A DNA stretch of 60,000 nt from NCBI GenBank assembly GCA_038087875.1, contig CM075987.1, positions 22,136,001-22,196,000 on the forward strand, in the 5' to 3' direction. The stretch's first letter is position 1. Each line of letters begins with the position of its first letter. Positions 1 to 60,000 of the stretch are shown here, in pieces. This DNA is from Malacoraja senta. Taxonomy: Eukaryota. The notes beneath the pieces were generated by a model. The model was not told where the DNA came from, did no database searches, and saw only the letters and a program-made list of their open reading frames with translations. The position numbers and the translations under genes were made by a program.

Positions 1-99
1 GAGTGATATGAGCCAAATGTGGGCAGCTAGGACGTGTGGGCCGATGTGGGCAAGTTGGCCCGAAAGGCCTGTTTGCATGCTGTATCACTCTATGACTCA
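1..99 (+). mobile_element. 3' tail remnant of a CR1/HER1-type LINE (or HE1-type SINE tail)
   Basis: ggcccgaaaggcctgtttgcatgctgtatcactctatgactc resembles the gggccgaagggcctgtttcc..gctgtat tail of the SINE and CR1 copies elsewhere in the window. Confidence 0.6.
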
Positions 100-1393
100 T
101 CTGTATGTACTCTGGAGAAGGTTATGGAAGATAGGGAATTCGGAAAAGTGTATAGTGATGTCCTGAAACATATCAACATCACGATAGAAGATTGTTGGTG
201 GTGAGGCAATTAAGGCAGATAACTCCCTGTTTTAAATGATTAATTTCAATATGCCGACTCCTGATGTTTAATCTCACATGTAAAAACTGAACATTAATGT
301 AAAATATGGGATGTGTGCTTCAACAAGTGTCTTCAGAGGGAGGGAAAATATAATTGCCGAAAAAAGCTTCACAACTATTTCTGCGGTTGAATTGGACAGC
401 CCGTGTGTTCATCACCAATACAAAAAGCAAAAGGAGCAAGATTTACCTTCCAGTTTCTGATTCAGTTAGTGAGGTCAGTTGATAAAAGGATATTTTTTCT
501 TGTGGGAAAAAAAAGTGGTGGGCAAGACAGGATGAGAGGGGGAGGTCATTCTACTAGAGAAGTAAATTATGTAGAGTCTTCCACAGATATGGAGGGAGCA
601 CTAATGCCGTCATTAGTTCTGTGGTTTCTTGGGAACTGTTTTTTGACTATTAACACAGAAATGATGGGAACAATATAAAGGCAGTTAATTTGGGTGTTGT
701 AGACTAAAGCAGGAAGTAATCTTTATTTAGTATCAGTCACAACCTTAAAATCCCAATCTGCTTCATTACTAATGAAATAATGGATTACTATTTTCATACC
801 ATTGGCGTCAGAAGCAAAAGTAGGAGAACAGCAAGTGGAGAAGAAGGGTCTTGACGAGAAATATCAACAGTCCATTTCCATCTATGGATGCTGCCTGAGT
901 GATGCAGATGCGCAGTTACTCCAGCTGCTCTTCTTTTGCCACAGATTTCCCTGAAAATTCATTCCATGGTAGGACATATGACACATATATGGCTAACTCC
1001 TAAAATTTGTGAATGTTCAATTGGAAAGGGCAGCAGTTCCGAATTTGGATTGGAGCCACCACATGTGAACTTTTACTTGAACCTCTGAGGTATGTCAGTT
1101 CCTTGCATGATTAAATAAAAAAACCAAAAGATAGAAAAAAAGAATGATTTCAAATTCGGTAGCTTTTACATCTCAATGCTCAAAAATAAGGCAACAGCAA
1201 CAAAGGTCCAATATCAGATAGCAGTGGAGATCCCTGACCAAGCACTAACTCTAATCATTCTAACCCTTGAACTTAATTCCACATAGAATCAGCTTAGTAT
1301 ATGAGTTAGCTTGGATGAGTTAGTATTTTTCTTATCACTGATTTAATAGTTTGTGGTTAAACCTTAGCTCTGTTTTCAACCACATAAAAGGTA

Positions 1394-3008
1394 CAGTGGC
1401 TTGCAAAAGTATTCATACCCCTTGAACTTTTCCACATTTTGTCATGTTACAACCACAAACGTAAATGTATTTTATTGGGATTTTATGTGATAGACCAACA
1501 CAAAGTGGCGCATAATTGTGAAGTGGAAGGAAAATGATACATGGTTTTCAAATTTTTTTACAAATAAAAAACTGAAAAGTGTCACGTGCAAAAGTATTCA
1601 GCCCCCCTGAGTCAATACTTTGTAGAACCACCTTTCGCTGCAATTACAGCTGCAAGTCTTTTGGGGTATGTCTCTACCAGCTTTGCACATCTAGAGACTG
1701 AAATTTTTGCCCATTCTTCTTTGCAAAATAGCTCAAGCTCAGTCAGATTGGATGGAGAGCATCTGTGAACAGCAATTTTCAAGTCTTGCCAGAGATTCTC
1801 AATTGGATTTAGGTCTGGACTTTGACTGGGCTATTCTAACACATGAATATGCTTTGATCTAAACCATTCCATTGTAGCTCTGGCTGTATGTTTAGGGTCG
1901 TTGTCCTGCTGGAAGGTGAACCTCCGCCCCAGTCTCAAGTCTTTTGCAGACTCTAACAGGTTTTCTTCCAAGATTGCCCTGTATTTGGCTCCATCCATCT
2001 TCCCATCAACTCTGACCAGCTTCCCTGTCCCTGCTGAAGAAAATCATCCCCACAGCATGATGCTGCCACCACCATGTTTCACAGTGGGGATGGTGTGTTC
2101 AGGGTGATGTGCAGTGTTAGGTTTCCACCACACATAGCGTTTTGCATTTAGGCCAAAAACTTCAATTTTGGTCTCATCTGACCAGAGCACCTTCCTCCAC
2201 ATGTTTGCTGTGTCCCCCACATGGCTTGTGGCAAACTGCAAACGGGACTTCTTATGGCTTTTTTTCAACAATGGCTTTCTTCTTGCCACTTTTCCATAAA
2301 GGCCCGATTTGTGGAGTGCACGATTAATAGTTGTCCTGTGGACAGATTCTCCCACCTGAGCTGTGGATCTCTGCAGCTCCTCCAGAGTTACCATGGGCCT
2401 CTTGGCTGCTTCTCTGATCAATGCTCTCCTTGCCCGGCCTGTCAGTTTAGGTGGACGGCCATGTCTTGGTAGGTTTGCAGTTATGCCATACTCTTTCCAT
2501 TTTCGGATGATGGATTGAACAGTGCTCCGTGAGATGTTCAAAGCTTGGGATATTTTTTTATAACCTAACCCTGCTTTAAACTTCTCCACAACTTTATCCC
2601 TGACCTGTCTGGTGTGTTCCTTGGGCTTCATGATGCTGTTTGTTCACTAATGTTCTCTTACAAACCTCTGAGGCCTTCACAGAACAGCTGTATTTATACT
2701 GAGATTAGATTACACACAAGTGGACTCTATTTACTAATTAGGTGACTTCTGAAGGCAATTGGATGCACTGGATTTTATTTAGGGGTATCAGAGTGAAGGG
2801 CTGAATACCTTTGCACGCGACACTTTTCAGTTTTTTATTTGTAAAAAAATTTGAAAACCATGTATCATTTTCCTTCCACTTCACAATTATGCACCACTTT
2901 GTGTTAGTCTATCACATAAAATCCCAATAAAATACATTTACGTTTGTGGTTGTAACGTGACAAAATGTGGAAAAGTTCTAGGGGTATGATTACTTTTGCA
3001 AGCCACTG
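1394..3008 (-). mobile_element. Full-length Tc1/mariner DNA transposon, IR/DR type, Passport-like
   Basis: ~210-bp TIRs (CAGTGGCTTGCAAAAGTA... at 1394-~1607; mirror at ~2797-3008). Inner direct repeat TGCAAAAGTATTCA. TA TSD at 1392-1393 and 3009-3010. Internal transposase. Confidence 0.96.
1612..2631 (-). pseudogene. Tc1 DD34E transposase, 339 codons, with two in-frame stops
   Basis: Frame reads MKPKEHTRQVRDKVV...GRPPKL...WSDETK...GGGSIMLWG*FSSAGTG...FQQDNDPKH...VLE*PSQSPDLNPIENLW...AKGGSTKY*. Stops are TGA at 2044-2046 and TAG at 1831-1833. No frameshift. 34 residues between the second D and E. Confidence 0.93.
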
Positions 3009-3363
3009 TAACTCTATGATTTGATTTTTGGTACAAAACTTTACTCAACATGGGTGAATTACATCAATTCAGGTGTGCTCCACTTGCACATCACATATTC
3101 AATTGTGAACCCTGATGTCACTGTTACGTACACTGCTTTGGAAATCTCAGGGACAGGAGTACACTGAGAGGGCGGTGGAGAGTATGACTTTGTAAAACTA
3201 TTCTTTTCTCGTTTGTCACATATTTGTTGTATGAGTAAACTTGTAAAATACATTAAGATTTGTAGCCTGCAGTACCTACGTATAATGACTATTTCTGGTT
3301 AGTAATTGTTGTAAATCTGGCTATTGCCTGAAACATTTGCCCCAGATGCCCGTTGTATTAACT

Positions 3364-3676
3364 GGGCGGCACGGTGGCGCAGCGGTAGAGTTGTTGCCTT
3401 ACAGTGCCAGAGACCCGGGTTCAATCCTGTCTACGGGTGCTGTCTGTGTGGAGTTTGTATGTTCTCTCCGTGACTTGCGTGGGTTTTCTCCGGTTTCCTC
3501 CCACACTTCAAAGACGTACATGTTTGTAGATTAATTGGCTTGGTATAATTGTAAATTGTTCCTAGTGTGTAGGGTAGCGTTAATGTGCGGGGATCACTGG
3601 TCAACACGGACCCGGTGGGCCGAAGGGCCTGTTTCCGCGCTGTATCTCTAAACTAAACTAAATTAAACTAAACTAA
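3364..3676 (+). mobile_element. tRNA-derived V-SINE (HE1-like)
   Basis: Pol III A box TGGCGCAGCGG and B box GGTTCAATCC. Central V-domain-like core (tgtgtggagtttg...gtttcctcccaca). CR1-like tail gggccgaagggcctgtttcc and (TAAAC)n end. Confidence 0.9.
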
Positions 3677-4399
3677 TGTAATATAAAGGTGACTCCCTGT
3701 CCAATTCAGGATCTCTAGTGCTGTGTGTTAACTACTCAGCATCTCAACCATAAATGAAACAACCCAAAGTTAAATGGAGGAACGGAGAGGTTAGTGAAGA
3801 AAAACAAACATGCCTCGAAAATTTATTCAAAGAATTCAATCCTTGAAAATGGAATGAAAATTGGCTAGCTGCACAGAAATTGCAAATGAGAATTTGTTAA
3901 ATTAAAGAACAGTTTTAACATAACTGGCTAAAAAAGCCATGGTTCCTGAGGATCATTCTTCTTATGCAGTGAGCTGTTATGACCTGGAATGCTCTGCTGA
4001 AAATGCATTGGAAGCAGATTCATCAATATTGTTTAAAATATTGATAATAGAGACAAGCACAAAATCTGACACATTGGTGCAGTATTGAGGATGTTACATC
4101 CCCTTTCACATGCGATGTTAAACTAAACCTTCACATGAACTTCCAGGTTAAAGGCTCTGTGGAACAAGTTTGATGCAGTGCTGCTTAATATATATGCTTT
4201 AACCAATACCTAGTTTTTATCACATTGCTGATGGCGGAGATTGCAATGCAGTAATTAGCTGCAATGTTTCTTCCATCACAACAGCGATCATATTTAAAAT
4301 ATACTTTATTGACAGCAAGTTGCCTTGTTAAATCCTGAGATTCTGGATAACATTAAACAATTATAAGCCTATTTTAAAAAACACTTAGCCATTACAGAT

Positions 4400-4730
4400 T
4401 ACAGATAAGTTTATTGTCATTAAAACCAGGATTCAATAAAACTTCTTGTGCACTTGAAGTTCACAAAGTAAGCAGTATACAATCCGTAAAGATAAATACA
4501 ACAGTGAATGTAAAACAGCAGAATGGTGCATGATTGCAGTGCAAAAACTGAGTTGTGCAAAAAAAATTAAAGTATTTTAATCGAATAACCAATGAAGTAG
4601 ACCTAAAAGTAAATGACAACACCTCCGGGAATGGAGCGTGAAAGTGATTGGCTCAGGAGTCAGTAGCAGTGGGAAAGAAGTTGTCCTTAAGTCTGGACAT
4701 CCGATCTTTCAAGCTCCTGTATCTTCCCCC
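4400..4730 (-). mobile_element. Old Rex1/Babar-type LINE 3' end
   Basis: tttattgtca (antisense of the gacaataaa tail) and gggaaagaagttgtcc...gctcctgtatctt similar to the Rex1 3' region at 13800-13860. Confidence 0.5.
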
Positions 4731-4759
4731 ATCTGATTATAGCCAGAGAATTGCCCGCA

Positions 4760-5740
4760 ATTATTTCTATTCTCTACCAAAATGTAATTATTCAAACTTT
4801 TAGTATTAAATTTCATCTGCCAACCACCCTTCCCCCTCACCCCCATCATATTCCACACTATTCCTTAGCCTTCACTACTCCAAGTTTTGTGCAACTGAAA
4901 CATTTGGATTTGAACTCTGCATCCTAGTCCAAATCATTAATATATTTTATGAATAAAATTGCTTATTATCTCTGGTTGCTTATTGCTGTACACTTCTGTA
5001 CAGAGTGGAAAATAACTTTTTATTACTTTCTCTGTTTCCTGTTACTTAGCCAATTTCTATCCGTGCCTCGACTGTCTATTTTATTCACTCAGTCTTGATA
5101 AGTTTGCTAATATGTGACATCTTATCAATCCCATTTAGAAGTCCATATATACAACATCAATAATTTTTCCCTTATTGATCTTTGAAGATTCCAGCATCTG
5201 CATTTCCTCGTGTCTCCAAATCCTCCTGTTCTCCCAGTGTATTTTGGATAGTTGGTCCTTCATTATCACTACCCTGTGATTTTTGCACGCATCTGCAATT
5301 TTTCTACAAATTTGCTCCACAATAGCCTTCATAGTACAGAATAGTACAGTCTGTGTAATTTGGTCTCTCTTGTTTCTTAACCGTCAGTTTTTTCTCCCAT
5401 CCCAATCCTGAATACTTTCATGAAGAAATATTTAGAATGTATTCCTGCCCTTTTTCTATTGCCAATAATTTGTTCTTGCAACAACATCGTTATCCCACCT
5501 GCTAGTCATCAACCTTATTGCACACTCAATTGGTCCTCTCTCAAAACATCCCATTGCTTTTACTGGTGCATTTATCTCTCCCAATGTTTTTTGCACCTTT
5601 TTTTCTTTTATGTACTGATTTCCTGTGCCCTTCCTCTGCCAAATTAGTGAAGCATTGTGCAATACTACAATACCTTCCACAATACTAGGAAGCCCTCCTG
5701 TGAGGACATTGGTCTCAACCCAGGTGAGGTGCAACCATTT
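4760..5740 (-). mobile_element. Degenerate CR1-type LINE fragments
   Basis: Minus-strand translation retains ICRKIADACKNHRVVIM (endonuclease region) and DVVYMDF (RT motif). A short PLE-terminus fragment interrupts it near 5185-5218. Confidence 0.55.
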
Positions 5741-7865
5741 AAATAAAACAAAAAGGGATTTAATATTAATAATAATAACATTCTTTATCTGTTAATCAAA
5801 TGAATAGAGGAATAACAAGGCACTGCCTGGCTTACATGGATCTCAGCACCTTCAGAAATGGTTCTCAATGCCCCAGGCATCTAAAGTCTCTCCTACAGCA
5901 ATTCTTTCGTCATCCATTCATCTGTGCTGTTTTCCTATTTTTATATTCAGTCACGCATGATTTGGTAATAAATCTGGACAATACTACTTTTGATTAAGTT
6001 TTTCCTAAATTCGTAAAATCTGTCTGCAGGAACTCATCCTTTTTTTTTAACCTCTGGTATTGCTATAAACCATTACATCTGCTTGTACACACTCTCCTGA
6101 ATTATCCATTGTCAATTAACCCTGGTACCAGGGAGCGAAAATACCATCCAGGTGTCACGTTGTGCTGCCCCAACTGAATATTTGCCTGTAATTATTGCTC
6201 TTCATTTTTCTCCTTCCTTCCAGTAAAATTGACCCACCCTTGATATGGAGACACAGGAGACTGCAGATGTTGAAATTGTGAGCAAAATGTGAACAGCTGG
6301 AGGAACGAAGCGGGCCAGGCAGCATGTGTGGAATGAAAAGGGTGGATGACATTTCATGTTGGGACCCTTCCGCAGATTAGATGATAATACTTTGGCTGTG
6401 GCTGCACACCCTCATTAGTACTTATAACTCAATGTTGATTAGAGAGCAAGATTTACTTGAAGTCCCCTGAAATACCTGGCAGCTTGTCTTCCCTCTCTTT
6501 TGCATTCTGTGACTCCTCTTTCCTGAGCTGCATGTGACTAGCTTCTGAAACATTCTCTCCATGAAATAATCAGCTTCATAAAGACATCGACAATTGCTGA
6601 AGCTCCAAAGCCTGAAGCTTGAACCTTTTCATTTGTTTACACTTCCTGCACTTGTGGCTATCTGGCCAAGGGAAGCATCCTGTAGCACAGGATGTGTATT
6701 CCAAAGTGTCTTGTTATTCCTCTATTTATTCAATTAACAGATAAAGAAAACATTTACAATATTATTGCTATTAAGTCCATTTCTGTTTTACTTAAATGAA
6801 GATATAATCAGATTTGTTGGATTCAATATAGAGATATTTCTACGTGCAAGAGTCCAATTGATTAGACTGAAGTGTGAAATCAATCATAAAACTTTGTGGG
6901 GTACATCATATGTAATGTGAATTTGACTCCACGTGATGTTCCTCTGCAGAAATAATGCAGGACATGTAGGCATGGTGTAACATCATTACAATAGCAATGG
7001 ATTGCAGATATGCCTCATTCAGAAAAGCAAGTCCTAACTGAAGATTGGAGGGCTACTGGAGCATTCATAAAAGTAACAGATGTACATGCACTGTCAGAAA
7101 GCAGCAATGGGTGCAGCTGCAAGCTCGCAATGAACCAAATTTCTCAGCATTTTGCAAGGCAAATTTTGGATTCACGTTGGATATCTAATTCTCCAGCCAT
7201 AATGTCCAATCGAGTATTGGAGAAGCAGGACGTCTTCCCCTATGTCTATGCTGGCACTGTTGACTCGCAGTCTCTTGAAGACATCACTAACTCGTCCACT
7301 GCCATATCACTTTGCACGGTTGTGAACTACTGCTTCATGGGTTCCTCTATGACAATAACAACCTTTAGGTCCTTCTGATAAATGTGTCCTTTCTCCTTCC
7401 CAGAAGCAACAAAAGATGATGTCTGTCTTTTATGGTGTCCCTCCCAAAGATGTTCCAAGCAAAATCTTATCCTCTGTGTTGTTGGGCTGTGCTAGGCTTT
7501 GTGCATGCCTCTCAAATTTAGAAATGGTTAATATGTAGAAATGTTGCATTGCTGTATCGCTGAAGTGCATCAAAGCCTTACACATTTTGTACGAGTAAGA
7601 ATCCTTCTCGCATTAAAATGTGTTTGCTGTAATCACCATTTAATAGGCTAACACTGATCAAAGTTATTCCCTTTGTTCTGGACTCTCCTTCTATCTTGTC
7701 AACTCCATTAATCACCTTAAGCGCCTCTATTAGATTACTATTTAATCTCCTTTAGTCAACAGAATAAAGCCAAGTGATCTTCTGAGGTAAATAATACAGA
7801 CAAACTGCAGAAATAGTTTGGCATGTATCCATCAACAAGCTTGTTGGAGAGTAAAATGAATGAGG

Positions 7866-10800
7866 ATAGACACAAAAAGCTGGAGTACCTCAGCGGGACA
7901 GGCAGCACCTCTGGAGAGAAGGAATGGGTAACATATCGGATCGAAACCCTTCACACTGGTTAGGGATGAGGGAAACAAGAGATAGACGGTGATGTGGAGA
8001 GATAAAGAACAATGAATGAAAGATATGCAGTAATGATGATAAAGGAAACAGGCCATTGTTAGCTGTTTGTAGGGTGAAAATGAGAAGCTAGTGCGACTTG
8101 GGTGGGGGAGGAATAGAGAGAGAGGGAATGCCGGGGCTACCTGAAGTGAGGTTGGAAGAAGGGTCTCGACCCGAAACGTCACCCATTCCTTCTCTCCAGA
8201 GATGCTGCCTATCCCGCTGTGTTACTCCAGCATTTTGTGTCTACCTGACGGAAATCAATATTCATATGACTGGGCTGTAAGTTGCCCAAGCGAAATATGT
8301 GATGCTATTCCTCCAATTTGCATTTAGCCTCTGACAATGGAGGAGGCCTAGGACAGAAAGGTCAGTGTTGGAATGGGAAAGGGAATTAAAATGTTTAGCA
8401 AGCATACCTGATGTATGTCCAGGCGGACTGAGCGAAGGCGATCACAAAATGATCGCCCAGTCTACTTTTGGTCTTGCTGATGTATAAGAGTCCACATCTT
8501 GAACAACGATGTATAAGAGTCCACATCTTGAACAACGGAGATGTAGAAGATTCCATATCTTGAATCTTGCGTTTAGCCTCACTCTGACAATGGAGGAGAC
8601 CTAGTTCAGAAAGGTCTGTGTAGGAATGGGAAGGAGAATTAAAGTGTCCGGCAACCGAGAGATCAGGTAGGTTCAGGTGGGCTGAGCGAAGGTATTCCGC
8701 AAAATGATCGCCCAGTCTGCGTTTGGTCTTGCCGATGTATAAGAGTCCACATCTTGAACAACCGATACAGTAAATGAGGTTGTAGGAGGTGCAAGTGAAC
8801 CTCTGCCTAACCTGAAAGGACTGTCGGGGTCCCTGGACAGAGTCGAGAGAGGAGGTATAACGACAGATGTTGCATCTTCTGTGGTTGCAGGGGAAGGTAC
8901 CTGGGGAAGAGATGATTTGGGTGGGAAGGGCTGAGTTAACCAGGGAGTTGCGGAGGAACGGTCTCTGCGGAAGGCGGAAAGGGGTGGAGATGGGAAAATG
9001 TGGTTAGTGGTGGGATCCCGTTGGAGGTGGCAGAAATTTCAGAGGATTATGTGTTGTATGCGACGGATGATGGGGTGGAAGGTAAGGCCTAGGGGGACTC
9101 TGTCTCTGTTAGGACTATGGGGAGGGGGAGCATAGGGCGGAGCTGTGGGTTTCCGAGGAGACAAGTGAGGGCCTCATCTATGATGGGAGAGGGGGACCCC
9201 CGTTCCCTAAAGAAAGAGGGCATCTCGAATGTCCTACTATGGAACATCTTATCTTGGGCACAGATGCGGCGTAGATAGGGGTTAGCAGGGTGGGAAGAAG
9301 TGTAGTCGAGATAGTTGTGAGAGTCAGTGGGTTTGTAATAGACATCAGTCAATAGTCTACTTCCTATGATGGAGACTGAGATCAAGAAAGGGGGGGGGGG
9401 GGGTAGGTGTCGGAGATGGTCCAAGTAAATTTGAGTGTAGGATGAAAATTGGTGAATTTGATGAAGTCCATGAGTTCTGCATGGGTGCAGGAGGTAGTAC
9501 CGATGCAGTCATCAATGTAACGGAGATAGTGTTCGGGGATAGGGCCAGTGTACGCCTGGAAGAAGGATTGTTCAACATGCCCTACAGAGGCACGCATAGC
9601 TGGGGCCTATGCGGGTGCCCATAGCTATGCCTTGGACTTGGAGGAAGTGCGAGGAGTCAAAGGAGAAAGTTGTTGAGGGTGATGACCAGCTCTGCTAGGC
9701 GGAGTAGTTTTAGTAGAGGGAAATTGGATGGTTCTACGGTCGAGGGCTTTAAGGCCTTTCTGTGGGTGATGGAGGTGTAGAGTGACTGAACGTCCATAGT
9801 AAAGATGAGGGAGTGTGGGCTCGGAAAGCAGGTCATTAAAGAGATGACGGGCATGTGAGGTATCTTGGACATAGGTCGGGAGAGATTGGACCAGGGGGGA
9901 TGGATTGGAGTCAAGGTATGTGGAAATCATTTCCGTGGGACAGGAGCAGACAGAAACAATGGGTCTGCCACGGCAGTTGTGTTTGTGGATTTTGTGCGGG
10001 GCTGGGAAACGATAAGGTTGGAGGCTGCCAGAAGTGATAAAATCAGAAATGGTGGGTGAGATTAAGGCCTGGTGCTCATCTGTGGGGTCATGGTCCAAGG
10101 ATAAGTAGGAGGAGGTATCTGAGAGTTGTTGCCTGGCCTCAGCCAGGTCAGCACGCAAGACTACCATGGCACCTCCCTTGTCGGCAGGTTTGACGATAAT
10201 GTCGGGGTTACTGCAGAGTATGTGGAGGGCTGTACGTTCAGAGGAGGTAAGGTTAGAGTAGGTAAGGGGAGTAGAAAAGTTGAGATGGTTGATGTCACTC
10301 CGCCAGTTAGAAATAAAGAGGTCTAGCGAGGGTAAAAGACCTTTCTGGGGAGTCCAAGAGGAGGGGGACCGGTGGAGACGGGAGAAGGTGGATGGGAGGA
10401 CTCCTTACCATAGAAAAAGGCACGGAGACGGAGGCGACGGAAGAAAAGCTCTACGTTGTTGCGGACCCGGAACTTGTTGAGGTGGGGGCGGAGGGGAACA
10501 AAGGTGAGGCCTCTGTTGAGGACAGACCACTCCGTATTGGAAAGGGGGAGGTCAGGGGGGATGGTGAAGACATGACAAGGGTGGGGTTTGGGGTCAGAGG
10601 AGGGCCGGGGAGTGGACAAAGGCCGAGATGAGATCTGGTGGGGGGGATGGTGGGTGTTCAGAGAGGAGCGGGGCGTGAGGACTATTGTATGGGTGGGGTG
10701 TGGTCATGGTAACCTGGTTAAAAGAGGGGGAAGAGGAAGACCCATCACTACTGAGGTTCCCTATAGGAGGGGGAGGGGGGGAGTAATAGGGCCCAGCAGA

Positions 10801-11790
10801 GTCAGACCACATTGTGTAGGAGTCTGCATCGTGGAGGCTGTGAGTCTGGTGCTGAGCCTGGAACTCTGGCAAGGCTACGGCTCCGGCCCGCTGGTGGGTG
10901 GTGGAGAGGCGAGGATCGGCAGAGTCATTGGTGGAGGCCCATGGGGGGCTGGAGTAGAGATATGGGTCAGCGGCAGCAGTGTCGGTGGCCCTGGGGAGAC
11001 AGTGAAGGTCAGGGACAGTGGTGGCCCCGGGGAAATGGTGCGAGTCGACGACAACAGCGGTGGCCCCTGGGAGGCGGTGAGAGTCGGCGGCTGCAGCAGT
11101 TTTGGTGGTCCGGGCCTGGGTTCGGCCGGGAAGGCGGTGAAGGTCGGAGAGGTGATGGATGTTGGTGCTGCTCCTCGTGGCGGCAATCTCAGCCACGTGG
11201 TGTTCGGGCAGGCGGCGCGGCCCAGCGGTGGAGCCACAGGCTTGCAGGCGGTCGAGTCGAGGAGTGTCGGTGGAGGGAGCGGTCTGGAGGCGAGCAAGCT
11301 TGTGATCCTTGGTAGAGTCCAGGTAGGCGAGGAAGTGTTTGTTGAGGGCGTGGATCTGGCATCGAATGAAGTACCGTTGGGGTCCATTGCAGGTGTGGGT
11401 GAGTGAGGCCAGGAGCTGTGGGAGAATCAGAGCGAGGGCCTGCTGGTGCCGGCGCATTGCAGTCAGTGTAGAACGCAGGGCATGGAAGGAGAACTGCTGT
11501 GAAAAGCGGCAGATCGACTGTCGGTACCTGTAATCCGGGTTGGGTCCGAACTGGGATGTCTGGAACTGGAGTTGGAATCCATGAGGTAGAAGATGGAGGT
11601 GCAGGTAAGCACTGAGAAAACACATGTGGCTGTGGTAGTGAGTCTGGGTTAAATCCTGGTCGTAGAGTCGGAGAGCAGGAGAAATCAGAGAGAGGGAGCA
11701 GTGAGAGAGGATGTTGCAGAACTCTCGTCGGAGAGAGGAGGAGAACTTCTTCAAAGTAGACTTACCTTGAGGAGATTTCGCTGTAGAGCA
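7866..11790 (-). mobile_element. Near-full-length Penelope-like element (Neptune-type), frameshifted
   Basis: N-terminal H..FL...L.PHGFQLQF and LSNTEWSVLNRGLTFVP motifs. RT motifs GRPIVS, TMDVQSLYTSI, YLRYIDDC, DVYYKPTDSHNYL. Cys linker and GIY-YIG-like region near 8700-8900. 3' pLTR-like tail 7866-8150 matches 46200-46510. Confidence 0.88.
8152..8246 (+). mobile_element. Inverted PLE terminal-repeat fragment inserted in the PLE 3' end
   Basis: gaagaagggtctcgacccgaaacgtcacccattcc...tgtgtctacc lies in opposite orientation to the 7866-7950 copy. Confidence 0.8.
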
Positions 11791-13340
11791 GACGAAATGT
11801 GTAAGAATGAATGAGGAATCAGAGGAAGAGCACAGTGCAACACTAATTTCCATGGAATATATTGGATTGACATAACAACGCAGAGGATAAGATTGTGCTT
11901 GGAACATCTTTTGGAGGGACACCACAAAAAGAAGACATCATCTTTTGCTGCTTCCTGGAAGGAAAATGGACACATTTATCATGAGGACATAAAGGTTGTC
12001 GATCAATCTTCCTTTTCTCTTTCTGCCACAACTATCATACCTTTTGTGAGAACAGGAAACAGGACATATGATGGGTCTTGGGCAGCAGATATGTTATAGT
12101 CCTGTACGGCCTTGGTTCCAACTTCCACTCAGTAACATTTATTACCTGTATGTGGTGGTGAGATTGTTTTCCCAGGGAGCACGGCAGCATTAATGAAGTA
12201 GCCTTGAGTTCTATGTGGTGGATGAAGAATTTACATCGGGATTTGACAAGAATTTGAGTGAAATGTCATATCTTGTTGTTTTACTCCAAGAAAAGGAATT
12301 TGAGTTTCAACAAGTTGTAACAAATTATCACACTCTTATGATGCAGTGTTTCTCAGTTAATGAACTGTTCCTATTATGGAAGAAAACATGATAGTCAGTT
12401 TGTGCACTTTAAAAGCCACAAACTAGTGAATGATCGGCTAATTTTTTGGGCTGAGCCAGTTGTGAGAGGAATATTAGTCAAAATAATAGGTGAACCTCTC
12501 TACATCTTTCAACTTGCATCATAGGACTTTTTGCATTTATATAGGCAGTTGTAATAACTCAATCAGAAAACATGACATTGCCCAACAATATTGCTCTTAG
12601 CTCTCAGTGAACATGGGCATTATCCTGAGAAAATTATTTTATTTGTCCCACCTTTGCCATTTTGTGGACATCCAAAAGTACTGCAGTTTTGAAGTATGGT
12701 CACTGATATGCAAGCTGATGCTGAAGCCAATTTGTACACCGCAAAGTCTCTGTAATTGTGCAATAGTGAAGTAATGACTAGTTAATCAGTTTTGTTGCTA
12801 TTGATTGAAGGAAATTGTGTTATTCTCTGAATAGAATCTCTATATGCTTCTGAGCATGTTGTTTATCTGCGTTAAATGTCTGAAATAAAATGCTGCACCT
12901 CTTGGTATGTTTAAATTATTTGTTCAATACTGCTGATTTCTAAGTTCCTCATTAGTTAGTGAAAGTAACTCATAAGCCTTTATTAATTTTTTTAAATCAG
13001 TCACTCCGTTTTTTTGCTGTTTTCATTACTGGGAATATGTTTTTAATTTCTTGTATAAATGTCCTTCAACTTTGATATCTTTTTAAAAAATTGTTAAAAT
13101 ATAGCTCTGCAGTCAGGGCACTGAGCTGAGCCTGTCTACTTGACTTTCTCTATTTACAGGTTCTTTTGGGAGAGATAGTCTTTAACCTCCACACCTCAAT
13201 TTGCTTCAATATAAATGGTGAAATTGTGACGATGGGAAGATTTGAATTGTTTCAATTATGATTTATTTCGCAGGTGTCATAGAGTGTTGGGAGATTGGTT
13301 TATAAACACCAGTCGTACACATCAATTTGTTATTATTCCT

Positions 13341-13575
13341 GATCTGGCAACTTGAGCATCCAGGAACGAAGGAGACTACAAAAAATGGAGAATGTTGCCC
13401 TGTCCATCACGGGTATTGACCTTCCCACCATCAAAGAGATCCATAGGAAGCACTGTCTCAAAAAGGCAGCCAGCATCATTAATGACCCACACCACCATGG
13501 CCAGGCTCTCATTTAACTCCTGCCATCGGGAAGGAGGTATTAGAGTGAAAACTGTAATGTCCAGGTCCAGGAATT
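13341..13575 (+). mobile_element. Rex1/Babar LINE 3' fragment, tail-to-tail with the next copy
   Basis: Similar to the reverse complement of 13830-14050 (caacttgagc.tccagga...ctcaaaaaggcagccagcatc...). Confidence 0.8.
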
Positions 13576-15197
13576 CAAGAGAGTTTATTGTCATGTGTCC
13601 CAGATTGGACAATTAAATTCTTGCTTTGCTTCAGCACAACAGAATATAGTAGGCATGAATACAGAACTGATCAGTGTGTCCATATACCATTATATAAATA
13701 TATACACACATGAATAAATAAACAGATAAAGTGCAAATAAACAGATAATATGCTATTAATGTTCAGAGATTTGTTTGAGTTGAGTTTAATAGCCTGACGG
13801 CTGTGGGGAAGTGGCTATTCCTGTACCTGGACATTGCAGTCTTCAGGCTCCTGTACCTTCTACCTGAAGGTAGCAGGGAGATGAGTGTGTGGCCAGGATG
13901 GTGTGGGTCCTTGATGATACTGCCAGCCTTTTTGAGGCAGCGACTGCGATAGATACCCTTGATGGTAGGGAGGTCAGAGCCGATGATGGACTGGGCAGTG
14001 TTTACTACTTTTTGTAGTCTTTTCCGCTCCTGGACGCTCAAGTTGCCGAACCAAGCCATGATGCAACCGGTCAGCATGCTCTCTACTGTGCACCTGTAGA
14101 AGTTAGAGAGAGTCCTCCTTGACATACCGACTCTCCGTAATCTTCTCAGGAAGTAGAGGCGCTGATGTTCTTTTTCTTTATAATGGCATCAGTGTTCTCG
14201 GACCAGTAGAGATCTTCAGAGATGTGCACGCCCAGGAATTTGAAGCTCTTGACCCTTTCCACCATCGACCCATTGATATAAACGGGACTGTGGGTCCCCA
14301 TCCTACCCTTTCCAAAGTCCACAATCAGTTCCTTGGTTTTGATGGTATTCAGGGTCAGGTTATTGTGCTGGCACCATTTGGTCAGTTGGTCGATTTCTCT
14401 TCTATACTCTGACTCATCCCCCATCAGTGATATGTCCCTCAACAGTGGTGTCGTCAGCGAACTTGATGATGGCGTTCGCACTATGACAGGCTACGCAGTC
14501 ATGAGTATAGAGTGAGTACAGCAGGGGGCTGAGCACGCAGCCTTGAGGTGCTCCCGTGCTGATTGTTATCGAGGCTGACACATTTCCACCAATACGAACA
14601 GTCTGTGGTCTGTGAATGAGGAAGTCGAGGATCCAATTGCAGAGGGATGCGCAGAGACCCAGTTCTGCGAGTTTGGTAACCAGCTTGGAGGGGATGATTG
14701 TATTAAATGCCGAGCTGTAATCAATGAATAACAGCCTGACATATGAGTTTTTGTTGCCCAAGTGGTCCAGAGCTGAGTGGAGAGCCAGCGAGATCGCATC
14801 CACCATTGATCTGTTGTGGCGGTAGGCGAACTGCAGTGGGTCCAGGTTTTTGTCGAGGTCGGAGTTGATTTGCGCCATGATCAACCTCTCAAAGCACTTC
14901 ATCACCACTGACGTTAGTGCCACTGGTCGATAGTCATTGAGGCACATCACCTTGCTCTTCTTGGGCACCGGTATAATTGATGCCCTTTTAAAGCAGATGG
15001 GAACCTCAGACCTCAGAAGTGAGAGGTTGAAAATGTCCATAAAAACTCCAGCCAGTTGGGCCGCACAGGTTTTTAGAACACGACCGGGTATACCATCAGG
15101 TCCAGGCACTTTTCGAGGGTTCACCCCTCTGAAGGATTTTCTGACGTCGGCATCTGTGACTGTGACTGAAATACCATCACAGCAAATGGGGGCTCGA

Positions 15198-16022
15198 TTT
15201 GATTTGATTTGATTTGATTTGATTCAATTTATTGTCATTGCACTTTTCAGTGCAACGAAATGGTTTAGCCTGCAGTCATAACATAGAATAAATAACAAAA
15301 ACACACACTCAACACAGTTTAACATCCACCACAGTGAGTCCACCAGGCACCTCCTCACTGTGATGGAAGGCAAAAAAGTCCCAAAGTCCATGTCTCTTCC
15401 CTCCTTGCTCTCCCTCTGTGCTGAGGCGATCCAGGCCTCCGATGTTGTGACCCCACCGGGTGACGGTAAGTAAGTCCCACGGCTGAATCCGAACGTGCCG
15501 GTTCAAACTCCGCGGCCCAGGGCGGTCGAAGCTGCCGAAGCTGCCACCCTCCAGTCCAGCGGACGCAGCTGTTGTTGCGGGAGCTCCAGAAAAACAGGTC
15601 ACCAACCTGTGACCTGCGAGCTCCCGACAATGTCGTCCACTGGCCCTCGCCGTGCCTCTGAGGCTCCGAAGTCGGGTCGGAAGTCGGGTCGCAACGCCAC
15701 CACAGCCCCGAAGTCGGCCAGCCCCGCGCTGGCAAGTCCTGGCTGGCTCTGTCTCCCGAGCCCCAAGGTCGGTCCCAGTTGGGGGCCGCCAGCTCCGCGA
15801 TAGGCCTCAGCGCAGACGGAGACGGAGACGGGCGATACGGCAAGAAAGGTCGCATCCCCCCCGAAGGAAGAGCCAAAAAACATGCTTCTCCAACCCCCCC
15901 ACACATACACAACTAAAATAAACCAAAACAAACTGCAACAACGGGACAAAAGAAAACAAAAAAAGAAAAGACAAACGGACTGCAGGCGAGCCGCAGCTGC
16001 AAGGCCGCGCCGCCACTAGAAA
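15198..16022 (-). mobile_element. Non-coding CpG-rich retroposon with Rex1-like 3' tail, inserted in the Rex1 LINE
   Basis: Minus strand ends gacaataaattg(aatca)n. Flanked by a 42-bp direct duplication (15153-15194 / 16026-16067). Shares aacatccaccacag...cctcactgtgatggaag with 37375-38128. Confidence 0.8.
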
Positions 16023-16602
16023 GCCTCTGTGACTGTGACTGAAATACCATCACAGCGAATGGGGGCTTGAGAAGGCACATCAGTGTTCTTCCTATCAAAG
16101 CGTGCGTAAAACGCATTGAGCTCGTCAGGGAGTGATGTTTCGCCGACATTCGAGCTACCTCCTGATTTTGCCTTGTCGGATTGCATTCAGGCCCCGCCAC
16201 AGCTGCCGAACATCTGTCTCATCCTCCAGCTTCGAGCAGGTCCCTTTTGGCCCTTTTGATGACCTTACCAAGGTCGTATCTGGACTATTATCAGACATGA
16301 ATGTCCGGTGTCTGGTCTTCAGAAGAGTGCGGATCTCAAAGTTCATCCAAGGCTTCTGATTGGGAAACACTTGGAAGGTTTTTGTCGGGATGCAGTCCTC
16401 CACACATTTCTTTATGAAGTCTGTAATGACTGTGGCGTATTCGTTCAGGTCCGTTGCCGAGTCCCTGAACATTGCCCAGTCCAAACAGTCCTGGAGTTGT
16501 TCCTCTGTCCCCCCCCGATCAGCTCTGTACAGTTCTCACCTCTGGGGGTGCGCTCTTCAATTGGTGCCTGTAGGCAGGAAGAAGCAGCACCGCGGTATGG
16601 TC

Positions 16603-17191
16603 ATTGCGGTATGGCAGTGAAGAAAGCGAATGGTATGTTAGCATTCATAGCAAAAGGATTTGAGTATAGGGCCGGGAGGTTCTACTGCAGTTGTACAGGG
16701 TCTTGGTGAGACCACACCTGGGATGTCAGGACTTTCATATGAAGAAAGACCGGATAGACTCGGCTTGTACTCGCTAAAATTTAGAAGATTGAGGGGGGAT
16801 CTTATAGAAACTTACAAAATTCTTAAGGGGTTGGACAGGCTAGATGCAGGAAGATTGTTCCCGGTGTTGGGAAAGTCCAGGACAAGGGGTCACAGTTTAA
16901 GGATAAAGGGGAAATCCTTTAGGACCGAGATGAGAAAAACAATTTTCACACAGAGAGTGGTGAATCTCTGGAACTCTGCCACAGAAGGTAGTTGAGGCCA
17001 GTTCATTGGCTATATTTAAGAGGGAGTTAGATGTGGCCCTTGTGGCTAAAGGGATCAGGGGGTATGGAGAGAAGGCAGGTACAGGATACTGAGTTGGATG
17101 ATCAGCCATGATCATATTGAATGGCGGTGCAGGCTCGAAGGGAGGCTTGAATGGCCTACTCCTGCCCCTATTTTCTATGTTTCTATGTTTC
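16603..17191 (+). mobile_element. 5'-truncated CR1/HER1-type LINE inserted in the Rex1 endonuclease region
   Basis: AVKKANGML...GLSYEER..RLGLYSL.FRRLRGDLIETYKI...TRGHSL...RVVNLWNS and (TTTCTATG)n tail. TSD TATGGTC at 16596-16602 and 17192-17198. Confidence 0.92.
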
Positions 17192-17999
17192 TATGGTCGG
17201 ATTTACCAAAGTGAGGGTGAGGGATAGAACGATAGGCATTCTTGATGGTGGTGTAGCAGTGGTCGAGGGTGTTTGGTCCACTGGTGCAGCAGGAGACATG
17301 TTGGTGGAAGTTAAGGAGCGATTTTGTACGGTTTGCTTTATTGTAGTCCCCAGCTATGGTGGCAAACGCCTCGGGGTAAGATGTCTGGTGTTTGTTGACC
17401 ATGGCGTGCAGCTCCTCCAGTGCCAGACGGACGTCTGGCTGGGGTGGGATGTAGACCCCAGGTACAGATCTCAGGATAATGGAGGTGAATTCCCTTGGAA
17501 GGTAGAAGGGGCAGCACTTCACCGCCAGATGTTCGAGGTGTGGAGAGCAGGAGTTGGAAAGGACTGCCACGTCTGAGCACCATGCAGAGTTGACCATGAG
17601 GCAGACGTCCCGTCCTCTTACTTTCCCAGATGCCTGCGTATGGTCCATATGGTGGATGGAGAACCCTTCAGGCTGGACCACTGAGTCTGGGAAGCTGGGG
17701 GTGAGCCATGTCTCTGTGAAACAGAACACAGAGCATTCCCTCAGCTCCCTTTGATAAAGCAGCCTTGCCCTTAAGTCCTCACTTTATTTTCAAGGGACTG
17801 CACGTTGGCCAGTCGAATAGTAGAAAAAGGGGGCCGAAGTCCCCTGCGCTTCAGTCTGACCTGCAGTCCTGCCCGTCGGCCACGTTTCCAGACACAATGG
17901 AGGCCTCACCATAGTTTCCAGATACTGTTCTTACTGTACTTGCTGTTTCTGCGAACCTGCGCTGGAACGGGAGAATAGCTTCTCCCCAACAACTATCAG

Positions 18000-18212
18000 T
18001 GCTGGAGACGGTGAAATCTAGAAACAGTCGGGAGATGTCGGAGATGGTCCAAGTGAATTTGAGTGCAGGATGGAAATTGGTGGTGAAGTTGATGAAGTCA
18101 GTGAGATCTGCATGGGTGCAGGAGGTAGCACCAATGCAGTCGTCAATGTAGCGGAGGCAGAGTTTGGGGATAGGGCCAGTGTACGCCTGGAACAGTGATT
18201 GTTCGACATATA
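18000..18212 (-). mobile_element. PLE RT fragment
   Basis: Close to 9410-9575 (YIDDCIG..SCTHA.L.DFI region). Confidence 0.8.
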
Positions 18213-18489
18213 TGCCTGGAACAGTGATTGTTCGATGGTCCAGATAAGTTACTGGTCAATGATAATCTCCAAGCAACTGCTGGTGGAAGACTTAGCAATG
18301 TTATTGCCATTGAATGTTAGAGTGGGTGTTTGGATTCTCCCTTGAGTGAGAGCATTTCTGCAAATGTTTCCTGCAACTTACCAACCCACACCCGAATGTT
18401 GTCTAGTTCTTGGTCTATGCAGACATAGACTGCTTCTTTAACTGAGGTGCTGCTGCTGGAATTCAACAATGTATAATCATCAGTATATC

Positions 18490-18785
18490 CATAATAAACT
18501 ACAATACAACTATGTTACAATCCTTATTGAGGATACATTCAACACCCGGTGGAGCCCAGCAGTCCCGGAACTCCCTCAGGGTGCCCGTGGACAGGGCGTA
18601 TTCCCTTTCTAACCTCACCCAGGCACGGGCGTAAACCCGGAAAAGGGGCAGGCAGCCAGCTCGGGTAGAGCCCTCCACCGCCTGGCGCCGTGACTCGCGG
18701 ATGGCCAGCTTGGCCAGGCCCAGGAACAACCCAACCAGGACATCTTCAGCCCTACCCTCTCCCCTACGCACAGGGTGGCCATTTC
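18490..18785 (-). mobile_element. Tx1-like (L1 clade) LINE ORF2 C-terminal fragment
   Basis: EDVLVGLFLGLAKLAIRESRRQAVEG...VRLEREYA....TLREFRDCWAPPGVECIL resembles Tx1-type ORF2 C-termini. Confidence 0.7.
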
Positions 18786-19959
18786 CTTGTGTGGGATAAT
18801 TGATCCCCATCAACCTTAATCACTTTACTCTGTGTGAGGTATGACTTTAAACATTGGTGTGTTTTCCTCATGGTACCCATTCACTTCAAATTTTCCAAGA
18901 CTGTTGGTCAAATATTATCTTGATGACAATAGCAGTCACTCTCATCTCTCCCCTGGAATTCAACTCATTGGCCCATGTTTGAACCAAGCCTATGCAGAGA
19001 TTTGGAGTCAAATGGTCCTGCCAAAACACGTTGGGAATCATGAGCAGGCCACTGGAGAATAAGTGCAGCTTTATTGCACTCTCAGTGAGTCATTGAGTCA
19101 CTTTTACGATGACTGAGAATGGACTGAGTGGACAGTTATTGTGTAGATTAGAACTGCTTTATTTTTTGTAAAGAGACTTTTGCGAGCAATCTTCTATCTT
19201 GCTGGGTAATGCCAGTGTTGTAATTGTCCTGGGAACAAGTTGGCTGGTGGCTTGATCTAAAAACAAAGTGCTGGAGACTGAAGTCTGAAGAAGGATCCTG
19301 ACCTCACATGCCATCTGCCGATTCCCCTCCGCAGATGTTGCTTGACCAACTGAGCAGCATTTTCCTTTGCATAAGATTCCAGCATCTCTACATCTACACT
19401 ATCATGAACAGATTCATCTGACCTGTGTGGATTGGTGAGAATGAAAAACAGGAAATGTATCCCCTGTGTTGGTTTGCCCACTAGTTATTGCAGATCGAAT
19501 TTTGTTGGAATCTCACTGCCGATTACTGTCAATTCAAGATTTTCAGATCAATTCTTATTGCTCTCATGCTCTCTCATTCATTTCCTAGTGATAAAACACA
19601 CACAAATTCTGAACCAAAATACTATTTATATTGAAAACAATATGCAAAGGCTTCCTAAATGAATACCACTTGTTATTTTCCTCTTTTTTTGGAGATATGC
19701 CACATTTAGTACAGTCAGGCCTCACTTCATCTGGACAGTTTGCAGCATATGGAACATGAGAAAGTTGGGGTTGTTTTATTATTGGCCATGATTGATAGGG
19801 ATAGTCCACCATAGATCTTGAGACCCATTTCTGCCGAATGCTGTATGACTACTAGTGAGCAGCCCAGAAGTAGAATCGAGACACAAGAGACTGCTGAAGT
19901 TTTTACTCCAGGTGGAATTATTATTTGAACATGCTAATGACTGTTTATAGACCCTTCAG

Positions 19960-20235
19960 TCCTTGCCAACCATCAATCATCCGTTCACACTCGTGCTATG
20001 TTATCCCATTTTTACAAGCATTTCCTACACTCCAGGGGCAATTTACAGAGACTAAACTTGCACATTAAACCCGCACATCTTTGGATGTGGAAGGACACCG
20101 AAGCCCCGGAGGAAACCGACGTGGTCACATGGAGAATGTCCAAATTCCACTCAAAAAACACCCAACGTCAGATTGAACCGGGTCTCTGCTGCTGTGAGTC
20201 AGAGGTACTACCAGCTCCACCACGGTGCCACCCTT
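19960..20235 (-). mobile_element. Degenerate V-SINE
   Basis: Antisense ggaggaaacc...gtggtcac...attgaaccgggtctctg..gctgtgag...ccaccacggtgccaccc. Confidence 0.7.
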
Positions 20236-21621
20236 GATGGTCCACTGGTCTATTAAATATCATGAGGAAGTATGCCATTCATTATATGCAGATTGCTAAT
20301 GTGTACATAAAGCTGTATGCCAGTACCAATAACAGGGACTTCAAAACTTAGTCCTTGTTGTTCAGCAGTTTCCTTTTGATTGTCAAGATGTCGTAAATGC
20401 AGATGTGATAAAGGCCTACTGCAGAATGAAGTATGAAGGCATCGATACTGCGCTCAGAATGACCTCCTTGATGTGCTGTGCATGATCAGATGCCATTTGA
20501 TCTTGAGGGTCTGAAGTCTCTTCTAGTTTCAGTGCATTTCTAAGCTGACAATTACAAAGCATTGCACCCTGTCTTGTGGAGCAGTCTGCAATACTTTCAA
20601 AGCTATTTCTTTCCCTATCTGTAGTTGTCTGATAAGGAAAAATAAGATCTATTTGGCTATCTTGGAGAAGACTGCATCATAAATGTGCTTTGTGCAGATC
20701 AAAATTTCTGAGGTTGCATATTTCTGTTTCAGCCTGGATGATCGTGACACCCAAAAGTTCATGGATGTAGTAAACAAGAAATGTCCTTGCCTATTCTGAG
20801 GTTGAATCTGTGGTTGGAGCACATAGCCTATTGTCTTTATGGAGAAACATAGATTCTTTATGCATTGTTCTTTACTGAGGTGCCATAGGAAGACTGCTTC
20901 CTTAGAGCCCTGGGTGGATATGGCATCATGCTGAGAGATGATCTTTCCTGCCTTCTCTTCCTTTCCTCCCCACCCTTCCTGCAGCTTGTCCTCCTTACAA
21001 TGCCATCTGTTTAGTCCCGATTCATGCTGTGTTCCTTGGGAAATGTCTTCTGGTGCACCCATATCTGAAGGAACTGTTTCTGGCAGAAGCTTGAAGGCAA
21101 AATGAAGACCTTCGCATATGGCACAGCCCTCTCTGTAGACCTAGATAAAGAGAACACCAGGAAAGACCAAATTCTTATTTTCAAAACGTTCCGTGCCTTG
21201 AGCCTTCCTGTTTATCAACTCCTGCCTTTCATGCCTCTGATCTCTCTGTACTTACTCTGACCCTTGATAGCTTCCTGGTTTTCATTGCTCCACCGTTGCT
21301 AGTTGTGGCTTCTAGGGCCTGGGCCACAAGCTCTGGAATTTTTTCACTAAACCTATTGTGCCATCTCTCCTTGAATCCTTAAGAAGTCGATCAAGGCTTT
21401 TGATCAACTTCTTAATATATCTTCATGTAGCTTGGTGTCAAATGTGTTTAATATTAGCTCCTTTGAAGTGGTTTGGAACTTAAGATGATAATGTTTGCTC
21501 CTCTGAATTGAGGGTATGAGTACTATTTTGCATTTAGGCAACCCTTGAATCATGAACATTCAGCTAATGAAAATTTGGCCTTACAGAATTCACAAATTTA
21601 ATTCACAAAAATATTTAAATA

Positions 21622-21975
21622 GTCATGCAGCATGAAAATAAAGGCTGACCTCCCTACATTTTGACCCATATCCCTCTAAACCTTTCCAATCCATATACCT
21701 GTCCAAATGTCTTTTAAACGTTGTTATTGTACCTGCCTCAACTACTTCCTCTGGCAATTTGCTCCATATACCCACCACCCTCTGTGTAGAAAGGGTGTCC
21801 CTCAAGTTCCTATTAAATCTGTCCCCTCTCACCTTAAACTTATGTTCTCTGGTTCTTGATTTCCATAACTCTCGGTAAAAGACTCTGTGCATAAACACTA
21901 TCCACCTTATGATTTTAAACACCTCTATAAGATCACTCCTCAGCATACTACGCTTCAAGGAATATAGTCCTTGCA
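21622..21975 (-). mobile_element. CR1-type LINE 3' fragment
   Basis: GLYSLKRSMLRSDLIEVFKII...TREHKFKV...QRVVGIWSKLPEEVVEAGTITTFKRHLDRYM. Confidence 0.88.
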
Positions 21976-23518
21976 CTCCTAGGAATAAAGATATAGAAAA
22001 AAATTGCCCTCATGGAATTCATTTGGAAAAATAAGTAAATAAAAAAACATTTCTTTTGTCAACTCTTGCTTCCTGAAGCATGTGCAGATTACATGGTTTT
22101 GTGGGCTGTTTTTGAAGAATGTGCACTCTTTCCCCCTCCATAAAACCAGGTGTGAGGGAGGGTGGGGGCAGGGGGGTTGCTGTCACCTGCTTTTGGTATT
22201 GAGATACATGTGGGATGTGGGACGAGGAGCTGTAACGAGACTTACCAGGTAGTTATTTGCTCTTCCTTTTCAAATCACAATTGTGAGTGAATTTCTGTGG
22301 TGAAATCCATTTCCATAATACTGAGACTGTTGGGTAGATTGTGACTATTTGACAATTGGCAAAAATAATCCTGAAGATCTGAGTGAAAAATTGCATCAGC
22401 GACAAATGCAAGCATGCAGGAATGGCATAAAAGTCAGAAAATCACAGTTAGTTTTCTCATATACAGAGATCCATGGATTTGTTATAATTGGAGATGTTAT
22501 ACATATAATTGCATGTATGTATTAGGACACCTTTAAAATATTGCAGCCACATAATTTACATGGAAGTTTCCTACAAGTCTTCAGTTCCCCCACTGGAATA
22601 TATATATCATATTTAGAATGCTGAATTTTACCTACACTCTCTGTGCCAAAAAATTAAATACTTTTTTTTGGTTTAGTAAAACTGGATTTGGTGTGTTGAC
22701 TGTCAGTATATCTCTGTCACCATCAGTACCACCAAACGATTTATTGCCAGTTTCTCTCATTACCATTTGTGGAACCTTGCTGTGTGTGTGTAATGCTAGC
22801 AGGGTGACTACACTTCAAAGTAATTAATTCTATGCAAAGTGCTTTTGAATATCCTGTGACACGTGAGAAAGGCTACATAAAATGCAAATTTGTCTTACCA
22901 AGACTTGCAGATAGCTTTATAAATCCATGGAAAGAAGATTCAACTTGCTGATATTTGTGACTTCAGTGGACTATATTTAAAAAATGTCTTAAAAGGTATG
23001 CGTGTCTGTTCTCTGTTGAGTAGTTTATCGTATTTATGATAAATGAGTACCAATTTTATTTGACAAATAGCATAGTGCACAAATTGAAAGCGATACCAAG
23101 ACATAAGGTCATGAAAGTGGCAGAGGTAGTAACGTATACAATCTTTTGGAGGTAGAAATAAGCAATCATATAGAATTACAGAGAATTTACAATATCGAAA
23201 CAGGACATCTATGATACAGAAAGAGAATGCGCAACCAAACTATCCATGCCTTTGTTTATATTACAACCAAACCTCATTGCACCTGACTTCATGGTACCCT
23301 CGGCATATCCTTCCATAAAGATAAAAGATTGCAAATGCTCAGAACCTGAAATCAAAAGGCAAAATTCTGAAAATGCTCAACTGATTTAAAAAAAAGGATT
23401 TGTGGAGGGTTAAACCAACAATTAAGGTTTTCTATCTCCCCCTCTCCGCAGATGCTATGTGACTTGATAATTTCCAAAATTTTTGCTTATTTCACCATTT
23501 TTTTCATCTATTTCTTAG

Positions 23519-23602
23519 GCGATGAAGAGGATTTAGGAGGAGGTCAGCAGGACACCAAAGCTGAACACGATCTAATTCAGTTTGAGTCAATAACCATAAA
23601 AG
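23519..23602 (+). CDS. Candidate internal coding exon of an unidentified host gene (84 bp, phase 1-1)
   Basis: Strong acceptor ttttttcatctatttcttAG and donor AAG|GTATTG. Only one open frame: (x)DEEDLGGGQQDTKAEHDLIQFESITIK. Not repeat-like. Confidence 0.5.
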
Positions 23603-26088
23603 GTATTGGAGTAGATAACACAGATTGGAACCTTTTTCCATGACACCCAAATAAGGCAGCTTTGGCCTGGACTAAGTATAAAATAAGTATTAAATGAGAA
23701 AATGTCATTTCTCAGAACTGTTTCCTTTGAATTCAGAAACAATCAAGTTTTCAAGAACTTGAACATACCATTGCAATATTAAAACAATAAAATAAGAAAC
23801 CAAATAAGCCCATAGAGCTATCAGGCGTTCTGTTCACAGATCAGTTGCATTTACCCTGTTGTGATTATTCTACCCACATAACCATCTACTTGGAAGATAA
23901 AAGATCACGAAAGAACCCAATCCTCTTGCTTCAAGTATGCTTTTGTACAACTTTGTAAATGAGCATTATCAAGAGTAGTTCAGTTTGAGCTCCTGCTAAA
24001 TGAATGCTTGAAAACTAAACCTAAGTCCTTAAATGAGTTGCCTTTCTCACCAGCATAGCTTTGCTAGAGGCAAGAGAATTTCAGTTTTGATGCTGCGGTT
24101 GGTTCACTGTAGGTTTACCTGCTCAGACATCAAATCTCACTAACGATATAGATCCTTTTATTCGTTTCCAATTCATCAGTGGGTTATTATAAAATGCCTA
24201 AACTGAGATAATACTAACAACTGAGTGCGTGTCCACTTTAAAGTAAGAAGAATCAGCAAAAATAAATTTGCCTTTCCCACTGATTATTCTTATGATTGCC
24301 ATTTTTCTTTATTTTAAGGTTGTTTGTAAGTCTGTGGTTTAATTTGTATGGGTTGAATGAAGCACGTTGTTATAGCCTTGCCATATCTTTTCCCCATTCA
24401 GGCTACTATTTTAATGCAAGAAAGGACAGTTAATATTTCCTCCATTTCACAATTTGCAACACAGAGGATCCCACACTGTTACGGATCACTGTTATTGCGA
24501 GTTCATGATGTTGCTTGTGGCAGACCAGAGAAGTACAGTTTCCTTTTTTCTATGTCAAAAAAGCTGCACATTAATGAATGTTTTTTCATTCTGTGCATTT
24601 TCATGATCAGACTTAATTATATTTAGCTAATTTTCTTAAAAGATGAAGGGGATTGACTCCTTAGTTCAATACACAACGGAAGTTTGTGAAGAGATAAGGA
24701 AAGTCATGATAAATCAGAAGGAATCATGAGTTAAAATGAAGCTTGATTTTCAGAAGCTTGAAGATTAGAAGACAAATGAAAAATTTGTCACAGTTTAAGT
24801 GTCAGGAAAAAGATAAGCTTATGTAGAAAATACAACCCTGGGTTTTCCGATCAAAACTGCCTGTTTTAGGAGCCTTAATTGTATTGGTTCCATTACTGAT
24901 TGGGTTTAATTTCAACACATTGAAGACTGAAGATGAGAAACAATACTGATTTAATATCTTTCCAGCTCAAACAAAACAAGAGAAAATTGTACTGAGAGCA
25001 TTATTTTTATATACAGGAAATACGGGAAGTAGATCTAATTTCAAAGGTGGAAAGAATTTGGATTTCTCATGTGGGGTTTGAGTAAGATGATTGTGAAGGA
25101 TTCACCAGAATTTAGGGATGTCCATTCCGTCCTCTTGTGTTTTGTTTAATTGTATGTTTGAGGCTGAGTGGAATGGTAACTTTTCTTTGACAAATATAAA
25201 TGTGCAAAATGGGTCTATACTCTCTGGAATTTAGGATAAGAAATCATCTCATTCTAAGGGGTCTTGACAAAGTAGATGCAATGAGACTAAAGGAAAAACC
25301 CCACAGAACTTAACAAATAGAAAGTAAAGTAGGGCCATTAGGTTACTTCTCCCTCCACCATCATTCAATAAATCATGGCTGATTCCTACGCTAACCCCAT
25401 AGCACTTGGTGGCTCAAAGAGCGAAGATGGCAGTATGTAGAAGTGTGGAGAGGATTGTGTTCTGAGTTGGTTGGTTATAGCTGAGCGAGTTAACGAGGGC
25501 AGATGGAGCCAGGTGAGGGAGGAGGAAAGGGATGGAACAGGTGAACAAAATGAGACAGGACCTGGATGGGCTGGTGGGAAAGGTACATGGGATTTGGCTT
25601 ATCAGAAATTGGCAAATTCAATGTTTGTACCATTGGGTCTTAAGTTATCCAAGCGGAATTTTCCCAATCATGATAGTTCTTTATTTGGCAATGTTATTAG
25701 CCTATTTCTTTCATCAAAAACCGTCTTTAACTTTCCCTGGCTGGTCCACCTTCACCGATAGATTTTTGTTTGTGTCTTAAAGAATATATACCTTACTAGA
25801 GTAAGTGGGACCCATTGGGTCCCATGTTCACACGGGAGGGCTGGTCTCCCAACGCAATATTCCACCTCTCCACCAATTCCAATATTGGTGGCCAGTGGGG
25901 GGGGGGGGGGGGGCTTTCTGGAGCGCTAGTAGGGTGTTGTTGGGTGAAGCGACTGGTTTCCAGAGGGCTAGTATGGACATTGTGGGCCAAATGGATTCTT
26001 GGGGTGGCAGCTCAGTCACTCAAGCCTGATGTGCTGCCAGCTCACGGCTGGTGGGCTGGCAGTTGACTCACGGCTATTCCTTGAAATT

Positions 26089-27395
26089 CCATTTCAAGCA
26101 GGGTGCAAGGCCACCAAATTCAAATGCAGTTTCCTACCATTTCAAGCAGGGTGCAAGGCCACCAAATTCAAGTGCAGTTTCTTACCACTTCAAGCAGGGT
26201 GCAATGCCACCAAATTCAAGTGCAGTTTCACGCCACCAAGCAGGGTGCAGGGCCACCAAACTCAAGTGCAGTTTCCTACCACTTCAAGCAGGGTGCAAGG
26301 CCACCAAATTCAAGTGCAGTTTCTTGCCATTTCAAGCTGGGTGCAAGGCCACCAAATTCAAGTGCAGTTTCATGCCACTTCAAGCAGGGTGCAAGGCCAC
26401 CAAATTCAAGTGCAGTTTCATGCCTCTTCAAGCAGGGTGCAAGGCCACCAAATTCAAGTGCAGTTTCATGCCACCAAGCAGGGTGCAAGGCCACCAAATT
26501 CAAGTGCTGTTTCATACCACTTCAAGCAGGGTGCAAGACAACCAAATTCAAGTGCAGTTTCATACCATTTCATGCAGGGTGCAAGGCCACCAAATTCAAA
26601 TGCAGTTTCATACCATTTCATGCAGGGTGCAAGGCCACCAAATTCAAATGCAGTTTTATACCACTTCAAGCAGGGTGCAATGCCACCAAATTCAAGTGCA
26701 GTTTCATACCACTTCAAGCAGGGTGCAAGGCCACCAAACTCAAGTGCAGTTTCCTACCACTTCAAGCAGGGTGCAGGGCCACCAAACTCAAGTGCAGTTT
26801 CCTACCACTTCAAGCAGGGTGCAAGGCCACCAAATTCAAGTGCAGTTTCTTGCCATTTCAAGCTGGGTGCAAGGCCACCAAATTCAAGTGCAGTTTCATG
26901 CCACTTCAAGCAGGGTGCAAGGCCACCAAATGCAAGTGCAGTTTCATGCCACTTCAAGCAGGGTGCAAGGCCACCAAATTCAAGTGCAGTTTCATGCCAC
27001 CAAGCAGGGTGCAAGGCCACCAAATTCAAGTGCAGTTTCATGCCATCTCAAGCAGGGTGCAAGGCCACCAAATTCAAATGCAGTTTCATACCATTTCAAG
27101 CAGGGTGCAAAGCCACCAAATTCAAATGCAGTTTCATACCATTTCATGCAGGGTGCAAGGCAACCAAATTCAAGTGCAGTTTCATACCACTTCAAGCAGG
27201 GTGCAAGGCCACCAAATTTAAGTGCAATTTCATACCACTTCAAGCAGGGTGCAAGGCCACCAAATTCAAATGCAGTTTCATACCATTTCAAGCAGGGTGC
27301 AAGGCCACCAAAATTAAATGCAGTTTCATACCATTTCATGCAGGGTGCAAGGCCACCACATTCAAATGCAGTTTCATACCATTTCAAGCAGGGTG
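26089..27395. repeat. 48-bp minisatellite, ~27 units, inside the Helitron
   Basis: Unit TTCAAGCAGGGTGCAAGGCCACCAAATTCAAGTGCAGTTTCATACCAC with occasional 46-bp variants; gives the 16-aa periodicity in the ORF track. Confidence 0.97.
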
Positions 27396-27488
27396 AAACC
27401 ACTGTAAAACCACCATAAAACCACACAAAACACCACACTCAGTAGACATTCAGTGTGTTCAGTTGATTCACAGCTCAGACAGTCGTGA

Positions 27489-27683
27489 CCTCTCCCTCTC
27501 CCTCTCCCTCTCCCTCTCCCTCTCCCTCTCCCTCTCCCTCTCCCTCTCCCTCTCCCTCTCCCTCTCCCTCTCCCTCTCCCTCTCCCTCTCCCTCTCCCTC
27601 TCCCTCTCCCTCTCCCTCTCCCTCTCCCTCTCCCTCTCCCTCTCCCTCTCCCTCTCCCTCTCCCTCTCCCTCTCCCTCTCCCC
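27489..27683. repeat. (CTCTCC)n microsatellite, ~32 copies
   Basis: Perfect hexamer tract. Confidence 0.98.
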
Positions 27684-29930
27684 ATCTTGCAGAGACTGAG
27701 CCACACCCACACTTCTGGGTTTTATAATCCCTCCCCCTCCCACCGGAAGGGGCATGGCCTTCATGGCATGATTGACAGGAGAGATTCTCAACATTTTTTA
27801 AACACTAATAACACTTTTATTTTTCATTGATGGGAAGAATCCTCTGCACCTGATGAGCGGAGGGGGACTGAGTAACATGGCCAAAAATCACAGCGGTAAG
27901 TGGTAGCATTTTATCAAAAATCAATATACAGTGCAAACAGGAAGTTGTCAAGTTTAGACTTTTAATCATTTGCCATTTCAAACCAACCACCACCAACCAT
28001 TTGCTGTGCTTTATTTCAAACCAACCACCACCAACCATTTGCTGTGCTTTATTTCAGACCAACCACATTTTCATTTTCAAACCACATTAAGGGCACACAA
28101 GTTCAGCAAAACCACACTCACAGTTTAGTAGACATGTGTTCAGTGTTATTCACAGCTCCGACTGAGAGACATGACCCTCTCGCTCCCCCATCTTGCAGGG
28201 ACTGACTGAGGCACTCAACACTTCCGGGTTTTATAGTCCCTCCGGAAGGGGCGTGGCCTTCAGGAGAGAGAATCTCAACATTTTTTAAACACTATTAACT
28301 CTTTTATTTTTCATCGATGGGAAAAATCCTCTTGTCCTGCACAGCTGAGGGGGACTCTGAGTGAAATGGCCAACAATCACAGCCGTAAGTGGCAGCATTT
28401 TTTCTAAAATCAATATACAGAACAATAGGAAGTGGTCAAGATCAGACTTTTAGTAATATAGATTTGTAAACTATGCATTAATTCTTTAAATATTATGTAT
28501 TACTTATTTACTGTCAAGTCTTTAAATATAATTTCCTAATTTCAATAGCCAACTCCAATGTCATAAGCTCCATTCAAATTTAAGATCCTGAAATTAACAT
28601 TGAACTAAATCACTTTTAATTCAATATCAAATTCAATCCTATTATAATCACTGTTTACTAAAAGTCCCTTTCTGAATACCCACTTTAAAATACTCCGTGA
28701 ATTCAGGCTTCACAGTGTTACTGCTCACTTAGTTTGCCCAGTCTTTATGTATATTCAAGTTCCCCATGCAAATGTGAAGATCTGAAATAAAAACAGAAAA
28801 TGCTAGAAATAATTAGTAGGTCAGAAAGCATCTGTGTAGAAAGAAATAGAGTTAATGTTCAGATTAATGACCGTTCATTAAAATTATGAAAAGATAGAAA
28901 TCAAATATGTTTTAGTATGTTTGTGGATGTTTTACATTGCGGAGAAGAAAATAAATAGTGGGAACAAAGAGATGCCTGCGACAGAGGTGTGAAAGGTATT
29001 CAAGTTGAAGTGTTAACTCTGTTCTTTTCTCCACAAATGCTGCCCAACATGCTGTGAGGTTCTTTCAATTGATGGCATAGGGAATATATCTCTGGATAAA
29101 ACTGATATGGGAAATTTCTTTCTTCAGAACGCTGTGAACCTTAAATCATTGAGAAAATTTAAGGCTGTAAAGAGATTTTTGGACTATGAGCAAACAGGGG
29201 TTGAGGAGATTCCACAGGAAAATGAAATTGAAGCCAGAGATCTGATTAGCCATAATCTTATAGAATTAAAGATTTAAAGGGCCAAGCGACCTACTCTTGC
29301 TCTTTATTTCTTAAAATTCACATGAATCTTAGTTTAGAAATATTAAACGCTCGGGCTATGCAGGGCTTACTCACAAATGAAAGAATATTCATGGCCAACA
29401 TGAGTGCAATATTATAGCCAAGCAAACACAAATGTGTAAGTCATTGAAACTTGGTGTGCCATGTTGGCTGTGGAATGCGTTAATCTACAGCTAACAGAAG
29501 GGGTGTAACTGCTTCCATAGCTTTCAGATGTCTCATAAATTGGTTGCCTGGCTGCCCTGGGTGATTGCTGATTGAGTTTTCCTCCCTTTTTGGAAAATCC
29601 CCTGTCATTTGTTCACATCTCTTTCGTGGGATGCTCGAGGTTATACGCTCACCAATTTGACTGTAGTCTTGGACAATGAAGTAATATTCAACAATGTTTA
29701 AAGTGCAAGGGAGTTCTTTGAGGTGTCCTGGGTGGTGTGAACAATGATTTCACAACATATGCACAAATGTGGTCATGGCCACGCTGCTCTTGCCAGAGCT
29801 CACTCGGTGGAAATTGGCTGTCATTTTTCCTATGTTGCAAAAATTATTAGACCAAAAAACCTATTTCATTGCCTGTAAGGCACTTTCAGACAAACAAATT
29901 TTTCAGAAAATGCTATTGTGAGTCTTTTTT

Positions 29931-30558
29931 AGATACATAGATACATAGAAAATAGGTGCAGGAGTAGGCCATTCGGCCCTTCGAGCCTGCACCGCCATTC
30001 AATATGATCATGGCTGATCATCCAACTCAGTATCCCGTACCTGCCTTCTCTCCATACCCCCTGATCCCCTTAGCCACAAGGGCCACATCTAACTCCCTCT
30101 TAAATATAGCCAATGAACTGGCCTCAACTACCCTCTGTTGCAGAGAGTTCCATAGATTCACCACTCTCTGTGTGAAAAAGTTTTTCCTCATCTCGGTGTT
30201 AAAGGATTTCCGCCTTATCCTTAAGCTGTGACCCCTTGTCCTGGACTTCCCCAACATCGGGAACAATCTTCCTGCATCTAGCCTGTCCAACCCCATAAGA
30301 ATTTTGTACGTTTCGATAAGATCCCCTCTCAATCTCCTAAATTCTAGCGAGTATAAGCCAAGTCTATCCAGTCTTTCTTCATATGAAAGTCCTGACATCT
30401 CAGGAATCAGTCTGGTGAACCTTCTCTGCACTCCCTCTATGGCTATAATGTCCTTCCTCAGATTTGGAGACCAAAACTGTATGCAATACTCCAGGTGTGG
30501 TCTCACCAAGGCCCTGTACAACTGCAGTAGAACCTCCCTGCTCCTATACTCAAATCCT
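29931..30558 (-). mobile_element. CR1/HER1-type LINE 3' fragment
   Basis: Open frame YRALVRPHLEYCIQFWSP...KAGTGY and (TCTATGTA)-type tail. Confidence 0.93.
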
Positions 30559-30804
30559 TTTCTTTATTGCAGGCTCAAAAGTATTTGGAGATGTATACAT
30601 TCTTAACAACTTGCATCCATGTAAGATTTTTAAAGTAGAATGTGGAAGATATCCCAAAGTACCACACATTATTGCGATAAATGTCCTAAGGGGAAGTATG
30701 TACCAAGGAGAGAGCCCAAAGAATATGTTTTGAGAAGGATTTTTAGAAAAAGTTAATAATGAAATCGTATTAATGGAAAGTAGTTTCCGAGTTTGAATCT
30801 TGAG

Positions 30805-31222
30805 AAAAAAACAAAAGGCTGGAGAATTTAAGTGAGTCAGGCAGAATCTAGCGGGAATAGGCAGTTGACATTTTGGGCGGGAACCCTTCTTCAGACTGAT
30901 GCGGTAGAGAGGAGAAATAACAAGGAAATATGGGACAGAGATGGGAGATGAGTGTACGCAGGAGGGGAAATGGTCAGGGTGACTTCAGTGATGGGGGATG
31001 GTGGGAGAAATGTGTATGCATTCGAGCAGGGGGAGGGAGTGGAAGGGCAGGAGACAGAGAAAGGGATAGGGAATGTTTTCTCTGAAATTGGGAAATTCAG
31101 TATTCATGACATTGGGTGTAGGCTGCCCAAGCGCAATATAACGTGCTGTTCTTTCACTTTGCATGTGGCTTCGCTGTGGCAAAGGAGGAGACCAAGGACA
31201 GAAAGGTCAGTCTGGGAAGGGG
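30805..31222 (-). mobile_element. PLE 3' end / terminal repeat remnant
   Basis: gaacccttcttcagactg (antisense hammerhead-like core) and gctgcccaagcg.aatata...ggacagaaaggtcagt matching 8270-8370. Confidence 0.7.
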
Positions 31223-31225
31223 TAC

Positions 31226-32150
31226 TTTTTTTTCCAAAAATAAACTTTATTTAGAATGAAAAATATATACAAAACAAATACTGTGCAAAAACATTTCATA
31301 CATTTTCCGTGGCTATGCATTCAATAGTATCTTACTTAGTAGTGTTTGCTCCTATCCTTAAACAAAGCATCCTTACCACTCATGTAATCTATCAAGGTGA
31401 TATCCCTTCCCTTATTTCAGGGGTGGACCCACCAAACTCTGCCTCTCAATGTCCAGCAGCAGAAGAACCCCAGACTGTGAACCACAGAGCCTTGGCATTG
31501 GCTGCATCCTGCTTGTGAGTTCCTCTGCATGTAGTCCTGCAGTCCGGAATGGGCCAGTCAGCAACATTCCCGGATGGACAACTCGCTGTGCTGGTAAACC
31601 GACAAGTTTCTGGCAGACCAAATAACATCTTTCACCGAGTTCATGATCTTCCAGCAATGTTTGATGTCCATCTCCAAATGTGTCTCTTGGAATAGCCCGT
31701 AAATCAGAGAGTCCTCAGTTACGGAGCTGTTCGGGATGAACCGTGACAAGGAGCCTTGTATCATTCTCCAGACCCGCTTTGCAAATCCACACTCTACAAA
31801 GAGGTGGACAACCATCTCCTCTCCTTGGCAGCAGTCCCGAGGGCAGTGTGCATGGGTACTAAAATTCCAATGGTACAGGAAGGATCTGATTGGATGGGCC
31901 CTTCTCACCTCAGCCAAGCGAGATCTTGGTGCTTGTTGGCGAGTTCTGGAGATGAGGCATTTTGCCAGACAAAATGGGAAGTCTGCTCAGGGAACCATGC
32001 CACAGGATCCATCGAGTCCTTGTCCTGCAGTGCCTGCAAGATATTCTGTACTGACCACTGCCCAATGGACTTGTGACAGTTAACAAACAGGTCTCTGGAT
32101 GGAAGTGAGAGAAGAGGTGTCTATTCACGGATCACGGCAGACCTCCTTGG
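31226..32150 (-). mobile_element. Tx1/L1-clade LINE 3' fragment with poly(A)
   Basis: zf-RVT-like HCPRDCCQGEEMVVHLFVECGFAKRVW...SVKDVIWSARNL. Minus-strand AATAAA and A-tail at ~31226-31252. Confidence 0.8.
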
Positions 32151-35100
32151 TGAGATAAAGGTTCCCTCCACAGGTGTTGCCGGATCTGCTGAGTTCATCC
32201 AGCCTTGTGCTTTTTTGTTTATGATGAAGCCTGGCTACAGATCCCAAGGGGTTGGGTGTACATTGAGGATTGACTGCATTTGGGCAACGTTGTACTTTAG
32301 TCAGTGTGAGGTCAGTGTGATTGGCTTTGTATTATCAGATATGGCCTCTGTTCTTTATCAATACGTAGTTTTTCTTCCTCAAACAGTTCAATAGCTATTT
32401 TGAAAACATTATATTTACTGCAACATCAATTTAAAGTCCGTTATATTTTTTAAAAAAGCTTTATTTTGGTTTGGATTAGTTGTGGTTAAGTTAGGTTCGG
32501 TTTAGGTCAGATTTAAAATGTTAATTTATAACATTTTTACTTGAACAGCCCATCACCTGCAGGGCTGCCGTAGTTTACAAATTTGCAGTGAGTTCATTAT
32601 TATTTTGCGAACAGCGGATTTATACACAATTATTAGTGTTGTTGATATTCATTGATGGCTAGGAGGACACCGGGTCTTCTAATACTGGTCAAGAGTTCTA
32701 TATTCTTCAACCATTTCCAATGAAACAGTTAAACTAAACTAGTCACTTGTCTCTTTGACTTTTGCACTTCCTATTTGCAAATGGCTACTTATCAGCAGGA
32801 GGTAAACTACAATAATTAATTAAATGTAAAAGAGTTTGGAACATCTGACAATCTGACAGACCTTCAGAATACTTATTTTTTGTCTAAAAAGGTAATTTGG
32901 TAATAAATGCTTTAAAATAAAAGCAGCGCTACACATCTGAAATAGAAGTACATTAAATATTAACTCTGTTTTTCTTTCCCCAGATGTTGACTGATCTGCT
33001 GAGTGCTTCCAGCATTTTCAGTTATTATTATTATATATGTTAGTATTTTAATTCAGTCCAAGTAGATTTTGGACCCACCTTATCAAAATTAAAAACTGCC
33101 AGTGTCATTGTCAAAGTGACCTAGCATCTCATTTGATGCTAATTCAAAAGAGTTTCTGATAATTGCAGACAATGTGTGAATTAGTCCTGTTGTTTGTATA
33201 TATTTCTAATCTCAGCTAAGTTTATTTGGTTAGAAAGGGTTAATGAAAATGTAGATTTAATCTTGATTTCTGATGGATTTTTATCTCTAATGGATACTTG
33301 CATTATCTTTGATTGACCTTAAACATCAGTTATCTTCTATTTCCCATATAGAGAAGCACTGCTGACTCACCAAAATGCACGTTGTTGGTTACCGAATACT
33401 ACTTATCACACTACTATCAATTTAGATACAATTTTCCTATTGGTGAAATGTGAAGTTGAACATTTATCTCATTGTTCTTTATTGGATCTTGCTGTGACAA
33501 AGGCAATAGGATAAGTCTCTACAAATAATACTGAAGTGCCAGGCTAGATGTCCAGCTTCTGAGGTGGAGTTTGAACCTGTCATCTCTGAGCCATGAACAT
33601 TGAGCCAACCCAGGACTTGCAGTCATTTTATTTTATCAAGAGTTGGGGCATTTTAAGAAAACTGGTGACTAAATTAGAATAATTATGTGTAACATTGAGG
33701 CCCAAAACGTTTTGCCTGATAAAATAGACCTTGTGCATGAAAAGCCATATGTTTGCTGGCTTTGCCATTGAGGATCTAACAGAGAATATTCAGTAGGCTG
33801 AAGATTTTGGGATAGAGAAAATGGGTAAAAATTGGGGATCTCAGAGTATCCCCTGAAGAATTAGTTTATCCTGCCATAGATCTAGTTAATTTCCTTACAA
33901 GGATATCAGTGGCAGCTCTGTTAATCTGCGACCTATGTGCAATAAAGAAGATCCTTCCATCCACAAAGTGGTTTCAATATCCAAGGAATTTGAGTTCCTC
34001 ATTCTTGCATTAGGTCATTAGCCAAGTATCAATGTGCATATCTTCCAATTTCTGCTCCTATATAGAGAGAGTAGACAGTGAGAATATTCTAGAGAATACT
34101 TCCATTATTTGTTTACATTTTAATTTCATCCCAAGCCCTTTAAACTTTAATTGTAAGTCCGCAGTGCTCTTCCTATATAATTAGCTCCAATGTGGACTGT
34201 TTTTCATTTATCCACATCCCCACAGTGCATTCTGTACTGTCTCTGATTGGATCTTGCTGAGACAAAGGCAAATCTCATATTAGTGCTAGTGATTCAACAT
34301 ATGCGTTTTTTGCCAATGACAATACCAAATCTATTACATGCCCACAATTTATTTCACTCATTGCTGCAGCCCTTTGGCTTACATTTTCATGCACAGAAAT
34401 GACCGTTTTGAGGTATTGTCTTGGTCATGATATTGAATGCTGAATATTAGAAGTGGCTGTACATTGTGCAATTATCAGTGAACATCGCTACTTATGGCCT
34501 TACGATTAAAGGAAGGCCATAGATGGAGCAGATGAAGATGGTTAGGGCCAGGACACCAGCCTAAGGAACTTCTGTTGTGAAGGTGGAGATCTCAGGAAGA
34601 AGCAGAGAGAGGTCATCCACAGACACTGCCTATGGCAGCGGTGAAACGTTCACATCGTTTGTGAAGGCTCCTTATTTTTTTAATTATTGGCTTGCAAAAC
34701 ATCATCAGCTGGGTGTTGTACTTTTAGAGTAGGGTTCCAGTATGTGACATATCAAAACTACGATGTTGCATTTCGTAATAATTAGACCAATCAACAAGTC
34801 AGGCAGCATGTGCGGAGATGCAGATGTTGAACTTTTTTAGAATGGTTCAGGATTTGAAATGTCAAGCCCCAAGGTCGGGGCTGAGCTTTCAAAAATTAGC
34901 TTTTGCCCGAATTTGGTGAGTATTTTTAGCTTTCTTTATTTTTATTCTCAGGATTGCAGATTTGACACTTGCCAATTTTACATCCACCAAAATAGTTGAA
35001 GCACTATTTCATTTTCAGCTGTGCCTTAGAATCGAAGTACAATTCATCTTGTTCTCGGAGCAGTGCAAACCTAATTTTTGGTGCTTGGCTGTTACTCTAC

Positions 35101-37374
35101 CTCATCCTGCATTGCACCATTGAAATATATAAATGCAGACGCGAATAGCATTAGAAGTCTGGTGTAGCACCACTTTTTGGAATCAAGAGATGGGGCAACA
35201 AAGCACGGAGTAATAAAGGTTTTTCTCCATTGAGAGTCAGATTGGTTAAGTATACACTTGTGATTAGAAAAAGTGGAAAATCTAGTTTATATTAAGTCAG
35301 TTGTCAAGCCAGACAGCCCAGTTACACCTAAATGATGACTAACAACCTTGAAACTAATCTAATCCAATGAATTTTGCATTAATGTCAATTATTTAAAGAC
35401 AGGAAATTAGAGCATATTGGTTTTTTTAAGTATAAATTTTTGATTTATGCACCAGAGATCAGTTGTAAAAGACAATAGAAACTAATTGTACTTTTAAATT
35501 AGCAAAGGTTTTCAACACTAAATTTTGGGGATTGGGTTAAACCAAGTGTCAGTTTAATTTATTGAGCCTTACATTAACTACGTAGTTCCTCAGAAAGAGG
35601 AGGATGTTAGCTCCTCAACTATCGAGTTGTAGCTGGTCTTAACCACACCTTCATTTACGTGCCTTCACTATATTGTCATCAATGTATTTATCTAACAAAG
35701 ATCTGTCCATCAATTTTGAAAATTTGGAAATCCAGAGTCCAAAACTATATACTACATACAATATTCCAAATGAGTTGCCATAGCCCTGTAAAATCTCAAT
35801 TAGACTTCCTTACTTCTGTAGCACAACTGCCTTTCTTTAAAGACCCACATACTATTTGATTTCCCAATTACTTGCTGTACCTGCTTGTTTGCCTTCCGCA
35901 TTTCATGAACTAGCACATCAAGTTACCTCTGACTGACCGTTACTGTTTCTTACCATTTAAAAAATATTTTTGTTCTCCTTTTTTTGTTATCAGATGAAAC
36001 AACATCACCATTTCCCCACATTATTATTCATCAACCACCGGTCCACTCACTTAATCTTCTTGTATTCTTCACAGACTCTTGCCAAGAAGTTCAATGCATA
36101 ATGATACTTCTATTTTCAGATTTATGTAATTTTAAGTAAAGGTTTTTCCTGTGTTAAAGAAGATGTTCATTTCTAAGTTGTTTTATGACACCCAGGAAAA
36201 TGGACTTGGCATTTTACAGTTTGAGTCGCACTTGACAATGATGAAATATCTTTGTTGTTCACATGGATATGACACCGTTACTAGTATAGTGGGAAAAGTT
36301 AGACCAAGTTATTCCAGAATCACTCATCATGGACACTCGAGTCCAAGGCAACCATGTGTTAATAATGCAGCATCGGATTGAGACCTCCAAGGGAATTTCT
36401 CAGCTTATTTTTGATCCTATTGGCCATCACCTTCCATTTCCACACCACCAAAATCCAGCCTCTCATCTCCTGATATAACTGTTATATGTTACCAGCAGGT
36501 TAAGTGCACTGTAAATTGTGAGTGACCCTTTTAGGGACATCAACATTGATTCTGAACCCTTTAAAGTCCTTTCACATCAAACCTGAAAAGAGAAGCTCGC
36601 TGTTTACTGTCCTTTTTCAGCCAATGAATCAGCACATCTCCATATGGAATAATAGCTGGGAGAAGCACTGAGGCCAGGGGAAGAAACCCATTTTTGGACC
36701 CTTGCAACACCAGTGAATGTGGACTGTGTCCAATAGAACTTGATTGTCAGACTGAGTGCATGGGAGGTAGTAAGTAAGCCAACTCAAGTACTTTGAACTG
36801 GATTTCATTACTCTACTTGTTACAGATGAAACTGTTCTTCATGGCATTAATAGTTAGTGACCAGTGCATGAGCCTCGATGGGACAACATTCCTTCTTCAC
36901 ACTGAGGTGTCTTTTTATTTTTGTGTGTGATGTTGTCAGTGACATAGATTCAGAATAGATCTGGCATCTCAAAACTAGGCATCATGAGACCCTGTGGGCC
37001 ATCATCAACAGCAGATTTGTATTCCACCAGGATCTGTACCTTCAGGAGCCTGCATGTTCTCCATATGTATTAAGCTTGGGGATCAATCCTGGTTGAATGA
37101 TATGTGTAGAAGGACATGACAGGAATACATCTGAAAACAAGATGCCATCCTAGTAAAGCTACAATACAACGTGTGCATGTGAAACAACAAAAAATAACAG
37201 CCTGCAACAGACAAAGTAAACAAGCTCACAATGTAACAGAGGAAGGCACCACCGTTTTGTCACATCAGTGGTGGAGAGTAATAAATCACCTATTCGCAGG
37301 AAGAAGTGTCAAAACTTTCCCCATTCTCAATGAACTTAGGACTTCAGTGCTGAAGACAAGGTTGGTACCCTTTT

Positions 37375-38128
37375 AAAGGTCAAAGGTCTTTTATTGTCAC
37401 ATGTACCAATTAAGGTACAGTGATATGCGAATTACCATACAGCCATACGGAAAAAAAGCAACAAGACACAAAACTACATAAAAGTTAACATAAACATCCA
37501 CCACAGCGGATTCCCCACATTCCTCACTGTGATGGAAGACAAAAAAAGTCCAATCTTCTTCCTCTTTATTTTCCCGCGGTCGGGGCCGTCGGACCATCCG
37601 CCAGGGCAATCGAAGCTCCCGCAGCTGGCGGTCGAAGCCCCAGCGTCGGGGCGATCGAAATGCCCGAGTTGGGGCGATAAAAACTCCCACGTCGGGGCGG
37701 TCGAAACTTCCGCGGCTTGGAGATCCCGAAGTCAGTCTCTGACCAGAGACTGCGGGTTCCATGATGTTAAGTCCGCAAGCACCCACGGTTGGAGCTCCGA
37801 GCTCGATCCCCGGCAAAGGGGTCGCGAGCTCCACAATGTTAAAGTCCCGTAGGAACCCGCGGTGGAGCTCTCGAAATTGGTTTCCACGAAAGGCCGCCAA
37901 CTCCTCGATGTTAGGCCACAGTGCGGACGGATATACGAAACGGGAAAAAAATCGCATCTCCATCGAGATAAGAGGTTAGAAAAAGTTTCCCCCAGCTCTC
38001 CGCCCCCCCCCCCAACATAAAACAAGCTAAAGAACACTAAAAACATACATTTAATACATACTGTTAAAACACAATGAAGGAAAGGACAGACAGACTTTTG
38101 GCGAGGCAGCCATTGCTGGCACCACCCA
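37375..38128 (-). mobile_element. Non-coding CpG-rich retroposon with Rex1-like tail, related to 15198-16022
   Basis: Minus-strand gtgacaataaaa(gacctt)n tail. Shared cctcactgtgatggaag block and ggcgag...gcc 5' motif. Internal gtcggggc-type repeats. Confidence 0.75.
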
Positions 38129-38163
38129 TCTTCAGCCAGGAGAACCAAACAATTAATCTATCT

Positions 38164-38471
38164 CTAGTTTAATTTAGAGATATAGCGTGGAAACAGGTCC
38201 TTCAGCCCACCAAGACCGCACTGTCCACGATTCCTATACACTAACACTATCCTAAAAACTAAGGACAATTTACAATCTTTACCAAAGCCAATTAACCTAC
38301 AAACCTGTACGACTTTGGAGTATTGGAGGAAACCGGAGCACCCGGGGAAAACCCATGCGGTCACGGGGAGAATGTACAAACTCCGTACAGACAGCATCCG
38401 TAATCAAGATTGAACTTGGGTCTCTGGCGCTGTAAGGCAGCAACTCTACCGCTGCGCCATCGTGCTGCCCC
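38164..38471 (-). mobile_element. tRNA-derived V-SINE (HE1-like)
   Basis: Reverse complement of the 3364-3676 element, with A/B boxes and (TAAAC)-type tail. Confidence 0.9.
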
Positions 38472-38627
38472 TTCCTTATAAGATCCCTAACTCCAGTGAA
38501 GAACAGACTCTAGCAACTTTGAACTAATTGACATATAGCATGGATGATAGTGAGTAATTAAACCACTATTGGGAAGAGAAGGTTGCAAGAACATCTCTAT
38601 TCTTAGTGATAGCAAGGCCCAGCAAGT

Positions 38628-38952
38628 CGAATGAATGAATAAGTTTATTGGCAAAGTATGTACACATACAAGGAATTTGCCTTGGTGCTCCGCTCGCAAG
38701 TAACAACACGACATATAATAACAATTAAGAATGACACATAAAACATTAAACATTAATAATAAAACATTACAGTTTATACATGTGAATGAAAAAAAATTCC
38801 AGAGCAAAACGAGGCTACAGACTTTTGGTTATTGAGTAGAGCTACTACTCATGGAAAAAAGCTGTTTTTATGTCTGGCTGTGGTGGCTTTGACAGTCCGG
38901 AGTCGCCTTCCAGAGGGAAGTGCTTCAAAGAGTTTGTGGCCAGGATGAGAGG
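38628..38952 (-). mobile_element. Rex1-type LINE 3' end
   Basis: (TTCA)n tail with caataaac. Minus strand reads HPGHKLFEALPSGRRLRTVKATTARHKNSFFP-like. Confidence 0.75.
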
Positions 38953-40302
38953 CCGCTCATACAGAAAACCAGGCTTAAGCATTCACCACCGTTCAGCCAG
39001 AAGTACCTATGGATGATCTATCTCTGCTTCTCCTGAGATCCCCACCACCACAGAAACCAGTCATCTGACAATTTGACATGAAAGGATAATTCCACATGAC
39101 ACCAGAAAATGGCAAAGAGTGCTGGATAAAGCAAAGGCTATGGGACTGGACATTCAGTGTGGCGGTGACACAAGGGACTGCAGGCATACTCAAGATTTGC
39201 TGTTTGGAAATAGTTGTGCCTCTAAGGAAGTTGTTACTCTACCTGACATCTACCAGCAATATGTAAAATTGTCCAGGTATGTCCATTGCAGAAAAAATAG
39301 ATTAAATCAAGGTGGCTGATAACCACCTAATCAGTTCATTTTCAATTAACTGAAGTTGTGGAAAGTGTCATTTACATTGCTATCAAATGGCATTTATTCG
39401 CTGTAAACTTGCTGACAGATTGGACCACTCAGCTGCAGAACTCAAACATGGACTAAGAAATTGAATCCCAGATTTGAGATAAAGGTGACTGCCCAGTAAC
39501 ATTTGACCAATACCTTGCACAAAATAAGATGTTTTGGGTTGTGGAGGACAATCAACTCAGTCGCAGGACATTGCTGCAGGAGTTCCTCAAAGAAGTGTCC
39601 TTGGTCCGTCAGATGTTTTACCAGTGACCTTCCTTTTATTAAAAGGTTTGAAGTGAGAATGATTGCAGCTGGTACAAAGTTGAATTCTATTTGCAACTCC
39701 TTAGCAAAGAAAATGTCAAAGATATGGACAACATTCATGCATGGACAGATAAGGAGCATGTAACATTTGCATCACAATAGTGCCAGACAATGCCTCTCCT
39801 CAACAAGATTACCATTCCATAGCACAGACTCCCATTATCAACATTCTGGCAGTATTCATGACTAGAGAAATCTCTGACATTTTCTTGACCAGTAATTCAA
39901 CTCGATCAGCCTCATGAACACTGGCTGCACGAGCAGGTCAGTGGCTGGGAATCCTGCAATGAGTGACTCGCCTACTGGCACTCCATAGCCTTTCCAGTCT
40001 CTGCAATACACAAGCAGAAATGTAATCCAATACTCTCCATTTACCTGGATGAGGTGTAGGTTAAACAACATTCAGCGACCACTACACCATCTACGACAAA
40101 GCAATCTTGATTGGCATTCCGTTTCAGGGACAGTTAGGAATGAGCAATAAAAGCCGTTGATGCTCATATCCTATTAAATGAACAAATACCAAACGTGTTT
40201 GCGAGTGCATGATGGAACAAAGACTATGAGACTATGTAACATTCGGGCAGTAATCCTGAATAATTGCACTACAGAATGACCTAGATCTCTAAACAAGTTG
40301 TT

Positions 40303-40428
40303 AAAGAAGGAACTGCAGATGCTGGAAAATCGAAGGTACACAAAAATGCTGGAGAAACTCAGCGGGTGCAGCAGCATCTATGGAGCGAAGGAAATAGGCA
40401 ACGTTTCGGGCTGAAACCCTTCTTCAGT
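40303..40428 (-). mobile_element. ~126-bp PLE-terminus mini-element with hammerhead-like core and 17-bp TSD
   Basis: TSD TCTCTAAACAAGTTGTT at 40286-40302 and 40429-40445. Minus strand starts aCTGAAGAAGGGTTTCAGCCCGAAACGTT. Confidence 0.85.
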
Positions 40429-40661
40429 TCTCTAAACAAGTTGTTCCTTTCGTTACATTTATGCATCTACCTGATGATGTAGAAATATGCATGACTGTTT
40501 TATCCACTAAAGGCATCACATAGAGATCACACGGTTAAGGTAACACGTTGGTATTTGAGCTGGTTGCTTTGAGTGATTTCAAGTGATTTGAGTGATTTGG
40601 AGCCTTCGACATCATGTTTTGTCCAAATGGTTAATTATATCATCATTAGGTTACTGCAATC

Positions 40662-40975
40662 TTTCAGGCATAAGCTCAGGTGCGACCGAGCTTTTGCGGT
40701 TGCAGCACCTAGACTATGGAACAGCATCCCTCTTCCCATCAGCACTGCCCCCTCCATCAACTCTTTTAAGTCTAGATTTAAAACTTATTTTTACTCACAA
40801 GCATTTCTCGAGGTCCTCTGAGGGAGCGCTGTATGTATGTATTTATGTATGTATTGTTGATCTATATACCACTGTTTGTAGAACGTTAGTACCTGCACTG
40901 ATGTAAAGCACTTTGGTGAATGAGAGTTGTTTTTAAATGTGCTATAGAAATACAATTGACTTGACTTGACTTTGA
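40662..40975 (+). mobile_element. L2-type LINE 3' end
   Basis: DRAFAVAAPRLWNSIPL.I..A.SINSFKSR.KTYF, then tgtaaagcactttg...aatgtgctatagaaa and (TTGAC)n tail. Confidence 0.85.
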
Positions 40976-41572
40976 CAAGGTTGGGGAAGATGTTTTTGAA
41001 AGTGTAACAGCACTTACTAATAACCTGTTCATTACTACACTGTTTAGGTTCTGCCAAGGCTACATACGTAGTTCCAGACTTCATCATAGCCTCAGTGCAA
41101 CATGAACAAAACAGCTGAATTCCAGAGCAAGGAGAGAGTGATGCAGTTGATATCAAGACAGTGTTTGGCCAAATGTGGTACCAAGGAGCAGCGATGAAAC
41201 CGAAATCAACGGGAATGGAAGGTGAACATGCACACTGTCTGGAGATATTTCTTGCACAATAGAACCTAGTTGCAAGACATGTGTGCAGTGTGAGTCATCA
41301 CATAGAGATAACACAGTTAAGGTAACCTCCACTTCTGTATTTGAGCTGGTTGCTTTGAGTGTAAGATCAAATGATTTAGACATCATGCTTTTGTCGTTAA
41401 GTCAGCATTATCTGGCCAGTAGTGAATTTTAATAGAAAGTTCCAAGCGTTAGGTTGTAATGAAGGTAGGAGGGAGACTAAGAGATGCACACTTAGATCGA
41501 TTGCAGCTTGTAGTCAGTGGACACTGTGGATTGAAGAGAGAGTGGAATGTGAGAAGAAGGGCACCATTGTCT

Positions 41573-41697
41573 GAAGAAGGGTCTAAACCCGAAATATCAC
41601 CCATTCCTTCTCTCCAGAGTTGCTGCCTGTCCCGCTGAGTTACTCCAGCATTTTGTGTCTATCTTCGGTGCAAACCAGCATCTGCAGTTCCTTCTTA
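41573..41697 (+). mobile_element. ~125-bp PLE-terminus mini-element with 11-bp TSD
   Basis: TSD CACCATTGTCT at 41562-41572 and 41698-41708. Begins (ct)GAAGAAGGGTCTAAACCCGAAAT. Confidence 0.85.
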
Positions 41698-41725
41698 CAC
41701 CATTGTCTTCATTGATATCACTCAT

Positions 41726-42546
41726 GTAGAAGTGAGATCGACGGTCTGACCAAATGGTGCCAGCACAACAACCTGGCTCTCAACATCAGTAAGACCAAGG
41801 AACTGATTGTGGACTTTGGTAGGGGAAGGATGAGGACCCACAATTCTGTTTATATCAACGGGACAAAGGTCAATAACTTCAAATTCCTGGGCGTGCATAT
41901 ATCAGAAGATCTTTCCTGGACCCAGCACACCGATGCAATTGTAAAGAAGGCACATCGGCGACTCTACTTCCTGAGAAGATTACGGAGATTCAGCATGTCG
42001 AAAAGGATTCTCCTAAACTTCTACAGGTGCACGGTAGAGAGCATTCTGTCTGGTTGCATCGTGGCCTGGTTCAGCAACTTGAACGTCCAGGAGCGAAAAA
42101 GACTACAAAAAGTTGTGACCACTGCCCAGTCCATCACTGGCTTTGACCTCCCCACTGTCAAAGGGATCTATCGTAGTCGCTGCCTCAAAAAGGCAGCCAA
42201 AACAATCAAGGACCCACACCATCCTGGCCACACACTCATCTCACCACTGCCATCAGGAAGAAGGTACAGGAGCCTGAAAACTAACGTCCAGGTTCAGGAA
42301 AAGCTGCTTCCCCACAGCCATCAGGCTATAAAACACAACAAATAAGCTATGAACTCTGATATGCAAAAGACTACATTATTATTTGTTATTTGCACTATAT
42401 TTGTTATTTATTGAACTTTTTTTTTTTTTTTTTCCGTTATGCACATTGTTTACATATTCACATATTCTGTTGTGCTGCAGCAAGTAAGAATTTCATTGTC
42501 CCGCCCGGGACATATGACAATAAAACACTCGACTCTTGACTCTTGT
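41726..42546 (+). mobile_element. 5'-truncated Rex1/Babar LINE
   Basis: KTKELIVDFG...FKFLGVHISEDLSW...RLYFLRRL...FYRCTVESIL...LPSGRRYRS and gacaataaa (ACTCTTG)n tail. Confidence 0.92.
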
Positions 42547-42839
42547 TCTCTGTGCTGCAATTGGCTATAGGCAATTGACCATTCCACTTTCAGGTTTAGT
42601 TGCTGCTGTCATCATACTTGTTCTTATTGCCTTGCTACTATCATTGGTTAGAATACCAGCATATCAGCAATACAGAGGGAAACGTGTCAATGATTGTCAT
42701 CCAGATGTGTATGGATGGTTGAGCTAAATGTGTATTGGTGACTCATCGAAATTTGTTGACATCGTTGAATAGCTGTCAGTCTACGAAAGATGACTGTGAG
42801 GCATGCAATGTATGTAAGGGTGTGATGGGTCATTTAAAT

Positions 42840-44016
42840 CAGTGCTTCTTAAACTATTTCAGTGTCATTCACCCTTGAGTCTTTATCACAAAATGTCATT
42901 CACCCGCGACTACATTTTCTTTTGTTTTTTGTTAATTTTCGTCTTATTCTCACTTGTGTATAATTTTATGTATGTTATTTTGTCACATGAACAGAAAAAA
43001 TAAATTAACTCATTTCTTAAGTGTTTATTTTATTCAACTTTTTGAACATCCTAAGAATATGTGAAGAAAATTAGGAGTGAAAAAAAAAGTTTAATTACTA
43101 CTGCAGTTGGAAAATCATTCTACCAGAATGATAAAAAACCATTCAAAATCAGAATCAGAATCACACTTTATTCGCCAAGTATGTTTTGCAACATACGAGG
43201 AATTTCCAACGTCTAAACTCGGCTTCAGCCCCATCCTACCCTTTCGGGCTTTGATCAGTTTTTTTCTTGGAAAATTGGCTCCAAAAAACATGGCGAATGT
43301 GATTTAATATATTAGTATCCAACTAATAGACTGGATAAAGACTGGATAGACTCGGTTTGTACTCGCTAGAATTTAGAAGATTGAGGGGGGATCTTATAGA
43401 AACATACAAAATTCTTAAGGGGTTGGACAGGCTAGATGCAGGAAGATTGTTCCCGATGTTGGGGAAGTCCAGAACAAGGGGTCACAGTTTAAGGATAAGG
43501 GGGAAATCTTTTAGGACCGAGATGAGGAAAACATTTTTCACACAGAGAGTGGTGAATCTGTGGAATTCTCTGTCACAGAAGGTAGTTGAGGCCAGTTCAT
43601 TGGCTATATTTAAGAGGGAGTTAGATGTGGCCCTTGTGGCTAAAGGGATCAGGGGGTATGGAGAGAAAGCAGGTACGGGATACTGAGTTGGATGATCAAC
43701 CATGATCATATTGAATGGCGGTGCAGGCTCGAAGGGCCGAATGGCCTACTCCTGCACCTATTTTCTATGTTTCTATGTTTCTATGTTTCTAATATAACTT
43801 TCTATAACTCTCCCCGACGAAAGCTCACAATACCACCAAATATCAACTTTGGGAGCTAAATCGCTACACAAAGTATTTGTTTTAAGTATAGAACAAAATA
43901 TATAAATATCTGAATAAATTAAGTCATTCGCCCTTAATTCACCCCTAGGGTTTCATTCACCCCAAAATAATTTCATTCGCCCTAGGGTGAACCATTCACC
44001 AGTTTAAGAAGCACTG
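42840..44016. mobile_element. Non-autonomous hAT (Charlie-like) DNA transposon with nested insertions
   Basis: 16-bp TIR CAGTGCTTCTTAAACT (42840-42855) / AGTTTAAGAAGCACTG (44001-44016). 8-bp TSD ATTTAAAT/GTTTAAAT (7/8 match). Repeated subterminal CATTCACCC/CATTCGCCC motifs at both ends. Confidence 0.85.
43329..43790 (+). mobile_element. CR1/HER1-type LINE 3' fragment inside the hAT element
   Basis: YSLEFRRLRGDLIETYKILKGLD...KAGTGY and (TTTCTATG)n tail; near-identical to the 16750-17190 copy. Confidence 0.93.
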
Positions 44017-44859
44017 GTTTAAATTATAGTCTTAATGGGGGAGGTCCAGATGATGAGGGGTGTATTGTGCAGTGGGGAAGGAATTCACCCCATCCTCCTC
44101 TCCCTTTATCTTGCAGAAACTGTTGCAACTCAGACTAGATTCACACGTTCCTCCACTCCTCATTCGCACCATGTTGACCAATCCCAAGATGCTAGTGAGC
44201 AACCACTCATTCCGATAACTTGTGAGGTGATTAATTACATAGAACAGTACAGCACGTGCTTGAAGCCCTTGGAGGAATTTTGGAATAAATGTTGACAGGA
44301 ATCTTGATTTAAGTTGTCATCATGTCCTAGAAAGTTTTTCAATGTTTTTCAAAGTCCTCTTCAAACCTCCAGCTGCAAAATGGTGTTTGGCCAACTTAAT
44401 GAGTGCTAATATCAAACAACTCCAAATCATTATCAGGGCAGTCCTTTTGAATGCAAATTTAAACTCTGTTAAAATTGGGTATTATATTAAAACTGGGCTA
44501 AGCTGGTGTTTACATTTAAGGTCCCATCCTAGACATGTCAGTACCTCTTTAACACATGGAGTTTAACAGCATGGACACTGGCTCAGCCCACTGAGTCTGA
44601 GTCAAGCATTCAGTTATACTAATCCACTTTATTCACCACATTTTCATTAACTTCCCCGATTATTTTATTATCACTATGTTCACCGACACTTGAGGGGAAA
44701 TTTGTACTATCTGGTTAACCTCCCAGCCTAAAATAAGTTAGAAAAATAGTCGCTAGTCTTTATTAACCATTATGGCAATATTAGCTAACTAATTGAAACA
44801 TAAACAGATTGGTTCTACCTTTAATCCACATTTGTAATGAGGCAATTTCTGTCTTGCAG

Positions 44860-44920
44860 CTGAAATCATTCTTCCTAGGCTACAGAAGAGTTATGTTGGC
44901 TATGGTTTCCTATTTACAAG
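44860..44920 (+). CDS. Weak candidate exon (61 bp)
   Basis: Acceptor tttctgtcttgcAG and donor AAG|GTATTC. Two open frames: (A)EIILPRLQKSYVGYGFLFT or LKSFFLGYRRVMLAMVSYLQ. Confidence 0.3.
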
Positions 44921-45334
44921 GTATTCTAATGACTTGCTGGAAACTACTTGTGGATGACTGATGCACCGTAACACATTGCACAAATGAATACTTGCCCATT
45001 CTTTGTGTTTAGGTTCACATTTATCAGGGTACCTTATCAGGATACGTTTGATCATTATTGGCATGTTGAAATTCTATTCCAGGGAGGGCCAGAAGCTGAG
45101 GCAATTGGCTGCATTTTAAATTGGCTGCGTTATATTACTACAATTTTAATAACTTTTATCATTTGGACTTTCTTAATATATAGATTATACAATAAAACAA
45201 TAATTATTATTTGGCGGTGAGAGTGACACAATGATTATATTGCTTTTCAATTGATTTTCATACACTACCTCTCTTAAAAAGTACTTTTCTACTTTTCACT
45301 TGTAAACTAATTGTTTACTTTTTAATTCTATATC

Positions 45335-46549
45335 CCAAACCCACTGACTCCCACAATTATCTCGACAACACTTCTTCCCACCCTGCTTCCTGCAAAGACT
45401 CTATCCCCGACTCCCAAATCCTCCGTCTACACCGCATCTGCGCCCATGATGAGGTGTTCCATACCAGAACATCCGAGATGTCCTCATTCTTATAGGGAAC
45501 GGGGTTCCCCTCTCCCATCATAAATGAGGCCCTCACTCATGTCTCCTCGGTACCCCGCAGTTCCGCCTGTGCTTCCCCCTCCCCCCAGTCGCAACAGAGA
45601 CAGAATCGCCCTAGTCCTTACCTTCCACCCCATCAGCTGTCGCATACAACACATAATCCTCCGAAATATCCGCCACCTCCAACAGGATCCCACCACTAAC
45701 CACATTTTCCCATCTCCACCCCTTTCCGCCTTCCGCAGAGACTGTTCCCTCTGCAACGCCCTGGTTAACTCATCCCTTCCCACCCAAACCACCCTCTCCC
45801 TAGGTACCTTCCCCTGCAACCACAGAAGATGCAACACCTGACGCTGTACCACCTCCCTCGACTCTGTCCAGGGACCCCGACGGTCCTTTCAGGTTAGGCA
45901 GAGGTTCACTTGCACCTCCTCCAACCTCATCTACTGTATCCATTGATGTATCCGTTCAAGATGTGGACTCATACATCAGCGAGATCAAATGCAGACTGGG
46001 CGATCGTTTCGCGGAACACCTTCGCTCAGTCTGTGTGAACCAACCTGATCTCCTGGTTGCTGGACACTTTAATTCTCCTTCCCATTCCTTCATTACCCAC
46101 GTTTCTGTCCTTGTTCTCCTCTTTTGTCAGAGTGAGGCGAAATGCAAATTGGAGGAACAGCATCTTATATTTCGCTTGGGCAGCATACCAGTGGTATGAA
46201 TATTGATTTATCTCACTTCAGGTAGCCCCAGCATTCTCTCTCTCTCTGTCCCTCCCCCACCCAAGTCACACTAGCTTCTCATTTTCATCCTGCAAACAGC
46301 TTACAATGGCCTGTTTACTTTATTATCGTTACTTTTTTGCATATCTTTCATTCATTGTTCTTTATCTCTCCACATCACCGTCTGCAGTATATCTCTCGTT
46401 TCTCTTGTCCCTAACCAGTCTGAAGAAGGTCCTGACCCAAAACCTCACCCATTCCTTCTCCCCAGAGATGTTGCCTGTCCTGCTGAGTTACTCCAGCTTT
46501 TTGCGTCTATCTTCGATTTAAACCAGCATCTGCAGTTCCTTCTTTCACA
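45335..46549 (+). mobile_element. 5'-truncated Neptune-type PLE (RT C-terminus, GIY-YIG region, terminal repeat)
   Basis: KPTDSHNYL, LVLTFHP, GTFPCNHRRCNTC linker, FTCTSSNLIYCI, RLGDRFAEHLRSV, EEQHLIFRLG. Terminal ctgaagaagg...ccagcatctgcagttcc. Confidence 0.9.
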
Positions 46550-47194
46550 TTATATTATATCTTATCGGTCTAATTCCCCTTGCTTTGTGAAATTCAACAA
46601 ATATAGAGTATATATTATATGTATCGAAATCTGTTCCAACATTAGCTCTTGTTGTAGTTCATCAGTTGGTGCAGGAAGTATAGATCCAAACTATAAGATT
46701 ACATACAATGTTTAGACCATTCAGCTCATTGAATCAACGTTCGTTACATCTATGTGGAAACTACTGTTTACGATATCTATCCTCTAGTTTAATCTTCTCC
46801 GAGGGAGGGCCATGTGTAGATAGTCACTAATCCTCCTCAAAGTTAATCAACCGAATTCCAGAATATTAATTCATCTTTCCATCCTGTTGTTCACAAAGTA
46901 AGTTTCAAAATGATTTTCCTTACTTCTACTTTGGCAGTGCTAGTCTCGCGTCTGTTTTGTTTGTGCACAACTCAGCTGAGATAGATCATTCATTGCACAG
47001 GCTGAACAGGTTAATATATCAGAAATTATTATATTTGCTATACATGGTAAAAGTACATGTTGCAAAATGTTTGAGAAAAAAATCCTTTAATCCAGATATG
47101 GTAAAATATTTGTATCATATGTTTGTTTATAACCCTCTTCATTCCATGGCAGAGCATATTAAAACATTACTGGTTGCAACAGTTGGAAATTAAA

Positions 47195-47322
47195 AAAGAA
47201 GGGTTTCACCCCGAAAGGTCACCCATTCCTTCTCTCCAGAGATGCTGCCTGACCCGCTGAGTTACTCTAGCTTTATGTGTCTATCTTTGGTTTAAACCAG
47301 CATTTGCAGTTCATTCCTACAC
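47195..47322 (+). mobile_element. PLE-terminus mini-element
   Basis: aagaagggtttcaccccgaaaggtcacccattcc...gcagttcattcctacac. Confidence 0.8.
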
Positions 47323-47514
47323 GTTTAGTGCAACAATATCTATAGTATGAGTGATACATGATGGAACTGTTTTAAAGCAAATTACGGTAAATACCAAAAT
47401 CAGACTGGCATAATAATGCCTATGTTATCCTCGAGTCAAAATTTATCAAAGAAGACCAGCTCCGTTGGATATTATGGGAAAATGTGTGTTGAGATTGTAA
47501 CATAGTTAGCTCAA

Positions 47515-47720
47515 AAACACCCACAAAGGAATGGAGTAAATCAGCAGGTCGGGCAATGTCTGTGGAGCACATAGACAGGCAATGTTTTGGGTCAGGACCC
47601 TGCTTCAGACTCTGAAGAAGGGTCCCGATCCAAAATGTTGCCTGTCCATATTCTCCAGAGATGCTTCGTGGCCCACTGAGTTACTCCAGCACATTGTGTC
47701 TACTTTTGTAAACCAGCATC
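47515..47720. mobile_element. Head-to-head (palindromic) pair of PLE-terminus elements
   Basis: Inverted arms meet at ...gcttcag-act-ctgaagaag... (~47603-47620). Confidence 0.75.
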
Positions 47721-48078
47721 TGCAGTTCCTTGTTTCTACATGCAATCAGCTCAAGTCTGTTCAACATGGTACAAGCCACATACAAGATGCCTGTAGATGC
47801 TGCCTATCGATGATCTATGATTTCAGCAATCAGTTATTGATTGGACCACAAGAAATAAGGCAAAGTTGTGAGCACTCAGCATCAATTCAAGATATCTTAC
47901 CCTAATTAAATCCAACCTTCACCTTGTAAAACGATACAGTGGTGGAAATAGCGGGACACAAATGAGAGCAGGTGTAGAAAGTCTTCTAGGCACAAAATGA
48001 AATAGCTGTGGACCTCAAATAAGGAATGTAACCTGGAGGCACTGCTATAAAATGTTCAATGATTTCAGCTGCCCAGGC

Positions 48079-48309
48079 GAATCTCTGGAATTCTCTGCCA
48101 CAGAATGTAGTTGAGGCCAGTTCATTGGCTATATTTAAGAGGGAGTTAGATGTGGCCCTTGTGGCTAAAGGGATCAGGGGGTATGGAGAGAAAGCAGGTA
48201 CAGGATACTGAGTTGGATGATCAGCCATGATCATATTGAATGGCGGTGCAGGCTCGAAGGGCCGAATGGCCTACTCCTGCACCTATTTTCTATGTTTCTA
48301 TGTTTCTAT
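48079..48309 (+). mobile_element. CR1/HER1-type LINE 3' end
   Basis: gaatctctggaattctctgccacag...gggccgaatggcctactcctgcacc and (TTTCTATG)n. Confidence 0.92.
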
Positions 48310-49533
48310 GGACAAAGTTAGTAAACACATCCTGAAATGCCCTATCCCACCAACTGAACCAGGGCCATACACACCTTTGTGGAAAAATAAAATAAAGGTT
48401 ATGGGACCAGGCAAAATCCCAGCTATTATCTTGAAAATGTTCAAAAATTAGCCACACATCTACAACACTGCCACCCACGCAATGATGTATAACATTGTCT
48501 ATCCACATCTGGTCAGTAGAGACAGAATATATCATAACTGAGTCATGCACCATCAAGATCCTGGGCTTCACTGTTCATCATACAGTGACCCTGCTGCAAA
48601 ATTTTGTGGCTACAAGAGCAGCAGAAGTTGGTTATACTGTGGCAAGTAGCTGATCTCTTGACTTCCCAAGTCCCTTCTGTAGATTCATAGATAATTGCAA
48701 TACAGAGGAAGATTATATGCTTCATCTTTTCTTGCAACTTAAAAGGGGAGCTATTTAAATTACTTGTATTTCCCATGTCTTGGATAGTAACTTTATAGGC
48801 CATGGGCATTCAAGTGCTCTCCAGAGTGTTCATGGTTGATGTAGTCAGGGTGGGGAAGAGATAAATTTAAGGAAAAATTGAATTTTTTTTTTAGCTCTCA
48901 ATAAATACTTCTGCAAGAGTTTATTTATGGAACCATAAACAATGATTATTCCTGCTTCTCTGTCTTCATATGATGATAATCTGCAAGCCTGATCATGTTA
49001 CCTGTATCTACAAACAATATAAAGAACTGAATCCATTATCCCATAGAGATTGTTCCAGTTTAATAATGGATCATTGACCGGAAATGTTAATACTCTTTGT
49101 CTCTCCATAGCTTGCTGCCACATCTACTGACTAGTTCCAGTGCTTTCTGTTTTTAATTCATGTAGTTACCCTAATACTGAAGGCTTGCATTAGGTGTGCG
49201 TAACGTTTTTCAGACGAGGCTTAGTCACTGCTAACATGTTTGCCTGTAATACAAAGGTTAGTGGGTTTGAGTTCTAATCAATACATTTCTGGTGAATGAA
49301 GTCAAGAATTCTATTGACCTAAATTCGATAATCCCTGAAAACGAGAGTAGGGGTCACAATATGTAGTATTGTGTATGAGCATGAGTCTGCGCGGTAGATA
49401 GTATGATGCAGGTACAATCATAATGTTTAAGAGACATTTGGACTGGATTCCAAGGGCGATGCCAACTAATGTATCAGTATTTGGGAACAGCCATTTTTTT
49501 TGCCAAAGCGTGACTTACTTGAGAGCCTCGCAT

Positions 49534-50073
49534 CAATAGACAATAGACAATAGGTGCAGGAGTAGGCCATTCGGCCCTTCGAGCCAGCACCGCCATTCAA
49601 TGTGATCATGGGTGATCATCCCCAATCAGTACCCCGTTCCTGCCTTCTCCCCATCTCCCCTGACTCCGCTATTTTTAAGAGCCATATCTAGCTCTCTCTT
49701 GAAAGCATCCAGAGAACCTGCCTCCACCGCCCTCTGAGGCAGAGAATTCCACAGACTCACAACTCTCTGTGAGAAAAAGTGTTTCCTCGTCTCCGTTCTA
49801 AATGGCTTACTCCTTATTCTTAAACTGTGGCCCCTGGTTCTGGACTCCCCCAACATCGGGAACATGTTTCCTGCCTCTTGCGTGTCCAAACCCTTAACAA
49901 TCTTATATGTTTCAATGAGATGCCCTCTCATCCTTCTAAACTCCAGAGTGTGCAAGCCCAGCTGCTCCATTCTCTCAGCATATGACAGTCCCGCCATCCC
50001 GGGAATTAACCTTGTAAACCTACGCTGCACTCCCTCAACCTACGCTGCACTCCCTCAACCTACGCTGCACTCC
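49534..50073 (-). mobile_element. CR1-type LINE 3' fragment, second subfamily
   Basis: QRRFTRLIPGMAGLSY...TRGHSLRI...VSLWNSLPQRAVEAGS. (TCTATTG)n tail. Triplicated 20-mer at the 5' junction. Confidence 0.92.
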
Positions 50074-51355
50074 ATCACATTCCCTAAAACAAGAAATTTT
50101 AACGAACTGTGAAAAATGTTAAACACTTGTGGATTATACCAATAGACCCAGTAGTTAGATAAAAATTAACCTATAAGTCATTGGTAAGCCTTTTATATAC
50201 CATTAGTTGAGTTGGGTTTCTCCTGTTGTTGAAGACTCAGTTGTGCAAAGTTTAAACAGGGTGAAAGCTGCAGCTTTAATCTCCACTTTGGCAGCATTGG
50301 CATCAAATCAGCACTTTGTACTAATTGCCATCATGATGCGCCTCGTTTGTGTGCTTCTAGCAGGCATTTTTGTCGTAAATGCTAATGTCTTCACTAATAT
50401 ACGGTCAGCTGTACTTACCACAAATGTCTGCTTGTACATTAGATGCCTAGTTGGAACCTATTTGGCATATGTAGTATCTAAATAATGGGCACTAAGGAGC
50501 TGTAACTTGTAACAAATGTTTTTGAATATTTAATTGACATCTAGAAGGGTTCCTGCCTCCAAAGAGAGTGGAGTGGCCACTCCTAAATTGCATTTAAATT
50601 TAAATAAGAATGATACTTAGTTGTAGAAATGATCCATGTCATCATCTGCTTAATGTAAGAACTAGGAGCAAAAAAACATTGGGTGCAATATTCCTTCCTC
50701 ATAACTACGTTAAAGGTTGACGTTAGCATATGTATGCATTAGTCTTTTAGATCAGTGGAAATATTTTATTGCCTATCAATCAGCAGTCTTCATTCAGCTC
50801 AGGGAACAGTTTCTGCATTGCTTGCACTTGCCTCTACTGGAAATTTTCATGCATGGTGTAGCTTTCTAGAGCCTAGACCTCCTGTATCTGAGCTTCCTCA
50901 GTGCTCTATATCATACCCAGACCAGTGCTAAACAGGACTTGTTTGCCATGCCCTCGATAGTGATGCATTGCTGAACTAATGGGAATTTTGGAACAGATCT
51001 TGTCATTTGATCACAATACTAGACACTGCTGTATACATCTGTAATGCAGGAAATGGCAGCATCACAGAATAATTAAAAGGGCAGTAGTTTAAATGGAAAA
51101 TCTTAGAGGTTCATATCTACTAATGTACTCCTTGATTTTTTTTATTGCCAATTTTATCACTGATATGTAAATTTCAAAAAAGGGCCTCCATCTCTTTCTA
51201 TGTAGTTGGTGAGGTTATTTGTGGAAAATACCCTTGTGGCAGTCAGCACAGCTCTATTCTGATACTGAGGGCTAGTTGGAGAGGAATGATGCAACATCAA
51301 ACTGATCTGAAGGTGCTCAACCCTTGAATTGTACTGCAGGCTGACAGCATCCTGT

Positions 51356-51491
51356 GGGGTGGGAGATTGCAACCTTCACGTGGTCCGTCGATGAATGCAA
51401 TCAACCTGGCATGCACAATCAAATAAGATCAAATAGAACAAGTTGTCCTACAACTTCAGGCTGTACACGCCATACGCAAGAAGAAGAAAAA
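51356..51491 (+). mobile_element. 136-bp non-autonomous retroposon (Ingi/Vingi-like tail) with HDV-like ribozyme remnant at the 5' end
   Basis: Perfect 13-bp TSD GACAGCATCCTGT at 51343-51355 and 51492-51504. 3' end gccatacgc(AAG)n-A. 5' pairings P2 GATTGCA/TGCAATC and P3 ACC/GGT around loop TTCACGT. Confidence 0.8.
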
Positions 51492-51869
51492 GACAGCATC
51501 CTGTCAGAGACTCGGACCTCCTGCTTTATAAATTTAAGATCATCCTGAATTCTGCTACACACACCATAAACCTGCACCAACTCTCCATTTTCTGTTCATT
51601 TCCATGCGAGCTTTCAATTCAGCACTACTGTACTTCATTAACAAAATGTTGTTATACAGTACCTTCCTTTAGCCATACAACGCTTCATAATCTCTACGTT
51701 CCCCAATTCTGGCCTCCAGCAAACCACTGATTTTTTTTTGTCTAACCATTCTTGCCTTCAACCCTTTCATCACCAAGTTCTTGAATTCCCTCCATAAACA
51801 TCTCTATTTTTTTCCCAAATCCATGAAAGACTTTTTAAAACCTACTTTTTTTCAAATCCTAATTTCTCC

Positions 51870-52155
51870 TTGTGTAGGAAGGAACTGCAGATGCTGGTTT
51901 AAACCAAGGATAGACACAAAATGCTGGAGTAACTCAGCGGGACAGGTAGCATCACTTGAGAGAAGGAATGGGTGATGTTTCGGGTCGAGACCTTGCATCA
52001 GGACTGAGAGTGTAAAGGCAAGATACCTGGTATAAATAGGTGAGAGGGAGGGATGAGCCAAGTCATAGATAGATCTTGAACCAAAACTTCGATTATCCCT
52101 TTGCTCCACAGATGCTGCCTGACGTAGTGAGTTCTTCCAGAAGCTTGTTTTTTGC
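51870..52155. mobile_element. PLE terminal-repeat fragments in inverted arrangement
   Basis: Minus copy 51870-52001 (antisense of ctgatgcaaggtctcgacccgaaac) plus a diverged plus-strand copy at ~52070-52155. Confidence 0.7.
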
Positions 52156-52525
52156 CCTTTTATCTTCTCCCTTCCTCGTGGACGGACACAAAACATTCTG
52201 TTTTGTCAAATGTTGATGTACTTGTCCTTTCAATTTAGTTTACTGTATTAGTTGCTCGAATTGCAGTCTCTGCAAAGAAACAGTGTCCCCATTTTCCTGA
52301 GCACTTTCATTCATTCTGCAGACATGACCCCAAGCTTTCAATTTCCTGCAGTTTGATTTGTCTGATTCACACCTACTCCCAACCCGTCTGACCTTGACCT
52401 CCTTCACTTGACCATACTAGTGAAGTTTCATTAAAAGTCACGGTATAGGGCATCAATAGGCACATTACACTTTTCCAAATTCAACATTGTGTTCAGCTTT
52501 TTGAGATCATAGCTGCTTTCTTTTC

Positions 52526-54116
52526 TTTTTTTTTTTTTTTGAAAATATTTTTTATTGGAAATAAGTACACAACATATTATCATCATTACCAGTCTTACAT
52601 TTTTAAATTGATAATATTGTCAATTATTATTACACTGTCTCCAATACCTTTTGCCTTTTTTTGTTTTTTTTAAACTAGATAGAACTAAAAAGATAGATGA
52701 AGTAAAGAAAGAAAAGAGAAAGAAAAAAACAAAACAAAAAACCCCCCAAAAAAACCCAAAACAAAAACAAAAACAAAAAAAGAAAACAGAAAAGAAAAAG
52801 ATAGTTAAAGAAGAATGGAAAAATTTATTAAGATAAAAAACTTCGTTCGAGATATATTCGTACATTTCAGAGTATAACATTTCATCCATTCTTTAGCCCG
52901 AGTGTTAGTCAGGTTCCTGTGCTGAACCATTCTGACCCTTTAAATAATCAATAAAGGGAGACCATGTTCCAACGAATAATTCCTGTTTGTCCAACAGGGA
53001 AAATCTGATTCTTTCCACATTTAAGGTCTCCGTCATTTCTATAATCCACATTTTGATTGTGGGGGTTATAGGGCCTTTCCAAAATTTTAGAATTAATTTT
53101 TTTCCCGTTATTATACTATAATCAATAAAGTTTCTTTGTGTTGTTGTAAATGTTTGATTTAATTCTAATGTTCCGAGTATTATTAATTTTGGATCCGGGT
53201 CCAATTGTGTGCTGGTCACTTTAGATATTATACTGAAAATACTTACCCAGAATTTTTAAATTTTTATACAGTTTGCAAACATATGAGATAAGTTAGCTTC
53301 TAAATGTTGACATTTATCACATATAGGTGAGATATGTTGAAAGATTTTATGTAATTTTGTTTTTGAATAATGTAACCTATGTATTACTTTAAATTGTATT
53401 AAAGAATGTCTGGCATTTAATGAACATTGATGTATGTGTTGTAAACTTTCTTCCCAAGTATCTTTCGTTATTATTTGATTTAATTCTTTTTCCCATGTTT
53501 GTCTGTGTAAGTCCGTCGATGGAATGTCACTGTCTAATAAAATATTATATATATAAGATATTAATTTTTCTGTATTAGGATGTTTATTCCAACATTCATC
53601 AAGAATTTCTGAATTTCTAATTCGAAAATTTTGAGTATTCGATTTTACATAATCTCTGAGTTGAAGGTATCTGAAAAAATCATTTCCTCGAAGTCCATAA
53701 GTCTGTTGCAACTCCTGAAATGTAAGAAAAGTGCCTTCCTTGTAAAGTTGTCCCATATTTTTAATTCCATAATTCTTCCATTGTGTAAAATCCCTGTCCA
53801 ACCATGAGGGCTTAAACAAAGGGTTATTCACAATTGGAAGAAAAAGTGATGTTATCTAATTTTAATGTCTTTTTTAATTGTTTCCAAATTCGTATAGCAC
53901 TAAATATTATAGGGTTTTCCATATACATTTTTTTGTTTAATTTAGACGTAGCAAATAATATCGAGCCAATATCAAAAGGTAAACAATCTTCCTTTTCCAT
54001 TTTTAACCAATCTGGTTGTTGATCTATTTCTTCCAACCAGAAATTCATATTTTTAATATTAACTGCCCAAAAATAAAACAGAAAGTTTGTTTTTTGGGCA
54101 GTTAATATTAAAAATA
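52526..54116 (-). mobile_element. 5'-truncated L1 LINE (ORF2 C-terminus, 3' UTR, poly(A))
   Basis: FFRYLQLRDYV, ARHSLIQFKVIHRLHYS...ICDKC.....LSHMFANC zinc knuckle, KKLILKFWK. AATAAA and poly(A). 12-bp TSD TGCTTTCTTTTC at 52514-52525 and 54117-54128 with a TT|GAAAA nick-like site. Confidence 0.92.
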
Positions 54117-54851
54117 TGCTTTCTTTTCAACAGAAAATAATACATGTTTTAAGATTCTGCAATTCCATTTTCACCTCTTTTAGACCCATCTCTTTTAATT
54201 GTCACATTACTGATTCCAATTGCTTTGCACAATTGTCCCATTTTGTCATTTTGTCTCTCCTGCCATTCATAATACCATGGACCTATATTGTTCAAATCAG
54301 TCACATCTCTAACTTTTCCCAGTTCTGTCAAATGCTCAACTTGAAACATACTGGCTTTTTGCTCCACATATGTTGCCTGGGTGCTGAGTATTTCAACGTT
54401 TCTCTGTATTATCAGAGATTATAATGTTTTTAATAGAATTTAATTGTGAGATATTGATCTATTCCCGTTATTATCTCACCCACATAAACAGTTTATAATT
54501 TTGTGACACGTGTTATTATGTAGAAGTGAATTAATAGAGTATTTTCTCCTTACAATAATTTGTTAATCTATTTTACAGAAAATTAGCTTTATCACTCATG
54601 ATTAAAAAGTTAAATGTAATTAAACATTTTTAGTTGGAGAAAAGAAATACAACCTTGTAGAGAAACCTTGACTGCTTTAGTCACAAGTCTTTTGCTGGTC
54701 CTCTTTCAGAAGGTGCAGATTATTGCTGGATTATGTTTTCCTGGGTGCTAAAAGGCTTTCATCCTAGAAATTGAATAGTGTGATAAACAGTGCACCAAGA
54801 GACACTTTGTATGAGGCCCACCACTGCATAATTCAGTAGCACATAAGGTCA

Positions 54852-55125
54852 GGTCGGGGTGAGTTCCCCCCGCCACGGGTGCCATGTAATCCCCTGCTAC
54901 CTGCTTCATGGTCGGATAGTTGGTGACTAAACCGTCTCCCCCAACTAGTTTGCCAGGTGAGGAGGGGGCTGTGGACCCCCAGCAGGACCAAAAACAAGAC
55001 CTGTCAAAGCGCGGATGAGCTCCTAGCGAGCCAACGGCCATCCACACTTCAGTAGAAGTTGCGATCGCTGTCGCACATAGCATTGTACGGCACCGTGCCC
55101 GTTGATGTTTTCAATGATGATGATG
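54852..55125 (+). mobile_element. 274-bp GC-rich non-autonomous retroposon with (GAT)n tail
   Basis: TSD ACATAAGG(T/C)CA at 54841-54851 and 55126-55136. Tail tgatgatgatga. No clear Pol III boxes. Confidence 0.7.
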
Positions 55126-55144
55126 ACATAAGGCCAAAGGAATG

Positions 55145-55393
55145 TAATAATAATAATAATAATGAATTTTATTTATGGGCGCCTTATACCGAGGTCTCAA
55201 GGACACCTTACAGAGATTTATAGGAAACATATAATCAGAATTTAAAAAAATAAGTTATAAAGACCAATACACAAATCAGGGACAGAATTCCTTCCAAAAA
55301 CACAAAAAAGAAAATCAGAAGCACAATTTGAGGAGAGAGCAGCGGCAACGAAACCGCGCCAGCGTCCACTCTCCCCTCCGACCGCCATCTTGA
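55145..55393 (-). mobile_element. Short bipartite retroposon: YY1-type 5' end plus L2-like tail
   Basis: Minus strand starts TCAAGATGGCGG and ends tgtaaggtgtccttgag...aaggcgcccataaataaaa(tta)n. Confidence 0.6.
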
Positions 55394-55439
55394 ACACAGA
55401 CTAACAAATACAATTACAATGTACTCCTCACAGAGAATA

Positions 55440-55818
55440 GTGTAGAACAGTAACTGGCCCATTGGCCCACTATATCTGTACCAAGCTTGATGCCAAACAA
55501 ACCGACCCCATCTGCTTGCAAATGATCTGTCTGCCTCCATTCCCCACCTATTCATGTGTACAACTAAGCAATGCTTTTGTATTTCTACACGATCATTCCT
55601 TCTTTCCAGAGATGCTGCCAGTCCGTTGAGTTACTCCAGCATTTTGTGTCTATCTTTGGTTTAAACCAGCATCTGCAGTTCCTTCCCACACAATGCTTTT
55701 GTATTTGCTTCCACCGCCTTCCCTGATAGAGCATTCCAGGCACCTACCACTCTCTGTGTAAAAAAAAACCATGCCTAACAAATCCTTCTTCAACGTCTCC
55801 CCCTCACCTTAAACCCAT
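55440..55818 (-). mobile_element. CR1-type LINE 3' remnant carrying a TSD-flanked PLE mini-element (55585-55690)
   Basis: gcattccaggcacctaccactctctgtgt is antisense to the RVV..WN region. The insert is flanked by the 16-bp TSD CAATGCTTTTGTATTT (55569-55584 / 55691-55706). Confidence 0.75.
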
Positions 55819-58800
55819 GGAGGGGGCGGGTGGAGAAACCTGGAAGAGAGAAGGGGCAGAACAAAGCCTGGTGAGTGATAGGTGAGGAATGTTTTTGAGA
55901 GGCAGAGGGTTGGACAAAGGCCAGAGACAAAAGATGTGAGATAAGGATAGAAGAGCTACGAATTGTGAAGGCAGAGGAAGGAAGATACGTGGGAGGGGAA
56001 GAGGAAGGGCAGATTGGTGAGGTGGTGTCTCATGTGGTAGATTGGTAAACAGTAATGTAGAAGAAAACTTTGGGGTGCTTCAAATGTAGGTAAATTGAAG
56101 TAGATATAGGAGCTGTGATCAGCTAGTGGTGGGAAGAAGGGCACAGACAGCTGGTTTGATGACCTATCTGCAGTTGGTTTTGATCTGGACACCATGGTCT
56201 CCTCGAACACAAGGTTTGCTTCCTGCATGATCGGTGAATGCCATCTGCAGATGAAGTGTGTAAGATCCAAAAGCCTGAAATACTGCACACTGTTGGATGC
56301 TACCACATACGCTGAAGGGCCATCTTATTCGCAGACACTTCAGATACAAAGAAGGCCTGAGGAGTTTGCAGTGCCCATTATTCTTTCTGATTGTTTTTTT
56401 TCAATTGTCATTGAAATGCATAGCACACAAATCGAATACAATGTAATCCAATTTATAGGCATCGATATCTTGCCTGCGTGACCATTCTATATCTGTCATC
56501 TTGGACTGGAAGTAATTGAAAATTATTTAATTGTGGAATTCATTCAGAGTAAGCCGTGGTTCTGCCCAAATCTGTATAGTTTTAAATGAATTATTGGATA
56601 GTGATCACAAGGTAAAAACACTGCAGATTTATTGCAACTTCACACCTAGGGATGCTGAGACCAATCGGAACAATCCTGCTGTTTCACTAAATTATCTCAC
56701 TCAGCAAAGTCTCTAACATTCAATATGGCCCGTAGTAACATATTGTATTTTCAAAATGAAAACAGAACATATGTCTTGACTGGACAATGCTGGGGTTTAT
56801 GCTCCATATAAACATATAAGACAACGTAGTACATCGCGCATGCTTCCTTCATCAGTTCAACCTCTATTCATCCTGAACTCTTTTGACGTCACCTTCCGTT
56901 TTCATAAGCAAGCATCTCCTTCATTGAGTTCCATGGAGTTGGCACAAAAATATTTGATCTTACTGACTGATCAAAGGACTTGGATCGCAGGTTGTTAACA
57001 TTCATTTTGCAGCTTTTGATTGCCATGTACTTGAGGTAGGAAGACTGAGGCTTGTCAATTGGCAGAGACTAAAATGGCCCTGGTGATGTGCTCTAGATAT
57101 GTGATAACCCACATCAAGCATTAACATCTTAAATGATGCATTAATAACTAGGAAGAATATATCAGTCATAAAGATATAAGTAAAGAAAGAGGCCACGAGA
57201 CCATTGTACCTGAACAGCTGAATCAAAGCCATCTCACATAATTTCGAGATTGTATTTTTAACATTAGGATTGTTACCTGTACCAATTTTTGAGGCAGCAA
57301 GTTCCAGGCTTCCACTACACCCAGTGAAAAAATTATCTTCATTTTACTTCAGTAATCCTTTTACCAATTAATTAACATTTATTCCCCTACTTTTGACCTT
57401 CTGTGAAGAGAAATTGTTGCGCCCTTTCCAGTGAATTTATATTGTTCAGCACTGCTTTCTTTTGCATAATTAGTGCATTCAGGATAACTTGTTATTAGAA
57501 AATCATACAGCACAGGAGACCACCTGTCTCATCACACATATGTCAGCTCATTGAAAGAACTATTGTCCCATTACCTTATTTTTTTACATCAAACTACTTC
57601 AGAAGAAGTTCATCTAAAGCCATTACTTGTTTTCCAAACACCTTTCATATGCAAGAACATAAAATGGTGGAAACTGTAATCAGATCAGGCAGTATCTGCA
57701 GAAAAACAAAAAGATATTTCAAACCAAAGACCTTTCATCAGAACTGTCTCTTGCTGGACTTATGTTGTACTAGCTAGAGAGTTGTCTCAGCTGCATTTTG
57801 TGTACTGAAGACCTTTTCTCAGTGATTTAAGCCCAATTAGAATTGTTGAAATTTGAAGCAGTTCTGATATTTGTCTTTGGTCTCAAATATTAACTCTTTT
57901 TCTCTTTCCATAGATGATTTAGTTTCAGATTTCTATTATCTGCAGTTTATTGGATTTTCGCAACTGTCTTATATATATGTACATGGAAAATGGCTAAAGT
58001 CATTGACAAAGATTTGAAAAATCAAACACAAAAAAGGCTAATAGAAATAAATAAGATAGTGGGTGTTGAGCCATGGAGGATGTGAATTGGATGGCTAAAG
58101 GGTTTGGGATCAACGGGGTTACAAAATTAGAGTAACAAATATCTGTACCTCACCTTAGTAGTGCATATGACAACAACCTCAACTTGACTTGGCTCATCTT
58201 CATCTTCTGTAGCTATCAGATTTTCCAAGGCCTGGCTTTCCAAACACTCTGAACTGTCCAAACATTTCTTGGAATTGAATAAAATCTCTACAGGTACTAG
58301 TGAGAGTAATTCAGTTGATATCTTTATCTTCAGTATTCAGGAGATTATGCACATTAAGTCACAGATCGACCTCACGAGGTGTGAAATCAAGGCAGTTTTG
58401 CTGTACTTGGAGACCAGTCATCCAATTTGGTTTCAATACATGAAACACTGTATCTGCGTACATCATTCGATAAAACATACCAGAACAGGTCAAACAGAAT
58501 TAGTAATCCATGAGAGAGAGAAAATCTCAGGTACAAAGTCCTACTAAAATGTTGAAACGTATTGGGACTCCTCTGCATTTGTTCCATTTTACTATCCAAC
58601 AAATGTAGCCAAGATCAGTTCAGCACATGGGAAACTGGAAGTACAGGAGCATGGAATGCAACATCTTGAAGGGCAACTACATTGGTCCATGTGAAAACCT
58701 ATAAGTAAAATCTTGCTTTTAAAGTGAATGACATTAAAAGAAGGAAATTATTTTTTTGCTAGATAATGGATGTTCTCACAGTGCTTTAAAGGCATTGTTC

Positions 58801-58901
58801 ATTGTGGAATTTTGTCATATATACATAGGAAATGCCAAGTGGAACATGTTTCTCTGCCAAAGAGCAATTCTCAACTGGACAGTATTCAGGGAATTAATAA
58901 T

Positions 58902-59218
58902 GGGCAGTCACGCAGTGGTAGAATTGCTGCCTTACAGCGAATGCAGCGCCGGAGACCCGGGTTCGATCCTGACTACGGGAGCTGTCTGTACGGAGTTTGT
59001 ACGTTCGCCCCGTGATCTGCGTGAGTTTTCTCCGAGATCTTCGGTTTCCTCCCACACTCTAAAGACGTACAGGTTTGTAGTTTAATTGGCTTGGTAAATG
59101 TTAAAATTGTCCCTAGTGGGTGTAGGATAGTGTTAATGTGCGGGGATCGCTGGTCGGCGTGGACTCGGTGGGCCGAGGGCCTATTTCCGCGTTGTATCTC
59201 TAAACTAAACTAAACTAA
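58902..59218 (+). mobile_element. tRNA-derived V-SINE (HE1-like)
   Basis: B box GGTTCGATCC, V-domain-like core and (TAAAC)n tail; homologous to 3364-3676. Confidence 0.9.
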
Positions 59219-59642
59219 TATGAAATTAATATAGCCTTGGCATCCTGGGATGGGGAAGAGATACATTAGTCTTATCTTCTTTCTAGATTATGGTTGGTCA
59301 TAGAACAAGTACAAGATAGAGTTCAGCGTGACGACATTTGAGAATGTTCAAAGGACAAATTTAATCAAATAGGCATCTTGGGGCACCAAAAGGTCATCAG
59401 TGATTTAAAAGAAAAATGAAAACTAGAAATTCATCTGTGCTTTTTTTAGATAATAAGATATTGCATATTTCTCTATTGCTGTTTGACAAACAGCATTGTC
59501 TGGCTCCTTGGTGTAACATCGTACTGTTTTAGAAACAGCAAATGTAACTGAAAACTCTGGTTGAATTTCTAGCAGCTACTCGCATTTACACATGCAGACA
59601 TCAGACAGTACTGAAAGCCACAGGTGCCAAGTCCAGTCTCCC

Positions 59643-59780
59643 AAGTCAAGTCAAGTCAAGTCAAGTCAGGTTTATTCGTCACATACACATACGAGATGTG
59701 CAGTGAAATGAAAAGTGGCGATGCTCGCGGATTTGTGCAAAAAAACGACAAAACAGAATGGAACAGAATCACATATTCCC
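59643..59780 (-). mobile_element. LINE 3' tail (Rex1-type) with (TTGAC)n
   Basis: (caagt)n followed by tttattcgtcacatacac...gcagtgaaatg. Confidence 0.55.
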
Positions 59781-60000
59781 AAGCAGTGGAGACTATTGTT
59801 CCCAATGCTATGTGCTTCTGGAGAGTAGACATCATTGCTCCCAGATTGAGTGAGAGGCTTCTGGAGCACATCATCTGTTGGACGCAAGTATCGTGCCTAA
59901 AGGGGGCTACACTGACCCTGCAGATCTAACTCCAGGCCATTTTGGAAGCATGTTGCTAAGAAAAGAGGTTCCTCACTCTGCTGACCAGCATCACAAAAAA

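What the first reader, a model, noticed from the sequence alone, without database searches (positions are those of the whole stretch)
40286..41708. TSD-flanked ~125-bp mini-elements that begin at a minimal hammerhead ribozyme core
Seen: two independent insertions (40303-40428 minus, 17-bp TSD; 41573-41697 plus, 11-bp TSD) consist only of the PLE terminal sequence. Both start within 1-2 nt of CTGAAGA-A-GGGT(loop)RCCC-GAAAC-GTH. Copies at ~840, 8152 and 47195 start at about the same place, while 55585-55690 (16-bp TSD) starts just downstream of the core. Known: CUGANGA/stem II/GAAAC-GUH with a vestigial palindromic stem III is the minimal type-I hammerhead of PLE terminal repeats. Inference: these are a non-autonomous ribozyme-bearing family mobilised by the Neptune PLE. 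The recurrent 5' boundary ~25 nt upstream of the predicted cleavage site is not explained by simple self-cleavage, and suggests RT arrest, template switching or circular/dimeric RNA templates.
Basis: partly seen in the sequence, partly recalled or inferred. Interest (0 to 1): 0.72.

Follow-up and report, generated by a model that had tools for sequence, protein, structure and literature searches.

The report
Short run-off copies of a Penelope retroelement
The two ~125-base insertions are very short copies of the ribozyme-bearing end of a Penelope-like retrotransposon, a family of about a million copies in this genome, and their fixed ends show where the element's reverse transcriptase starts and stops.

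Summary
Both insertions are flanked by target-site duplications and belong to one repeat family: 124 profile hits in 260 kb, and 182,761 exact CTGAAGAAGGGT cores genome-wide.

The family is the pLTR/5'UTR module of a Neptune-type Penelope-like element (PLE). Intact 1,225-1,233-aa RT/GIY-YIG ORFs lie about 40 nt downstream of it. The motif fits the published PLE minimal hammerhead except that helix I has only 2 bp. No Rfam model detects it.

The 3' ends fall at two sites about 30 nt apart (about positions 95 and 127). This matches the two internal RT start sites and optional "tail" described for an Anolis PLE.

The 5' ends pile up 0-6 nt upstream of the CUGA box, with a mode at -3/-2. Mismatch there is 13-24% per position, against 6.8% at an internal control. 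There is no pile-up at the predicted cleavage site.

Best reading: these are dead-on-arrival run-off cDNAs. They run from the internal start sites to a template 5' end next to a conserved Inr-like CAGT. They are not a self-propagating lineage, and they were not made on circular or dimeric templates: only 45 head-to-tail junctions exist.

Separately, rare tandem arrays exist. Two of them have units that begin exactly at the predicted hammerhead cut.

The parts
40286..40302 (.). Left copy of the target-site duplication of mini-element 1 (17 bp; 13-17 bp once overlap with the element's 3' end is allowed for)
   Evidence: exact repeat AACAACTTGTTTAGAGA, read in element orientation
40303..40428 (-). 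Mini-element 1. It covers profile positions 1-125 plus one extra 5' A. It belongs to the young subfamily and differs from ORF-linked copies at 2 of 125 positions.
40400..40427 (-). Minimal hammerhead motif of mini-element 1: CUGAAGA, A, GGGU-UUCA-GCCC, GAAA, CG, UU. The predicted cut lies between 40400 and 40399.
   Evidence: for the sequence; features compared
40429..40445 (.). Right copy of the target-site duplication of mini-element 1
41562..41570 (.). Left copy of the target-site duplication of mini-element 2 (CACCATTGT; the repeat extends to 11 bp if CT at 41571-41572 is counted)
41571..41697 (+). Mini-element 2, covering profile positions 1-125. It is an older subfamily. The hammerhead motif at 41571-41598 is decayed at the CpG (GAAAUAUC).
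41698..41708 (.). Right copy of the direct repeat of mini-element 2. Its first 3 nt (CAC) may instead be the element's own 3' end.
   Evidence: family 3' ends read ...CCTTCCTACAC
7860..8394 (-). 3' UTR and terminal module of a degenerate PLE whose ORF fragments lie at 8395-10404 (minus strand). The terminal module is 7953-7860 and ends at RT start site 1. An inverted partial module lies at 8155-8255.
46305..46544 (+). 5'-truncated PLE end: about 115 nt of 3' UTR followed by the full module 46421-46544. It shows that CTGAAGA is not the end of the parent element.
47509..47734 (.). Head-to-head inverted pair of modules (47607-47509 minus, 47613-47734 plus), joined at the 5' edge with AGT between them
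47196..47318 (+). Solitary module starting at profile position 4 and ending at site 2
51876..52000 (-). Module of another subfamily with 3' UTR-like sequence upstream (…CTCAGTC) and a mutated core (CTGATGC)
55569..55706 (+). 5'-truncated module (aligned 55594-55685, profile positions 32-122) with a 16-bp TSD (55569-55584 and 55691-55706) and 9 extra nt at its 5' junction
840..926 (+). Old, diverged module starting at profile position 3
30803..30893 (-). Old module with a pyrimidine-rich ...CATCAGT upstream; it ends near site 1

Best explanation
The mini-elements are very short, dead-on-arrival insertions made by the reverse transcriptase/endonuclease of a Neptune-type Penelope-like element.

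Proposed mechanism:
1. The enzyme starts cDNA synthesis at a nicked target site, but at one of two fixed internal positions of the element's RNA. These lie about 95 nt and about 127-131 nt downstream of the start of the hammerhead core.
2. This start-site module sits directly upstream of the ORF, so it lies close to the 5' end of element transcripts.
3. When synthesis starts there, the cDNA runs off after only about 95-130 nt, at an RNA 5' end lying 0-6 nt (mostly 2-3 nt) upstream of the CUGA box. That end is most likely a transcription start at the conserved Inr-like YCAGTC.
4. The short cDNA is joined to the target, often through 1-3 nt of microhomology. This leaves TSDs of 8-17 bp.
5. Priming of both target strands, or snap-back at the stem-II palindrome, gives the frequent head-to-head pairs.

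What is shown and what is inferred:
- Shown: the module's place in intact elements, the two 3' end classes, the 5' pile-up, and the lack of a pile-up at the ribozyme cut.
- Inferred: that the 5' edge is a transcript end, that it is a transcription start, and that the minis cannot move again.
For: Architecture:
- In 4 loci with intact 1,186-1,233-aa ORFs the module sits about 40 nt upstream of the ATG. It recurs after the 3' UTR, where it ends at GTGTACC(TTC).
- L001 is flanked by a 10-bp TSD.

3' ends:
- Of 124 hits, 39 end at profile positions 92-99 and 54 at 118-124.
- DNA-contig loose ends fall at the same places (places 2490-2493 and 2526).
- This matches the two adjacent internal RT start sites, and the 30-40-bp tail between them, of the Anolis PLE.

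5' ends:
- Of 124 hits, 73 start at profile position 3 or earlier.
- Genome-wide mismatch is 13.3, 14.2, 22.7 and 23.7% at positions -1 to -4, against 6.8% at the internal control.
- Only 80,139 of 182,761 cores (44%) keep CAGT. About 75% would be expected from decay alone.
- TSD-verified starts fall at -7 to +2.

Independent signs of a template end at this edge:
- In the 45 head-to-tail junctions, canonical 3' ends abut AGT/GT/CAGT+CTGAAG.
- In array L125 the filler before CAGTCTGAAG differs between units (A8CC against G), as expected from template jumps off an RNA end.
- Seven head-to-head pairs are joined at the same edge.

Conserved motif and precedent:
- CAGT is kept in all subfamilies although the sequence further upstream varies.
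- D. virilis Penelope has an Inr-type internal promoter with its start site in the pLTR (passages).

Not an independent lineage:
- Mini-element 1 is 123 of 125 identical to an ORF-linked module.
- The closest genomic relative of mini-element 2 is 95% identical.
- The Anolis template needs about 55 nt beyond the start site. Minis lack any element sequence there.
Against: - Copies that run on into the 5' UTR rarely start at this edge. Of 40 sampled, 23 continue into the 3' UTR, 3 start at CAGT with a unique flank, 4 are head-to-head at the edge, and 10 are otherwise truncated.
- None of the intact-ORF loci examined starts at the edge. If one RNA population served for both products, more long copies should start there.
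- The edge is spread over about 7 nt. In the young subfamily the mismatch is 15.4, 9.7 and 10.0% at positions -4, -5 and -6. That is broader than a single start site.
- There is no clean cap signature. G is enriched before AGT (8 of 10 in the small sample; 41 of the first 100 rows). But in the three TSD-resolved cases the preceding base belongs to the TSD.
- No RNA evidence was obtained.
- The requirement for downstream template sequence comes from a different PLE clade and was not tested here.
Confidence: 0.55

Rival explanations
1. RT arrest or preferred 5' truncation. The template RNA extends upstream into the pyrimidine-rich 3' UTR, but the enzyme tends to stop or dissociate at the 5' edge of the folded hammerhead/tail domain. 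The unfinished cDNA is then joined to the target by microhomology.
For: - The 136-nt stretch from -3 folds into a closed domain. Its terminal stem pairs UGAAGAAGG (5') with CCUUCUUUA (3'), and an inner stem pairs AGAUGCUG with CAGCAUCU; z = -2.18.
- Junction microhomology of 1-3 nt is common.
- The edge is spread over about 7 nt.
- Long copies usually continue upstream, so such RNAs exist.
Against: - Long copies and arrays L121-L124 were copied straight through the same point.
- No stable helix ending at -4 was seen in the 3' UTR by eye.
- The terminal stem shows no compensatory change in the CCTTGTT subfamily.
- Template-jump-like junctions at the same edge fit a physical RNA end better.
Confidence: 0.25
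2. A self-propagating non-autonomous family (SINE-like, or a retrozyme monomer), transcribed from its own copies and mobilised in trans by the PLE.
For: - Very high copy number: 182,761 exact cores and 91 hits in 180 kb of untargeted DNA.
- Discrete unit sizes.
- pLTR sequences alone can mobilise foreign DNA in rotifer PLEs (passages).
- A 2026 preprint derives animal retrozymes from PLE pLTRs.
Against: - Minis stop exactly at the RT start sites and carry nothing downstream of them.
- Mini-element 1 is nearly identical to ORF-linked modules.
- The 38 closest relatives of mini-element 2 that were fetched, out of 40 scored, are 93-96% identical to it, and some of them are UTR-linked.
- No tRNA, 7SL or 5S head and no Rfam family at gathering score in the window.
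- Minis are dispersed or inverted, not tandem.
Confidence: 0.12
3. The minis are copied from circular or tandem-dimer RNAs released by hammerhead self-cleavage (the rolling-circle route of retrozymes).
For: - Tandem arrays of PLE-derived units of 138-384 nt exist.
- Two arrays have units starting at the predicted cut. One of them has 11 identical units.
Against: - Only 45 head-to-tail junctions genome-wide.
- Two of 124 hits start near the cut, at profile positions 30 and 32.
- Purines at position 28 are rare.
- Each array junction is confined to one locus.
- A circle would not give a fixed 5' edge upstream of the core.
Confidence: 0.05
4. Solo modules left behind by DNA-level deletion or recombination between the repeats of full-length elements.
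For: Solo pLTRs without TSDs are reported in rotifers and attributed partly to recombination (passages).
Against: TSDs of 8-17 bp directly flank the minis. Recombination between the two modules of one element would leave the 3' UTR attached upstream.
Confidence: 0.03

Closest known systems
5'-truncated copies and solo pLTRs of endonuclease-containing Penelope-like elements (Neptune/Poseidon/Penelope), with the optional 30-40-bp tail and inverted 5' partners
   Same: [quoted passage not shown]
- Partial-tandem pLTR.
- Two 3' ends about 30 nt apart.
- Head-to-head pairs with palindromic junctions: 20 pairs among 124 hits.
- TSDs of variable length.
- All of these are described for PLEs.
   Different: - Here most copies are reduced to about 95-130 nt, with a preferred 5' edge just upstream of the ribozyme core. 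I did not find that edge described in the papers I read.
- The copy number is very high, about one hit per 2 kb of sampled DNA.
Minimal hammerhead ribozymes of metazoan PLEs (Cervera and De la Pena 2014; PMC4209133, main text read)
   Same: - CUGANGA box, one extra nucleotide before helix II, G10.1-C11.1, GAAA, a self-complementary C-G at 15.2-16.2 with no helix III, and a GUH cut triplet.
- Location in the pLTR.
- The paper reports thousands of solitary copies 'probably related to truncated PLEs', and paired motifs on opposite strands.
   Different: - Helix I is only 2 bp here. The paper gives 4-5 bp as typical, and 2 bp for the D. virilis variant.
- Cleavage was not assayed here.
- The paper's supplementary descriptor and figures were not seen.
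[quoted passage not shown] 2024; PMC11167929, main text read)
   Same: - Two adjacent start sites downstream of the hammerhead, with the tail lying between them.
- Run-off to the template's 5' end.
- Both target strands are extended.
- The ribozyme is not needed for insertion, and no ends were seen at its cut site.
   Different: - Different clade.
- Here the start sites lie upstream of the ATG, 67-70 nt and about 98-102 nt after the cut. In Anolis they lie 111-118 nt into the ORF.
- The evidence here is genomic footprints, not biochemistry.
Metazoan non-LTR retrozymes (Cervera and de la Pena 2020, PMC7229834, passages; Li et al. 2026 preprint, abstract and results)
   Same: Arrays L121-L125 (units of 254-384 nt, each with one type-I hammerhead, built from pLTR plus ORF ends) fit the description and the proposed PLE origin.
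   Different: - The mini-elements in the window are dispersed monomers or inverted pairs, not tandem repeats.
- Arrays L119 and L120 lack the ribozyme core altogether.

Membership tests
Penelope-like element, endonuclease-containing, Neptune-type | Reverse transcriptase domain with a YxDD motif | tested here: met
   L001 ORF: RVT_1 E = 5.9e-6 (26.6 bits, below Pfam's cut-off of 29.6); YIDD at residue 880
Penelope-like element, endonuclease-containing, Neptune-type | C-terminal GIY-YIG endonuclease | tested here: met
   GIY-YIG E = 0.0022 (18.7 bits, below the cut-off of 22.6) at residues 1137-1170; LIY...YIGETKRRLGDRF motif. The window ORF 8395-9003 also matches weakly.
Penelope-like element, endonuclease-containing, Neptune-type | CX2-5CxxC zinc-finger-like motif in the RT-EN linker (Neptune and Nematis clades) | tested here: met
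   CNRKRCNTC at residue 1100; the criterion is taken
Penelope-like element, endonuclease-containing, Neptune-type | Placement inside the Neptune clade on an RT tree | not tested
Penelope-like element, endonuclease-containing, Neptune-type | pLTRs from partial tandems, inverted 5' partners and an optional 30-40-bp tail | tested here: met
Minimal type-I hammerhead of PLEs | Core boxes CUGANGA and GAAA, and a UH cut triplet | tested here: met
   The core is intact in mini-element 1 and in all ORF-linked copies printed.
Minimal type-I hammerhead of PLEs | [quoted passage not shown] | tested here: met
   GGGU/GCCC or GGGU/ACCC after an extra A. Between subfamilies there is a one-sided change, U-G to U-A, and no double compensatory change.
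Minimal type-I hammerhead of PLEs | No helix III; self-complementary 15.2-16.2, which allows a dimer | tested here: met
   GAAA-CG-UH, that is the palindrome ACGU; criterion
Minimal type-I hammerhead of PLEs | Helix I of 4-5 bp | tested here: not met
   Only G2.2-C1.2 and U2.1-A/G1.1 pair; the next two positions mismatch in both subfamilies. A 2-bp helix I is reported for D. virilis.
Minimal type-I hammerhead of PLEs | Detection by the curated Rfam hammerhead models | tested here: not met
   No hit at gathering score in the window. No hit at E up to 10 on 40000-42000 or on L119 plus L121.
Minimal type-I hammerhead of PLEs | Self-cleavage at the predicted site | not testable with these tools
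   Indirect only: the unit boundaries of arrays L119 and L120 fall at position 29
Non-LTR retrozyme | Head-to-tail tandem repeats of about 150-450 bp, each with a hammerhead | tested here: not met
   For the minis: 45 head-to-tail junctions genome-wide and 3 same-strand neighbours in 124 hits. The feature is met by the separate arrays L121-L125.
Non-LTR retrozyme | Expression as circular RNA | not testable with these tools
   No RNA holder listed. The one raw RNA run is from a related organism and shows only embedded copies.
SINE (Pol III-derived) | A tRNA, 7SL or 5S-derived head with an internal promoter | tested here: not met
   No Rfam family at gathering score anywhere in the window

The most novel reading that the evidence does not exclude
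The genome keeps fossil records of two fates of PLE RNA.
- Uncleaved RNAs, with 5' ends just upstream of the ribozyme, give the roughly million-copy class of run-off minis.
- Hammerhead-cleaved RNAs, with a 5'-OH at position 29, are the ones that become circular or concatemeric templates. They yield tandem arrays such as the 11 identical 138-nt units of L119 and the 165-nt units of L120.

This would be the first in vivo footprint of self-cleavage by a vertebrate PLE minimal hammerhead. It would also give the ribozyme a role: switching the template from linear to circular.
Probability: 0.3. Interest if true: 0.7.

Novelty: new member of a known kind. Interest (0 to 1): 0.48.

Why it matters
PLE mobilisation is poorly understood, and the role of the ribozyme is an open question. 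This genome offers hundreds of thousands of natural insertion end points.
- They reproduce, in a second PLE clade, the two internal RT start sites found in vitro for Anolis.
- They show that the ribozyme cut is not the usual template end.
- They point to a defined template 5' end next to the ribozyme.
- They include rare arrays whose unit starts at the predicted cut.

Each of these points can be tested directly with 5'-end mapping and a cleavage assay.

For annotation, it matters that about 95-nt and 127-nt hammerhead-bearing repeats are PLE by-products. They are not a separate SINE or retrozyme family.

Tried and rejected
RNA evidence:
- The look-up of sequencing runs listed no RNA holder.
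- The single raw RNA run (X24, polyA, a related organism) showed equal depth on both strands over the module. 92% of its laid reads ran on into unlike sequence, and there were no start or end pile-ups. This means copies embedded in other transcripts, so it says nothing about element transcripts.

Splicing idea (donor CAAG|GTATGC after the tail, acceptor at the polypyrimidine-CAG before the core): the predicted junction has 0 matches genome-wide.

Cap-derived extra G:
- G is enriched before AGT, in 8 of 10 small-sample cases and in 41 of the first 100 rows.
- A is equally enriched genome-wide. Rows gave A 70 and T 30 of 100, with G at 10,341 and A+T at 14,609.
- TSD-resolved cases place the base inside the TSD. 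The question was left open.

Enrichment of 5' ends at the cut: not seen.

Covariation tests were not run, because the copies are neutrally decaying and differ mainly at CpGs.

Other attempts:
It was replaced by sampling 40 loci.
- The search of earlier findings returned nothing.
- Literature searches for shark or skate PLE descriptions and for PLE non-autonomous or template-jump reports found no description of this edge. The supplements of the papers cited were not seen.
Full report
**1. What is at the coordinates**

One search shows two short insertions.

The first lies on the minus strand at 40303-40428.
- It sits between exact 17-bp direct repeats, 40286-40302 and 40429-40445.
- In element orientation it reads A-CTGAAGA-A-GGGT-TTCA-GCCC-GAAAC-GTT... 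and ends ...GCAGTTCCTTCTTT.

The second lies on the plus strand from 41571/41573 to 41697.
- It sits between CACCATTGT(CT) repeats.
- Both ends of that repeat overlap bases that could equally belong to the element, so the duplication is at most 11 bp.

A blastn of the two copies against the window found about a dozen relatives. The whole-genome DNA search gave 2,545 first-look candidates. Of these 40 were scored, and most cover all 125 bases at 93-95% identity. The window belongs to a 1.94-Gb eukaryotic assembly.

**2. The parent element**

Minus-strand ORF fragments at 8395-10404 carry Penelope-like hallmarks. Their 3' UTR ends in the same sequence.

A protein search of the genome gave 12,944 first-look candidates. 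Of these 147 were scored, and several have open frames of 1,186-1,233 aa. I fetched eight such loci together with twelve arbitrary 10-kb stretches.

In the intact loci the order of parts is as follows:
- the end of an upstream ORF and about 145 nt of pyrimidine-rich 3' UTR ending ...CTATCAGT;
- the 125-nt module, CTGAAGA...CTTCTTT;
- about 40 nt of 5' UTR, then ATG and the ORF;
- the 3' UTR again;
- the module again, this time ending at GTGTACC(TTC), about position 93-96.

L001 as a whole is flanked by a 10-bp TSD.

The ORF has these features:
- an RT match (RVT_1, E = 5.9e-6) and YIDD;
- a CNRKRCNTC linker motif;
- a C-terminal GIY-YIG match (E = 0.0022).

Both Pfam scores are below the curated cut-offs. 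The linker motif is the feature that separates Neptune and Nematis from other clades. I did not build a tree, so "Neptune-type" is a structural label only.

**3. The hammerhead motif**

The module begins with:
- CUGAAGA;
- one extra A;
- a 4-bp helix II that opens with G-C;
- GAAA;
- a self-complementary CG;
- U and then H (GUU or GUC).

Cervera and De la Pena (PMC4209133, main text read) list several features as emerging from their hits without being in their descriptor: the extra nucleotide, G10.1-C11.1 and the palindromic 15.2-16.2. They also place the motif in PLE pLTRs, including Neptune elements of fishes.

By my rough estimate, such a composite motif would arise by chance in a 4-kb element with a probability of about 1e-5.

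Two tests fail:
- Helix I has only two pairs, GU with AC or GC.
- No Rfam model reports a hammerhead, even at E up to 10.

I therefore treat it as homologous to the PLE minimal hammerhead, with its activity unproven.

**4. The ends of the copies**

I built a profile from 26 natural full-length copies. It found 124 hits in the window plus the 20 loci, 260 kb in all. Of these, 91 lie in the 180 kb that was not chosen for PLE content.

The 3' ends form two peaks: profile positions 92-99 (39 hits) and 118-124 (54 hits). The other 31 hits end elsewhere.
- DNA contigs of two public runs break at the same two places.
- This is the pattern that Frangieh et al. (PMC11167929, main text read) traced to two adjacent internal RT start sites with the optional tail between them.

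The 5' ends are distributed as follows:
- 73 hits start at position 3 or earlier;
- 16 start at positions 4-8;
- 18 start at positions 10-22;
- 17 start at position 30 or later.

Only two hits start near the predicted cut between positions 28 and 29. They start at positions 30 and 32.

Of the 89 hits that reach the 5' edge:
- 42 have unique upstream flanks;
- 24 face an inverted partner;
- 19 continue into recognisable 3' UTR, 13 of them being the targeted PLEs;
- 4 follow another copy on the same strand.

About eleven of the 42 "unique" flanks still end in a pyrimidine run plus CAGT, so they probably extend a little further upstream.

**5. Whole-genome counts**

Exact-pattern counts are complete for this genome.
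- CTGAAGAAGGGT occurs 182,761 times.
- The base before it is T in 158,375 cases.
- Of those, G precedes in 135,930.
- Of those, A precedes in 105,089.
- Of those, C precedes in 80,139.

The loss per step is 13.3, 14.2, 22.7 and 23.7%. An internal control position loses 6.8% (7,617 of 112,706).

For the young subfamily alone the losses at positions -4, -5 and -6 are 15.4, 9.7 and 10.0%. The last of these is largely due to head-to-head junctions of the form CTTCAG-T-CTGAAG.

The edge is therefore real and strong, with a mode at -3/-2, but it spans about seven positions.

TSD-resolved copies start between -7 and +2, and they often share 1-3 nt with the target.

**6. What sets the edge**

Three observations fit a physical template end.
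- Head-to-tail junctions are rare, 45 in the genome. Many join a canonical 3' end directly to AGT, GT or CAGT plus CTGAAG.
- In array L125 the filler before CAGTCTGAAG differs between neighbouring units, A8CC against G. This is expected if the enzyme jumped from an RNA 5' end to another RNA's 3' end.
- Seven inverted pairs are joined at the same edge.

CAGT is kept in every subfamily although the sequence upstream of it varies. YCAGTC also resembles an initiator. D. virilis Penelope uses an Inr-type internal promoter with its start site in the pLTR (PMC2377424, passages), and an Inr-like motif is noted in rotifer pLTRs (PMC3846280, passages).

Against a simple transcription-start reading:
- Of 40 copies that run on into the 5' UTR, 23 continue into the 3' UTR and only 3 start at CAGT.
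- None of the intact loci starts there.

A possible reconciliation is inferred, not shown. Only the 5'-proximal module of a transcript has the downstream sequence that the enzyme needs, so most initiations give minis. Full-length copies would come from longer read-through or tandem transcripts.

RT arrest at the edge of the folded domain remains a serious rival.

**7. Not a separate family, and not circles**

- Mini-element 1 differs from an ORF-linked module at 2 of 125 positions.
- Mini-element 2 has no relative closer than 95%.
- Its 38 closest relatives that I fetched include UTR-linked, inverted-pair and solitary forms.
- Minis carry nothing beyond the start sites.
- Minis are dispersed or inverted, not tandem.

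**8. An unexpected side result**

The exact tail-5'UTR junction occurs 414 times. The first 100 places listed include tandem arrays with periods of 138, 165, 254, 260, 275, 299 and 384 nt.

Five of the arrays have units made of ORF start, part of the 3' UTR, the hammerhead and the tail. They fit the description of non-LTR retrozymes and their proposed PLE origin.

The other two arrays lack the ribozyme core.
- Their units begin at position 29, the first base after the predicted cut.
- The junction ...CAAGGTATG|ACCTATTTCC occurs in 11 identical 138-nt units.
- The junction ...CTCCTCCTCT|ACCTATTTCC occurs in 4 units and is ambiguous by one base.
- Each junction is confined to one locus.

With seven arrays, two boundaries falling in that 2-nt window has a chance of about 1e-3. 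That figure is my own rough estimate and was made post hoc. This is a lead that the ribozyme cuts in vivo and that cut RNAs become circular or concatemeric templates. It is not a demonstration.

**9. Verdict**

The PLE and hammerhead assignments stand. The "non-autonomous family" and "circular template" readings do not hold for the minis.

Most of what is seen is already described for PLEs: solitary minimal hammerheads, the tail, inverted partners and solo pLTRs. What I did not find in the papers I read is:
- the preferred 5' edge next to the ribozyme;
- the scale of the run-off class;
- the arrays that start at the cut site.

Supplementary figures of the cited papers were not seen, and they may bear on the helix I criterion.

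Noticed in passing
G000:C1:27817100-27818900 (L119) and G000:C1:381271050-381272000 (L120): Tandem arrays of 138-nt units (11 identical) and 165-nt units (4). Each unit is made of the tail, the 5' UTR and the first bases of the ORF. The units lack the hammerhead core and begin at the base after the predicted cut.
   Followed up: partly
L121-L125 (G000:C1, near 256.83, 28.90, 231.19, 363.29 and 247.04 Mb): Tandem arrays of internally deleted PLE units (254-384 nt), each with a complete minimal hammerhead. They look like retrozymes. In L125 the junction filler differs between units (A8CC against G).
   Followed up: partly
G000:C1:3.87-4.06 Mb: The core motif recurs on both strands with a period of about 2.44 kb over nearly 200 kb. 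This is a large tandem array that contains module copies. It inflates the counts for A at position -2 and G at position -1.
   Followed up: no
L001:816, L003:6591-6616, L019:6395-6402, L017:9472-9477 and others: Head-to-head pairs joined inside helix II, so that the junction is a near-perfect palindrome centred on the stem-II loop. This looks like snap-back priming at that hairpin.
   Followed up: partly
L002:2395-2530 (the same module as window 40303-40428): Predicted fold closes the module with a stem between the hammerhead's 5' core strand (UGAAGAAGG) and the end of the tail (CCUUCUUUA). An inner 8-9-bp stem pairs AGAUGCUG with CAGCAUCU and is kept in both subfamilies. This fold would compete with the ribozyme fold.
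   Followed up: partly
window 41716-42345 (+) and 14414-15223 (-): LINE-type reverse transcriptase fragments (ALKBH8_N-like tail domain; RVT_1 E = 3.8e-25). Mini-element 2 lies immediately upstream of the first fragment.
   Followed up: no
window 2044-2643 (-): Tc1/mariner-type transposase N-terminal region (HTH_Tnp_Tc3_2, Sleeping Beauty-like HTH).
   Followed up: no
window 10594-11937 (-): A long open frame, overlapped by open frames in other phases. It contains KSTLKKFSSSLRR, which matches the start of the PLE ORF. The window's degenerate PLE therefore probably extends to about 11,900.
   Followed up: no
window 41592-41595: In mini-element 2 the CG at hammerhead positions 15.2-16.2 has become TA. 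The pair is still self-complementary, although both bases changed.
   Followed up: no

What the first reader, a model, noticed from the sequence alone, without database searches (positions are those of the whole stretch)
51356..51491. 136-bp mini-retroposon that is almost nothing but an HDV/CPEB3-like ribozyme plus a LINE tail
Seen: a perfect 13-bp TSD brackets the element. Its first nucleotides follow HDV-ribozyme order: P1 5' GGGGTGG (51356-62), GA, P2 GATTGCA (51365-71), P3 ACC, L3 TTCACGT, P3' GGT, partial P1' CCG(TC), J4/2 TGAA, P2' TGCAATC (51396-402). The 3' end is gccatacgc(AAG)n. Known: the mammalian CPEB3 ribozyme has the same TTCACGT loop, and HDV-like ribozymes define the 5' ends of R2, RTE and Ingi/L1Tc retrotransposons, cleaving just 5' of the first G, which is where this TSD ends. 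Inference: this is a Pol III-independent SINE-like family released from host transcripts by a minimal ribozyme with little or no P4 and mobilised by an Ingi/Vingi-type LINE. This copy looks dead, because P1' is shortened and the expected catalytic C (CGAA) reads TGAA, consistent with CpG decay.
Basis: partly seen in the sequence, partly recalled or inferred. Interest (0 to 1): 0.85.

Follow-up and report, generated by a model that had tools for sequence, protein, structure and literature searches.

The report
Ribozyme-headed mini-retroposon, dead copy
This 136-base insert is a broken copy of a tiny jumping element found thousands of times in this genome, whose first 54 bases are built like a stripped-down hepatitis-delta-type self-cutting RNA that probably trims the element out of longer transcripts before a larger jumping gene copies it back into DNA.

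Summary
All motif coordinates and the perfect 13-bp target-site duplication are as described.

The element is one copy of a ~143-nt family. An exact 13-mer from it occurs 6,778 times in the genome, against 6 for the control.

Typical copies have a full 7-bp P1 closed by a G1·U pair, P2, P3, the L3 loop UUCACGU, one P1.1 pair and CGAA. P4 is replaced by a 5-6-nt linker.

The window copy is dead. It has lost 7 nt, which removes part of P1' and the P1.1 G, and its catalytic C reads T.

The genome also holds a 3.1-kb single-ORF LINE with endonuclease and RT domains, RTE-like in layout. Its head is a full-size CPEB3-family ribozyme (61-64 bits against a cut-off of 35) and its tail is (AAG)n. A second P4-less family has at least 1,310 copies.

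Across these families the helices differ by compensatory changes: 94.6% of cells are paired against 75% in shuffles.

No Ingi/Vingi-type LINE and no LINE sharing both ends was found. Self-cleavage is untested, and poly(A) RNA reads show read-through and no pile-up of 5' ends at G1.

Verdict: real, and a new variant of a known kind.

The parts
51343..51355 (+). 5' copy of the target-site duplication, GACAGCATCCTGT
   Evidence: 13/13 identical to 51492-51504. It ends at the base before G1.
51356..51491 (+). The whole element: a 136-nt copy of the ~143-nt 'family A' retroposon
   Evidence: 39 other scored copies at 91-94% identity, each with its own flanks; alignment of 30 copies.
51356..51402 (+). 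Remnant of the P4-less HDV/CPEB3-like ribozyme head (54 nt in intact copies, 47 nt here)
   Evidence: This copy fails both the strict and the relaxed descriptor.
51356..51362 (+). P1 5' strand, GGGGTGG. G51356 is the predicted first base after the cleavage site.
   Evidence: In 24 of the 26 loci with a detectable TSD, the TSD is flush with this G.
51365..51371 (+). P2 5' strand, GATTGCA, which pairs with 51396-51402
   Evidence: P2 cells are 95.2% paired, and 6 of 7 pairs change on both sides across families.
51372..51384 (+). P3 ACC, L3 TTCACGT, P3' GGT
   Evidence: L3 is identical to the Rfam CPEB3 consensus and to the LINE head.
51385..51387 (+). What is left of P1' (CCG). A 7-nt deletion lies between 51387 and 51388. 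It removes CCCT of P1', the P1.1 G and two linker T's.
   Evidence: 27 of the 29 other aligned copies carry the 7 nt.
51392..51395 (+). J4/2 reads TGAA, where typical copies have CGAA. The catalytic C is lost by C>T at a CpG.
   Evidence: first 100 of 6,778 matches counted by eye: C in 92, T in 6, G in 1, unreadable in 1.
51396..51402 (+). P2 3' strand, TGCAATC
51403..51477 (+). Body with no detected relative. It contains a 7-bp hairpin, AAGTTGT (51440-46) / ACAACTT (51450-56).
   Evidence: the fold of the 3' part. BLAST against the LINE finds nothing here.
51478..51491 (+). (AAG)3 + A5 tail
   Evidence: all aligned copies end in (AAG)n. The LINE ends in (AAG)n as well.
51492..51504 (+). 3' copy of the target-site duplication

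Best explanation
Window 51356-51491 is a dead copy of a ~143-nt non-autonomous non-LTR retroposon, 'family A', with at least about 6,800 copies.

The first 54 nt of intact copies form a minimal HDV-like ribozyme of the CPEB3 type. It has a 7-bp P1 closed by G1.U, a 7-bp P2, a 3-bp P3, L3 UUCACGU, one P1.1 pair (C22-G37) and J4/2 CGAA. There is no P4, only a 5-6-nt linker.

Proposed mechanism:
1. The element has no promoter of its own and is transcribed as part of host Pol II transcripts. This step is shown: reads run on into unrelated flanks.
2. The head folds and cleaves just 5' of G1, giving the RNA its exact 5' end. This is inferred from the fold, from covariation and from TSDs flush with G1.
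3. A LINE reverse transcriptase starts on the (AAG)n tail at a nicked target and copies to the cleaved 5' end, making 6-13-bp TSDs. This is inferred. The best candidate is the 3.1-kb RTE-like LINE of the same genome, which carries a full-size CPEB3-family ribozyme head and the same (AAG)n tail.

The window copy cannot cleave. It lost 7 nt (the 3' half of P1' and the P1.1 G), and its catalytic C became T.
For: Family and ends:
- 40 matches scored of 1,481 first-look candidates, at 91-94% identity.
- An exact 18-mer occurs 4,848 times with control 0. A 13-mer occurs 6,778 times with control 6.
- 26 of 30 loci have a TSD of 6-13 bp, and 24 of those 26 are flush with G1. These are the top-scoring loci and include 3 duplicate loci.

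Fold:
- 27 of 29 other aligned copies have the full P1'.
- 15 of the 30 aligned loci (the window copy among them) pass a strict descriptor that gave 0 hits in 2.4 Mb of shuffles.
- The first 100 of the 6,778 matches, counted by eye, show the catalytic C in 92. In 78 the P1' is in one of four states that keep all seven P1 pairs: CCGCCCT 42, CCACCCT 28, CTGCCCT 6, CTACCCT 2. The neighbouring J4/2 base varies freely: G 67, T 15, A 13, C 4.
- Rfam aligns an intact copy end to end to an HDV-type model starting exactly at G1, although weakly (RF02682, 14.4 bits, E 1.5).

Homology and covariation:
- RF00622 (CPEB3) finds 60 matches in the genome, 39 of them over its cut-off.
- LINE heads score 61-64 bits, and the second P4-less family B scores 36.3 against a cut-off of 35.
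- On 24 heads from six families, 94.6% of cells pair, against 75.0+-1.2 in shuffles (0 of 500 reach it) and at most 46.4% when partners are slid. 18 of 26 pairs change on both sides. The covariation score is 0.423 against 0.149.
- Families A and B share the linker TTTC-N-AC-N-AA. They differ at 5 of 7 P2 pairs and 2 of 3 P3 pairs, and every one still pairs.

LINE:
- A 940-codon frame carries Exo_endo_phos and RVT_1.
- Its head is flush with 11-12-bp TSDs and its tail is (AAG)n.
- Three copies are about 97% alike.

Other points:
- P4-less HDV-like ribozymes are proven catalysts in vitro (passages of PMC10879173).
- No tRNA was found, and no B box lies in the element.
Against: - No cleavage assay was possible.
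- Family A does not reach any Rfam gathering score.
- RNA reads of two related organisms were laid on an intact copy: X21, poly(A), and X24, oligo-dT. No place was reported where many molecules begin. The listed loose ends show 207 reads (X21) and 679 reads (X24) running straight through the G1 junction into unrelated upstream sequence. So most transcripts that contain the element are uncleaved. This test has low power: reads come from both orientations, many copies are decayed, the libraries are poly(A)-selected and the species may differ.
- The catalytic C decays to T (6 of 100) about as often as the C's of the other two CpGs (8 and 6-8 of 100). This is as expected for neutral decay after insertion, so it says nothing further about function.
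- The LINE shares nothing with family A beyond the head architecture and (AAG)n, so the partnership is circumstantial.
- P1.1 has a single pair, and P4 loss may make cleavage slow.
Confidence: 0.7

Rival explanations
1. The head is a relic or structural mimic of a LINE ribozyme that no longer cuts. After losing P4 it kept the double-pseudoknot shape for another reason, such as binding the LINE protein or protecting the 5' end. The precise 5' end would then come from something else, such as an internal or upstream start site.
For: - There is no pile-up of read starts at G1, and hundreds of reads run through the junction.
- No P4 and only one P1.1 pair.
- Family A is far below Rfam cut-offs.
- R2 protein is reported to bind the 5' pseudoknot of its RNA (PMC6765202 passage).
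Against: - The catalytic C, the G1.U pair, L3 and the AA of J4/2 are all kept in typical copies, while the one tolerant J4/2 position varies freely.
- P4-less HDV-like ribozymes do cleave in vitro (PMC10879173).
- TSDs are flush with G1. The same kind of evidence was taken as a footprint of cleavage for Perere-3 (abstract of PMC8501958).
Confidence: 0.2
2. One reading: the family is mobilised by an Ingi/Vingi-type LINE that shares both termini with it, as NARTc does with L1Tc.
For: Only the analogy with L1Tc/NARTc, where a 77-nt ribozyme head is shared (abstracts of PMC3185411 and PMC3383444).
Against: - Patterns that require the family's 3' 17-mers or its ribozyme 3' end next to sequence unlike family A gave 77, 13, 58 and 5 hits. 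All were deleted or indel-bearing copies of the small element.
- The ribozyme-headed LINE that was found has endonuclease and RT domains only, in 940 codons.
- Its relatives are about 1,000-aa proteins encoded on about 3.2-kb contigs.
Confidence: 0.03
3. An ordinary Pol III SINE whose head only happens to resemble an HDV-like ribozyme.
For: Short length, high copy number and TSDs.
Against: - ARAGORN finds no tRNA.
- Rfam gives no tRNA, 5S or 7SL match.
- No B-box match lies in the element. The only A-box-like match, with 2 mismatches, straddles the flank (both motifs recalled).
- The descriptor gives 0 hits in shuffles.
- Covariation with LINE heads.
Confidence: 0.03

Closest known systems
R2 SIDEs and R2/R1 hybrid SIDEs of Drosophila (Eickbush & Eickbush 2012, PMC3414825; passages read)
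   Same: - Short non-autonomous non-LTR elements made of an HDV-like ribozyme head plus a LINE-type 3' end.
- The head has diverged from the LINE's mainly by compensatory changes.
- They are thought to be cut out of a co-transcript and copied by TPRT.
   Different: - SIDEs sit only in rDNA target sites, are several hundred bp long, keep P4 and occur in few copies.
- Their 3' ends are recognisably R2 or R1 (up to 81-83% identity).
- Here the element is 143 nt, dispersed, present in thousands of copies and P4-less, and it shares only (AAG)n with the LINE.
L1Tc/NARTc and SIDER elements of trypanosomatids, with the Pr77/L1TcRz head (PMC3185411, PMC3383444, PMC4035085; abstracts seen)
   Same: An HDV-like ribozyme in the first ~77 nt is shared by a LINE and its short non-autonomous partners. 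It releases the RNA from co-transcripts.
   Different: - A different LINE clade (ingi/L1Tc) and a protist host.
- That head is also a promoter.
- Those partners share near-identical ends with the LINE, which is not so here.
HDV-like ribozymes at the 5' ends of RTE and other LINEs (Ruminski et al. 2011, paper not held; as cited in PMC7761336 and PMC6765202)
   Same: The LINE found here fits this class: ribozyme head, short 5' UTR, single ORF with endonuclease and RT, and a microsatellite tail.
   Different: That work concerns autonomous LINEs with full-size ribozymes. In the passages I read I saw no report of a P4-less derivative heading a SINE-like family.
Minimal (P4-less) HDV-like ribozymes: drz-Mtgn and theta ribozymes (Riccitelli 2014, recalled through citation; Kienbeck 2024, PMC10879173, passages read)
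   Same: The core is the same double pseudoknot without the P4 domain, at about 50-60 nt. Such RNAs self-cleave in vitro.
   Different: Those are reported as almost all (about 99%) from Caudoviricetes phages, often next to tRNAs. Here the setting is the head of a retroposon in a large eukaryotic genome, and the core sequence is of CPEB3 type.
Mammalian CPEB3 ribozyme (Rfam RF00622)
   Same: L3 UUCACGU, the ...CCCUGU after P1' and J4/2 CGAA are identical to the consensus printed. The genome's LINE heads and family B pass the family's cut-off.
   Different: CPEB3 is a single-copy intronic ribozyme with P4. Family A lacks P4, has different P1, P2 and P3 sequences, and does not reach the model's cut-off.
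Twister-variant ribozymes at the 5' end of Perere-3 LINEs in Schistosoma (PMC8501958; abstract read)
   Same: A small ribozyme sits at the LINE 5' end, and TSDs adjacent to the cleavage site were taken as a footprint of cleavage in vivo.
   Different: A different ribozyme class, in an autonomous element.

Membership tests
HDV-like self-cleaving ribozymes | Nested double pseudoknot in the order P1-P2-P3-L3-P3'-P1'-P1.1-(P4)-J4/2-P2' | tested here: met
   Met for typical family copies. 15 of the 30 aligned loci pass the strict descriptor. Not met by the window copy, whose P1' is truncated.
HDV-like self-cleaving ribozymes | Cleavage-site G1 closing P1, typically as a G.U wobble | tested here: met
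   G1 pairs with T36 in typical copies. The G-U pair is present in 12 of the 14 heads with letters at that pair. It is lost in the window copy.
HDV-like self-cleaving ribozymes | Catalytic cytosine in J4/2, followed by N-A-A | tested here: met
   C in 92 of the first 100 of 6,778 matches (counted by eye). The window copy has T.
HDV-like self-cleaving ribozymes | Helices supported by covariation | tested here: met
   94.6% of cells paired against 75.0% in shuffles (0/500 reach it). 18 of 26 pairs change on both sides. Caveat: only about six lineages, and the structure was read from these same sequences.
HDV-like self-cleaving ribozymes | Score at or above an Rfam gathering threshold (RF00094, RF00622, RF02682 and others) | tested here: not met
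   Family A: best score 14.4 bits against 44 (RF02682); none. Family B: 36.3 against 35. LINE head: 61-64 against 35.
HDV-like self-cleaving ribozymes | Mg2+-dependent self-scission leaving a 5'-OH on G1 | not testable with these tools
   Needs a bench assay. The RNA reads show no excess of starts at G1.
Minimal HDV-like ribozymes (drz-Mtgn / theta) | No P4 domain | tested here: met
   A 5-6-nt linker lies between the P1.1 G and the catalytic C. No P4-bearing version of the family A head exists in the genome: the 5 hits found are all small deletions.
Minimal HDV-like ribozymes (drz-Mtgn / theta) | Phage setting, often with the cleavage site abutting a tRNA | tested here: not met
   The host is a 1.94-Gb eukaryotic genome. 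The cleavage site abuts TSDs of retroposition, and there is no tRNA.
Classical SINE | Head derived from tRNA, 7SL or 5S with an internal Pol III promoter | tested here: not met
Classical SINE | TSDs and a 3' end recognised by a partner LINE | tested here: inconclusive
   TSDs are present. Only the (AAG)n repeat is shared with the candidate LINE.
Internally deleted LINE derivatives (SIDE / NARTc type) | Both ends recognisably derived from a LINE of the same genome | tested here: inconclusive
   Head: same architecture and identical core, but only 67% identity over 30 nt. 3' end: no similarity beyond (AAG)n. Searches for a LINE with matching ends were negative.
   Searches found none. The LINE that was found has no RNase H hit and an RTE-like layout. 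Its clade was not placed on a tree.

The most novel reading that the evidence does not exclude
P4-less 'minimal' HDV-like ribozymes have so far been credited almost wholly to gut phages. Here they would have a second natural home as the working heads of two SINE-like retroposon families in an animal genome (at least 6,800 and at least 1,300 copies). That would show that a 54-nt double pseudoknot is enough in vivo to define a retroposon RNA's 5' end. RTE-like LINE heads in this genome score up to 64 bits on the 'mammalian' CPEB3 model, and one family even shares its P1, P2 and P4 spelling. The single-copy CPEB3 ribozyme of mammals could therefore be a domesticated head of such a retroposon.
Probability: 0.4. 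Interest if true: 0.8.

Novelty: new variant of a known kind. Interest (0 to 1): 0.65.

Why it matters
Ribozyme-headed LINEs and a few ribozyme-headed short derivatives are already known. This case adds three things.

1. It is a dispersed, high-copy, 143-nt element that consists of little more than a ribozyme and a tail.
2. Its ribozyme lacks P4. In the paper I read (PMC10879173), that minimal form is reported as about 99% confined to phages, and its origin was earlier described as undetermined.
3. The same genome gives a natural series of P4 sizes: none in families A and B, 4 bp in family D, 8 bp in the LINE and family C, and a longer stem region in family E. All share one CPEB3-type core. 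This is ready-made material for asking what P4 is for, and where the mammalian CPEB3 ribozyme came from.

If the head cleaves, thousands of copies inside host transcripts could also cut host RNAs.

Tried and rejected
- **A 1.1-kb 'parent' element** (second hit in L024/L027). It is a family A copy with a nested insertion at TTA of an element with terminal inverted repeats, which itself holds a ~535-bp repeat. Six ORFs gave no Pfam hit. It is not a parent.
- **A LINE sharing the ends.** IUPAC 'not-this-base' patterns gave 77, 13, 58 and 5 hits, all of them indel or deletion variants of the small element.
- **Rfam on the window.** 0 hits at gathering. Around the element there were only weak snoRNA-like matches.
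- **Sequencing runs**: no RNA holder listed.
- **An unbiased set of whole copies with flanks** could not be fetched. TSD statistics therefore rest on the 30 top-scoring loci. The 3' ends of LINE families C, D and E could not be read.
- **Earlier findings of the scan**: nothing on this genome or sequence. The eight listed HDV-ribozyme notes concern phages, an archaeal virus and a DNA transposon, and do not bear on this element.
- **Papers not held:** Ruminski 2011 and Webb 2009. What I say of them comes from papers that cite them.
- **MFE folding** of the head finds P1 and P3 but is no better than shuffles (z = +1.6). This is expected for a pseudoknot that the program cannot draw, and I do not use it as evidence.
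- **Is it in print?** Searches gave no paper describing a P4-less HDV-like ribozyme at the head of a SINE-like element in an animal genome. For example, 12 papers hold both 'HDV-like' and 'short interspersed'. The library lacks most subscription journals and Repbase/Dfam, so this is not proof of absence.

Full report
**1. The observation**

- GGGGTGG 51356-62, GA, GATTGCA 51365-71, ACC, TTCACGT, GGT
- CCGTC 51385-89, GA, TGAA 51392-95, TGCAATC 51396-402
- 3' end gccatacgc(AAG)3A5, ending at 51491

The 13-bp repeat GACAGCATCCTGT (51343-55 and 51492-504) is perfect, and it is the only repeat in 51250-51600.

**2. A large family**

The window lies in a 1.94-Gb, 6,182-contig eukaryotic assembly. 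A search with the 136 nt scored 40 matches of 1,481 first-look candidates. The 39 matches elsewhere are 91-94% identical and each has its own flanks.

Exact words give better counts. The 18-mer at positions 6-23 occurs 4,848 times, with control 0. A 13-mer at positions 46-58 occurs 6,778 times, with control 6.

Typical copies are 143 nt. The window copy lacks 7 nt that 27 of the 29 other aligned copies carry.

In the 30 top-scoring loci, 26 have a TSD of 6-13 bp with at most one mismatch, and in 24 of those 26 the TSD ends exactly at the base before G1. Three of these loci are duplicates of others, and L024/L027 are a segmental pair.

**3. The head is built as a P4-less HDV/CPEB3-type ribozyme**

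Intact natural copies such as L002:1501-1554 read as follows:

| Part | Letters |
|---|---|
| P1 | GGGGTGG |
| J1/2 | GA |
| P2 | GATTGCA |
| P3 | ACC |
| L3 | TTCACGT |
| P3' | GGT |
| P1' | CCGCCCT |
| P1.1 partner of the L3 C | G |
| Linker | TTTCGA |
| J4/2 | CGAA |
| P2' | TGCAATC |

- **Descriptor.** I wrote a strict descriptor requiring a 7-bp P1 with G·U, a 3-bp P3, a 7-nt L3 with the P1.1 pair, C-N-AA and a 7-bp P2. It found nothing in 20 shuffles of the window scanned on both strands (2.4 Mb) and nothing in the real window. It gave 32 hits in 595,900 bases of fetched loci: 29 family heads and 3 LINE heads. Of the 30 aligned loci, 15 pass. That sample leans towards the window copy, which was the query.
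- **Rfam.** Rfam places an intact copy end to end on the HDV-type model RF02682 starting at G1. The score is only 14.4 bits against a cut-off of 44, so by Rfam's standard family A is not a member of any curated family.
- **Window copy.** It fails the descriptor even when relaxed. The deletion removes CCCT of P1', the P1.1 G and two T's, and CGAA reads TGAA.

**4. A position-ordered sample of copies**

I counted by eye the first 100 of the 6,778 matches, which are listed in genome order.

| Feature | Counts (of 100) |
|---|---|
| Catalytic position | C 92, T 6, G 1, unreadable through a deletion 1 |
| Next J4/2 base | G 67, T 15, A 13, C 4 |
| P1' | CCGCCCT 42, CCACCCT 28, CTGCCCT 6, CTACCCT 2, other single changes 12, deletions or rearrangements 10 |

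The four main P1' states (78 of 100) all keep seven standard P1 pairs (U5·G or U5-A; G6-C or G6·U). The T variant of the tolerant J4/2 base travels with CCACCCT in 12 of its 15 rows. That points to a subfamily whose source copy kept both the C and the pairing.

C>T at the catalytic CpG (6) is about as frequent as C>T at the two other CpGs (8, and 6-8). This is what neutral decay after insertion predicts. The window copy belongs to both minorities.

**5. Relatives inside the genome and covariation**

The Rfam CPEB3 model (RF00622) finds 60 matches in this genome, 39 of them over its 35-bit cut-off, the best at 64.2 bits.

The best matches are heads of a LINE, read as follows:
- P1 GGGGATC with GATCCCT
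- P2 GGTAGAA with TTCTACC
- P3 GCG with CGC
- the same L3 TTCACGT, the same G-T after P1' and the same CGAA
- an 8-bp P4

The model consensus printed shows that L3 UUCACGU, CCCUGU and CGAA are the CPEB3 consensus.

Matches of 61-65 nt belong to a second P4-less, TSD-flanked, (AAG)n-tailed family B. It is about 180 nt long in the copies read, its 21-mer occurs 1,310 times, and it scores 36.3 bits. Its linker, TTTCCAC-CAA, matches that of family A at all but two places.

Other families have a 4-bp P4 (D), an 8-bp P4 (C) or a longer P4 region (E).

I aligned 24 heads (6 A, 4 LINE, 9 B, 3 C, 1 D, 1 E) and counted pairs for the structure I specified:

| Measure | Observed | Control |
|---|---|---|
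| Cells forming a standard pair | 94.6% | 75.0 ± 1.2% in shuffles (0 of 500 reach it); at most 46.4% with partners slid by 1-3 columns |
| Pairs changed on both sides | 18 of 26 | – |
| Covariation score | 0.423 | 0.149 (0 of 500 reach it) |

There are two caveats. There are only about six lineages, and the structure was read from these same sequences.

The comparison of A with B is the most telling. Both lack P4 and share the linker, yet they differ at 5 of 7 P2 pairs and 2 of 3 P3 pairs, and every pair is kept. No P4-bearing version of the family A head exists in the genome: the 5 hits found all carry small deletions.

**6. The likely mobiliser**

L080 holds a 3.14-kb element with these features:
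- a ribozyme head
- a short leader
- a 940-codon frame with Exo_endo_phos and RVT_1 and no other domain
- a 3' end ...CTTCAAAGACACGAA(AAG)n
- a 12-bp TSD flush with the head

L082 and L081 are about 97% identical to it over about 3.14 kb, and L082 has an 11-bp TSD flush with GGGG.

Its protein has 244 relatives at E ≤ 1e-20 among 8,000 scored candidates. Identity is 50-63% in lancelet, sea urchins, a starfish, fishes, Anolis, psyllids, moths and crabs. The relatives are mostly ~1,000-aa proteins on ~3.2-kb contigs. I read this as an RTE-like LINE from its layout; no tree was made.

Full-length heads are rare: the exact P4 24-mer occurs 9 times.

Families A and B share with the LINE only the head and (AAG)n. 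In the ~360 kb of fetched loci and the window, the 78 (AAG)≥3 runs were preceded by family A ends in 63 cases, B in 5, this LINE in 3 and other sequence in 7.

No LINE shares family A's termini, so the Ingi/Vingi idea is not supported.

**7. RNA**

No tRNA-like head and no B box was found.

Reads of two RNA runs were laid on an intact copy with flanks: X21, poly(A), organism label F, and X24, oligo-dT, label C.
- They cover only the element, at about 100-260 per orientation in X21 and about 520-1,040 in X24.
- 95% (X21) and 92% (X24) of the laid reads run on into unlike sequence.

So the family is transcribed as part of many longer RNAs. Contigs of two further runs (labels A and B) carry it too, so the family is shared by several related organisms.

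However, the tool reported no place where many molecules begin or end. The listed loose ends show 207 (X21) and 679 (X24) reads crossing the G1 junction. Most element-containing poly(A) RNAs are therefore uncleaved.

The power of this test is low: both orientations are present, many copies are decayed, the libraries are poly(A)-selected and the species may differ. It still counts as a result against efficient cleavage in vivo.

The variants seen in at least 10% of reads within the head fall at J1/2 (G8A), P1' (C31T and G32A, both of which keep pairing), the linker (G42A), the catalytic CpG (C44T, about 4-12%) and the tolerant J4/2 base. None falls in the P1 5' strand, P2, P3, L3 or P2'.

**8. 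How it most likely works**

1. Shown: the element is co-transcribed with host sequence.
2. Inferred: the 54-nt head folds and cuts 5' of G1.
3. Inferred: the LINE enzyme primes on (AAG)n at a nicked target and copies up to the cut end.
4. Shown: insertions have TSDs flush with G1.

That P4-less HDV-like ribozymes can be good catalysts is published. PMC10879173 gives rates from 0.0022 to 1.69 per minute for metagenomic examples.

I put 0.7 on this account and 0.2 on a non-cleaving structural relic.

**9. Comparison with what is known**

HDV-like ribozymes at LINE 5' ends are established for R2, RTE and L1Tc (passages of PMC6765202 and PMC7761336). Ribozyme-headed short derivatives are also known: NARTc and SIDER, and the R2 and R2/R1 SIDEs.

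Three things differ here:
- **Size and spread.** The element is 143 nt, dispersed and present in thousands of copies.
- **3' end.** There is no LINE-derived 3' UTR.
- **Minimal core.** PMC10879173 says this P4-less form was first seen in metagenomes and is about 99% confined to Caudoviricetes. Its search of some eukaryotic genomes is described in those passages only as giving few hits outside phages.

My five literature searches found no description of such an element. Repbase/Dfam and most subscription journals were out of reach.

I therefore rate it a new variant of a known kind.

Noticed in passing
Genome-wide. Examples: L075-L078, and L080:198-3337: The 'mammalian' CPEB3 ribozyme model RF00622 has 39 matches over its cut-off in this genome, up to 64 bits. 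The best are heads of a ~3.1-kb RTE-like LINE with an (AAG)n tail and 11-12-bp TSDs. Three copies are about 97% alike.
   Followed up: partly
L083-L092 (for example L092:404-456, minus strand, and downstream): A second P4-less ribozyme-headed, TSD-flanked, (AAG)n-tailed family B. It is about 180 nt in the copies read, and its 21-mer occurs 1,310 times. It passes the CPEB3 cut-off (36.3 against 35 bits). Its P1 has 6 pairs, with a C-run of variable length.
   Followed up: partly
L093:391-458, L097:400-467 (-), L098:401-468 (-): A further ribozyme family C whose P1, P2 and P4 spelling is very close to the Rfam CPEB3 consensus printed (48-51 bits despite decay). This may bear on the origin of the mammalian CPEB3 ribozyme. 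What lies downstream was not worked out.
   Followed up: no
G000:C2:5692709-5692743 and G000:C4714:1928346: Even shorter derivatives in which the ribozyme is joined almost directly to the tail.
   Followed up: no
window 51275-51345 (+): Weak C/D-box snoRNA-like matches directly upstream of the insertion (snoJ33 at 19.3 bits, E 0.18; sR12 at 15.3 bits, E 0.61). The D-box-like CTGA overlaps the TSD. Both are far below the cut-offs and probably chance.
   Followed up: no
L031:5896-7021 (-), and L024, L027: A family A copy is split at TTA by a ~1-kb insert with ~70-bp terminal inverted repeats. That insert itself holds a ~535-bp repeat with 7,216 first-look candidates in the genome.
   Followed up: partly
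window 26089-27395 and 27489-27682: A 48-nt tandem array of 27 copies (92% matches), followed by (CCTCTC)32.
   Followed up: no
window 2044-2643 (-), 14414-15223 (-), and 17168, 43758, 48283: A Tc1/Sleeping-Beauty-like transposase remnant, a LINE RT fragment, and three (CTATGTTT)n runs that look like octamer-repeat LINE or SINE tails on the minus strand.
   Followed up: no
L077:1670-1796: A near-perfect ~127-nt palindromic hairpin, MITE-like. It matches several plant and animal miRNA precursor models below their cut-offs (up to 70.8 bits against 90).
   Followed up: no
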